Assembly: GCA_973851085.1 (NCBI GenBank)
Contig: OZ316776.1
Location: 6,634,001 to 6,698,000, forward strand
DNA from: Ptychomitrium polyphyllum
Taxonomy: Eukaryota
Length of the DNA stretch: 64,000 bases
Direction of reading: 5' to 3'
Shown: positions 1 to 64,000 of the stretch, in pieces
Numbering within the stretch: the stretch's first letter is position 1
How the letters are laid out: each line of letters starts with the position of its first letter
Translations under genes and position numbers: made by a program
The notes under the pieces: model-generated
Told to the model about the DNA's origin: nothing
Database searches by the model: none
The model's input: only the letters and a program-made list of their open reading frames with translations

Positions 1-1075
1 CAGCATCCCTATTGAGTATGTCCATCGCCAAGGTATTTCTGCCACCTTCACCGCCACATTCTCAGCTAGAAGAGTCTCCCGAATGCTTACCTTAATCAGC
101 TACTTCCTCTTAAATTGCTAATTGCTGCTAGGGAGGTCAAAGTCAAGCTCCCAACCTATCAAATGTTAATGCAAAATCGATTCTATCCTTGGAAGTGCAG
201 TGTATTCCACTGAGAATAAACGACCTGAGCCCACCACCAGATGTGCCTTATGTTGGGAACAAGACGAACTACTTAAGTCAACATTGATGCAGCTCAATGC
301 ACTGGTCTCTAAATCACAGGAGTCCAATTGAAGGCACCAAGGTACCACATCAATGTCCTTGAACAAGATGTAGAAGACACCTTTCAAGAAGAGGCACCAT
401 ACCTGCTCTCCATGTAGTAGATCTGCCTTCATCTCTATGATTCCACAACCACGAAATTGACTTCCTCGTTGCAACTTATCCGAGCCCTGTAATATGTTTG
501 CATGATTATGAGTTTGTTGCTTCGCCTGGCGTTGTCCACGGACACAAGATCTTTGTCACAGTCGTCTAAGATATTGCGGTTGGATGAGAGACTGAACTCC
601 GGTTTCAGAATTCGATGAAAGTTCTTGCCCACAGGATTGAAAACAAAATGCCGCCAAATGAATTGTGAACATTCATTATTTTAAAACCTTCATACATTGC
701 GTAGATGAGTCCTCCATCGGCAGCCAATGTGTGCTTAGACTACCTCCAGTGCCTGTTGGAGCGATGAAGCATAAAATCCTGCATGAAAAAAACTTTGCTC
801 AGGGTGAAAAACGTTCCTTCGCCATGCCCAGAATTTCCCAGTTAAGCTTTTGCTCCCGAACCAAGTGGGTCGAAGTCCAACAATATTTGCATGATGAGGA
901 TGAAGGGTACTCGTCGAAGCAATAATTGGACTCCTAGGGATGCAAAACGAGGTTTAGTTATAAGACGACGCCATGCCTTGCATACCATACGACAGCGGCA
1001 ATGGACATGGAAAGGAAGGCAAGCGAAGACAATCTCAAGAACCTCAGGCGGTAAAGCTTTCCTCACACTCGCCAT
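1..1075 (-). pseudogene. F-box protein pseudogene (copy 1), frameshifts and stops
   Basis: ORF 842-1075 starts MASVRKALPPEVLEIVFACLP...RCRMVCKAWRRLI (F-box). Downstream frames give LAADGGLIYAM and VFNPVGKNFHRI, with an in-frame stop and frame changes. 3' end uncertain. Confidence 0.75.
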
Positions 1076-2039
1076 TACTCCATTATTTGCTGAAATTCTT
1101 CAAGACTGCTAAGGCGCTTTCTACTCTTGGGTTTGAGTCATCGCTCATCTGAAAACATGTCAAGTCAAGATCAGGGTGATCGAAAGCCACACCATCTACG
1201 TAAGTCTCGTACAATTTCAACGCTACTATGTCAGCACAAACATGGAGCTCTCCACACAAAGCTTGCAGAAGATCAGAGTACACAAGTTGCCCACAATTAC
1301 TGTGCAGGCAAAGCGGTAGTTACCTTAGAGTGAGGAAGAAAAAGTTACCAAATCTCTTTGTGTGCAGCACTTCCCTCTGAGTTGGACCGCTTGATAACTG
1401 GACAATCAGACCAAAAGTTACAACTTGCTTTTTTCAATTACAATTGTACTTGACATCCTTAAACCATTTTCACGCCTTTTAGTGGCAGGTTAGAGGAGTT
1501 CATTGGCATCCTCACTCTCAACGTTCACATTCTTAACCGATGTTGGTAATTTGTTCATAATGCAATCCTTTACTTTGGCTGTGCAGGTTTTGAATGCTGC
1601 ATACACATCCCGTAAGAAGCAACCATCTATTTGCATTGGGTGCAATTTTGTGAATACGGTTTAACTCATGACTCAAAGAATTTGGCAGTCGGGGTGAGAG
1701 GATCTGGTGGCAACTATTGCGTGTAAGTTGGATGATATGCTACATAAGAATGTCTTCTTATAGAGCAGCACAGTTTATGAAGTAGCGGCCTTCATCGTCT
1801 CTGTGGACATTTTACATCATTGCATTGCAGGTCGCGTGTCAGTTGAAAATACAACTTGTTTCCAAGTCCCGTACCCTTGTGACTACAGAATCACCGCTGC
1901 TTCTCTCCTTCCAGTGTACTCTCTTCTCTGAATGCGTCAAGCTCGTCCCTTTCAATGACAAGACAACAAGTCACCACACATTTCTGCATTGTGCTTACAC
2001 AGCTCATTCCAGAAAGAGACGAACCAAGAGGAAAGGTAA

Positions 2040-3363
2040 GGCATAAACTTGCACCACTGCGAATGCTTTAGCATTAACAAAAATTCTCTAGTCAGGTCCT
2101 CCCAATCAGCTCCTTCAACTCAAGATCAACAACACCAACCTACATGCCTGACGATCATAAGCACCACGGCAACTGTTAAGCTCATACATGTGCCCAGTAT
2201 TTGCCGGCAGCTCGTGCTTATAAGGTGGGGTTCGTCAAGCATCCTTAGTGGGTATTTCGAGTACTTCGGTGCTTCTACCACCTTGATCGCCCTCTTAGCC
2301 AGCAGAATCTCTGAAATCGTCGCCCTAATCGAGCGCTTTTTCTTCACCAGGTTGTTACTAAGTCGAAGCCCCCGAGGGGTCATATGACATATGGATATAT
2401 TGAAACTCCGGTATATTCCACAAAGAGCAACTAATCTAAACTCACCACCAGTTATGTCTTATCTTGAAGATGCGATGGCTGAGGTAAGGCAACATCGATG
2501 TGGCTCCATACGCCAGTCTCTAAATTACAGGAATACAATTTACAGGACCAGGGTATCAGGGACAAGTTCACAAACAAGGTGTAGAAAACACCTTTCAGAA
2601 AAGACGCACGACCAGGCACGATCATTAGTAGTCACTTTGCAGAGCTTCCTCCATTTCGTAGTGAAATCGTCTTGGTAGACTTTCTCTCCTCGACCTGGCC
2701 TCTTCTGTTGCCTCCACGGTGACAATTTTATAGCTTTGAGTTGCATTATCCACTAACCATGACAACAATATCGTGATTGTAACTGTTGTAATCCAAACGG
2801 AATCCAGGTGCCGGGAATTTGATAGAAGCTCCTCCTCACAGGATTGCCTATCATATGGCGCTGACTCATGCCATTATATAATGCATAGATGAGGCCTCCA
2901 TCGGCAGCCAACATGACTCTATCCCATCCGCAGTACTCATGAACCTCTTGCTTGTTCCGTGATCTGCTAAGTAAAATTCCTCAATGAAAGAATCGCTGAA
3001 GTTGTAGAATCGCTGAGGGTGTAGAATCGCTTCTCCGCCATATCCAGTATTTCCCAGTTTCTAGCCTTCTCTATCTTAAAGCTTGCTGCAACTGGGTCGA
3101 AGTTCATGCCTGCCTCAGCATAATTATGCATCGTAGTTTCTGTGGTCCCACCTACGTCGAAGTGCAATACCTTGGGCGAGACAAGGACGTAGGATGTTAG
3201 AGCGCCAAGATGATAGGACGCAAAGGGATGCAAAATCAGGCTGAGTTAACAGACGGTTCCATCTCTTGCAAACCAGACCACACCAACACGCACATGGACA
3301 AGACGCCGAAATTACACGGTTGTAACGAATTTCAAGAGGCTACTCGTGCATCAATCTCGACAT
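2040..3363 (-). pseudogene. F-box protein pseudogene (copy 2), tandem paralogue of copy 1
   Basis: From ATG at 3363: MSRLMHE*PLEI...CGLVCKRWNRLLTQPDFASLC (degenerate F-box with stop). MLAADGGLIYAL at ~2880-2915 matches copy 1. Fragmented ORFs at 2126-2383, 2540-2746, 2967-3233. Confidence 0.7.
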
Positions 3364-3879
3364 GATGGAGATAGCCGAGGGACTCAGCTAGCCCTCTTCT
3401 AGGTCATCTTAAATAACAAATGCAAGTTTAGGATGATCAAATTATATATCATACTGATGAGTCCCATGTTTTGCAGGGTTGAAGCACACTGGCCCAATGT
3501 ATCTTCGCACTGCTTGTGTGCAGATATACCTCGTGAGGAAAATGAGTTGATGGCGGCCAACTCTCCCCAGCACCGCTTGAAGCGGCACAAATGCATCAAC
3601 TTTAAAACTCAGATACTAGTCCCTCTTCTAACCCATGAACCGAAATTATAGTCGCTGGTTAGGATTGTCAGTAAGTTAGTCGTGACTCCTCACTCACAGA
3701 ATGTAGGTTTTACAGTAAATCATATACTATATGAGCGCGAAAGAAGAATCCCAGTCTGTGGTGCACTTTGGCCAGAAACTTTCAGTTCTGACATAATTTG
3801 TGGCTCTCAAGGTGAAGGTTCTTGTAGCGATTTTTTCAAATGAGAGAGGATTGCGATGCTACAATATGACCTCATGCAG

Positions 3880-6555
3880 GTTGCGGCGATGATGATATGT
3901 ATGCAGATGCGGCAATGTTTTGTCGTTTGACCTCTATAGAAGGTTTTCGTGGGTTTGGATTGTTGTAGGGTGTGCAGTAAGTATTAAATTCGGGAAATGC
4001 AGGTCGCGAGAAGGTTCTTGTGGTCACGAGCGTGGACCTCAACTGGTTCGACCTATCACAAGACCAATTCAGTCCTGTCCATGATCCACAAGAATGGTAA
4101 GTTTTTATATTTCTTTTAGGTTTGGGGCTCGTTCTAACCCCGACTTTTAAATTGGTCTTAGTGTATACGTAGAATATGTTGAATTGTGTGTGGGTCATTT
4201 TGCTATCAATGCCTGCGAGTGACCTAATTCAATATGGTGCAAGAGTTGTCTTCTTTCCATCAATGTCCTTCATGTGTTTCTGGGTTGTAACTGATTGTGG
4301 ATCACTGTGCATTTTTCTTCCGGGTTGAAGTTAAATCTCGGAGCATGTGGACTGAAAAATCTTGAATGATCCGTATGAGCATTGTCAATTTGTCAGATGA
4401 CATTGGTCTACTTTCGCTCCTATTTGGTCATGTCCAATATTAGATACCAACTGAAATGGCTTCTGAGTTCGAATGTGTTCCTCTGTTGTAGGAAATGACA
4501 CAATTCAGACAAAACTTGAACTTCTTCCATGTCTTTACCAGAGCATTCGTTCTCGCTCGGTGTTTTGGGAATGCCATCCAAAGTCAGTGAAGCGCTTACA
4601 GCGATCCTCCAAGTTGTTCGGTGAGGACTTAGCAATCAAAACGATGGATAATAGATCATTACTCGCGTCTGCATCTGTATGAATAATTTTGTCTCCGTGG
4701 GTGGAAACCGTTGTAATTGCAAATTATGTTTGTTTGTAGGATTTCAAACTCGTACTGGAACTCTTTTAGGATTAGCAGTTGCAACGAGCTTCTCTGCGAC
4801 AGAGCAAGAAGCCGTCCGATGTGAGGATCACAACGGACTTTACGACGGGTTTCGAGGAAGTAAGATTTAATCCTTTCCACTACCAGCAACTAAAGAGAAA
4901 ATTCTGAACTCGCAGTGTCTAATTTTTAATGGTGTGTTGATATTGGAATTGACTTAACTAAACCCTATGTTATATAAGCATGTCTCTTCGATTAGCAGTA
5001 GCTGGAGCAATTACGTGTTGTATAAGCTTCCGAAAGAATTGATTAGTCCTTTGATGCTGATTGCCATATCGGAGTGTCAGAGATGTCCAATTTGTGTGTC
5101 AAATTCAATTTTGGTTGGAAGGTTTACCATTGGGATACAAGTCCACGATCAGTACAACTTTTTTGTGTTAGTTTTTAAATTTTTAAGAAAAAATACCTGC
5201 AGATCAGGTACAAGAACTTACTGAATTGATCACAGCGAACTCCTCAGAGCTGGAAACTGAACACAAAATACTGAGTCTCATAAAGAGATATTGGTGGCCA
5301 ACAATATTTCTGCTTACTGTGGTTTTGGGGTATCCTTACCCTAAGTCATTGCTTCCGAATTCCCTATTATTGATATGGAGCACAAAGCCTAACTCTGCAT
5401 CGATTTATCTTTGGTTGGAAAAGGTACGATTCTACGCATGAACCTCAGTTAGGTTATAAATGAAGTAAATGCCGATCCTGGAAACCTTTTTCTGTGAAAA
5501 TTCTGCTTCATTGAGTTTTCGAAAGAACATCGATCCTGTCCTGTGAAAACTCTGATACGGCTTTGCTAGAAGAGGGTAACTTCAAATATCAACCGCAGTG
5601 CGCTTGATCGAATGAAGGACAAGGTCTCGTCTCTGAAACTTGAGACATGCATTATGTTAAATGATTCTCATATTATATGATTGAAATAGTGAGTACATAT
5701 CTGAACGTTTGAGGCCTTTGTATCTGGTTTCTACATTAGAGTTGTTTGACTATTATGCATTTTCAAGACGGTCATCGATCTAATTGTGTAAAGATTTTTT
5801 CTCATGGTGAGGTTGTGTTAAAATCTTTGTGAATTCTTATTCGAATTGAGGTAAAATCTATACAATTGGAGACTCCAACTTGAGTTCAGGAACGTATTGA
5901 TATGAATAGAGGGTGTGTCATGAGTTGTCAGTATTCTGATAAGAATTTTGATTCTGAATTTAAGGATTCCTTTGGCTTTGCAGATAAGTCCAGCAGCAAT
6001 TGTCATGCACGTGGAAGTTCAAGACTACATGTTGTTCTGCTTGGCAAAGGTCACCTATCTTACATCAAATGCCACTATGATAGGGGTGCTGGGAGACTGG
6101 TGGGTCGTTTACTCATCATCCAGGATAACAGCACTTGGCTTGAGTACTTTCTTGGCCTCTTCTACTCTGTTGGCATGACACTTGAAACGAAATTACATGC
6201 TTTGTAAAACTGCACTTGTTATTCCATGAAAGTATGTTTTAAGGAGTTTATTGTGATATATAACACAAGGGTTATTATATAGAAAGAATTGTTTGTCGTC
6301 CCTCTCTTGGACGAGTTACTGCTTACGTGCATAACATTGCGATCGTGAATGGTAGGCCTGTACAATGTGCCAAATCTTGACAACATTGCAAATGGGATCG
6401 CAAAAGATTTTAGGAGCAAGAAAGACGAGCTGGAAGCAGAGTTCAAAAAAGTTACAGAAGATGGTTTGAAAAAATACAAGACTTGGATTGAAAAGGTGTC
6501 TACTATGCATCCTGTTTGTCTAAATTCAATTGCCAATGGGCCATCTTGTAATTAA
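3880..6555 (+). pseudogene. Possible degenerate multi-exon gene, product unknown
   Basis: Several AG...GT-bounded blocks with open frames (4003-4096 REKVLVVTSVDLNWFDL; 4492-4676; 6349-6555 helical charged peptide). I could not assemble a continuous frame. Confidence 0.25.
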
Positions 6556-9177
6556 TTGTGTAATCGTGTCCACGATGTGAATCGAAGTACACCTCTTTCA
6601 GCCACCAGGAAAGATGGATAGCTTTCAATAATATAATTACGATTTCAGTTGTTATAGAAACTCAAAAGGATCCTTGATTCTCGATATGCCTATCAAAATG
6701 CATCCGTTAGCATGCCCACTTCATACAGTTACATCTTTGGATGCAATGAATTGGTTATCGACGTTTTGTCCAATTTTTCTGGGCGAAACATGTTCACTGT
6801 AAATTATGGATTTACACAAACCCAATCGAGTGCGAAGTAACCGAACGTGATGCTAATCAGTGCCTTTGCAACTGCTAATCCCAGGCTGTTCTGTTGAAAA
6901 CAAAAGTAATCACATGAATAAAACATGGATACAGGTTCTGTCAGATCCATTTAGTGTTGTTAGGGGGTGTTTTATGCAGCTCTTACCAGGTGTGTCTTGG
7001 GTTGATTGATTGCATTCAGCAGCAGCTTTGAAGTCTACTGAACCCGCTGTGTCGACCTATTGACAACGGAAGACCCAGATGCCGCTTTTCGTTTTCGTTC
7101 TCACGTTGATTGTCCTTTAGATGGTACTAGTTGAACCTTTTGAACTCCTAGAACTGAAAAAATGAATGAACATGAGTCGCTTGTAAGTTTGTTGGCATCA
7201 CTGCTCTAACCAATCAATACTATGTCAACCATATACGTTGCATCTTAGTTCTGCTGAATAGCCAAGTCACACCTATTTGACATTGTTATCCCAACAAAAC
7301 GACTGTTCAACGTGAATTCAATAGCATATTTACATGCAAAGCTACAATCTGGTTTGGTGCAATCTTTTGTTTGAGCAAAAGTGCAAGAGCAGTTCAATTG
7401 TTCACTGAAGAGAGCTCACATTAACCATGCTTAAGATCTAAAACTATGTGGTTTTTCAGTAGTATAGTCTTCCATAACTCACAAGGGCATGTTCTTGCTT
7501 GAGATGTTGAATAATATGGGTCTTAAAATATTTCAAATAGTGTGGATTTTCCAAAGAAGTGACTCATGTTAATAGAAGTATTTGCTAATAATGTAGATTA
7601 CTTTTCATAATGTAGCCCATGTTATTTAGAATAAGGAGTGTAGCAAAATTAAATGTACCATATATTATTTTAGTATTAGGAATGTACTTTTCAAACCTAC
7701 ATCTAGTTTTGGTGCATGGATGTTAGTCATGAAGAGCTAAGCCAACTTTCTAAAGAAAACTTAATTTTTATTAATTTTTTTGACATTGAAGGGTCTTACC
7801 AAAAATGAAATTTCCTAGATATTATATCTAACCATATAATACAATAATATTTATTATATTCCTTCCACATATTTTTTTTGGAGAACATCCAATAGTGCTA
7901 TTGAAATCTTATAATGTGTATTTGTAACATATGGAAATCTTGTTTAGATTTCAAATGTCAACTTTAAAAGGGTACTTATTTTGAAATAAACAAATTTTTT
8001 ACTAAATTCTAAATATAAATAGTGAGTGTATGTATTTGAGGAATCTACAATAGAAATTGAGTACAATTTGTGGCTTTGGATAAGTCTGATATAAAAGAAA
8101 ATCTGAATTTTAATACTCCAAAATCTAATTATTACGTATCTAGAATTATAAGCATTCTTGTCAATTTTGCAACCAGAAAGTGTTCACCTGGGATTTAAGG
8201 GGATAATACAACAGAGGTTCACAATAAGGTTGTCTTGGTACAGTTGCCATGATGAACATATCATGAGACTTGTAACCATATCAAATGTGTTCAGTAAGAA
8301 AAACTGGATGAATTTCCCCTCAATCTCAACTGCCTCTTTTTTAGAAGCCCTGTCCAGGTGATTGCTTCTTAAAGTAGTGTGAAAAGCAACCAGACATACA
8401 GCACCCAAGTGACCAAGGCCTCCACTGCCTCTCCAACTTGAGTCATATCAATGTTTCAGACAACTGTTGGACAACTTAGATAGTTTTTAACATAAGGTAT
8501 GCATATAGTAGGTGTATCACTAATTAATTATAAAATAGTAAAATCAAGAAAATCTTTTTTTTAAAAAGGTTTTCCAATGAAAAGAATAGATTTTAGGGAA
8601 TGTTTGCTCTGGCAAACCCTGTTCTTAAAAACATTGAAATATTTGTCAGGGGTAATGACCCAGCTATGTGAACATAATAATTGTGTGATTAAGTTTGAAT
8701 TCCAGCATTTCCGTGGTTGCAGTTCCAGTTTATATCTTCATATGGAGGTACTACTTTGATATCTATTGATGATCCTTGATGCATGGTAAGTGTGAGAGAA
8801 TAAATGATAGGCTTTAGGCAGCTGAAGCAAATTTGAGAAAAAATCAATTCAGAACATGGTGAAAGGAATGGACAAACTTACCTGCTGAAATGTGGGTTTG
8901 CTTTGGCTCCATAACACGTGCCACACAATTGCCATTCAGTACAACTGACAGAGGGTGCAAGATGCCAATGTTCTGACTTCTCTTCAGTTTGTTAGCAATT
9001 GGCATCCCAACCACATCAATTCATTGATTCACCTAAGCCTGCTTCACACAGGCAAATGTTGGGAACGACAGACTTTTCTACTGTTCTTGCCAGGTATACA
9101 CAAATTGCCTGCACTGATGATGTATGGAGAGCATTTAAAAGGGTGATGCCCATCACTTACACTAACAAGTAGGACGG

Positions 9178-9301
9178 GGGAGAGAAATGACACAAGTATG
9201 ACACCTTTTTCAATGACACTTTTTAAATGACGCTATCTTATAAGCTTTATGGTGTGAGGACTGTAGGAAAGTATCATTTCAAAGGATGTCATTTCTCTCC
9301 C
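9178..9301. mobile_element. 124-bp MITE-like element with 15-bp perfect terminal inverted repeats
   Basis: GGGAGAGAAATGACA (9178-9192) and TGTCATTTCTCTCCC (9287-9301), with internal ATGAC repeats. No clear TSD. Confidence 0.55.
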
Positions 9302-9995
9302 TTTATGTTATTAGTGTCTAGTTGAATCCAACCCTTCATTATTGTGGATTGTTACTTAGAATGCAAGTGTATTAGCTTGTGTAAAGTTTTCAACTACCAT
9401 TATTAGGAACATACTTTGGAGAATTGCATTCAAATAGAGTTATTTATAAATTTAGCCCTTTTGTAAACAAGGTGTCGTATAAATAAAGATTGTCAACACA
9501 ACAAATCGAGTATTACAATCATAATCAATTTTGTGGCAAATAAAAACCAAACATAAATGTATAACAAATACACCTTCAAGTGCCCCTTTTAGCTAATCAT
9601 GGAGCCCTGCCTTCAAGTGCCCCCTCTAGTTGATCATGGAGCCCCGCCAAGCAGCTAGAACCACAATTATACATATGTGAAAAATAATGTCACACTAATG
9701 TCTTGGTAGTCCAAACAAGTCAAAAAAATTAGAGAATAAGTGATTAGGAAACTTTTAGGCCAGGGACAATGTAAGCCCCATCTTTAATTGCCTTTAATAA
9801 TTTGAATGTCACATCCCTTACCAATCTTCATGCTTAACTCCAATCTTGAACTTGTAACTAGAAATTATCCAACATAAGGCAAATTCTTATAAATTCCTGA
9901 GCTCTTATTAATAGATAAAATAAGGCCAAAAGATTTTTTACAATGAGGGCAAATCCAATCTCCAAAAGGTAAAGTAAAAAGATGTAGGATCAGAC

Positions 9996-10496
9996 TGTGA
10001 AGGTAAAAAAATATTAAGGTTAATCACTACCAAATGGAAGAGACATGGTAATATTAAGGAGCATACTATGAATTACTGTAGAACTTATTAAAATGGAACA
10101 ACCTGCACATCAACATATACTCAAAAAGAAAATTGATAAATGAGTCAAAAAATGGAGTGTATGATTTGTTTTATAAAAAAAGCCAAATACAACACACCCT
10201 CAACTTTCTTGACTAAGGATTAAAAATACTAAATTCAAATCCTATAAAAGTGGATCTACATTTGTTTGTCTGAAATACGAAGTTCAAATCTTATAAAAGT
10301 GGATCTACATTTGTTTGTTTAAAATACGAAATTCAAATCCTATAAAAGTGGATCTACAATTGTTTGTTTGAACTAACAGTCTCCGATTATCATTCAGTAG
10401 TTACTATTGGTTGGAGGATGTCTGATAGTACCAATAGAAAAGATCGGTAGAGAAAGTCCGGTAGTACCAAATGTAACATCCGGTAGCCCGGTAACA
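9996..10496. mobile_element. Solo LTR (501 bp) inserted in the PHD finger
   Basis: Starts TG (9996), ends CA (10496), flanked by perfect 5-bp TSD CAGAC (9991-9995 and 10497-10501). Confidence 0.85.
10222..10372. repeat. 3 x ~49-bp tandem repeat inside the solo LTR
   Basis: Unit AAATACGAAATTCAAATCCTATAAAAGTGGATCTACATTTGTTTGTTTG, three near-identical copies. Confidence 0.85.
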
Positions 10497-10679
10497 CAGA
10501 CACGTCATGTACCAACCACGTTGGCAATGATATTATAATAGCATGGTAGCCGCCAATTTCTTTTCACCACACACAAAGAAAAGAAGGCAATTAGTACTAC
10601 TACCTATTCAAAATGTATAATATTATTAATAGGAAGGTGGCATGGAGTACAATTCTTAGAATGCTTTTGACACTTCCAT

Positions 10680-11400
10680 CCATCTTTGCCTTTTAATAAT
10701 AAAATACTACTATATAATACATTGTTTTTACATAAAATGGTGCACTTTGCCTTTCATCAAGTGTAGTAGGCGCCTCACACTATAAATGCACATAATCTCC
10801 CTTGGAGAATCTCCGCAACTAAAATCAATAAGTTCCACTATAGATACAAACATAATGCAAAGTATCACAATGCTAAGCAATGGATAGATTTTCCATGGTT
10901 ATAGGCATGGCTTTTTTAAAAACTTCTTCCTAATTATGTAGATATTGAGTTCAAACATCATAATCATCCAAATCCACAACTAAACCTTCTCACATATTGA
11001 GTTAGGCAAAATAGGCTCTCTTCCATACAACAATTGGGAAAGGCTGTAACATACTAAGGATACTTATCTACTAAAACAATAGCCCATAGCAGTGCGTGGT
11101 AGCATTAGGTTCCAACCACAATGATTTCTACAAAGCAATCCATACTTTTGTAAACCACATTTGATTGTCTAAACAACCCTCTCAATTAAGCCATTTACCT
11201 TAGAGTAATCCTTTGAGGTGGTGCAATGATCTATTAGAGCCTTAGTGCACAAATCTTCAAAAGATCCAAAGAACTTCCTCCTTTAATTTGTCAACACCTC
11301 AGCAGATGCTTTAAAAGGTACCAAAATACGATCAAGAAAAGCCATGGCTGCCAACTGTAAAGAGTTTTGTGGTAGAGCAACAAGTTTTGTGGTAGAGCAA
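10680..11400 (-). pseudogene. Gypsy integrase core and C-terminal remnant
   Basis: ALPQNSLQLAAMAFLDRILVPFKASAEVLTN*RRKF...IDHCTTSKDYSKVNGL; AMGY and QLLYGREPILP; LSIA*HCDTLHY and RRFSKGDYV. Confidence 0.8.
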
Positions 11401-12393
11401 AACAATTACAATACAAGCAAATAAAAGCTTATACCCTTTGTGCTTCAACATTGATTAAATATGGTTCTAACTCCAATGGCCAATCATTAAACTTTGTAGT
11501 CTCCTTTCCAACCAATGAAAGGCCACAATGTCTCGCCACGGCCTCTAACTGCTAATTTATGGATGGAGCTACATTTGCATCTCTAACATCCTTACATGCA
11601 GCTAAATGAAGGACTTTGTCACCAAATTCTTACGCCAAAGCAACAAAGATTTGTTAAGCTTGAAGTTTTTTTGCTACATGTTGTTCAAAGTGAAGAAACA
11701 ACTTCAAATTCTCAATCTTTATGAGTGTTGGCTCTAGTATCCCTTGGCCATTTCTCTTTGCCCTTAAAATAAGAAAATTGTTGTTGCAATGTTACTATAT
11801 AGCAAGGCACATGCCAATAATCTACACCATAGTATTGAGGTCTATAGTTTGGCCTAAATAAAAATGCCGCTGGCCTTCTATAAGAATATGAGGAGCTGTG
11901 GTGCTTGTTAAAAAACCTATGGAATGCTCACTTTCATGTGCAAAAGGCTCATCATAGGTTTGAAACTTAGAATCACAAACCATGTAGAGTCCACGTGGTC
12001 AAATTGCAAAAGACCTAGGATAAGTCATAAATGTTGGAAGGCACCCGAAGGTGCCTCCATCTTGTTGATTAAGGTAAGAGAAAACTCATCATCAATGAAA
12101 ACAATTATTGAAACTTGATGATCATCTAAAATATCATCTAGCTTGCGTTGAGATGCTTGTATGACTTTTAAAAGTGTTATTGTAAGCACATGAGATGGAG
12201 CCAAGTTGATTCAAAACCAACAAGCATGATGTACGTAAGATCCCAGTGTCACAGTATCACAACATCTATAAAGGTTGGAGGATCAAGGAGTTGGCAAATA
12301 TAATGCCCATCCTCTACAACCTTTTGTCGTGTATCCTTTAATAGAAGTACATTCTCAAATATGTACCTTAGCGGCTCGGATTGGTGAGCAAAC

Positions 12394-13655
12394 TGTGAGC
12401 TAAAAATCCTCCCTATCTACTTGAAGAAGAAGAATAACTTTACATCAAGTTTAAGAGATAGTAGGAACCAATTGTGAGATTGTTCTAATGGTTGATTAAT
12501 TAATCAAGCGTTTAAAATTCCAAGTTTCTAAATAATTCCTTCCAAGCAATGGTTACCAATTGATTTAGTTAAAACAAGTGATGAAAAATAACACAAGAAA
12601 AAAGAAAAGAATTAGATAGAAATAGAAAGGAAAAAGGAAAGAGTTGGATGAGAAAAATTGGATGGAATAAGTAATTAGATGAAAACAAGGCTACTGGATG
12701 AAAACAACACAGCAGCAATACAGCACAATACAGCAGCAACCGCAGAAGTAGAAAATCTCTCAAATTTCAAACCCTCATAACTTTCTCATTTTAGCTCCAA
12801 ACTTGATGATTCTTGTGCTTAGCCTTATTGATTTTTCTTCCTCTATCCAACAAATATGTCTAATCTGAAAAATAAATCCACTAAAAGTAAGTTCAAAGTA
12901 GTCCAGCAAGGGTGTAAGATAAACAACTTATAACATAAGTATAAAAAAACAAAACAAATATTACTTTTTGGTGCCTCAATGGACTGCCCTTGCCAATGGC
13001 TCAAACCATAGGTGAGAGAGAGAGAGAACAAGGCCTTGAGAGGGCCTTAAATACCCACTTGCTAACAACTTGCGGGGAAGACCAATGGTTGGCATCCATT
13101 TGCCACAAAGTGATGATAAATCACCATGGATACCAATCAATGCACAACTTTTAATCCCTAATAATTTAATTAGCCAAAAATAATGCAAAACAACTTACTA
13201 ACTAATGAAAAATATTAATTTTTGAGAGGATTTCATTAAGAGTCAATTTGATTTGTTGTTGTGGGAATAACGTTTGAAAAGAAGAATAGTTCTTCATTTT
13301 CTTCCTTCACCACTACTTGTGGCTTGAAGAACAAAGGAACTCTTTATCTTCTTCCTTCACCATCTTTTGTGGTTTCAAGAGTAGAGTAATTCTTCATCTT
13401 CTTTCTTCACCATATTCCAACTACCATTAATTCTACCTTTCCTAACAAACTCACCTTAAACAAGATTTAATATTATTTAAAATCTAATCTATATAATTAA
13501 ATTTTGTTAAAACCAACTTAATAATCTAAAGCCTTGGTTCATAATTTAGGCCAATACTTTTATTTTCTCACAATTGATAATTAACTAACACTATTTCTTA
13601 TCAAAATACCAAAAATTAATTAAATAAAGATTTGGTGCATAATCTGGAGTTGACA
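12394..13655. mobile_element. Solo LTR (1262 bp) inserted in the methyltransferase
   Basis: TG at 12394, CA at 13654-13655, perfect 5-bp TSD CAAAC (12389-12393 and 13656-13660). Confidence 0.85.
13281..13413. repeat. ~2.7 x 50-bp degenerate tandem repeat within the solo LTR
   Basis: TCTT(C/T)AT(T/C)TTCTT(C/T)CTTCACCA recurs at 13291, 13341 and 13391. Confidence 0.7.
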
Positions 13656-15092
13656 CAAACCACCACTAAATGAGTTATATCAAGTCTACAAAAAGACTGA
13701 CTAAGAATCATCCAAACCCTAACCTGCTTCAAAATGTGAGTGACCTTGGCAAGATGATTCAACAATGAGAAAGTTAATGTGGTCCAACCTCCTCAAATTT
13801 TCATTACTTATGAAAGTGACATCTTGAGGAAATTGACCAAAACAACTTTGAATGGCAAGAAAGATTAATTGCTCAAGATATTGAGCCAACAACCTTTAGA
13901 GGTAATGTTGAGCAGCTCGCTTGGTTACAAGTCTAGTATCTACATGAATGTATCCTCTAACCTTGATCCCAACTTCCAAAATTGCTGCCAAACTAGTACC
14001 AATGTTGGCAAATAACTCTACAAAGGTAATTTCCTATGCTGGTGGATGCCAATAAATAAGGTGAGCAAAGGCAGATTAGAATGAAATAGTTAGTACTTCC
14101 AAAGATTTCACAGAATCTACTATATCTTAGCATTGCCGAAATAGCTCTGCATGCGTACTTTATAATAGAAATGGATTCTTGCAATGACATGAAAGCACCT
14201 TTGATGGTAGTGGACACCATTGATCTATAAAACTGGCCATAAATGCCAATATTTCCTCCAACAAAATAGATTTTCAAAGAAAAAATATGGTATGAATGCG
14301 CTACATTCATAGAAACTCTTTATTGATATAATTATGGAAGCCGTTGCCAATGCCATAGGAATGAATTTTTTCTTTCCATTTCCTACAACCCAATTTGATT
14401 TAATCCATGCTTCTTTGGTCTAGTTGTTGAGATCAAAATTGAGAGGACAAATTACTTGTTGACCAATTAAAATATCATAGTTGGTAGCACTAGTCACTGC
14501 ACATTGTAGAAGTAAGAGTAAGTAAAGAGATTCAGAACCAATGCAAAAAATCAATTGCAATAATTGCCGTGTATAACCTGCAGCTTGTTGTGTACTTCCA
14601 ACTAATACAAACTGATACAATACAAGTGGCATTGTTATCAGTGTGGCCAACAACAAGTACATTGTTGTCATTAATTAATTTTACCACATTAGGTTGCACA
14701 TTTTGGCGCTTCCAAGTAGACCTTGCGGCAACATCAAATAAATAAGCCACTCCAATTACTAATGACACATCAAGTACAAGACTTAACCTAATTTACTTTG
14801 AAGCACTTTTTTCAAGGACAAAAATGGCTTCAGTTGCAAGCTTAGCTTGTAACTAGTTGAGTCATCATTTGTGGATACCTGACTGACTGTTTGAGCCACA
14901 TCAAAAGATGGCATTGCCATTTTGCCCTCCAAAAGCCTGCTTGCTAGTTGAAAGACGTTGGCCGGCTTAAAATTTGATGTAATTATCTCAACATTGGAGT
15001 GTATAGGAATTTGCAATACTTTGTAAGCCAAAGTATGTGCAAATCTTCCTCCTTGTTCCTCCTTGTTCCTCCTTCATGAGTTGGAGTAAGAA

Positions 15093-16699
15093 TGTGAGGT
15101 CAAGCTACAAATCCAACATCTGCAAGTCCAAATGACAATGGCAGCCAAACTTGGCCTATTTTCTTTAACACACTAATATGGCCAACACACTGTCGTGGTG
15201 AGAGTGGTAGCTATAGGAAATATAAGGTCTTTTTTAGCATCTATTTTATCAAGGTCAAAATGCATGAAGAATTTCTATTTCTAACATCTAATGAAGCAAA
15301 TACCCTACCCCAAATTTTTCCTCTATGCTGCCTTTGAAAATCCTAAATGCTAAATATGTCATAACTTTTAGCAAATTAATCCAAAGCATCTAAAAAGTTA
15401 ACAAAATCTTCTTGAAACATTCAATATGCTATATATAAATTCTGGTTGCTAAATCCTTTAGTACCTTCTAAGATCCATAACTTTAAAGTTTACATTCTTC
15501 ATTGCTACAACTTCTATATCCCTATCACTTTACCACTTCATAATTCTTTTCTTATTGCAAACTCAAACTTCAAACTTTTTGTATATAATGTATGTCTTAT
15601 AATAAACACCTTGTCAAAAGATCAATCTTAGAAATTCCTTCAATCATCTACAATGACCCAAATTGTGCAACTCCAAACTCTACTGTACATTGCCCTCTAA
15701 CTCCAAGTTGCATTTTTCTTTGTATCTTTTGCTCAAGAAGTTCAATGCTCACCAACTTTTGATATAATCTTTTTAAAGTAATTTAAATTTTTCTCTTAAA
15801 ATTTCACTTACAAAAAATGTTTCTACAAGAAGTTATTAACATTCAAATAGTTGCCTTCAGAAACTCAAGGCAGCTAATTTAACTTTACTCAAATTAAAGT
15901 CACGACCACATACTAACTGTAAATGGAGCATGTGATGGCTTTTTGAAAAGCTTACAAAGAAAAAAAAAAATCCAACAAAAATCAACTCAAACTAAGGAGT
16001 ATACTATGATATTTCACCCAAAGAAGGGCTACCTTCTTATTCTAGTGAGAGAAGCCGAGAGAAAATAAGAAGGCGGTGATCAAACCGCCACATCCACCCC
16101 TTATCACTCCACATCAACCTCTAATCTCCTTTATCAAACCCTTATCTAATCATATCTTCAAATAAAAAACAACCTAAATCCTTTTCTTTTGTTTTTCTTT
16201 CTTTTCTTTCTTTTGGTTGAAACTTCTAAATTCCAACTACAAAGAAGATAAAATTAACCCTCATAAATCTAAAATAGAAACTAAAAAAACTAAAATAAAT
16301 GAAAGAAAGTAGGAAAAAGATTAAAATTCAACAATAAACAAGTTAAGAATAAAACCATTGTCAAGATAGGATCAGACACCAAGTCATGAACTTGGTTGAC
16401 TAAATAACTTCTAGCTGCTAAACTGGTCTTAGTTCAATTCTTGTCGGATTCGTTGAATAGAACGGTAGTACTTAACTTGATATTACTAGTAAAAATGGCA
16501 GGCAGGAAAAACTACAGCCAACTGATATAATCATCTTGAGCTAAGCCAAGATACAATTCCACCTTTAAGCCAAATAAAAATTGTGATTTCTCCACAATCT
16601 TTTTTTAATCTAATTATTTTTTTTCCTAATATTCTTTTTCAAATATACCAAATAACAAATACTACTCAAGTTTTAAACTATACAATTAAATACATCACA
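15093..16699. mobile_element. Probable solo LTR (~1.6 kb) inserted between gag and protease; left arm of a long inverted repeat
   Basis: TGTGA...TCACA termini, 4-bp flanking duplication AGAA (15089-15092 and 16700-16703). Homologous in reverse orientation to 18384-~20113. Confidence 0.65.
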
Positions 16700-16739
16700 A
16701 GAATACAACTTCTCTTGTGACTCACATATTGTAGCAACT

Positions 16740-17900
16740 GCTACTATTATCTCCCCTGATGCACCAAACATATAAATATCTGAAGTAGGATTGTTTATTA
16801 CAACACTTGAAATCAAACGAGACACTATAACTTAGCCTAACGTAATTGCAGTCTTGAATTTCTTCTCAAAATCTGCAATCTTGGCTTCTAATGTTTTTTC
16901 TTTCTTTGACGCAAGTGCTTTTTTAGATTTAAAATGAAAAAATAATCTTTATTGTGGTGGAGCCTACCACAATGATTACACTTTGATTGGTCTCATTTTG
17001 TTGTTTCCTTTGTTTAGGCCACCCCTACTTTTTTCTTAAACTTGTCATTTAGTTGACCTTACCTCTTATTAGGACAATTGAGATCATTTTTAATATGGCT
17101 TGCTTCACCACACTTCCTATAATACAAATTTTTCTCAAGCTATATGTCAACCAACCTACTTGTGGTTGTAGAAGCCCTCTTTGACTTAGTAATATTTGTC
17201 ATCCATGAAACCATGTCAACAGCAGCATGTTGGCAGAGAGTTCCATCACACTTTTCAACTTTGGCAAATGCTTAGGCAAGCGTTGCCTTTCCATCATAGT
17301 TGTGAATGATCTTGGCGTAGCTAAATTCAAAAGCCGTTTATTAATCTTGGACAAAAAAATCTTAACAAGTTGGCTCTGAGTAAAAATACCTTCAGATTCC
17401 ATTACAAATTGTATAAAACAAGCATACATGATTTGTGGGATATTTTACTTATCATAACAAAAATCTTAAATGCATTTGTATTTGATTACGCCTCAAACTT
17501 CCATATTCAACTTTAAATGAGCAATGAATAAATGCAATGAATCAAATGCTGGAGGCTCTCTAACAGCAGACAAAGCCACCCATGTAGCTTGCGCCATTTG
17601 TGACAAGGTAAATGGGTCACTGCCTCTAGCAGAAGGTTCCACAACTAAAGCTTTTTTTTTTATATCTTCAACCATTGTAAGAGCCAAACTGGTTATAGCA
17701 TCTTCCTTAAGAGCAGAGATGAGTTCTACACAAAATGAAATGACTTCCAATAGCATTTTATCTTGCGCAACTTAGATACGTACTCCTCATTTCATCTTTC
17801 ATAAGCCTGGGGCACTTTGTACTCTAAAAACTTGTAGTAACAACTCATATGCATACCAATTATTGAAATTGGAAGGCCGTTGGTGTTTTTCTTTCATCCA
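16740..17900 (-). pseudogene. Degenerate retrotransposon gag with two Zn-knuckle-like motifs
   Basis: ORF pieces 17493-17756 and 17199-17429; YRKCGEASHIKNDLNCP (~17072-17125) and KCNHCGRLHHNKDY (~16942-16985). Confidence 0.65.
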
Positions 17901-18383
17901 CATCCAAAATCTCAATTTCCAATCTGCTAATGAAATGCCCTTAGTCTGCCCAAAAACCGATCTACCACCATATTATGAGGATTGTCTTCCATCTCATTAA
18001 ACATGCCTACACCCAAGATCTAAAGCCTTTTTGTAGTATCTAACGCCAAAAGACACTAAAAAGCCTTATTGGTATCGACCTTTGGCTCAAAATCTTCAAT
18101 GTAGTTACCTTCCAAGTTGTTTAGTGAGGGAGATCAATAATATCAACTTCTTGTTTGCACCATAAAAGACACTACTTGGATACCTGCAATTATTAAAAGG
18201 CTTAAGGGCAACTTGAACCTACACCTATAATCACTACCAAACTTGCAATTCACAGATCATCACCACCTTTCAGTTACCACAATTCAAACAAGCACAGCTC
18301 ATTTGGTGCAAACAAAAAGATTTCACCAACCATCAGCCTAACCTCATCTTTACAGTACGTTTATAAGCACAAACTACATTGTC

Positions 18384-20113
18384 GTAATGTAATTAGCTAT
18401 ATGTTAAAACTTCACTAGTATTTGTTATTTTGTGGAATTTAAATTATTATGTTTGGAAGAAAGTATTAAGAAAAAAAAAAAAATTAGTTAAAAAAAGGTT
18501 GTGATGAAACCACAATTTTATTTATTTTAGACGTGGAACCGCATTTTGTCTTAGCTTAGGATGAATAAGCCGGTTGACTATAGTTTTTCCTGCCTGCCAT
18601 TCTTGCTAGCAGTACTAAGTTAAGTGCTACCGTTCTACTCAACAAATCTGACAAATAATCGAACTTAGACTAGTTTAGCAGCTGGAACTTATCCAATCAA
18701 CCAAATTCATGACTTAGTGTCTGATCCTACCTTGATGATGATATTATTCTTAATTTATTTCTTGTTGAATTTCAATATTTTTCCTACTTTCTTTCATTTA
18801 TTTTAGTTTTTAGTTCCTGTTTTAAATTTGTAAAGGTTGATTTAATTTTCTTTTGTGGTTGGAACCTAGAAGTTTCAATCAAAGGAAAGAAAAGAAAGAA
18901 AGCAAAAGTAAAGGATTTAGTTTGTTTTTTATTTGAAGATATGGTTAGATAAGGGTTTGATAAAGGAGATTAGAAGCTGATGTGGAGTGATAAGAGGTGG
19001 ATGTGCCAATTTGACCACCGCCCTCTTCTTCTCCCTCGGCTTCTCCCACTAAAATAAAAAGGCAGCTTTTCTTTAGATGATGAGATATATCATACTTCTT
19101 ATTTTGAATTGATTTTTATAAGATTTTCTTTCTTTGTTTGTACGCTTTTCAGAATGCCGTTACATGCTCCATTTGGAGTTGTTATGTGATTGTGGCACTA
19201 ATTTGAATAAAGTTGGTCCAATTGCCTTGAGTTTTGAGAGCAGCTGCTTTGAGTGCTTATAACCTCTTGTAGAAACAATTTTTGAAGATAAAATTTGAAA
19301 GGTAGTATTTTGACTACTTCAAAATGATGGTGAAAAACTTTGAGGGAAAAGGGCTTTTGTAGTAGGAGTTGTAAGAAAATATGTAACCAGATTTTAAAAG
19401 GCAGTATACAGTAGAGTTGGAGTTATATATTTTGGCTATAAAAGAAGATTGGAGTGGTTTTTAATGTTGATATTTTAACAGAATATTTATTGTAAGATAA
19501 GTTATATATGTACAAATTTTGGAATTTAAATTCATAGTAGAAAAGAAATTATAAGGTGGTAAAGTAAGGGAGGTGTGGTGAGAAGGATGAGAGCTTTGAT
19601 TTCATGGTTCTCAATGAATATAGCAATCATAATCATAAAACTTTTAGTGTAGTTTTCTAAATGCTTTTAAAACATAGTGCCAAAATATCAGGATCATTGG
19701 ACTTTGTAATTAGGAAATATGGACAAATTTGTAAATAGGATTTTGAAGGGAGTACATAGTTACAGTTTGGATTTGGATTGTGAACTTTACAAAGTATGTA
19801 AATTATAATAACAAGCTTCTGCACATAACTAACTTGAATTTAAATAATATCTTATCAAATTATTGAGGAATTAATAGCAACTAGAGGCTTGGTGTTTTTT
19901 CAAAGCAAGGCTCCTTCTCTACGACAACGTACAACACAAAATTAGGCAACACCAAAAACCTCTAACAACAATGCCCGCAATGAATGAAGGTATAAAGTAC
20001 AAAATCCAAAAATCCAAAATCCAAAATTTGGATCCTCTTCTTTAAATAACAAATTGCAAAATTCAAAAATAGGCCAAAGCTGCCGGCACTTGACTGTGGT
20101 AGATAGCCACACA
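18384..20113. mobile_element. Second copy of the same LTR-like family, inverted relative to 15093-16699
   Basis: 16088-16170 is the reverse complement of 18924-19005; 16498-16524 matches 18571-18597; 15668-15700 matches 19392-19427. Outer end tentative (possible TGTC duplication). Confidence 0.65.
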
Positions 20114-20543
20114 TGTCAAACCCTTCTAATATAAAAGAAAAAGAAAAAACAAAATTAAAGTACTACAAAGAATCCCTTAACATTTTAATGAGTTCTATAA
20201 ATAATATCACAATTCAAAAATCCTTGTATTATGCTCTAATAAACTTTCTAGAGATATAAACATTCAAAATATATAAAATAATCAAGAGAATTTGATCTAA
20301 AAAATTTATAAAAATAAGAAAAGAAATAAAGGAAAAACTTTGTAGGAATTCCAAAATGAAACCTTGTTCACAAACAAAAAATCCTCTCCAAAAGTGCGGG
20401 TCCCACTGATAATAGAAACACCACTTCCTCAAATGATTGTTGGTCACCAATTAGACACGGACAACCAACTGGTAGACGCCAACCGGATTTAAGCAAGCAA
20501 TAATCACTTGTCTTTACCAAATACAACTTATTGATAGCCCTAT

Positions 20544-20932
20544 TGTTATAAACAAAGTAACTACTAAACAAGGCTTCAGGATTCCAAGATGTGGAACAAG
20601 ATATGTCCAAGGTAAATTTTAGATAAAGAGCTATAACAAGGTACAAAGACAAGGCCAAAAGGCTTGAGTTAGACCATAAGAGATATATTGTTGAGATAGA
20701 AGATTCCTTCAACTTCGATTCCTATATATATTAGATTTACAAGCCTTGGAAGCTTCTTAGAAAGCTTCTACTACATTGTGTTGTACTCAAACAACCTTGA
20801 ATTGCTTTGTTGGAAGCTTGCTAAGTCAAGGTAACTTCTTTGGAAGCTTCCTAAGTTGAAATAACTTCCTTAGAAGCTTTCAAAACCTTCTAAAAACCTT
20901 TTTAAATGCTTCTAATATGTATATCCATGTCA
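20544..20932 (-). mobile_element. 3' LTR of a minus-strand Gypsy element, preceded by a polypurine tract
   Basis: TG...CA termini. Minus-strand AGAAGGAGAGGTGG abuts the LTR start at 20932. Homologous to solo LTR 35453-35942. Confidence 0.75.
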
Positions 20933-21499
20933 CCACCTCTCCTTCTAGCTTTACGGTCTCCAAAGAACATGTTGCAAGATGTGCCGGAGTCGGAAGAAGT
21001 CAGAAATTTGTTTCATAGTGTTTGCAACATATTCCAATTGCCTTTCATAATTCAAATGGTTCATGGGTCCTTATAACCATCAATAGTGTCCAACACCTTC
21101 TACTTGGAACCAAGCATGAACTTCCGTATCTTTGTTGTGAAAATGTCCTTCAAACACTACTTTCTAATATCCTTTGTAAGCTGGTTCCACTTTAAAGACA
21201 ATCACCAACAATCTGTTGCTAGGTATCTTTTAACGTCTCCTTCATCCAATCTGTTTTTCATCACAAGATTGTTGACAAGATCCATTTGATTGGAGTAATA
21301 CCACTGGCATGGTTTTTGCATCTTGATTGTCCATATCTAATATATCAAGCTATTTTCAAGGAATTATAATAAACTTTAAAATAAAAACGACTAATTTCTA
21401 AATCATGTTTGGAGCTTAAGAAACTTATAATTTAGGAGTTTCTTTTTATCCTAATTAAAAGCCAAAGCATTAAGAGCATTCAAAGTTACACAACCTTAC

Positions 21500-23107
21500 C
21501 GAGCCACTATTCCTTGTGCTGCTATTTTTGATTTGGATGGATGTTGTCAATGGAACTCACAAATTTTTAATGATGAATTGGCATGATTATTAGTTGGCTC
21601 CTTTGTATGTTTACTGATGTCATTTCCGCACTAATGAACCAAATATTCCATCTTTCTACATCTTATTTGTTTGTTAAGCACTTTTCCCACTTGAAATTCA
21701 TGATGATTGTCAATTTTGACTACAAGTGGTGGCAGCTATTTTTGTCCAAGGATACTTGATTCCTTATAAATTTCTAAAGGTGAAACGTGGAAGACGGGAT
21801 ATACCTTCATTGATGTTGATAGTTCCAAATAATATGCCATGTAATTGATTTGTTTTTTTATTACAAATAGTTCCAATCTGCAATAGTCCAACTTGTCATA
21901 TGGCCTATTTGTCCTTATTTTGCGTCAAAGGAACCACACCTTTTCACCAATTAAAGATGGCGATTATTCCTTCCTTATTGCATCTCTTGGCGTTTTGTAT
22001 TATTCTTGAATTTCTTCTAGTTGAGTCTTCATGGTTGTTTGAAGCTGTGACATCCTTGTCGCAAATTCCTTTGCTACTGGATTCTCAGATTGTGGAGGTT
22101 GTAACATATCCATCTTTGGATGATGTCCATAATTGGAGCAGAATGACGTTTGTTAGATGGAAGCGTGAGCGGTGTTGTTGTAGGCAAATTCAACCAATGG
22201 CAAGCAGGAAGTCCAATCATCTTATTGATAGTTGATAGTATCTTCAAGTATTGCTCCAAAATTTGGTTGATTTGCTCTGTTTGGCCATTGGTTTGACAAT
22301 GGAAGGCAGAAGAAAGTTTGATGTCCACCTTAAGGATTTCAAAGAGCAATTTCCAAAATCTTAATACAAACTGTGGTTCATGATCCAATATAATATTGTT
22401 AGGTAATCCATGGTAGCGGTAGACATTATCCATAGAAAGTTGCAATCTCTTCACTTGTAATTCTCTTCTTGTAAGGTACAAAATAAACCATCTTGATCAA
22501 CATGTCTACCACAACGAAGATGGTGTCAAAAAAATTTGACGATGGAAGATCTGTAATGAAATCCATTGAAACAAACAACTACAGTTGCCTTGGAATAGAT
22601 AGTGGTTGGAGAAGTTCGTATGGACGGTGTCGAGGGTTCTTCAACCGACAGTAAGTATCACACAATAATACAAACTCCTTAACGGCCTTCTATATTTGAG
22701 GCTACCAAAAGTCTTACAAGAAGAGTTCCAAGGTTTTGTTGAATTCAAAATGTCTAGCCACAAAAAAGTCATGATGTGTTTGAAGTACACAAAGGCAAAT
22801 TGGTTCTTCAAGAATATATAAACGTTCTTTAAAGTAGAGAAGGTTGTCTTTTAATTTGAACTTAGACACATCTTCAAGGAGATTGTTGGAACAACATTTA
22901 ATATCAAGAATAAGAGGTTCCTTGGTAGATGCCATATGAACTTGGTTAAAAAACAATGAATCCACCGGAGTTGAAATGGTGGTGATGCGTACACAAAATC
23001 ATTTGAGTTTCAACAAAGTTGTTTGTTGTTGATCGTATACTATCTCTTCTTCCTTTGGTCTAAGGTATGATCACTTTAATAAAGCATTTGATAACCCTTG
23101 TTGTTTT
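21500..23107 (-). mobile_element. Decayed chromovirus-type Gypsy pol fragment (RNase H end, integrase, GPY/F, chromodomain)
   Basis: HHDFFVARHFEFNKTLEL; SMDFITDLP...IFVVVD; YHGLPNNIILDHEPQF...SSAFHCQTNGQTEQINQILEQYL; MKVYPVFHVS; EYLVH*CGNDISKHTKEP. Confidence 0.8.
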
Positions 23108-23130
23108 CATTGAGTCTTTTTTTTTTCTTC

Positions 23131-23242
23131 TTTTCATTAGTTACATCATGGAGTCTTCTTTTCATTAGTTACATCATTGAGTCTTCTTTTCATTAGTTAC
23201 ATCATTGAGTCTTCTTTTCATTAGTTACATCATTGAGTCTTC
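23131..23242. repeat. 4 x 28-bp tandem repeat at the truncation point of the pol fragment
   Basis: Unit TTTTCATTAGTTACATCATTGAGTCTTC, four near-perfect copies. Confidence 0.9.
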
Positions 23243-25949
23243 TTTTTTTCTTTTTAATAACATTATTTGGCAATAGGAATTATGAAAATTGAAATGATAG
23301 CTTAATTGTTGAAATGAGTATATTTATAAGATTGAGTAAGTAGAAAAGGCCACATTATAAATTATTTCATAGGAGACGGACAGGCAAAAAAATTAGTCTA
23401 AGATATGGATATTTTAGGCAAAGAACAAGCCATTGGAGAAGATAAGAAAACATTTAAATAATTACAATGGAAAAAGGTTTTCTTGTGGACCAACTATTGG
23501 GTTACCATTCCAACAATATTCTGAAACAAGGTCAATAAGAAAAGACTTTCCCACAATAATTACTTCCTCATAGGAGACCAAGTCATTTTTCATTTATCTT
23601 CAAATTGTTTCTCCCCTACCAACTGGACAAGGTGTAAAGCCTTACACAAAAAAATTGAAAGTTTTGGCCTCGTTGAATGTCTCTTGTTCCGTGGGCAACG
23701 GGACAAACTGTGAAGCGGCCCTAAGTACTCTGTTGCCAACAGCGAATGGGCCTCACAGACTCACACTGTCTAACTTAATGAGCAGCAATCTCAAGAAAAA
23801 CACCTTAATGACAAAACAGGTGCCTGCCACTGCCTGGTGTCCTGAAAGAACAAGTATTACTCTTGACCTGGTATGTACTCTCTAAATTTTATGCAATCCA
23901 GACCCTTGGTGGATAAATCTTACTTGTAGTATAGCATGCTTGTAAGTTGTCACGCTTCACCTCCCCTCTTCTATACTGCATCTGACAAGTCAAACTGAGC
24001 TACAGACTGGAGAAGAGGCTCAGAAAAATATCAGCACAGCAGGACAAGCTTGCTGGGCAATGGGCATAGTTCATGATGATGGAGCTAGAACCTAAATCAT
24101 AAATAGCCGTCTTGCTTTAATAGAAGTATTTTAAGTAGACAGTGGTTCTTAATGAATGAAAGAATCGTGACCATCGTTCCAGAAAGAAAATTTAAGATCC
24201 TACTCCTTTCATGTTTGGGTAGAATTGGATAAGACTCAAATTTGCCTTCCATAATGTACACCTTCGATATAACTTTGTCCTTTCTAGAACCACACCTGAA
24301 TTGGATGTACCATATTGACAAATTCCATTGATATTCTAGCCACTTCATCATTCACTCAAAATGGACGGCAAAATGAACTTTATCCAACAAACCACGGAGG
24401 TGGAGGCGTGGTTCCCTAACAGCGGCAGAGGTGGAAGTTCCCGCCAATCATGGAATTCAATCATTCATAGAAGGAGCTACCACTGCTTGTAAATGCCTTG
24501 AGCTGAATCTGCAGGTGAAATGTTGACCCTGACTTTCCTCGTCAAAGCATGGGAGCATTCTCTGAGAGTTCTATATGGAGCAAGATGCTGTTGGCTACTT
24601 CTGCAGAAGCCACGATTCACAGTGGGGCTTCCGACCAATAAATCATGCACTCATTGCTTGAGGCACCGAGCAGATATTATGTTGATTGAGCTACATGCAA
24701 GAGTCAGAAGGAATCAAACTGGCTTGGATCCTTTGCTCATCATGTTAATTTTTTTAGGTTTTTGCAATAAGATTCGTATTGATTATTAGCACAGCTTTAT
24801 TTTGGTGTGTGTTTCTTCCCACTTGTCACTTGTTATTCTTCGCTGGATAGCAAGAGCTGCATAAATTTCAATACAGTCGATGATTCTATGTTTGACACTA
24901 AAGGGTGGTCGCACCAACAATTGGCAACCTCGCTGCCCATGTGCTTTGTATGAACAGTCTTACTGCTGGTTTGAGGAATATTCAATAGAAGTGAATCAGC
25001 TTCATACATGTTCATATATATTTATGTTTGTGTATGCGTGTCAACAGTTCGATCCTTGTTATGTAAGTGATGGCGTGAAAAGTTTGAGGAAACAATCTTT
25101 CTAGTAATTCAAATCCTGCGCAGGGTTGTTACCATTACTGTAAAAACTGTTACGTGTCTAAGTTGATCGGCCAAGAATTCTGCAACACTTAATGCAATTT
25201 TCAAAAGAACCACTTGCATAAGAAACCAAATTCCATTGAAATGCCCTCGAAGCTTTGAACAAAAGTGAAGGCCTGAATCCAGTGTAGCTCACACTTTTAC
25301 CAGCAGATATAAGTTTACATCACATCACTATTCCCACATTGGATCAAATTTGAACCACTTATGCTGTCCCCAGGTACTAAGAAACCTGGTGATCGCCTCT
25401 ACATATCATACCTTCAAATCAAAGCACACGCTCAAAAACCAGCACCAAAATTGACACCCCTCATCAAACCTAAGTACCCCACGATCTCAGAAAACACGCG
25501 TACCCTCAATGTGATTGGTCTAGCGGCATCTGGGTCTTATTACATCTACCAAATCCATTCATATTCTTAGATCTAATTTACAACAATATGTAATCAACTT
25601 CTGTGCCTAGGTCTTCATCCAATACCATTATAACACTGATGCTAAGTACAATATGGAGAAGATCTGTGCATATTCGGCTGGTTAATCAATCCTAATACTC
25701 TGTACATCCAGTACACTAACTCGGTACTAGCCATGCTCAATTAGCATGAGCTATGATGAATGGTATTGAGAGACTTTGAACACATTGACATGAGGATACC
25801 GAATAGCCCTTGAAATTTGCAAGTCTGGTTTTTGGCAGATGCGCCGAGCCGATTGATTCATTTGTCTAACCTTCTTTTCGAAAACCATTTATCTTGAGAA
25901 CATGTGTATGCTTCACTTGTTACCCACTGGAATGAGATAGTGGCTAATG

Positions 25950-27062
25950 CTAAGGCATAAAAATTTTGTTGCCGCACTTACATCTCCAGACCTCCGGATA
26001 GTATTCCTGCTGGGTCACCGACCCTACATGCGCTGGACTGGAGCCGATGGATAGATGAATTGGAGTACATGGCACACATGACCCACACTTGCCTTGGCAT
26101 GACGGTGGAGCTGAACCCACTAATAATCTGTGCCCATAGATTATGTCATCAAGCTTCACGTTGCCAAGGAGAAGTTTCCTGTTCGCAGGTGGTGGGCTCA
26201 AGTACTCCTGCAATATACAAATCAGAGTAGGATTGGATCAGTAAGGTCGTCCAAGTTTTTGAAGAAAAGAAAGCTGTGAGTAAAACCGTTAATCCTAGTA
26301 CACATTAATACTTACAACATTATCATTTCACATGCCTCTGCAATAAGTCCTGCACTTCAGAAGTCTCTACGGATCACTATTTTTGTTTTTTTTTATTAAA
26401 ATTAAAATGATAAATTTGAAAGAGCTTGTTAAATTCTGGTGGATGCAAAAAGCTTGTCTCAAGATGCTCCCAAACAATTACCTGATAATAGTGACCATGT
26501 TTCCAAGTATTTCCTCCAAATTCAATCTCTTGTGCGCTTATCTCGACTTGGGGTGTTGGTGTCAAGCTCTCACTTAGTGGTGGAGCTAAGAAAAATCATA
26601 TACAAAAGAACAGATTAATACTAGTTGCTATCAAGCCATTCATGTCGCGTACTTCACTAGACTATGTCATAGACTATGTCATAAACGCTCGTCTCATCAA
26701 CAGAGAACTCTACAATTACTTGTATCCAACTAAACAACGTGCAAAACGTTATCACTTCCACTGCAAGTAATTAAACTCTGAGCCAGGTTGCTTTCAAACG
26801 GTTTCTGTTTCTGCAAGCTGGTTCAGAGGACTGCGATTTCATCCAATAGGAAATTAATAACGGCAGCTTCGGAATACAAATTTCGAAAGTGACTTGCTTC
26901 ATGTACATTACACTGAGTTACAAAGGAAGTCTGCTTAGTAAAGTTGAGCCGCATGCAACTGCAGAAGTACTACTCACCAGCAGGAATTAGTCTTCCAACA
27001 ACGGCTACAAAAGGAACCATTGTCAGCAGAACCAGTATCCGCCAACTGAGTGGAATTGGCAT
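25950..27062 (-). CDS. EPFL: EPF/EPFL cysteine-rich secreted peptide, EPFL4/5/6 (CHALLAH)-like, ~148 aa; exons 26978-27062, 26482-26585, 25950-26207
   Basis: Signal peptide MPIPLSWRILVLLTMVPFVAVVG. GT-AG introns with compatible phases (1, 0). Mature domain GSAPPSCQGKCGSCVPC...EYYPEVWRCKCGNKIFMP with 6 Cys. Confidence 0.92.
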
Positions 27063-30000
27063 TCTTGTGATTGGTGTCTCCAAGCTGTCTAGTTCTCGAA
27101 TCTCTCTGAAATGGTTAATCTCAAACAAGGTTCGCTTACAGGTATTAGAAAACTTCCAATTGAACAATAGTCTTTAAAACACCGATATAATAAGTACGCA
27201 CCTATCTGAAGTCATGGGTTTCAGGTCGGTAAAACAGGAACACTAGCTAGGTACTATCAGATCGTTTACTATTCCACCGTGAATTTTAGTGTGCCCAGTT
27301 TGATTCATAAGCTGGTACTCCTCTGGCTGCTGGACATCCCTGGAGAACATGTTGCGTCTGAACCAAATTTCTATCAGCTGCGGTATAAGCGGTCTGCAAT
27401 CTGTTTACTCACTACATCACGAGAGTAATTGCTTTCTGGAAAGTGCTGGTGATAGCAGAGCATCTATAAAGTACTCAAGGTATTGGTTTTGGTGGTAATC
27501 AAATATCGCACACATTGCTAAAAAAAAACAGTATCGTTGTTGCACATAGCTGCAGTGGAGGTAAGAGCTGACTCGCCAGATAGACAAGGTGTGAGTTTCA
27601 TACTACCAGTGACACCGTGACCAACATATTGTTCACCCTCAATATAGAGCATCCAACAAGAGCTATCTTTGGTACAAACAATGAATATATACTTATGAAG
27701 GTGTCCTGTCCCTCTTGAGTATTTCCTTTCCTTTCCTCCTGGGCCTGTGTGTCTTCCCACTCAATGAAATGTAATTGATGCAGGTGTTTGCTGTGATGAG
27801 CCTCTTATCCCTAGATGCCCTACAGCCTCATCACTCGAACTCCTCCAGCTCTTCTACTTATGTCAGAGAAATTCATTGACTTCCAGTACACGCCATTGCC
27901 CGCCTACAATCAAAACAATCACCACCCAGCCGTGTGGATATGATCCCAATGACAAACCGAGGAGCTCCACTAGTTTGCTCCTTCGCCCAAACTTCGTCTC
28001 AGCTAGCTTGTATACAGCAGGGTTAAGATGAGTTGAGAAAACACGAAACGCAACCTCCCACTGAAAGGGCTGGGCAGTGATCAAGAGCTGGAAGTGGTAC
28101 AATTGTAGTTTCCTGTATCACTCATGGAACCGCCAGGACAACAGCACCCCCAGTTCTGACAATGTTGTAACACTCGAGTAAGTTACCCTGTGCAGCTTTG
28201 GTACGTCCCAGTCAACAAGTGCTCCTCTTTCTTGTCTGTCGCTCCATAACATATTACTCATTTTCATTTCTACCGTTACCGCAGCTCCTTTTTATATTTT
28301 CCGGCAGGGGAAGGAATTTTCAAAGGTTCTAAAAATCGGGGTTCTCCCACTTTCTGACTTGAGTTTGAAGTAGGTAATGATTTAAAGTTCTGTTAGATTT
28401 TCTTCTGTGTATGACTTTTCACCTTCACAGGCAGCCTGATGAAGAAGAAAGCAACCTGAAATATTAGCAGAAATGCAGCTCTTGCGAAAAGGAATGAAAC
28501 ATGCATATTTAGCGTGTTTTTGCTTGAAGCAGCCCGCTGATACATATGTGTATATGTTTTAAAAGTTCCTGCGCTGAGGTTAATATCCTTGTCATTCGGA
28601 TGATTTCTGCATTTCAGTCATGCCAGGAGCTCCACATTCTTCCCATTTTCTAAAGGCGTCTGTTCTGTCTCCTTGCTGTGCACTCTTCCTGTGTTTGACT
28701 TGGGGCATTCCTACATCCTCTTTCTGGTGGAACACTTTTTCTGAAGTGGGCATACTACTCAAGCCCAAGTTGAGCAAGTGCTTCATTGAACCATAGTCAT
28801 TTTGGTGCTTGCTTTTCAGCCTTCAAGATGCACTTGGTGGTTGGGTGAGCAGTAAGTACTACATTAATGTAGTCTATCCTTATCACATATCAGTTTTTGA
28901 AAGGTGCATTCAGTAGCTAACCATGTGTTCTGCTTAACAATTAACGGCCTCCGCCCATCAATGAAAATAGATCATACTTTTTGTAGGTCATTTAAATCAT
29001 ATGAATATATACGAATTTTATTTTTTTTATTCATATTTTTAATATTTTTTTCCCTTCATATGCAATAATTGAAATAGGAAATTATTATGATATTTTGTAT
29101 AATGAACCAGCAAGATTTATAAGTAAAATGTCTTAGACAAATATTTTCAGTGTCACTTGGTAGTTTCATCGCCAATTGAAATTTTAAAAATATGGATGAG
29201 GATTATGGATACAAATTTCAAAACAGATATGTAAATAAAAAGTAACATGTTTAAGCATTAACTTGTGTGTTCACACTTACTTTTTGAAGACTGTGGTAAG
29301 ATATGAGTGCACAATGATACCCATTGATAGCCTTGTAAAGCCAAAGCCCAGTCAAGAGGATCATTGGAGACTAGGACCACCATCAGCCTGTCTTCTTTCT
29401 TCAAATGATATCAGACCTCATTTTCAAGGTAGAGTTGCATTTTCTTGTTTCTTTTTCTCTCTTTTTTGCTTTTTCTCTTTTTTGAAATCTAGAAGTAATA
29501 TTTTCTAAATTCCTGAGCTAGAAACACCTTGAACCAATCATTTCAGCTCTGTCCTTGACACGAGCCTGACTGATTGGTTTTACCATCTTTTGCTCACAGA
29601 TTGGACAAAGGTAGTGTTTGATTTGAGACTAATAACATATAATCTTATGTTACCAGTCCTAAGAAATAGGATGTAGGTTTTAGTTTTCTACTTCAATTCA
29701 AAATCGAAATTAGAATTGTTGAAAATAAAAACAAAAATATCTAAAAACTTTAAAATATTAAATAACTTTGAGGATTGAGAGTTGATTGCTGATATTTGTA
29801 AGCAAAGCTATTTGCTCATGTGTCGTGATTGTTGATGGGCTTGGTACTTGGTGCCGTGACTTAGTTGTGGCAACCAATTTGACTAAGGATGAGGAGGCAG
29901 CAGTAAGCAATGGGAGACTCCTAGTGAGGGGGAAGTAACTGTGTGAGCGGAAAGCGAGCAGTTGCTGTCAGCACTTTTTTGCATTCTTTTTCTAAAATTT

Positions 30001-31999
30001 TACTAATTTTATAATTTTAGGGTAGAAGAAAAACCTATAATCCTAAATGACTATGGAGTTTTTGAATTTTTTCTTTCTTTCATAGTTCGTAGAATGTAAG
30101 ACCATGCAAACTACCATGAAATTTAGGCTCTACCTAATCCCATGGTTGTCCTACAACTTACTTGTAAGACAAACTCTCAATACCAAGAATTTAATTCTTG
30201 TGACATTTGTGATTTGCAATAGTGCATAATTAAATCCAATAAGTTTAGAACTTTGTTGTTGCTTGCAATTTGCTTCCATGTTTGGATTTCTAGTAGAAAG
30301 CCAACTTACTTATTCAAAAGGGCTTGGCAAAACACACACCATGAATTTTTCTAGCTAAAAAAATGATATGAACAAAGTGAATTGTAACAAATGCTTGTAA
30401 GTCAATCCTTTAAAACCAAGAGTTTATTTTCCACATCATGATGTAAATGAATTTTTGAAAAAATAATATTAATATTATGGTTTGTTAATGTTTTCAAAAT
30501 TATAGATTGATTCAATATGTGAGCCTTGGCTACATTAAAATATATTTAAAAGCAAAAAACAACAATTTAAATAAATCCAAACTTGAAAAATTCAAAACTA
30601 CTATAGAATATAATGGTTTGAAATATAAGCATTTCTGAATTTGCACCTTGTTGTTAATTTCCATGAGTGATGGCAAGTGCAATTCTACAATTGCTTGTAA
30701 TTTAAATTCTTGGAGTCCAAAGTTAAAATATCCATAATATTAAAAATTCTACATTAAATTTGACCATGATTCATAAGAAGTTTAAGGCATAAGAATTACA
30801 AAGTTTGCATGAAAAATAATATTTCAATGCCAAGATTTAAATAACAATGAATTTCCAAATTAGCTATTATGCTAATCCAGAAGAATGCCATTGATTCAAA
30901 TTGCTATTAAAAAACTAACATCTAAGATAAATCAAAATTTTAGTGCCAAGAATTTAAATTTTGTTAAAAATTTTCATTTCATAATACCATACATCACTTT
31001 GCAATACTAGCAACAACTTTGAAAACAATTGAAATTCAAACCTTTGCTACTAAAGGATTGAATTTCAAACCCTTTTGTAAAGAAAATCTTTATGAAATTT
31101 GTTGTAATTCAATTGTTTGGTGCCAAAAATTTGATTTTTAACAAACTTCATGAAAATAAGAATTTTTATCAAAGAACAATACAACCTCTTCTAAAAAATG
31201 TAGCATCATAACAACATCTTACTAGATTCAACCAACATTGATTTTGGTAACTAATGCTTTCCAAATTTTTTTAAAAAATAAACTCTTGGTGCCAAAAATT
31301 TAATTTATAAGTATTACTTAAAATCCACAATGTCCACAATTTAAAGACACTATTTTACTTCACTACATTCAAAATAATATAAATTTCCTTAAAATATTAT
31401 TCTTAGTTCTTGGAATTTCATTAACATCTAAATTTTGGAATTTATTTCTTACTATTTTTAAAATATATTTTTGCAATTTTTACTTTTTAAACTTTAAATA
31501 TCACAAAAACTAAATCCTTAGCATTAAGGCTTCAAGAACACAAAAACTTCCCAATCGGAGTGCCGTCTGAGATATTGGAGACAACACTGCCATCAAATTT
31601 TATTCCTAGAATACCATGGCTGCTCTAAACTTCTTACTATGTATAACCTTAAATTCTAGAAATTCTTGCACAATTTGGCAATGACTAAATACAAAAAGAA
31701 CTTGTTTTTCTTTAAGCTGCAAAAATACCTTATTTATGCTATTGATTTGGATTGCAAAAGAAACAATAGACAATGTGTGTTCTTTCCTTGCTCAAACCTT
31801 CTTTTGCCTTTCTCTACCAACTCTTGATGTCAATGTTTCATAATGTATCTTGTATTGTACCACCCTTTGAGGTCTAATTATTGCCAACTATAATTAATGG
31901 ACATTCCAATAGGTATTCAATGTTCTAAGAGTATAATGATTTAACACTGATACTAAAGTCATCAATAATTTTTATTTGAAATACATTCTTTTAAACGTG

Positions 32000-32905
32000 T
32001 ATGCCTTTGCGCTAAAAAACTGTATTGTGAAACTTCTCTTTGTCTTCCTCCTTGAATTGCACAACACTAATATTAAAAATACTACTTAAAATCAAATTAA
32101 TGTACCAGCCAAGCTCAAAGATGATTTGTATGACAAGTATAGACATCCTCTTTTCCACTGTATTCAACTACTTTCATCTTGAGCACATTAGATTTGGCAT
32201 TGGCTAAAGCAACCTTGTGTCTTAAAGGTCATGCTGCATCTTTCACTACATTACTTGGTTGTAATAGATAGTAAGAGCACTTGGCTCATTCTTGTGTTTG
32301 AGATTTCATGTGCACATCTAATCTGTCTACATTGAAGAAGAGATCTTTAATGAAGATGGTTTTTTTCAATTCATACTCCAATTATACATTAAAAGAAAGA
32401 ATTAGGGATTATGGATGTCAACCCCTAAACAATACAAAGTATTAGATGTTTTTAATGTTGAACATAGATGTTCTTATTAAACTCTTTGCTTTTGGTTGGT
32501 CAACAATCTTTGCTGTCAACTTCACCTTCTTCCCCAGTTCTATGCTTTCCACCCATCCATCTTCCATTACTAAAATTCTTCAACAACGTCTAGCATCTAG
32601 TCATCCTAACATCATTTTTTGCTTTCAGAGGTTTGGTATTGGAAACGCAAGAAACAAAGAATTAGACAAGATGTGGTCTCAAGAGTTAGTCTATAAAGGA
32701 TTACTAGATAATAAGAATTAGTCCAAAGAACTCAACAAAAAGCAACACAATGGATGTGCTCCACAACTTGTGTCACTAAGATTGAGGTGTACTTCCTTTT
32801 GCCTCTAATTTATACCATAAAATCAATTCTTCTTAGTATACATCTAAAAAACTTCCTATGAAGATCCTAAGTATGTGGAAGCTAATGGAAGGTTCTGGAA
32901 CCAGG
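32000..32905. mobile_element. Decayed LTR-retrotransposon fragment (LTR-like plus adjacent internal sequence)
   Basis: LTR-like motifs (GAAGC/GGAAGGTTCTGGAA) similar in style to the other LTRs here. No intact ORF. Confidence 0.3.
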
Positions 32906-34589
32906 CTTGCTAGGATTTGCCTCATTGATTCAAGAGCCAGAAGGTAAGTTGCTGATACCACCATCCTGAACTTTGTTCAGACATTTCCAACTGGCATATC
33001 AAACTGGAACTCGTTTGTCATGGTGATTCCCATTTCTCAACCTTGCAAAGTGCTCAACATAGATGTATTCATATGGGATGATATGTGGTATTGATTGTGT
33101 CCAGATGAGTACTCTCAACATGCACACACCCATGGATTAGAAGTCACATTGACTGCTGTATTTCAAATCTGTTAACACATAACTCACTCATTCAAGGGTT
33201 CAAAGGATCTGAACGTACAATGTGCACATCTGTAATATCAAGTTACAATATATGTAGTTGAGCCCTGAAACAATGAACTTACTTTACATGGATAATTAGC
33301 AAGACTTTGGTTTTGGATTTTGAATAATCACTTGTATTTGCAATACATATCTTGAGTACATCAGATCTAAAGGTCCCTTGTATCAATTGGTGGGTGCAGT
33401 GAAGGGCTACAGGTGATGCATGAAATGCAGAGTTCATGGTTTATTATGCACAACTGGAATTTTTTTGTAAAATTAAAATGTGTCAAAGTCCTGTTTTCAC
33501 ACTTGCCTATAACTCTATGAGGTCTCAAAATTCAAGAATTCCAAAATTCAGAAATTGAAATTTAGAAACAACAAATCCCAAAATGTTAACATTTGTACAT
33601 AAAAATAAAAATAAAAATTCAGTTGATTGAGGCCATCATTTTATATTTTGTGAATTTGAGGTGCACTTTTGCACTATACCATGTATTGCTTTTTGATATA
33701 ACCTGTACAAACTGATAAAAATTTCACTTCTGCAATTGTTACTTTTCCCATCACTTTCATTTTATATCCTAGATTTCCAAGAAATTGGCTCCATGATGTA
33801 ACAGGACTCCTTTTCAAAGAAAGATATATTTATGAGTTCTTTTAATTAGTGCAAAGACAAAATTAATATTGTACAATAGATTGAAAGCACAACAGTGAAA
33901 TATTGGTGACTTTCTTTGAAAGAGAATTGGGTTGTTTTCATTTTGGCATACTTTTAGCTCCCTTTCAACAATGGAATTGGAAATTTTCTTTCACTAATTA
34001 TAAAAAAATGCATACTTATTTACACATAAAATTAAATAATTAAAATTTGACCAAACTATCTTGTCAGATTAATTTAATAAAGAACCATGGATATCTTGCT
34101 TTTTATGAAAATGAGGTGAAAGTGAAGTATAAATACAATAAATAAGAGAGAATGTTTTAAAATCTCTTTTGTAACCATGCAAAATAGTGTCTAGAGAAAG
34201 GAAAAATAATCCTAATTTATTTGATATAAAAAAGTTTTTAAATTTTTTTAAAAAGCTTTATAATTATATAAGTTATTTTTGTATATTAAAATTAAAAGTA
34301 TTGCATAAATTAGATGAAATTGGTGTATTTTAGTTATAAATGATGTGAAAAATAAATAAATAAATGAATAAATTTTTTAAATAATTTACGCTTTAGAATT
34401 ATCCATTAAATTTTCAAAATCCGTTTCAAAACAATTTATTTTCATGAACACATAGAAAAATCTTTAGAAGGCATAACAAAGGAGATATGAACAAAAAAAA
34501 AGGAGAAGAAAAACTCAACATAATTGAAAATTTACTTTTAAAGGGATTTTTGGAATGTATTTGTATTGTTGACATGAACAAGGAGTTTG

Positions 34590-35260
34590 TCTCACAAACA
34601 TAGATCATGCAACATAGATTTTAGAACCTTATAGAATCTTTAGGTGTATTATAATAGCTTTTTAAAATACTTTCAATGCTTCCATAGCCATTCCACCTCT
34701 TTAAAAAACCTCTTTTGAAGATTCCACCACATTAAAAAACTTCCTAGGAAAGTTCTATTCTTTTAAAAAACTTCTTAAGATGGTTCCAACTCTTTGAGAA
34801 ATTTCTTAGAAAAATTCCATAGACTTCTAGAACATTCTTAAGCTTCATACAAAGCTTTTTTAGAAGTATCTTAGGAAATATAAGCTTCTCTAGAAGTATC
34901 CTAGAGAAGACAAGGTATATCTTAGTCTTGCCAACACAAATTGTGGATCATATTGCAATGTGCTCTTGTTCTTGTTTTTGTATCAATTTTTGTTTATCAT
35001 TGATTCTTTAGAAGCTAATTCTTGAAAATTCCTTTATGTCTGCTTCTTGTCTTTAATGTTCCTAATAGTGTGCATGTCTTGAGTGAAGTCTACATTGTGC
35101 TATGAATTCCAACCTTGAAAAAACTTAGAGTTTGCGACGCTCTTTGCATGTGGATGAATTGACTTGTCCAATGAGATCCATTGATAGCTTGGAAGTAGCT
35201 ACTACGGGCCGCTAAAACATCATCAACTTTTAAATATTGCACACATTTTGATTTGCATGG
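34590..35260. mobile_element. Decayed LTR-like sequence plus adjacent internal remnant
   Basis: Repeated CTTC(C/T)TAGAA/AAGCTT motifs ending ...CTTGCCAACACA at ~34938. Confidence 0.35.
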
Positions 35261-35452
35261 GTGGGTCAGATTAGATTGAAATAAAGATAGAGTTTGTTGG
35301 CCATGAAATCAAAAGGATGAAGATGTGAAGGAAATGAAGATGAAAATAATAGAAGAATTTTTTATATATTGAACAATGGTGTTGTATAGCAAGTGGTAGC
35401 AGAAAGAGTTTTGTTTTGCAGCTAATTATGATGTAGAGTAGAAGCAGCACTA

Positions 35453-35942
35453 TGTTACGGACAAAGTAACCACAAGACAAGGTTCCAGGATTCTAGAATG
35501 TGGAATAAGATAAGTTCAAGTATATTAGAGGTAAAGAGCTACAACAAGGCACAAAAGACAAGGCCAGAAGGTTTGAAGTAGACCACAAGAAATGCGTTGT
35601 TGATACTGAAGAGTTCTTCAGCCTTGACTTCTATGTATACTAGAACTACAAGCCTTAGAAGCCTTAGAAGTTTCTTGAGAAGCTTCACTTATATTACTTT
35701 GTACTCAAGCAACCTTGAGTTACTTCCACGGAAGTTTCCTAGGTCGAGGTAATTTCCTTGGAAGCTTCCTAAACCAAGGCAACTTCCTTGGAAGCTTTCT
35801 CAGCCAAAGCAACTTCTTTGGAAGCTTCCTAACTCAAAGGTAACTTCCTTGGAAGCTTCCTAAATCCAAGGTAATTTCTTTAAAAGCTTCCTAAATCTTC
35901 TAAGAACCTTTCTAGATGCTTCTAATATGGATGTCCATCACA
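35453..35942. mobile_element. Solo LTR (490 bp)
   Basis: TGTTACGGACA...TGTCCATCACA imperfect inverted termini, perfect 5-bp TSD CACTA (35448-35452 and 35943-35947), internal ~30-bp tandem array. Confidence 0.9.
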
Positions 35943-38900
35943 CACTATGTAGTTAAGTCTTCATCTGTGTTAGGCCTTCTTTGTTTTTAGGATGCATCTT
36001 ACTTTGGATTTGGTTTTAGGAAATTTTTATAACTTGTCATTTTACAAAATACACACAATACATCATTGTTTTCTTATAATCCACTCTCCAATAATTATTC
36101 ACAAAGTAGATGAATTTTTAAACAATTATTTTTATTGACAATAATTATTCTTCAAAAAGGTAGTACTTAAAAGGTAAACTCATAGTTCATGTTGTAATCC
36201 AAGAATGAGGTCTACATTTTTATGTAGGAATGAGAATTACAATATGGAAGAACTGAGGATGAGGAATGGGGATTAAAAGAGTTGATATCAACAATGGCAA
36301 AAGGACAAGAAAGTCAATAAGCATTAAAGATGCAAATTGAACCATAAAATATTTTTACATGACTATTTTACATATTGAATGGGAATAATACCCACAAGGT
36401 GTGGTGTTCTTAAATTGAAAAAAACAACCTTTCAAATCTATACCTTTTAAATGTTTTATTTAAACAAAATAACTAATTTTATTATTTTTTGAAATCTAAA
36501 TTTAAATCATCATTCTTTAGTATCATTGACTGATTCCCGTTTGGTATGTAGGGAAAGAATGAATTTAATTATGTTATATAATATTGGATTAATATGCTTT
36601 GGCATATCTAATAATTTAGAACAATGTGGTTTGAGAAATTTAAGTCTTTTTTAAGAAATAAGGGTTTTATAAACATTGTTGCAAAGTGAATAAGCTTAGT
36701 AAAAAAAAATAGTGGTATTCCAAGAAATAGATGAAAGTTTGTGTTTTTGGTATAAAACACATTATTTGTTGTTGATTTGAGTGCATGTTTATTAGACTCT
36801 TTGAAAGATTCTTAAATTCAAATGTTTGTTAAAAAGACAAAAAATTTAATAAAGATCAATAAAAGATTAATCTACAATAATAGATTGAATGCTAGTGAAT
36901 ACCAATCTCAAAAATGGACATGGTTCTATTGCTGACATATAATAATACTTCAAATTTACATAATTTTGTACAAAATTGAAATAAACTTTGGAATCCAAGA
37001 GATTTTCATAACCAAGTGGATAGTATTGAATTCTATTTTGTATTTGTAAGTAGCTCATTTACAAATACAAATCTTGTAATAATGGGTGATAATTTAAGAA
37101 ATGCCCATAGAAATAATCTAGCCATATTTGTAGTGAAGATGTGTATTAATAATGCACATTATGTATAAAACATATTCCTTATACTAAACAATGAAAAGAA
37201 GGTGCACAAAAATGAATAACATGAGAATTTTTTTAATAATTATTTAATTAGTCATTTGTAACTTTATTTTAGGCATCTAATTATCAATTGATTTTCAAAA
37301 AATCAGAATTTCATGTGACCTTTTTCAATGCTAGAAGTACCAATATTATTTTGTAAATTTATTGCAAATAAACAATGTTGCTATCCAATATCACTTGCAT
37401 CCAAAGATGGTAACTCAATTTTATTTTTTTTCTATAAAAAAAATTACCTTCGTAGTTACCCAATTCATAAAATTTTGTAATTTTTATATGTATTGGTACT
37501 ATGTGACATGTGCACCTTGTCAACAATGGTATTAAATATATATGGACCATTGAATATTTTAATTTATTTTATAATGCACAAAGGATCTTTAAATATTTAT
37601 ATAACATAAGAATAATATTAAAATGGTAAAAGTGGCTTCTAAAATCAAATTTATTAATGAACCAATCCACGCTTTTTCAAAATAATGCTCAAAAACTCAA
37701 CTAGTTTAAGCAGCCATTACATCTTGAAGTGATAGCATTTAACATAAGTTTCTATATTATTATAAAAGTGAAACAATAAAATTTAAAAAATAATAATAAT
37801 AAAACCAAAACCCTTAAAAATCAGTAAATATTAAATAATAAATATTTAAAATATAAAATTTAAAGAACTAATAATAAAAATTAATAATAGTTGATATAAA
37901 TAAGAATAAAAACAATAATAAATATTATATAATAAATAATAAACTATAAAAAATAATTTATAAATGCTAGTGAATGGATGGATGGATGGACAAACAAAGA
38001 TTTCAAATAAGATTAGAGTATAAGGTTCTTTTGGTACTTTGTACAAAATCTTTAATAGTACATGGGTATAATTTACACACTTTGGAAATAATACACCTTT
38101 AAGAGGCATATGTAAATGACTTATTGTGCTATCAAATAAAATTATATTAATATAAATACAAACAAATAAAATAGATAATTTTTGTAAATGGAATAGAATA
38201 AACATAAATGTTCATAAATGGGCTTTCATTGATTTTCCAAATAAATCCAAAATAAACATTCAAGCCTTCAAAATTCAATTGAAGCTAATAATATCAACCA
38301 TAGAAATACACCTCGTTATTATTATTACATCAAATTAGATCTTATATAAACCTTAGCATACATCTAGTTTCATCATTCAAATTTATGTGTATTCAAATTA
38401 TTGCAAAAATTATTAAATAATATTAATGATTTATTGTCTATTTGTTTGCAATAAAAAAGAATAAAGATGAAAAATATAGTTATTTTTCCTACAATTGCAT
38501 ATAGCTTCTTTGTAATTCTTTATTTGTAAGCAGTTATAAAAAAACTTAATAAAAAGGTATTAATCTTAAAAAAAGAAATATATGAATTCATACTAGGAAT
38601 ACTAAATGTTGATACACTATTGCCACATGTTTGGAATGAAATTTTTAATACTAAAAAATGATTATTTCACATGAATTGAGAAATAATTTAACAAAGTCTC
38701 TATCCATACAAAAATACTAGGAAATTTTATATTTGCTTATTACATTACAATTTGCAAAATAGAAAGACATGTTACACATCACAGACATAATTCATCATGA
38801 ATTTTGTTAATCACCCATCACTTGTATTATTTTCATTAAAAAAATTCAAGGTATCCATCTTCAAAGTGAAATAGCCATTTTTTTTCTTACATCTACTATT

Positions 38901-41900
38901 TTCGATAGAAAATAGTTGATTCAAAGAAATTTTTTGCTATAACTATACTCTAAATTTTTATTAAAATATAAATTTCTTTTTTTTAACATCTTTAAAGTCA
39001 AATAAATTATATATTTAAATGAAATGTACTTAATATCAAATGATGACTTTAAATATAACTTGACATTGCTAATTTATTTTTTCCTACATACATTTCACAC
39101 TTCAATAGTCTTTATCTCTACTGATTCCTTCTATATCTTTTAAAATCCAAATTTATCATTTTCAACCATCAAATCCATCTAAGATTATAATATATCTCAT
39201 TTACTAATTACCACCACCTCATTGATAAAACCTTTGTAAGCTCTATACATTTTTTTAAAATCCATTAAAATTTAGATATTTTTTTATATGCGGAACTAGT
39301 AATTAACAATAATTTTATGCTATTAACTTTATACGATAAAAGAACTCAATATTGGTTCTATTCAAATATTATTTAAGCATGTTTTAATTGAGAAATAAAA
39401 AATACAAAAGATTTATATTACCACCATTAAGCATATACTTCACACTTATCACCATATTAAAATGCAACTAAGAAATTGACATATAAAATAATCAACTTAT
39501 AAATAAAATCCAATATAACATGGCTCACATCTATGGAGCAAATGGCTTATATTTGATCACCATTTCCAAAATAAGATTAAAATGGCTATAGCTATGGATT
39601 TGAATCTCTTATCAAATCTTTTCAAATCAAAATAATGTAGCTATATTAAGATATTAAAGCTGAATTCCAAATTATTCTAATTTTTTGTAATATATATTCT
39701 AATAAATTGTACACAATGGACTACTTTACACAAAATCAAAATCTATGGCAACATTATTGGAAATCAAAAAAAAAAATAAGCTTGCAAAACTTGGTTGTAG
39801 CAGATGACATTAAAATGCATTGCATTCATATGAATATATATACTTTACACCATATTACTTCCAAAATTATTGGTGACTCTATCAAATTCTTTAAAAATAT
39901 CATTATTAAATATGATCAAAAATAAAGTTTACAAATTATTGTAATTTAAATATTTGATTTATTGAACATATTAAAAATGAGAATATTGAAGTTTATTGGT
40001 ACCATGAATTTTGGAACAATTTGGTCATCACTAATGTAAAAAAACCTGTTTGTTTAAATTTTGTACTCAACAATATATAGACCATGCCATGAGATAATTT
40101 TTTTGGAAGGAATATTTATCCTTCCATTACATATCATATTTGCAACTCATTTAACCTTAATACATGACTACTTGTATTTCTCAAACATAGATGATACCAT
40201 ATTTAAGCTTTGATAACTAAAAGATATAACAAAGTTACTTAAAAAGAAGAAAATTGCTTGTATCTTTAATTACATCAAGATACTATATATTTTGATTATT
40301 ACAATATTTAATAATAATCTATATGAGATCAAAGTGCCAACTTGTTTTTACCTTGCATTTGTAGCAATTAACAATGTTATTGCAATTCCTAGCTTAAATC
40401 ATATACATTTTCTGGAAGAAAATATGCATATTAAAATCCACTGCTTGAAATCCTTAATTTTAATTTTACCATCCAATTTATTATGTTAACATATTGCAAT
40501 GATTGATTTGCTTAAGAAGTCTTATTAATAGTATTGATAAATATCAACCATCCATTAATTTTATTGTCATAAGGAATAGAACATTACATGATTTATAGCA
40601 ATAATATTTACCAATGTAAGAGTAATAATCTATATTCTTTTGTTAAAAGTATTAGAAGAAATATTTAATATTTCCATAACATCTATAAAAAAAATCCTTA
40701 AGTTATTTGCAAGATGGCTATATATCATATTATATATATACTTCTTTACAAGATCCATCATAGATCATAATAAAAAATTGATATTGGTATAAACCACTCT
40801 CATTACTAATTATCAAGCCTACAATTATTAAATTTAAGAATGAATTTATTTACTATTACAATTATATTTTGTTTTTAAAATACTTACACACCAATACCAA
40901 GCAATTACATGTTTAAAATTGCACATATAGATTCACTAGAGTTCAAGTAGATGTATGAGGCATATACCTATATCAACCAACATTGAGCTAATTGCTTTGT
41001 ATCCATTACTTAATTCATACAAATTCATAAAGAAATCCAAGTAATAAATATATTTCATTGGTTTGGGCTACTTGGTTACTTCACTACTTGTTACTAATTA
41101 TTAAAATTATTGTTTATTCTAAGAAAACAAAGTAGTTGTATACCACTATTATGTGTCATATGGGAGAGGTTCATAGATAAAACGAACAAACTCTTTATTT
41201 TATGCCTATTTTTTTGCATCCTTTGTGTTAAAAATAGCCTTCTTTGTGTTAAGATAGTTTCTTTTATGTTAAAATAGCCTCTTTTTAAAACTAGAGTTCT
41301 TTGTCTATCTTTCCACAAATATTCTAAGGATTGATGTAAAAGATTACACTAATTTTGGATAATGATGATAGTTAGTCACTAAGTTCCACAAAATCCATTG
41401 AATTTTCAATTTATATTAATTGCTAAGAACATATTATATTTTGCTTATTTCTTTTCTTTCCTCAAATAATTCAACATACATATCTTTTAAGGGAGGCTGC
41501 TTGGCTGCTGCCAAGGATTTTATCATTAATCACACGTTTGTGAGCGGTAATGGACAACCGAATGGTCACCAACGAAGCCAACTGAATGTGAGCATATGCT
41601 TCGCACAGCCTTACGAATACTCGTGGAACATCTATAAGAACTTAAAAAGTTTGCTACAGCAAACCTCTGCCAAGTGGAAAAGATTTCTGTTGGGTTGTTG
41701 ATAGGCCTTCCATCAGGTATTTGTGGCTAACACACACTGAACACAGATGATTTAGGATATGTGGACCAATACAATCCAGAAGCTAGATGGTGGCAGCTGC
41801 CACGTGGTAGCTTTTGGAGGACTTGCCACACTTCAAAGTGCCTACTGATAAGGTAGAGATCACTATTTCCGTTATGGACCTCTAACGGGAACTGTATCAG

Positions 41901-43660
41901 TCAGTCACTTAGATCTGGAACTGTGTCGAACAAAGATTTTAATGAACTTGAGTCAGTGCTAGTTATGGAATGAAGTGTTTAACAATGGTGGTTCCTCCGT
42001 GGACGATGTGCGTAATCTAAATGTAAATGTAGAGGTGTATAAAAATTATAGGATTCTATGTATGTTTTTCTAAAAACTTATAGGAAAATGAAGCAAGTCT
42101 TTTTCTTAAATTAAAATATTAATTAGGTTTCTTATTCTAAACTCAATAAATTTATATTATTATGGTATAAAATTACACTTTTAAATATTTTAGATTTTTA
42201 TGTTCTTGGAAAGCGTGTCTAATGTCTTATATACACCAAACTTCTGTAAAGTTTATCTTCAAATGGGCATTTTTAGAAGGCAATAAGATAAAAGCATGTT
42301 AAAGTCTAATTATATAGAAGAATCCATCAATCACTTATTATGCCAATGTATCTAATTCTTGTAACTATGGCAAGATGCAATTATTTCAAGGTAATCATAG
42401 CAATCAAAATTGTTACTACTATCTTTAGAGATTTTTTAATGATATAATATACAAGCAAGTTAGGCAATTTTCTCCTAAATACTAATAAAACTATGATAAA
42501 AGTAGGCACTTTATGGAATATTGTTTTATAGTTAGATATCTTTATATATATTTTCAAAAACTTGAGATTTAGCTAGTGCTAAAGCTTTAAGAACTTTGTA
42601 AATTTGTACATTGAAAATAAAAATTCACTATACTTAAAAGGCATCATGAAAGAATATGAAGATTTGTGAATTTAAAGCATAATTTTAAGAATGCATAGTT
42701 TATCACAAGTGATATGGCATGATTTATTTTATTTGACACTTTAGGTGTGGACTTTACCATGCAATCATTTAACAAATTATTTTATGCCTAACCTGCCCAT
42801 CAACTACAGTATTTTAGTGTGCAAAGACCCAACAGTATGATAACAGTTTTCACATTGTCTTGAAGCTCTGAAGAACTCACAAGTAGTACTAAGGTTACCG
42901 TAATCCTAATGCAAAGGTCCAGTCTGCGGCGCCCAGAGAGGCTAATTCCAAGGGAACCATGGTCCTCAAATCATTCCCAAAGATGCCGCGTGATGATGCA
43001 TTTGTGCAGAAACACCTCTAAACTTGTTTTGTAACGACTGCCCGCCGATTTCTCAAAGCCCACCGTGAGTTCACAGCCTAGTCGTCGTGTGCATCCACGG
43101 ATACGCGAGTGTCGCTCTATGTGCACTTCGGACAGGCTCAGGCCTGGCTCCACTTAGTTCGGGAAGTTTGGAAGTTTTTAATTTTAAAGAATGGAAAGAA
43201 GAACAATGTTCCAGAACAGACGGATGCATCGTCTCGGACGACGGATGGCCTATCGTTGAGTGAACGGCTGTGAATGCCACTGCTGATTGGACCAACGGGA
43301 TGCTCCGGCCTTCCAGCTTGGCATACACACGCTCACTGATTCATCAACTGCTTACCAGTGATCGACATTGCTGAGAGCAGTCACCACCTCTGCTTCGCTT
43401 GTAGCTTCGCACTCTTACCTGCGCTATCTTTCCTTTTTCACAACCAGCATCCAATCCACCTTCCTCTGGCTGACTTGCATGCTCCCCTATCTGCTTCCCT
43501 TTACCATTTCAATCAGTAACTTGGAGCATCATCTCTATCTGCTTACATTTCTCTACTTACAAGTTACAGTTTCCGTTGCAAAGGTGGGATATTTCAGAGG
43601 AAGGCTTGAATTTGGAGCCAAGGTTTGGGTTTTCTGAGTTTGGAGAGAGTGTTGTGTGCT

Positions 43661-45428
43661 ATGGCGACTGCAGCGTCCTCAGTGTTGGGGCTAGGGAGTG
43701 CAGGGGTTGTTGGGGTGCAGAGAGCGTCGTCGACGTCCTCGTGCTGTGTGTCGTCTGAGGCGGCTCCTTCAGGGTTCGTTTCTAGGAGGAGAGCTGCAGG
43801 TGGGTCTCAGCTGAGGTCGGAGTTTTTGCCTAGTTTGGCGCCAGTGAAGGGGAGGTTCAGGGTTGCAGCGAGGCGAGTGAGAGTGGAAGGGTTGCGGACT
43901 GTGGAGGCGATAGCGTCGGACCCGGCGCAGTTGAGGGCTGCGCGTGAGGATATCAAGAAGCTTCTCAAGGAGAAGCACTGCCACCCGATTCTGATCCGTC
44001 TGGGGTGGCACGACGCAGGGACGTATGACAAGGATGTGAAGGAGTGGCCGGCTCGCGGCGGCGCCAATGGCAGCCTGAAGTACAGTATGGTGCAGAATCA
44101 CAAGGCCAACGCTGGTCTGTTCAATGCCGTCGCGCTCTTGGACCCTGTAATGGAGAAGTACCCTGACATCACGAACGCTGACCTCTTCCAGCTCGCGAGC
44201 GCCACTGCCATCGAGGACGCGGGGGGTCCCAAGATCCCGTTGCGCTATGGCCGGAGAGACATTGAAGGGGAGCACCAATGTGTCAAGGAGGGCAAGCTTC
44301 CCGATGCCGCTCCGCCATCTCCCGCTGACCATCTTCGCAATGTGTTCTATAGGATGGGTTTGAACGATCAAGACATTGTCGCTCTCTCAGGTAATCTACA
44401 TATTCCATAAATTTTCTCATACTTCGTCTCTGATTCAGGATATTTCCTCGCGGTAGAAACAGGGGTGTTTTCGGCTTGTTTAGGTTTCAAACAGTCTTTT
44501 GCATGCTCAGTCACCATCGCTCCTTTCGCAGGTGTCTGGATTGTGGCATTTCTTGTGAGAGGGCCGTTTGTTATGTAGGATTTATGTTACAAGTTTGCAG
44601 TTGGTAAATTGTGGCATAATTGTGTTTAGGCCATTATCGATTTCGCTTTAGGACGTCTTATCGAGAACGAGGTTCTTATCTGCGATGAAGGGTTGCGGTT
44701 GTTGTGGCTAATTAGGTCTCTCGTGGTAGAGTTTGACTACGAAACTAAATATCACTTTGATCACCCTGCAAATTGTGTAAGGTAGGTATTCGATGTCTGC
44801 TGGTATGGTCTTTGGACACTGTTAAGTACTGATGATTTCTCCCTGCAATTTGTTTTCAGGAGCACATACCCTAGGCAGAGTTCGGCCGGAGCGGAGTGGA
44901 TTTGGAGAGAAGGAGACGAAATATACTAAGAACGGCCCGGGCGCACCTGGAGGCAGCTCATGGACGCCGGAGTGGTTGAAGTTCGACAACTCCTACTTCA
45001 AGGAGATTAAGGAGAAGAGAGATGCCGAACTCGTGGTCCTACCCACAGACGCAGTGTTGTTCGAAGATCCATCATTTAAGAAGTACGCTGAGAAGTATGC
45101 TGCAGACGAGAAGGCATTCTTCAACGACTACGCCATCTCACATGCGAAGCTCAGTGAGCTTGGCTCGGAATTTGATCCCCCTGAAGGCTTTTTCCTTGAC
45201 AAGCCTGAGAAGAAAGTCGAGCCTGAGATTTTCGTAGCTGCCAGGTACTCCTCTCAACCGGAAGACAAGCAAGATCTCTCTGATAACATGAAGGACAAAA
45301 TCCGTGCCGAGTATCTGGCTCTTGGCGGTGCTCCTAACAAGGCTATGGGCTCTAACTACTTCCTCAATATCATTATTGGAATCTCTGTTCTTGTAATCCT
45401 GTCTTACTACCTGGGCTATCTTGGCTAG
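43661..45428 (+). CDS. tAPX: Chloroplast thylakoid-bound ascorbate peroxidase, ~432 aa; exons 43661-44390 and 44860-45428
   Basis: Ser/Arg/Ala-rich transit peptide, distal [13 protein letters not shown], proximal SG|AHTLGR rebuilt across a phase-1 GT-AG intron, [10 protein letters not shown]-terminal hydrophobic anchor. Confidence 0.95.
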
Positions 45429-48400
45429 AGCCAGTTTCTGTTTTCTCGCAATCCGTAAGCTGATCTGTAATTTTATATTGAGTTAGGAATTTGAGCAGGC
45501 CTAAGGGTGCGACTGAAAGCAGATGCGGAAGGGGGATAGGAAGGGTAGTGTAGTACAAGTGCAAGATTGTTGCAATTTTCTGCCATTGGGCACCTTGTAA
45601 TCTAGATTCTTATTTTTCTCGTTAACAGAGATGTCTACCTGTCTGCAGCTTTTGACTTCTGTATTGCCTTATACTTCATGTTTGCTCTTCAGTAATGTTT
45701 GGAAGAATTCTGTGTTTAGGGCTCTGTGTAACCTGCTGGTAGCTGTTTATTTTTGGTATTGTATATCTGAAACCAGGTTTGCTCTGCAGTACTTCAAGCC
45801 TCGAAGTAGGAGAGTGAATTTCTTCCCTGCCACGGAAGGAAGGCTGATGCTCTAAATCCTACTTGCTGCTCAACTGGTGTCTCCTCTGCCTTCTTTCTGC
45901 ACACAACTTACATTCTTCTCGTTTCTTTTCTACTCCTATCCCTCACTGTTCAAGAAGACGGTTGAAGAAGATGTAACCTTCCTATGTTCTTGGAACGTCA
46001 CCTGTGCTTTTCTTTCTACCAGCCACATTGGATTGAGCAGAAAGCAGAAGAAAAATCTGGTCATTTTTGAGGCTCAACAGTGATGACGCTCGAGTAAAAG
46101 ATTTTGGATTATCTCAAATTGTTCTACAGGTTGCGCACTGTTCGGTTTCAAGGCAGAATAAATTGTTAGCCTCCCAGGTAGAAACCAAGAAGTTTCTGTT
46201 TTGTGACCCTGTATGTAACGGTGTTTCCTTTTGAACCCCAAGAATTGAGCTCTGCACCAAATACCATATCTGTGTATGCAGAAGCTCAGGTACCTTGCTC
46301 AGAAAGGAGCTCTTGAAGGACCTAGCCAATTTCAATCTTGAAAATGAAGTTCTACAAGTCCATTTTCTATTCCGTCTTTAAATTTTAAAAAATTAAAAAA
46401 GTCAAGGATTTTATTGATTTGTATGGGGGAGTTATGTTCCAATTTCATTGCAAACATACTCAATTATCAAAATTTCAAATATAAAACTAGTATCTTTGTT
46501 TGAGTCATATCACCTACTTTAATATCATAACATGAACTTCTAACTAAAATTTTAGATTCCTTCAATTATTTGAAAAATTTATATGACGTTTTTTGTGTCT
46601 TCAATTCAAAGTCTTGATAAATTTTTATTTTAAATATAGCATACTTGAAATTCTGAAATTTTGAGAATTTACAAACAACATGTGCCTCTATCTAAAAAAT
46701 TCCAATTGATTATTTTCCAAGTATAATGGCTAAATTAGATACAGAAGCAAAGGTTGACCATTCTTTGTAGAAGGCCACAATTTTAAGAATTAAAGTAATA
46801 TACATCTATTTGATACATGTACCATCTTTAAATGTCACGTGTGACCAATGTGGTACCTAGATCACTAAAACTTGTTCATCTATTAGAGTTTTTAGGTTAC
46901 AAAAATAATAAATATTTGATGAAAATTGTGCAACAAAAATTTGAATTTTATTCAAAGTAAACAAACCTTTGACTAACCATAAATCCATACATGTTATTGG
47001 ATTTTCTTTTTTTCTTTTCTAAGGTATGTCAAATGAAATTCTTTACCAATATGTCTAAATTTTTAATACTTTACTTTGTCGTATTGTCCAAAGTTTAAAG
47101 AAAAAAAGAAAAGAGGACATCCTGGACATGCCGAATTAAGGAACTCTGTCTGTACAGAGAATGGAGTGTCAGGTGCTCTAGCTATCACCTGCTCAACGCA
47201 GAGGGTTCTAGGAGCCAGCTCTGACGAGGACTTAAGGAGATGAAGTAAATTTGAGAAGGATTGTTGATGGAAAAATTGCGATGAGCATGAACTAAGTAGA
47301 AGAAATAGTACAGTACATGTAGGCCACGACTATGGCTTTGTTTGACTCGAAGCCAGTGATTCAAAAAGGGTAATCTGTGTCGAGGCAGGAGGCATCTTCT
47401 CTTCCTGGAGCTTAGTTTTATTAGTTGTTGAGAGCGTTGATTTTCTCGCACAAACCAATTGTCTTTGATTAATAGCCTTTCTTCAGTGACAGGCTAGCAA
47501 TCAGATGTGAAAGAGACTTCGAGGTTGGACTCCGAAGTTATGTTTTTTTGGGGCGACGATGTGCATTGACTTTTTTGTGTGCATATAGATGTAATAGCCG
47601 TTTAGCAGAAACTTAGCTGGAGAGTGATTAATTTCGCTCTTTCACTGTACTAACACTTTCCGAAGTTCACTGTTATAACTGGTAATTGAGTGTTAAATAT
47701 CTAGCCACATGTTTTTTGATTCTCTGGAGAGTAGAGCACGTACATTAGAGCCTCTTTCGTTTCGTTTTGCATTCAAAAAGTTCCAAACAAGTTGCATCAG
47801 CTGATTACACCAACTATCGCGAATCTCGAAGATCAGGAACTTATCCACTAAAAGAAGAGGGCTGTTGCCTTGAACAAACTTAGGGGGAGGAGTCCAAATC
47901 TAGAAAATAATGTGCAAAATGGAAGAGTCCCGGCGCGGATTTTGCATCACAGTTTTAAGTTCAATCTTAGGAATTCACTTCACGTGTATGTGCTGCTACA
48001 GACAGTTCCATTCAAACCTTGCAGAAAACTCATGAGAAGATTTGGTGAACCTACCAAAACTATTTCAAGAATAGAACTGCGTACGGTCTGGTTGTTCAAA
48101 TTCCGCTCGAATCTAGCATCAAAATTATGAATACCAAATTGGGCCCAGCCGAACCGTAAGTAAAATACTATTTAGTCAAAACGGCAGTAAACGCACCAGC
48201 CACTCGTCACACTAAAGAAGTTACGTAACATGGTCTGAAATCATCTCATGGCGTAAAGTCCATGCCTACTACTTGGAATTCGTCACGACATAGCAGTCGA
48301 ACTCATGTTATAAATAATAGGATCGTCATCTTTGGTAGGCAGTCCAAACAAAGGTGTCTGACTTTGAGATTGTACTCTTGTACTTGACAAATCAGATTGT

Positions 48401-50035
48401 CGGTATTCAGCAGACTTTCATACTAACATGTTACATATTGTGTACAAGGGTCGTTAATAACATTGTTACAAAGGAGTGAAAATGAGACCGCTGTATGTAC
48501 TCTTATCTTCCCTTTGGAGGATCGGTACAAAAAAACAACAAGCTCCTAAGATTTCATAACTTTAAAGGGTCCTCTCTAATACTCAGACAGGAGCATTCTT
48601 CTGAATCAAGATGATATACCCATGCATGTCTTGGGACTAGGTACTAACCTCTTACTGATCAATCACTTATCACCCTCTAGTGAGCGTGTCTCATGATCAA
48701 ACATGTCCAACGAGCTGAATCAACCAATTGTGAATGTAGAAGAAATCAACCTCCACTTGATCACAACCTGATAATGATAGATTTGAGTCACTCAATCAAG
48801 CTGTTCTGTGGACTGTAGCGGATAAGCTCTGGACATAAAAAATATGCATGAATGAGATAGTGAGCTGAGTGGTTGCATCGTGTGGTTAAGTGATGGTGGG
48901 TCATGTGTGAGACAGAAGCCTCTATTAAAGAATCCTCCTCTAAGATGCAACCTTGGCATGCCGATTGTAAGCACAACGTTTTCGGCTGTTTAAATACAGC
49001 ACTTTCACATATACTGTTGGTTTGCTGGAGTATAATTAGCCCACATCAGATATGTCAAAGTATTCTGCTAGACTTGTGAAGTAAAGGTAGCCAGCCAGTT
49101 GACAAATCTGTGGTTCTACCAATGGGAAAATAGGAACTCTATTTATTTGTTGAAAAGAATGATAACTTAGAGAGCAGTCATAACATTCTTCAGCATTTGA
49201 CGCAAACTCATCTCACCTTGGAAAGCAAGAAACCAATAATCAATGATAGTATGTGTACATGGCAGTGAATGAATGAAAGTACTAGTCTAATTAAATGATT
49301 TTGATATGATGAGTTTGAGGGGATTTAACAGTAAGATAAGAAAATCGATGTTTGTATTCTTATGCACGTGGATGAACACATACCTTTCGGAACTCGTCAA
49401 TGGGAGAGCTAGTGCCGTCGGAGGAAAGCTTTGATGATCGTGAAGCAAACTCGAGAGCTGGTCCACCTTTTCGAGTGAAATCTACTAATGCTTTATAATG
49501 ACTTATGAGCTAGCTTATGCCTCCACAAACGTATATATTGTGGGTCAGCTCCGTCTCAAATTCACTACATTGGCAGCTACTAAACCCTGACACTGACACA
49601 CTTGGTGCTATCATTCTGTTTCAGTGCTGCAGCTTGTAATTGCGAATAGAACTGTTGAAGAACAATGTTCATGAGCAGCATATTGATCACAATCAACCTA
49701 GTTGAGTGATGTAATCTGATCCAGCTCTTCGTGAAATGAGAACTATTCCTTCAAGGTTCATGTGATCCGACTTCAATCTACCTTACTGTAAGAATGAACA
49801 TAATGCCTGAGTATGTATGCTGCAGCACAATTTGACATGGATGGTGCAATCAATGATAATGACAATTTCTGGTATTGAATGATCTTCTAATCATTAGTTC
49901 ATGGCTGCTATCTTTTCAGATCTGAGACTAAAGTTCAGCTATCAAATAATTCGACTGTAAGTGCTGGAGGGATTTGAGGACGTAAAAAACCATTCCCGAA
50001 GAAGATATTCACTCTATTTCAAGCTGCAGTGATCA

Positions 50036-52971
50036 ATGGAACTTACAAAGCTTTTGATTACAATTTCAACTCTCCTGGTTGTGATTGCCCATGACGCAGA
50101 AGCGTGGAAAACACATTTCCTGTACTGGAATGTAAGTAAATACTCCACTTCTGTGCATGAAGACTTCTCTAATATTCATAGCAACAGAAACAATCGAAGT
50201 TCTTTTTTAGTTTCACGATTTCTCTGAAAGAGAGCACTATCTCTGGAGAAGCAATTGTATCCTTCTGACTTTTGAATTACATGATACAAGAAATTTCAAA
50301 TTAGTCGTTTGCTTGTCCAGTGTAGAATAATTGTCTAAATGAATGGTTATGTGTGCAGGTTGAGACCACAAACGTGACTCGCAACTGCGAATCTGTAAAT
50401 ATTACAACTGTAAATGGTCAATTTCCAGGTCCTACTGTGGAGATTAACGAATTTGACACCGTGGTCATCAATGTCACCAACAACGCACAGTACAACATCT
50501 CCATACACTGGTACGTTGTGTAATCCATTCAATGAATCTACAGTACTTTCTGCATCTTGTATATATATCACATCTTGTTTGTATCACTTTCAATTATTTG
50601 AACGTGATCATAGTTTGAAGTATTTGGGCTTTGCAGGCATGGGATATTTCAGTTCCGGACGAATTGGGCAGACGGGGCAGCTCACATAACCCAGTGCCCC
50701 TTGCAGATCGGAAGCTCTCAAATTTATGAGTTCACAGTGACCGGTCAGAGCGGAACATTTTTCTGGCATGCTCACAACAATTGGTTAAGGGCAACGATGT
50801 ATGGCCACTTCATTGTCCATCCTGCAGTTGCCCCACCTTGGGGAGAAGTTGCTGCAGAGTATTCCATCATTTCGGGTGAGTGATTTGAGTAACATAGGAT
50901 CCAGATATCATTAGTGAAATTTTATTTCCTCTAGTTGAATTGAGCTAGTGACTTAATTCTAAAAGTTTTGTAGTTTCCAGATTGGTCATCCGAGCTAATA
51001 ATAATGAATGAATCCGATTATGTGCGCCAAATTTATTGCAGGCGAATGGTTTGGCAAAGACCCCAACATTGTAGAACTCGGTTTCATCGACACCTTGAAT
51101 CCAGTTGAAAATGCAACCATTGCCAATACTATCAATGGCGAACCGGGACCGTTATATGGTTGTTCAGCAGGTAAATCAATTAGTCAGCTGTTTATACAAC
51201 GTTGTGTTCAAGTGACTGAAAGTGTATTTTTCAGTAAAAAACTGAATCATGCAAAGAGTAAATGGATCCACTTACAATGCAATCACCTGTTGCCACTACT
51301 ACAAATTATGTCATGACAGCTTAATTCTAGAGTGTTTAATTTGAATGTTGTGACATACAGTGCTTGCAAACAGGATCACAGAAATAGAGTGGCGTGTGAA
51401 CATTAGAGTGGACTTGAGCTACTACAATTAATGCACTCCAATTGCTTGCAGGCACTCAAGTCTTCCCAGTAAAGAGCGGCTCAAAATACCTGCTGCGCCT
51501 CACAAACGCAGGACTAAACAACGATCACTTCTTTAAAGTTGCCAATCATACGTTGACAGTGGTTAGAGCTGATAGCAACTACCTCCAGCCTTTCGAAACA
51601 GACGTGGTGGTGATCACACCTGGACAAACGACTGATGTCCTCCTCACAGCGAACCAACCCATAGGTAAGTATTAACAAAGTGTTACTGTAAATTTATCAA
51701 CTGCTTGGCGGATTCAGCATCCAGAGGACTAATTGAAGGAATAATTCTTGATAGTGGGTGCCTCTAATACAGGCCAAAGTTCTTCTCTTTATGTAGATCT
51801 GTAACATTTTAGCGAGGTGGGGGGCGCGGTGGGAGAGGGTGAGTCCATATGAAAGATAATCTTGTGCAATCTAAATCTTGGTATTCAGTTCTCCCTTCAA
51901 ACTCACATAAAAGGAGTTTCTTTCTTTTGCAGGATCGTACTACTGTGGTGTTAACGTGGCAGAAGTGCTCAACGTTGGGGCTCCACCTCCAGCAACACCT
52001 GCACTTGCAATTATACAATATGAAGGCTCGAACTCCACAGCCTCCCCTGTAACACCAGAGTTTCCTTCAATGTTTAACCCTATGCCTGTAGATGTCTATG
52101 CAGCAAGACTCAAGGGCCTTGAACCCTACAACCTCCCTACTGTCAACGTGGAGCTTGTCTATGTGGCAGGTATCTCAAGCGTAAACTGCAACGCAGATGA
52201 ACCATGTACAACAAAGCTTGCTGGCACAATACAAAATACAACCTTTGATGACCCACAGAATATTTCTGTCTTGGAGGCTTACTACAATAATATTCCAGGA
52301 GTATATACAACAGATGTGCCTGACTTACCTCCAGTGTTTGAGGATTTTACATCTCAGCCTAACGCTGATTACATATTGGGTAACAGGGGGACACGAACAA
52401 GAGTATTGCAGTTTAATGATACAGTACAGTTGGTGCTTCAGAATGTGAATGCATTTGGGATACTAGATCACCCGTTTCACTTGCATGGTCATGATTTTTA
52501 TGTTATTGGAAGAAATTATACCAACTTCGACCCAGCTGTTAGCCCTGCTGGTTTTAATTTGGTGGATCCGCCGAAGTTTAATACAATATCAATACCTAAC
52601 GGTGGATGGGTTGCGCTGCGATTTCAAGCTAATAATCCAGGTGAGTAACATACCGTAGTAAAAGAATTGGTTAATTTTCACTACACATTATTGTCTTCAC
52701 AAACTGTCATGACCGAAATATCATTTATATTGCCAGCTTAGCGAGAATCGAGTATCATCACTACAAAATTGCTCGAATGGAATGTTCAGCTACATCAGAG
52801 GGAAGGACTAACACCTGGTCCATGAATGGTTTTGTAGGTGTGTGGTTGTTTCATTGTCACTTCGACAGACACAAAACTTGGGGCATGCAGATGGCGTTTA
52901 TTACACAAAATGGGGCTGGGGTGAATGAAACATTACCAGGACCACTTCACCCTCCACCATCTTGCACCTAA
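50036..52971 (+). CDS. LAC: Laccase (multicopper oxidase), ~556 aa; exons 50036-50131, 50359-50510, 50637-50875, 51042-51170, 51452-51664, 51933-52640, 52838-52971
   Basis: Signal peptide; Cu motifs [28 protein letters not shown] (axial Met). All introns GT-AG; exon total 1671 nt stays in frame. Confidence 0.95.
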
Positions 52972-53649
52972 CCAGCAATCGATTGCTGTTCTACACTCTC
53001 AAGTTGATTGAGCATCTTCAAGGTTGAGACCTTGGCAAGAAATGGACCATGCGGCATATATTAGCCCTCTACAAGCACTTATATATTGATACTAAATAGG
53101 ACAATTTGTTGAGAGTAGTACATATTGCAGCAAGAACAGAAGTTATATGGTTTTAAAACATTGTACATCGGTATTTAGTATAGTTTTATAATGAAGCACT
53201 TTGTGATTGTAGTTAAAAAGATTAATTTAAACTGTTTTGTACAAAATCTCTTGCTGCCTATCTGTGTTGTGCTTGTGTTGTCAAGTATATCCAGCGATCT
53301 ATTAGTACCGAAGGCAACAGCAAAAGGAAATCCATTGACAATTTGTCAGAATTTTGAAAAGGTTTCCAACCATATCTAAGTCAAGAACCCGATTTTAGCA
53401 CGAGTATCGAAAGACAACTCCTGTAAATACACTGTTTCAAGACCGTTGAACACAATCTGGAAGCATATTTTGTCAAGACAATTCTCATTTCCAAGGAATC
53501 AGTCCATAATAATAAAGCATGAAACTAAGCTTCGTGCCCGGTACTCTCCGCCAACAGGACACTTCCGTAATGACATTTGGAGGAATGAGAAATTAGTTGA
53601 AAAAGTATTGAGCTAGAATCTGCTCCTCTGCAACTACGGCGACAATGGC

Positions 53650-56047
53650 TTAATCGAGAGCGATTGGAAAGATGGAACCAATTCTGTCTGCACCCAAGCG
53701 GTAGCATTTGACGTTCACTTTGTAAGCGCCCAACTCTACATGATTATCTTCCTGTCCCACATAGAAACACATTGTGTACATTGCCAACTCGAATTCCGGG
53801 CTCACGCCGATCAAGGTGCTGCTTCGATTCTTTCGTACACCATTCCAGTCGAATTGAATTGTGAGAAGATGTGTCTGTGAGTCAGGCTGCACAGATCAAC
53901 TACAAGATCAGAAAGTGGCCAGTGCTAAAGTCTCGTCAATGTCCAGAAGTCATCAACTGCTGAAATATAAAAGAGAGATATACACCGATGCAGAAACTTA
54001 CATATCCCCGATCACGCCTTCTTGGTATAGTATATCCTTGGTAATTTACAGTTCCTTTTGCCTCCTCCATATAGAACTGAAAGGCACACACAACAGATTG
54101 AATGGTCAGGCTCTCGAAGAAAGATTGAAACTTCAAGTTTCAAGAAATCGCAAGAAAAAAAAGCCCTCGGTACTAATGCTTGAAATAGAAACGTGCAAGA
54201 GTTACCTGAATCCAGTTATGAAAGCCTGAAACTTCCCCTTGGCGTTTGATTTCTCCAACAAACACGTGCTCAAAAGCAGACGAAGCCTTTCGTGTGCCAC
54301 CACGGTTGTAAAGTCCAAACCATAACATGCGCAATGTCTGCTTAAATTCCTCCATGCTGCCTGACACGATTCTCTTTTCAGTGAGATATTTGAACAGATA
54401 CTTGATAGGAGCAGTGCGACTGATTTCCTCAATGAAAGACACCTGCTCTTGCTCCAGGGTTGCAGAGAGCTCTTCGCGCTTAGACTCATCAGCGTGATAA
54501 TTATCCAAGAGATGATAAAAACGAGCATATGTGGGACGATTGAACACGCTCTCCTCTAAAAACTTGAAAAGTGAGTCTCCGGTTATGTCGTCCTTGTTAT
54601 ACAGCATCTTTCCTTCCCCACAATCAATCTCATACTCTCGGCCTGGTGTCAGTCTGTTCAGATCCAGCTCCCAGAGACGGTAGCAAGCAGCCGAGAGGTC
54701 GGCCAGTTCTTCGTCTGTTGACAGGAAGTTGGCCAAAGCATGCTCTGCATAACGCTGCGCGCCAGCCTCCTGTCGGTATACTGCTGCCTGCTGATTGCTC
54801 AGGTGTTGATGCAGCCTGTATTTGCGAACTGCGGGTTTCCAACCGTAGTTTCCTTGGCGTCGGCCACCACCTTGGTTATAGCCTTCCTGGTAACTTACCG
54901 CCTGCACACACAATATTAGACGTCAACGCATTTCTCCAAATAAAACTTAAGGCTCACACTTTGCCCTCTGTACAACATCTGCAATTTCAACACACCCCAA
55001 GGGTAGGTCGAAAGTTTCTCTTCGTCATCCCCTTCAAAAGTAGTGACATCTTTGATAATCGGATTTGAATGCGTTTCTTAAGGTGTAGGATAAACACCGA
55101 TTAGTGAAGTTATCTACATTACAAATAAGTTTTTATCCTACACTGAAAAGCAGGCATACAAGACGAGCACCTGAGCCCAATTGTCATCGGATGGCCGCTG
55201 CTCCTCATGCTGTAAGGCCCCTGAGGAGGAAGACTCTTCGCGACGCTGCTTTGCTTCAGCTCTCCTTGCTGCAAAATGTATTTCACCCTCCGAGTTCGTA
55301 AGACTAAGCCTCAACTCCAAAACATGCGACTACCAGCACTTACATTTCTAGAAGAAGTAAACAATTCATGCATCTCGCAGCTACAGAAGAAGCTGAATAG
55401 CCATAAGCTTATAGCCATCCTGAGATCACGTCAAACTGAGGAGTCAGGTACCCTCTTTAGATTATCCAAGGGTAGCAAGGTATCGAAAAAGTGTCCGAAA
55501 GGGTGGCAAACGCCGTGGCTGATCGGAAAGAGCATAACCGATCAGATTTGTGGTAAACGAATGCAAATGCCGCACTAGAGATGCTCGAGCTAAACAATGC
55601 TAGAGAAATGTCTCCATTTAAACAAGAGTAAACTGCCTACTCTCAAAATATGTAGCGCTTGCAATCAAGGAAACGCATGGCAGAGTACTCAAAACAGGGT
55701 TGAACTCAACGAAACTGCTAAAGAAGTTATCAAAACTCTCGCACCGACGGCACTCTCTGAGCAACGCCATGCAAGTAAAACAACAACCTCCTAATTACTT
55801 TATCTTAAAAACCCCAACACATTGCACTCGCCTAAGAACTAGACCAAACCCCAGAACTCACCAACACAACCACCAACACAGAATAAACTTACACTAGCAT
55901 ACAGTTGCAAAATGCAGTGAAAGCTAGCAGAATTCATCAACACATTTTACCTTTCTCCCTTTCGTTGAAACCAAGAGAATTCAAAGCCATTTCGGTGACG
56001 GCATCCATGATCTTCGACCTCCTCATAGTCTCGAACATCGACTCCAT
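53650..56047 (-). CDS. EndoU/XendoU-family poly(U)-specific endoribonuclease, ~400 aa; exons 55951-56047, 55171-55268, 54206-54901, 54002-54076, 53650-53886
   Basis: Catalytic signature SAFEHVFVGEIK...SGFHNWIQ|FYMEE..G.VNYQGY and IGVSPEFELAMYT. Intron phases consistent (total 1203 nt). Confidence 0.9.
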
Positions 56048-56976
56048 CGCACTGCAGCAACCTCTATTCAGAAGCTAAAGATCCCACCTTGAAACTGCAA
56101 AACTCTCTCACATACACACAAACAAAACAACATGGCAACTTGATGATGTGCGTGTTAAGTAGAACTTACAAGGTCAAAGGTTTGCAATCTCAGGGCCAAG
56201 GCAAGACTGTCCAGTAACTGATTCCTCCTTCTGAAACTATATGTCTAGACTCCAGATTCTTAACTCCACGGCGAAAATGCAAGAGCGATTGCCAAACTGG
56301 GACTCTGAGCTCCCACACTCCAATATGTGCGCTGTATATATACATCGAGGTAGGCCAGCATACAAACCCGTTACTATACACAATACCGACACCATCTACA
56401 CGACTCCTAGAGTTCAAGTCTTCGAAAGTCATCCTGCGGTGGACACCGCCGGTTTTCGGTGCAGCCACGGTTTTGGATGTGCGATTATTCAGATGATTGC
56501 AGGTTACCGGTTTGTGGGTTTGCATTAACATCAACGTAGATTGAGGTGCATACCCAAAGCCGTTACTGTACTTCGAATCGATGGGGTCGTAGATTTCTAG
56601 TGCTCAAGTGTACGGGGTTTGTAGATCAGAAAAGGTGAAACCTCCACTTTCCTCATGCTTTAGAACACACCCAAAACAAATCCAAGAGGACACTCTCTAA
56701 CTTTAAGTTGCAGAGGGATTAAAATAAGATAGAGCGTGTATTAAAAAATCTATGTAGCTACTTCTTGACTTTATTGACTTTATTTATCATTAAGTAGCCC
56801 TAGTTGTTATTGAATAATTTAAGGCATCACTAAAAAATCCTAGTCGCCACCATTCAACCCTAGCTGCTACCAAGTAATCATAATTGCCATCAATTAATTA
56901 TGTCTTTCATTCAAATTTTAGTTTATAAACACATTCATCCATTATGACCTTTGTGACCTTTGTCCAACAAGTTACC

Positions 56977-57500
56977 GTCCTGCAAAGTTGTTGTCTTGCA
57001 AAGTTGTTGTCCTGCAAAGTTATTGTCCTGCAAAGTTGTTGTCCTGCAAAGTTGTCGTGGCAGGCATTCCAATGAATAGCTTGCATTGCCAACACATGTC
57101 ATATTTTGATAGAGTGGCCAGTATGTGTCATATTTTAAGAGAGTTGTTGTGGCAGGCATTCCCATGAACAACTTGCATTGCCAACATGTGTCATGAACAA
57201 CTTGCATTGCCAACATGTGTCATATATTGATAGAACAGCCAGTATGTGTCATATTTTGATAAAGCTAGTGTGGCAGGCATTCCCATGAATAACTTGCATT
57301 GCTAGCATGTGTCATATTTTGATAGAGCTAGTGTGGCAGACATTCCCATGAACAACTTGCATTGTCACTAGCCAGTAAAGCTAGTATAGCAAGTATTTCC
57401 ATGAATAACTTGCATTGTTAACATGTGTCATATTTTGATAGAATTGCCAATATGTGTCATATTGTAGCAACTTGTAATGCCAGCATGTGTTAAATTTTGA
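56977..57500. repeat. Compound tandem repeat: 5 x 16-bp units, then modular ~25-90-bp units
   Basis: GTCCTGCAAAGTTGTT x5 (56977-57056), then recurring GTGGCAGGCATTCCCATGAACAACTTGCATTGCCAACATGTGTCATATTTTGATAG modules. Confidence 0.85.
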
Positions 57501-58964
57501 TGCATCATTTTTTGAAATCTTAGATGGAATTTTGGATGGTGAAATTGTAATCATTGTAATTGACTATGCATATAAAAAATATACCTAATTGCATAGATTT
57601 AGTGAGAATAATTGCTCATTAAATAATGCATATAATGTCACAACCTCCAAAAACCAAGTACCTTAAATTCATAAGTTTAATATTTTATCATTTTTTATTT
57701 TTTAATATTAAATTCTTTTATCATCTGTTTACTTTAAATTACATTTATTGCACTTTATAGCTTTAAAAAAGCTTTTTGGTTCTTAAAAGATTTAAAAAAT
57801 CCTTAAAGAATGATATATTTGTATTGCATAGTGTAATTAAAAACTAATTGATTTAATTGTTTGAAAAAGATTCAAAATAACTTAATGTGATAAATACATA
57901 ACATATAAATGATTTATTAGTTTTTATAAACTATTATTGTTACATTGCATACTTACTAATCCAAAAGGTTGAAGCTATCCACAATGGTTTAAATTTTTCC
58001 TTATAGATTTGGTTTCATATAAAATAGTGTATCTTTCTTTTTGGTTTAATTTTGTTTTGCAACTTAATTAACTATTGTAAATTTTGCAACTTTAAATTTT
58101 ATACTTTTTTAATCTTTAAACAATTTTTCTTTTGAAATTTATTCATTCTTTAAATTTCGTTTTCGAACTTTTAAAATTAATATATAAAACTTGAAAAATA
58201 ATACTTTCGAGCAATTTGGATGTTCACTCTTGAGATATCAACATCCATAATTTACACCTTTGAAGCTCTAGAATTTGCTCCTAACTTGAGAATATAAAGA
58301 GACATCAAATAAATGTATTTCTTCCTTCTTTTGCCTGAAGCCTGAAGGCAAGAAAGCATGTGAGAGGAATATAGGAAGGCATGAGACAATGGTCTTTTCC
58401 ACACTAAGCTTTGGTGCCAGGATGCCTTTTTAGGCAACTCTATTTGTGATCCCTCTTTCTCTTCTCTAAAAATCCAACGAGCTAGTTATTACTTCGAAAC
58501 ACACCGACCCTATTAATGTTTCTGTCACATGTGATATTATTTTAAGGAGTGTTTTCCGAAGTGCAGTCCAGAATTATTATGTTGTATCAATATACAAAAT
58601 CTAGGATCTAAATTGTTTGACATCAACAACACTTCTAATGCCCCCAGTGGTGCTCATCAACCAAGAAGCTCGTTCACCTTATTTGAAACCCAAAGCAAAC
58701 AGATCAAATATTGGAATAGCTAAGCACAAAGTAACCAGTCATAAATAATTCTGGTTGTTTGAGAATTTCACAGCAGATCCTCACCTCAACATCCTTCACT
58801 CATCACAGCAAGTATCACCTAGAGACTTAGGATTCCTTCGCCTGAAATTTGAAACTAGTCGATTACGGATCTTTTTGAAGTGGTAAACTAGAGAAAAACA
58901 AGTTTGCAAATCTGAAAGACATTTATGTTTAAGGCTGGATTGGGTCCCTCGGAGGAGGGAGGGA

Positions 58965-59156
58965 GAGCTGCGCCTGCGAAGGAGGTAGTGCAAGACCAAG
59001 GCGACACGCGCAGGTCCGGGCAGCAAGCTGCCGGTTGGATCCGCATCCTACAATAATTAGACTAATATCATGGGGCTCGATGAGCCTCGTATCAGATATT
59101 AAACTGATAAGAACAGATACTACACTTGATCTTAGCCAAAAGGCCGAGAAAGGTAA
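58965..59156 (-). ncRNA. U2: U2 spliceosomal snRNA (variant)
   Basis: Minus strand TACCTTTCTCGGCCTTTTGGCTAAGATCAAGTGTAGTATCTGTTCTTATCAGTTTAATATCTGAT, including branch-site-pairing GTAGTA. Stems IIb and III fold; loop IV reads TTGCACTAC. 3' end approximate. Confidence 0.93.
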
Positions 59157-60027
59157 ACATTACTAACCTCAACTGGCCCTCATTCTAGTACAGAGTCGTG
59201 CCTCGCACCTGCAAACCGTATGGACATTCCGTGTTACAAAGCACCAATACCGTAACTGTTATGGCGAAAAGAACAACTATGCGGCTATGCCTGACTGTAT
59301 TGCTTCAACGGTTAGTGATGATCACCAAGAAGTCTTAATGAAGAGCTCGAGCATCGTTCAAAAACCTTTCCAACATGACAAATTGTTCAGGTCTATTGGT
59401 ACAGAATTGCCTGCACAGGAGGTATAGATATCAATGTCTTGTTTGTTAGATGAAAGATGACGAGTTATATTGATGTCAAGTAATGACATATTAACAGAAT
59501 AACTACTTCTTGACCATTTAACTTCAGAGAGATTCGCTAATTCTAGAAGACAGATTTGGCTAACGAAAGGATCGAGGTTATGACTTGGAGAAACGTCTTG
59601 AGTTGCAACTGGGTCCATAGTAGAGGTACAGTAAAGAAGCGGAACATCAGTGACGAGACCAGCAAGAACTATAAATAATACAATGAAGATTGTACCTACA
59701 TCAGAGTCATATGGTGGAGGTCCAGTCAAATGAATCCAGAAAGTTCCATCTCAAGTTTGTCTTGCACATTTGAAGCTCAAAGTGGGGAACTATAGGTGTG
59801 CACTGCCACCAATAGCATTCACCAGGTTGAAGGTTGACTTCCATAGCTGGTTCCAGTCTTCAATAGAACATCTGCCAGTACCATGAGGATTTCAGTACAA
59901 TGTGGTTAATTCTAGAGTTAGTAACAGGACCCGTTCGTACACATAAAACTACTGGTAATGAGCATTCTAGTCACAAGAAGATCAAGATACATGACATAAA
60001 TATTGCATTAAGATGCGATCTTTACCT

Positions 60028-62514
60028 TCACCAGTAATCACCACATGAACACAAGCCATCTTTAAAATGGTGAAAACGACTGGCATCCCGTGCGATTATC
60101 TCCCTTCCAGCGAGCTTGGATATAAATTTGGAAGCAGAGTGGCAATCAGCACACACACGCAAATTCTTGTAAATACGAATCGGTGTGGAAGGGGGTGTAC
60201 TGATAATTCCATAAACAATAGCCAATTTCTCACTATGATAGTTGATGGCTTCTTCCTTCTGCTGTTCTCCAACGTCATGCAACACATTTTGAGTAAGAGG
60301 AACATATCCTTCTCTCTTAATTTCTTTCATTAACCTGGCCAGCTCAATGTATATCTCTCTCACTTGAGGGTGGGATCTATCTTCTGTAACAAAAGTATGT
60401 ACCTTCCCGTCAATTTGAACCCAAGTGCAACCCTGCTCTTTCTTAACACCTCTGCCCTCCATTACTTTCCTCACTTTCGCAACATTGTCCCACATACCAG
60501 CTGCAGCATATATGTGTGAAAGTTGTACATACACTGCGCCATTATGTGGATCAATTATTAGACTTCTCTCAGCCGCACGTTCTGCTACTTCTAAATTCCC
60601 GTAGATTCTACAAGCACCTAACAAAGAACTCCAGATTGAAGCGGTTGCCTTCAGTGACATATTATTGATAAACTGTTCTGCTTCATTTAAATGCCCTGCA
60701 CGCCCAAGGAGGTCCACCATGCAACCATAGAGTTCCATTGTTGGGACTATCCCATAATCTTGAAGCAGAGAAGTGAAGAAATGACGGCCCTCTGTCACAA
60801 AACCTGCACGGCTGCAGGCAGATAGCACACCAACGAACGTGACTGAACTTGGCCTGACCCCTTCCTCCAACATCCGCTCAAAGAGATCCAGAGCTTCTCG
60901 AGCGTATCCATGCAGCGCATACCCTCCGACCATTGCATTCCACGTGATAACGTCTCGTTTAACCATATTGTCAAAAACTCGACAACCACCCTCAATGCTT
61001 CCGCACTTTGAATACATATTGATCAAGGCATTCCCTACAGGAATATGAGACACCAGACCTGCTTTTATCACTTGAGAGTGGACCTCCTTACCCAATTCCA
61101 ACATTCCCGGATTCACACATACATTCAGGATGTTGATGTATGTGACCCTATCTGGCTCCACACCCTCGCGTTTCATGTGATGGAAAATCTCAAAGGCTTC
61201 TTTACCGCAACCATTCTCAGCATAACCCCCAATCATCACACTCCATGACACAACGTCTCGTCTCGACATGCTATCGAAGACTTGACGTGCGTGCTTGACA
61301 GCACCGCACTTGGCATACATATGAACGAGAGCTGTGCTCACAAGAAGATCAGTTCCAAATCCAGTTCGCTCTACTTGCAAATGAATTCTTTTCCCATACT
61401 TCAAATTTCCGAAGCTTGCACATGCATTCAGGATGTGCATGTACGTGACTTTGTCTGGCTGAATACCTTCTTCTTGCATCAAGGCAAAAACACAAAAAGC
61501 ATCCTCGATGTGGCCACTCTCAGCATATCCTTCAATCATGGCTGTCCACGAGACAACATCTCGTACTACCATTTTATCAAAAACGTTGCGGGCATCCTCG
61601 ATGCTCCCACAATTTGTATACATGCGGATGAGAGCGGTCGCTACGCATATATCATGAACGAATCCATCTTTGATACATTGAGCATGAACTGCTTTGCTCC
61701 GTGCTAAACCTTCTAGCCCCAAACAAGCATCTAAGATGTTCAAGTAAGAAATTCTGTTCGGCTTCGTACCTTCTTGTTGCATAACATGAAATACTTGAAA
61801 AGCCTTCTCACCATCACCACTCTTGGCGTATCCCCCAATCATCACATTGAATGTACTCACGTCTCGTTTCACCAATCCGTCAAATATTCGACGAGCTTCA
61901 TCCATACTTCCACCCTTCACATACATGTTCACAAGGGCAGTTCCAACACGAAAATCGGACACAAACCCCGCGTTTACAGCTTGGGCATGAACCTCTCTAC
62001 CCCATTTCAAAGCTGCAGGGCTGGAACAAGCATCCAGAACAGTCAAATACGTAATTGTATTGGGTTCCAGACCTTCGTCAAGCATTTGGCGAAACAGAGT
62101 AAAGGCTTCCTTGACATAGCCAAGCTGAGCATATCCTGCGATTATCGCATTCCAGGAAACAACAGTTTTATCCACAACGCTGTCAAACACCTCCCTCGCG
62201 TCTTCCACGTTCCCACAAAGCGCATACAACTTGATCAAGGTGTTGAGCTCGTAAACGTTCAACTGACGGCCACTTTGAACGATATGATCACGAACCTGCT
62301 TGCCCAAAGCCACATTCCGAAGCTCCATACACCGCTGCAAAAGCTTCACGTAAGCCCGCGAATCCACATGGTTCCCATGCTCGCGCAATCTGTGCAACAC
62401 ATCGTCTGCTCCACCCCCTCGAGCAAGGTTACTCCACCACCTTCCATTTGGGGTGGCCAGTTTGATACTCCTAGCCACTCTCTTCACTACAATATTCGCA
62501 GCAAACACCCGCAT
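60028..62514 (-). CDS. PLS-class PPR-DYW RNA-editing factor, 828 aa, intronless, probably organelle-targeted
   Basis: 17 regular P/L/S repeats, E1, E2 and a DYW deaminase with HSEKLA, KNLRVCADCH and terminal DYW. Basic N-terminal extension. Confidence 0.97.
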   Translation of the reverse strand: MRVFAANIVVKRVARSIKLATPNGRWWSNLARGGGADDVLHRLREHGNHVDSRAYVKLLQRCMELRNVALGKQVRDHIVQSGRQLNVYELNTLIKLYALCGNVEDAREVFDSVVDKTVVSWNAIIAGYAQLGYVKEAFTLFRQMLDEGLEPNTITYLTVLDACSSPAALKWGREVHAQAVNAGFVSDFRVGTALVNMYVKGGSMDEARRIFDGLVKRDVSTFNVMIGGYAKSGDGEKAFQVFHVMQQEGTKPNRISYLNILDACLGLEGLARSKAVHAQCIKDGFVHDICVATALIRMYTNCGSIEDARNVFDKMVVRDVVSWTAMIEGYAESGHIEDAFCVFALMQEEGIQPDKVTYMHILNACASFGNLKYGKRIHLQVERTGFGTDLLVSTALVHMYAKCGAVKHARQVFDSMSRRDVVSWSVMIGGYAENGCGKEAFEIFHHMKREGVEPDRVTYINILNVCVNPGMLELGKEVHSQVIKAGLVSHIPVGNALINMYSKCGSIEGGCRVFDNMVKRDVITWNAMVGGYALHGYAREALDLFERMLEEGVRPSSVTFVGVLSACSRAGFVTEGRHFFTSLLQDYGIVPTMELYGCMVDLLGRAGHLNEAEQFINNMSLKATASIWSSLLGACRIYGNLEVAERAAERSLIIDPHNGAVYVQLSHIYAAAGMWDNVAKVRKVMEGRGVKKEQGCTWVQIDGKVHTFVTEDRSHPQVREIYIELARLMKEIKREGYVPLTQNVLHDVGEQQKEEAINYHSEKLAIVYGIISTPPSTPIRIYKNLRVCADCHSASKFISKLAGREIIARDASRFHHFKDGLCSCGDYW

Positions 62515-62595
62515 CGTAGTTTGGAAAACATCTAACCCACCAAAAGACGATTTCCATCAGACTCAACTCACATCGTTACAAATTGCTGTAGTTGC

Positions 62596-62604
62596 AAACC
62601 CTAA
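62596..62604. promoter_or_regulatory. Telo-box AAACCCTAA in the divergent promoter/5' UTR region
   Basis: Exact motif ~80 bp upstream of the PPR ATG. Function not shown. Confidence 0.35.
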
Positions 62605-63365
62605 CCCGGGGCTATGATTATCCTCCGTGTAAAAACAACTACAAAACTCCTTCCAGGCAGCCAAGTTACCTACCCGAGGCTTAATCTGACGATGTGAGGT
62701 TCAATTCCAAGCGTTTTTTCGCGCTGCACCAAATTGATCAAATTCAAGGGCTCGTCCTCGCTCACGACCCTAAGCCTGCAATAATCCAGACTTCAGGGTA
62801 TAGGGATTCCAACAAGAGCTTCAGGACTATCGAGGCTCATCACAACACAACTACAAACCCAGTAATCAATGGCTACCCATCACGTCAATACATTCAAAGA
62901 ATCTCCGTACCCAACTGTTGGGAAACACAAGAAAAACCATTGGTTCGTGTTCTCTAATTCTCAGTTGCTATTGATAGAAATGGAAAACCCTTTCCATAAA
63001 TGCCCAGTCTAGAGTGACAAAACCTGACAGCAGAAACGAAGGTGATCGAACGGCAAAGAGATCTCATTTGCAAACTTCAACAACTACACCAATCTGCCAA
63101 ACAAAGTTGCGTGCCCAACAGTCACTATCAGGTGATCAAATTAGGGCTTCGAGGTTTAATATGGAGACATTAATGTGCGGTTTCAGCCGAACTACACCGT
63201 ACGTACACACGAAAGAGTCCATATACTGACAGCGCCCAGGTCAACAATGTGATATTGTACGTACAAGAACCATGGAAGAAACACACTGAGCGGCATTCAT
63301 TCTGCTCGTCTTCCTCTTCCACGATTCTTCTTCAGCTGAGGCAGGGCTGCAACGCCATCGGCATC

Positions 63366-63455
63366 ATGGAGGACGAGCTCAAGGCGCTCCTGAACGCCGT
63401 TGCCAAGCTGCAGCCTTTGCTCGCCTATCCTTCTCACTCCTCCGAACTCACGCTG
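63366..63455 (+). CDS. Probable first coding exon of a gene continuing beyond the window, product unknown
   Basis: GC-rich MEDELKALLNAVAKLQPLLAYPSHSSELTL followed by a GT donor and T-rich intron-like sequence. Confidence 0.5.
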
Positions 63456-64000
63456 GTGGGTTCGCTGTCACAATCATCTTGGTATCATCCTATCATCAGA
63501 GCGAGAGCTCTCTCTCATAATTTGGAATTGCCTCTGATCTCCTTTTGTTTGCTCTGGTTTTTTTTTGTTTCTCCGATATGCGGGGATTAGATGCGATGGT
63601 CGTGGTGTGTGTGTTCATCTGTCGATGTGCGTGCAGTTTTGCTTGCAGGAACTGAGGATTTAGTCGTTGTCATCGATTTAAAATTCGTTTCTTTGACTGA
63701 GATTTGAATTAGATGCGATTGGGGAATTTCTTGTTTATGGTCCTTTTTCGTGGCGCTAGGGGACTGATTTTGGGTTTTCTTGTGTTGCTGGTTTGAGAAA
63801 TTTTTGTTTGAAGGAGATTTTGCTTAAGGGTTTCAGGCGTCTAGGATGCTGTCTTGGGAATTCTCAGGCTAGGGTTGGGTTATTCGTTCTTGCGTCAGGA
63901 TAGTGAACAATAATTCAGGAGCTTTACAGGTCTTGAAGCATGCGAGAGACAAGGATAGCTTGGCGTTGTAGCTTTAGGGGGCCTTTAGATTTCATTAACC

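Follow-up and report, generated by a model that had tools for sequence, protein, structure and literature searches.

The question raised by this locus is whether a Ty3/Gypsy-type retrotransposon can carry its own cytosine DNA methyltransferase (DNMT) in a land plant and, if so, what such an enzyme might do for the element. An earlier note, made from the letters alone, had proposed a gene of this kind at 11790..14060 of the window, by which we mean the whole stretch of 64,000 nucleotides analysed. The region holds a DNMT3-like methyltransferase that is no longer intact and belongs to a dead Ty3/Gypsy-type retrotransposon copy from a moss. The host is assigned to the mosses because an intact PPR-DYW host gene (60028..62556, minus strand), which serves here as context only, shows 81% identity to Ceratodon.

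The dead copy in the window

The six peptides originally read as C5-methyltransferase motifs have all been located by coordinates on the minus strand, in canonical order: FANIGTS (motif I, 14012-13992), SSCQGHS (motif IV, 13757-13737), in which the Cys is retained and the preceding Pro lost, YIFENV (motif VI, ENV, 12365-12348), GSYVHHACWF (motif VIII, 12243-12214), EPFAHESEHSIGF (11950-11912) and LGQTIDLN (11857-11834). They are distributed over two minus-strand halves of a DNMT3-like domain. The N-half (13656..14051) runs from motif I to motif IV and the next helix, and the C-half (11798..12393), which holds two frameshifts, comprises motifs VI and VIII, the target-recognition region and motifs IX and X. 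The domain is split by a solo LTR of 1262 bp (12394..13655) with TG...CA ends and a 5-bp duplication, GTTTG, on both sides. This insert is bridged by contigs of other copies (9 in X1, 8 in X2), which exit the window at 12393 and whose continuation into the upstream half was read by eye.

Joined by X at the breaks, the five pieces of the window domain reach 242 bits against an HMM of 46 other proteins (profile positions 2-314), whereas the best of 200 shuffles reaches 0.3 bits. A search of 1.84 billion proteins with the N-half alone gave 178 matches at E<=0.001, the best at 2.5e-26. For these reasons the resemblance is not due to chance; identity between the 46 profile domains and the decayed window domain is 22-42%. 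The N-half alone gave no match in the PDB, and a word-index search with it returned 84 candidates, none of them significant. The Pfam check that had been suggested gave a divided answer. Neither half matched PF00145, and no significant family was found in any of six window fragments or in a further five (2 of all 11 are probably in a poor frame), but the uninterrupted relatives L001 (51 bits) and L003 (46 bits) exceed the Pfam cut-off of 22 bits for this family.

The copy is dead, as had been supposed: 9 stops, 3 frameshifts and the 1.26-kb solo LTR lie within the DNMT, and changes affect the glycines of motif I, the Pro preceding the catalytic Cys and the arginines of motif VIII. This DNMT copy is a pseudogene, with neither its frame nor its catalytic residues intact. 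C-to-T loss amounts to 40% at CG, 42% at CHG and 27% at CHH, with 7% for the reverse change, which is what host silencing alone would give. CpG depletion was also considered as a sign of self-methylation and was rejected, because the nested elements, which carry no DNMT, are equally depleted.

The whole copy aligns with L001 (positions 637-8659) over 9473..20110, on the minus strand. Its 3' match ends in ACGACA, like the termini of related elements; its 5' terminus was not found. The 5' leader is interrupted by a solo LTR of 1549 bp (18380..19928; TG...CA; 4-bp duplication ACGT/ATGT), for which L001 represents the empty site. The gag region (16703..18163, minus), with its ATG at 18163 and two decayed zinc knuckles, holds stops and frameshifts, and is followed by another solo LTR of about 1.5 kb (15191..16702; 4-bp duplication GTAT/GTGT, where L001 has GCGT). 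These two LTRs belong to one family, lie in opposite orientation and are 74-82% alike; the inverted repeats at 15.8-16.6 and 18.4-19.3 kb, considered as element ends, were rejected as such, being two nested solo LTRs. A decayed Gag-protease linker and aspartic protease (the latter at about 14350-14690) occupy 14294..15190, minus; protease families match L001 below the Pfam cut-off and P0166 above it.

Behind the DNMT, a TAG (11554-11552) followed by CAG TTA (11546..11554, minus) ends ORF1 at a likely readthrough site. The first 53 codons of ORF2 (11386..11551, minus) then run to a deletion junction at 11397/11386, where about 2.0 kb corresponding to RT, RNase H and the integrase zinc finger is gone. 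There remain the decayed core and C-terminal part of the integrase (10595..11386, minus) and, at the end of ORF2, a PHD finger (9901..10577, minus; PF00628 matches L001), split by a fourth insert of 501 bp (9996-10496; TG...CA; 5-bp duplication GTCTG). The three of the four nested LTRs that were searched for have no match in 66 loci. The placement proposed for the DNMT, between protease and RT on the strand of gag, is therefore only half visible here: the protease lies upstream and the strand is shared with gag, but RT and RNase H are deleted.

Uninterrupted relatives and the DNMT3 assignment

The intact anatomy is provided by L001, which is colinear with the window copy at about 72% DNA identity (71-75% from leader to integrase). 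Its two ORFs, both open, measure 1369 and 1047 aa and follow the layout gag-protease-DNMT / RT-RNase H-integrase-PHD; its other Pfam matches are RVT_1, RT_RNaseH, rve and PHD (PF00628). In L001 and L003 the domains follow the Ty3/Gypsy order protease-RT-RNase H-integrase; the integrase is of the DDE type, and a tyrosine recombinase is absent. No LTR pair was found in the window, L001 or L003, and no split repeats in the window. L029 and L047, which belong to a sister subfamily, do have such repeats: the arrangement is A-coding-B-A-B, the ends are TG...CA and the 4-bp duplications are AAGG and AATC. They occur partly in L014 and L019 as well. Of this structure, L001 displays no more than the junction ACGACA-GT-TGTCA, and all that is present in the window is the 3' end ACGACA.

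According to several comparisons, the enzyme is a non-permuted, DNMT3-like cytosine methyltransferase. DNMT3A/B are the best PDB matches (3e-11 by profile, 6e-8 with a single sequence), and the predicted fold of the L001 domain (pLDDT 95.5) has DNMT3A/B as best Foldseek match (4e-21, TM 0.71/0.83). In fact, DNMT3A/B/C come top by profile, sequence and fold, with DRM and M.HhaI ranking lower. Among L001, L002 and L003, dN/dS is 0.095-0.126 for the DNMT, 0.105-0.127 for the protease and 0.02-0.03 for RT and integrase, values that place the DNMT of the uninterrupted relatives under purifying selection. In the DNMT tree, whose rows are element-borne domains and one viral row only, the window DNMT groups with L001-L003 (support 98/90). 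The DNMT and RT trees have their main groups in common; the L006/L008 group stands apart from the L001 group in the DNMT tree and joins it in the RT tree (support 90). The viral collection yielded one weak locus among 36 candidates (L066, 34%), on a long branch.

A single capture of a host DNMT3 gene, or the chance adjacency of unrelated fragments, might be suspected from the fragmented window copy, which has no Pfam match on its own, and from contigs that skip the whole DNMT (11862-14221), one in X1 and one in X2, both from one sample. This explanation is refuted by a colinear intact relative that aligns across all parts, and its probability is negligible. The fusion is common to 65 loci and dozens of polyproteins, RT lies directly 3' of the DNMT in 28 of the 40 sequences with at least 1.5 kb downstream, and read depth over the DNMT is about 7-20x that of single-copy contigs, which is not a copy number. 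The family DNMT has no introns, and L001 ORF1 gives no DUF3444 match in Pfam. The moss host enzymes PpDNMT3a/b, as described in Yaari et al. 2019 (PMC6453930), share with it the DNMT3-type catalytic domain, the canonical motif order and the kind of host, but are stand-alone host genes with a C-terminal DUF3444, whereas the element's DNMT is intronless, has no match to that domain and lies in a retroelement ORF. That a land plant harbours a Gypsy-type family equipped with its own C5 methyltransferase, intronless and placed between protease and RT, is thus supported by the colinear L001, the Pfam matches, the moss host and purifying selection. Of the two outcomes that the earlier note had named as refuting, neither applies to the family, even though the dead copy in pieces has no Pfam match.

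This kind of element is already known from Klebsormidium nitens; the moss host, the stop behind a DNMT that ends ORF1, and the PHD finger are the additions. As described in the text of de Mendoza et al. 2018 (PMC5890265), KnitGypsy-Dnmt3 also holds an intronless, non-permuted DNMT3-like domain in a Gypsy-type polyprotein, with dN/dS below 0.2 (about 0.1 in the moss-family relatives) and DIRS-like split repeats comparable to those of L029 and L047. Contrary to the moss family, whose DNMT ends ORF1 before a stop-CARYYA and whose ORF2 ends in a PHD finger, the algal DNMT is placed in the Pol ORF, and the paper's text is silent on readthrough and PHD; the host, an alga, differs from that of the window element. 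No Klebsormidium-named protein appeared among the protein-search matches. The same DNMT family is joined to Gypsy RT, RNase H or integrase in Closterium (Zygnematophyceae) and Chromochloris zofingiensis (Cz02g39130), both forming clades separate from the moss family; the Chromochloris type differs in having the DNMT between RNase H and integrase. The EpiLTRs/Dam-LTRs of Cymbomonas and Euglena (Fernandez-Moreno et al., bioRxiv 10.64898/2026.05.21.726589) likewise combine a DNA methyltransferase with a chromatin-reading domain in an LTR element; as far as that preprint's text describes them, these are Dam, a DNMT4-sister DNMT and a chromodomain, whereas the moss family has a DNMT3-like domain and a PHD finger, without Dam.

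A candidate readthrough stop behind the methyltransferase

In this family, ORF1 (gag-protease-DNMT) and ORF2 (RT-RNase H-integrase-PHD) are in the same frame, separated by one stop followed by CAR-YYA. The DNMT, which the earlier note had assigned to a Pol polyprotein, precedes this in-frame stop and hence belongs to the Gag ORF rather than to Pol proper. Of 47 sequences, 42 have a stop-CAR-YYN no more than 400 nt downstream of the DNMT, compared with 7 of 159 downstream control windows; the count is 39 after dropping L061, L063 and L064, whose stop-like matches are likely due to chance (L061 was checked). These 47 sequences are not independent, since most are copies of one family. Nevertheless, five lineages with 34-76% identity between their DNMTs retain the motif, which is exactly CARYYA in four of them. 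The sequence is TAG CAG TTA in the window, L001 and L002, TAG CAA TCA in L003 and L055, TAG CAA CCA in L006 and TAG CAA TTA in L054. Other proteins (P0155, P0164, P0185, P0186 and, as a difference of the Closterium type, P0059) have no stop, with DNMT and RT in one open frame.

An in-frame stop with CAR YYA kept between open frames is what defines the type I readthrough signal of tobacco mosaic virus, UAG CAR YYA (PMC2754532), where it separates an abundant upstream product from a rarer polymerase-bearing extension; candidate readthrough in rice gypsy elements is cited in the same paper. The moss site differs in that it is predicted after protease and DNMT, not directly after gag. As the stop matches the tobamovirus signal and follows the DNMT, the enzyme is likely to be made at the Gag level and not at the Pol level.

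It could be argued that the stop is the true end of ORF1, and that expression of ORF2 relies on splicing, a separate transcript or re-initiation. The largest locus group would agree with this, as it has CAACCC rather than CARYYA (a third of it with TAA). We regard it as clearly unlikely, given that ORF2 of L001 begins in frame straight behind the stop and lacks a Met among its first 100 codons, and that CAR-YY follows the stop in five lineages with differing flanking residues.

A proposed role inside the particle

According to these data, it is proposed, with a probability of about 0.58, that working copies made the enzyme alongside Gag, enclosed it in the particle and methylated their own cDNA with it. 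A retrotransposon DNMT3 of Symbiodinium is reported to carry out de novo CG methylation in yeast (PMC5890265). After the DNMT most ribosomes would terminate, with a minor share (about 5-10% in TMV) reading through, so that, by analogy with tobamoviruses, Gag, protease and DNMT would be abundant, and RT and integrase scarce. The protease would free the DNMT within the particle, where the new cDNA would be the only DNA, and the copy would therefore enter the genome already methylated. The best matches of the PHD finger are CHD4, PHF12, PHF21A, ATXR5, KDM5A/B, UHRF1, BAZ2 and AIRE, whose PHDs bind unmodified H3. Judging from the closest solved relatives, the finger may read unmodified histone H3 tails and would steer integration to H3K4-unmethylated chromatin, where a methylated insert matches its surroundings. 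The window copy was later silenced and underwent C-to-T decay, the loss of 2 kb and four nested insertions.

The same anatomy would also serve a DNMT that, once freed, acts outside the particle, in the nucleus, on host chromatin, insertion flanks or competing elements. Expression at the ORF1 level would exceed the enzyme need of one cDNA, and moss DNMT3b is described as carrying out de novo CG and CHH methylation in heterochromatin (PMC6453930). This reading is nonetheless unlikely: L001 ORF1 has no DNMT-linked targeting domain such as DUF3444, the K. nitens methylome is reported in the text of PMC5890265 as not unusual, and Gag fusion normally loads proteins into the particle.

A non-catalytic job for the domain, either nucleic-acid binding in the particle or a decoy against host DNMT3, appears improbable. 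In yeast, no methylation was obtained with the Klebsormidium Gypsy DNMT, a result its authors call inconclusive (PMC5890265), and the DNMT has a higher dN/dS (about 0.1) than RT and integrase. Against this, the uninterrupted relatives retain motif I, PCQ, ENV, HRxR and motifs IX-X, and 45 aligned proteins share an almost invariant G-W-x-C-Q.

For methylation of cDNA inside the particle, a wider history can be suggested only tentatively, and it is rather doubtful as a whole: an ancient green-lineage retrotransposon clade may have taken DNMT3 from algae to land plants by descent, and its bryophyte branch may have moved the readthrough stop behind the DNMT, giving a Gag-level enzyme per particle and pre-methylated cDNA aimed by the PHD finger at H3K4-unmethylated chromatin.

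To date, a 2019 opinion paper has described transposon-encoded DNA methylases as absent from land plants such as tracheophytes (PMC6338049). In the literature searched (most subscription journals, figures and bioRxiv supplements lay outside the search), no paper reports a retrotransposon with a DNMT from mosses, liverworts or hornworts. Later papers in that literature still cite charophytes and dinoflagellates only. A moss family with uninterrupted relatives shifts the boundary of these enzymes into land plants, and domains such as that of L001 permit a fresh test of the 2018 question of whether a Gypsy-borne DNMT3 is active and in which sequence context. The position of the stop is a first hint on dosage, as it suggests a need for the enzyme in amounts close to those of Gag, and work inside the particle is therefore favoured. 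If this proves true, a retroelement would write its own epigenetic state ahead of integration.

A dead methyltransferase domain within a retroelement

The six C5-methyltransferase peptides claimed in the earlier note are found, in canonical order, on the minus strand (14012-11834). That note had also considered the copy dead, and it is: its DNMT domain holds nine stops and three frameshifts, and lacks the motif I glycines, the Pro preceding the catalytic Cys and the motif VIII arginines. The domain is split by a 1262-bp insert (12394-13655, TG...CA ends, 5-bp duplication), which is bridged by contigs of other copies in two runs of one sample, indicating that those copies lack it.

Taken alone, the window fragments match nothing in Pfam; the uninterrupted relative L001 matches PF00145 (51 bits, cut-off 22). 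The N-terminal half alone returned nothing in a word-index search or in the PDB; in a full HMMER scan, 178 proteins matched it with E-values of 0.001 or lower, down to 2.5e-26. PF00145 is present in most of the 41 checked by Pfam, which were picked by length or rank from 150 matches listed, and many of these also hold a zinc knuckle, protease, RT, RNase H, integrase or PHD. Scored as five pieces, with X at each break, against a profile from 46 other proteins, the window domain reaches 242 bits over profile positions 2-314, while the best of 200 shuffles reaches 0.3. This stretch is almost certainly a DNMT3-like methyltransferase of a retroelement.

A metagenome scan yielded 65 loci out of 125 candidates. 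Between 20110 and 9473 the window aligns colinearly with L001, at DNA identities of 71-75% for the leader and coding regions and of 64% for the 3' end. The first open frame of L001 (1369 aa) encodes gag-protease-DNMT, and the second (1047 aa) RT-RNase H-integrase-PHD. The proposal of a methyltransferase inside a Gypsy polyprotein is thus upheld by a colinear relative, but needs amending in that the DNMT belongs to ORF1, one stop ahead of the RT. Compared with L001, the window copy contains four nested inserts, each with TG...CA ends and a target duplication (18380-19928, 15191-16702, 9996-10496 and the one splitting the DNMT), and a 2.0-kb deletion at 11397/11386, which removed RT, RNase H and the integrase zinc finger. 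Other host copies continue past both sides of this junction (11-12 and 7 contigs), and in each run a single contig bypasses the DNMT altogether.

Of the 40 sequences with sufficient DNA beyond the DNMT (counting the window and one viral locus), 28 have RT no more than 1.5 kb downstream of it; four further ones have RT ~2.4 kb away. L013, L051, L052 and L053 retain the DNMT and integrase or PHD without RT, so copies that have lost RT by deletion are common here. At 80% likeness, the summed contig depth of the DNMT amounts to about 7-20x that of single-copy contigs, which is not a copy number but indicates a dispersed, diverged family.

Enzyme class, selection and relationships

In the PDB, DNMT3A/B is the best match to a profile of 24 close sequences (3e-11), above a DRM-type entry (1.5e-6) and M.HhaI (2.8e-6), and DNMT3A/B is likewise top with the L001 domain as single query. 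The predicted structure of the latter (pLDDT 95.5) matches DNMT3A-DNA (E 4e-21, TM 0.71/0.83). Among three stop-free close copies, the DNMT shows a dN/dS of 0.095-0.126 (dS is 0.26 for one pair and close to saturation for the other two), similar to that of the protease and higher than that of RT and integrase (0.02-0.03); among decayed copies it is 0.35-0.42.

In a tree of 40 domains, all element-borne but for one viral row and with near-identical proteins removed, the window groups with L001-L003 (98/90), followed by the database proteins P0165 and P0166, while the Closterium and Chromochloris types form separate clades. The same main groups emerge from a quick RT tree, with the difference that the L001 and L006/L008 groups, left open in the DNMT tree, are joined. 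In P0057, P0093, P0100 (Chromochloris) and P0200 the DNMT lies between RNase H and integrase instead of before RT, implying that the domain moved or was gained twice in green-lineage Gypsy elements. P0073, P0077 and P0160, of the same DNMT family, are possibly DIRS-like dual-methyltransferase elements (Dam domain in the first two, weak RT match in P0077). In the Closterium proteins P0071, P0101 and P0131 the DNMT appears joined to Copia-type gag or RVT_2 domains; these fusions could reflect nested insertions or chimeric gene models.

DNMT-bearing Gypsy elements have already been described in Klebsormidium (de Mendoza et al. 2018, PMC5890265). A 2019 opinion paper regards transposon-encoded methylases as absent from land plants such as tracheophytes (PMC6338049), and papers from 2025 and 2026 cite streptophytes and dinoflagellates, referring to the 2018 work. 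The literature searched, of limited coverage, contains no report of a DNMT-bearing retrotransposon in a bryophyte, and the accessible parts of PMC10508981, PMC11982613 and PMC10952607 hold nothing relevant.

Element ends and neighbouring sequences

No LTR pair was found in the window, L001 or L003. The related loci L029 and L047 show the repeats A(340)-coding-B(115)-A-B; their ends are TG...CA and they have 4-bp duplications. KnitGypsy-Dnmt3 of Klebsormidium has been described with this repeat arrangement (PMC5890265). The window copy terminates at 9473 in ACGACA, as related elements do. The internal B-A junction (L029 10337-10366; L047 11887-11916; L014 5172-5201; L001 8646-8680) reads as both element ends joined, with two bases between (ACGACA-NN-TGTCA). 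It resembles a circle junction; the element has a DDE integrase and 4-bp target duplications.

The inserts at 15191-16702 and 18380-19928 are copies of one very abundant 1.5-kb solo-LTR family (depth some 250-450x single-copy contigs), with TGTCGT/ACGACA ends and 4-bp duplications. The corresponding unoccupied sites of L001 read GCGT and ACGT, and among the loose ends of 26-46 contigs ACGT is the usual sequence adjoining the solo-LTR ends; a CpG-centred target preference is likely. The ACGACA end and the 4-bp duplication are common to these solo LTRs and the DNMT-bearing family; no sequence match links the former to the 66 loci.

Elsewhere in the window, two repeats about 15 kb apart (20645-20933 and 35446-35943, 74-82% similar), with integrase-like remnants between them (22074-22998), are probably LTRs that belong to a further decayed Gypsy element. 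Host genes lie at 43610-45428, 51911-52648, 54173-54922 and 60028-62556; at three of these loci a plastid ascorbate peroxidase, a laccase-like exon and an EndoU-like exon were recognized by eye. The intact PPR-DYW gene (60028-62556) is 81% identical over its whole length to a Ceratodon purpureus protein, its best named relative among the matches listed; no Sphagnum names appear among its 120 listed matches. This places the host among the mosses, though probably not among the peat mosses.

The stop between ORF1 and ORF2 and a proposed mechanism

In L001, in L003 and in the window, ORF1 and ORF2 share one frame and are parted by a single TAG (11554-11552 in the window), with CAG TTA or CAA TCA directly after it. 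In the 400 nt downstream of the DNMT, 42/47 sequences (39 without three likely chance matches; two further ones were too short), most of them copies of one family, contain a stop with CAR-YYN behind it, compared with 7/159 control windows. The motif is kept in five lineages whose DNMTs are 34-76% identical, amid differing flanking residues; CARYYA is exact in four of them, and the largest has CAACCC. Tobacco mosaic virus uses UAG CAR YYA for readthrough, with an in vivo efficiency of about 10% (PMC2754532). Four same-clade proteins stop 127-181 residues past the DNMT, as expected. P0155, P0164, P0185, P0186 and the Closterium protein P0059 hold DNMT and RT in one frame, which limits the stop to some branches. 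Readthrough of the ORF1 stop is very probable.

The Gypsy DNMT of Klebsormidium showed no activity in yeast, a result that its authors called inconclusive (PMC5890265). The loss of C to T in all three contexts fits host silencing and is no evidence of self-methylation.

Anatomy, enzyme class, selection and conserved stop context are established, and a mechanism can be proposed upon them. Readthrough would leave RT and integrase as minor products beside plentiful Gag, protease and DNMT. Inside the particle, the protease would release the DNMT, which may then methylate the new cDNA. The closest solved relatives of the PHD finger are those of CHD4, PHF12, PHF21A, ATXR5, KDM5 and UHRF1, which prefer unmodified H3. 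We give a probability of roughly 0.6 to the whole account, in which readthrough, DNMT release and cDNA methylation would be combined with a PHD finger directing integration toward H3K4-unmethylated chromatin.
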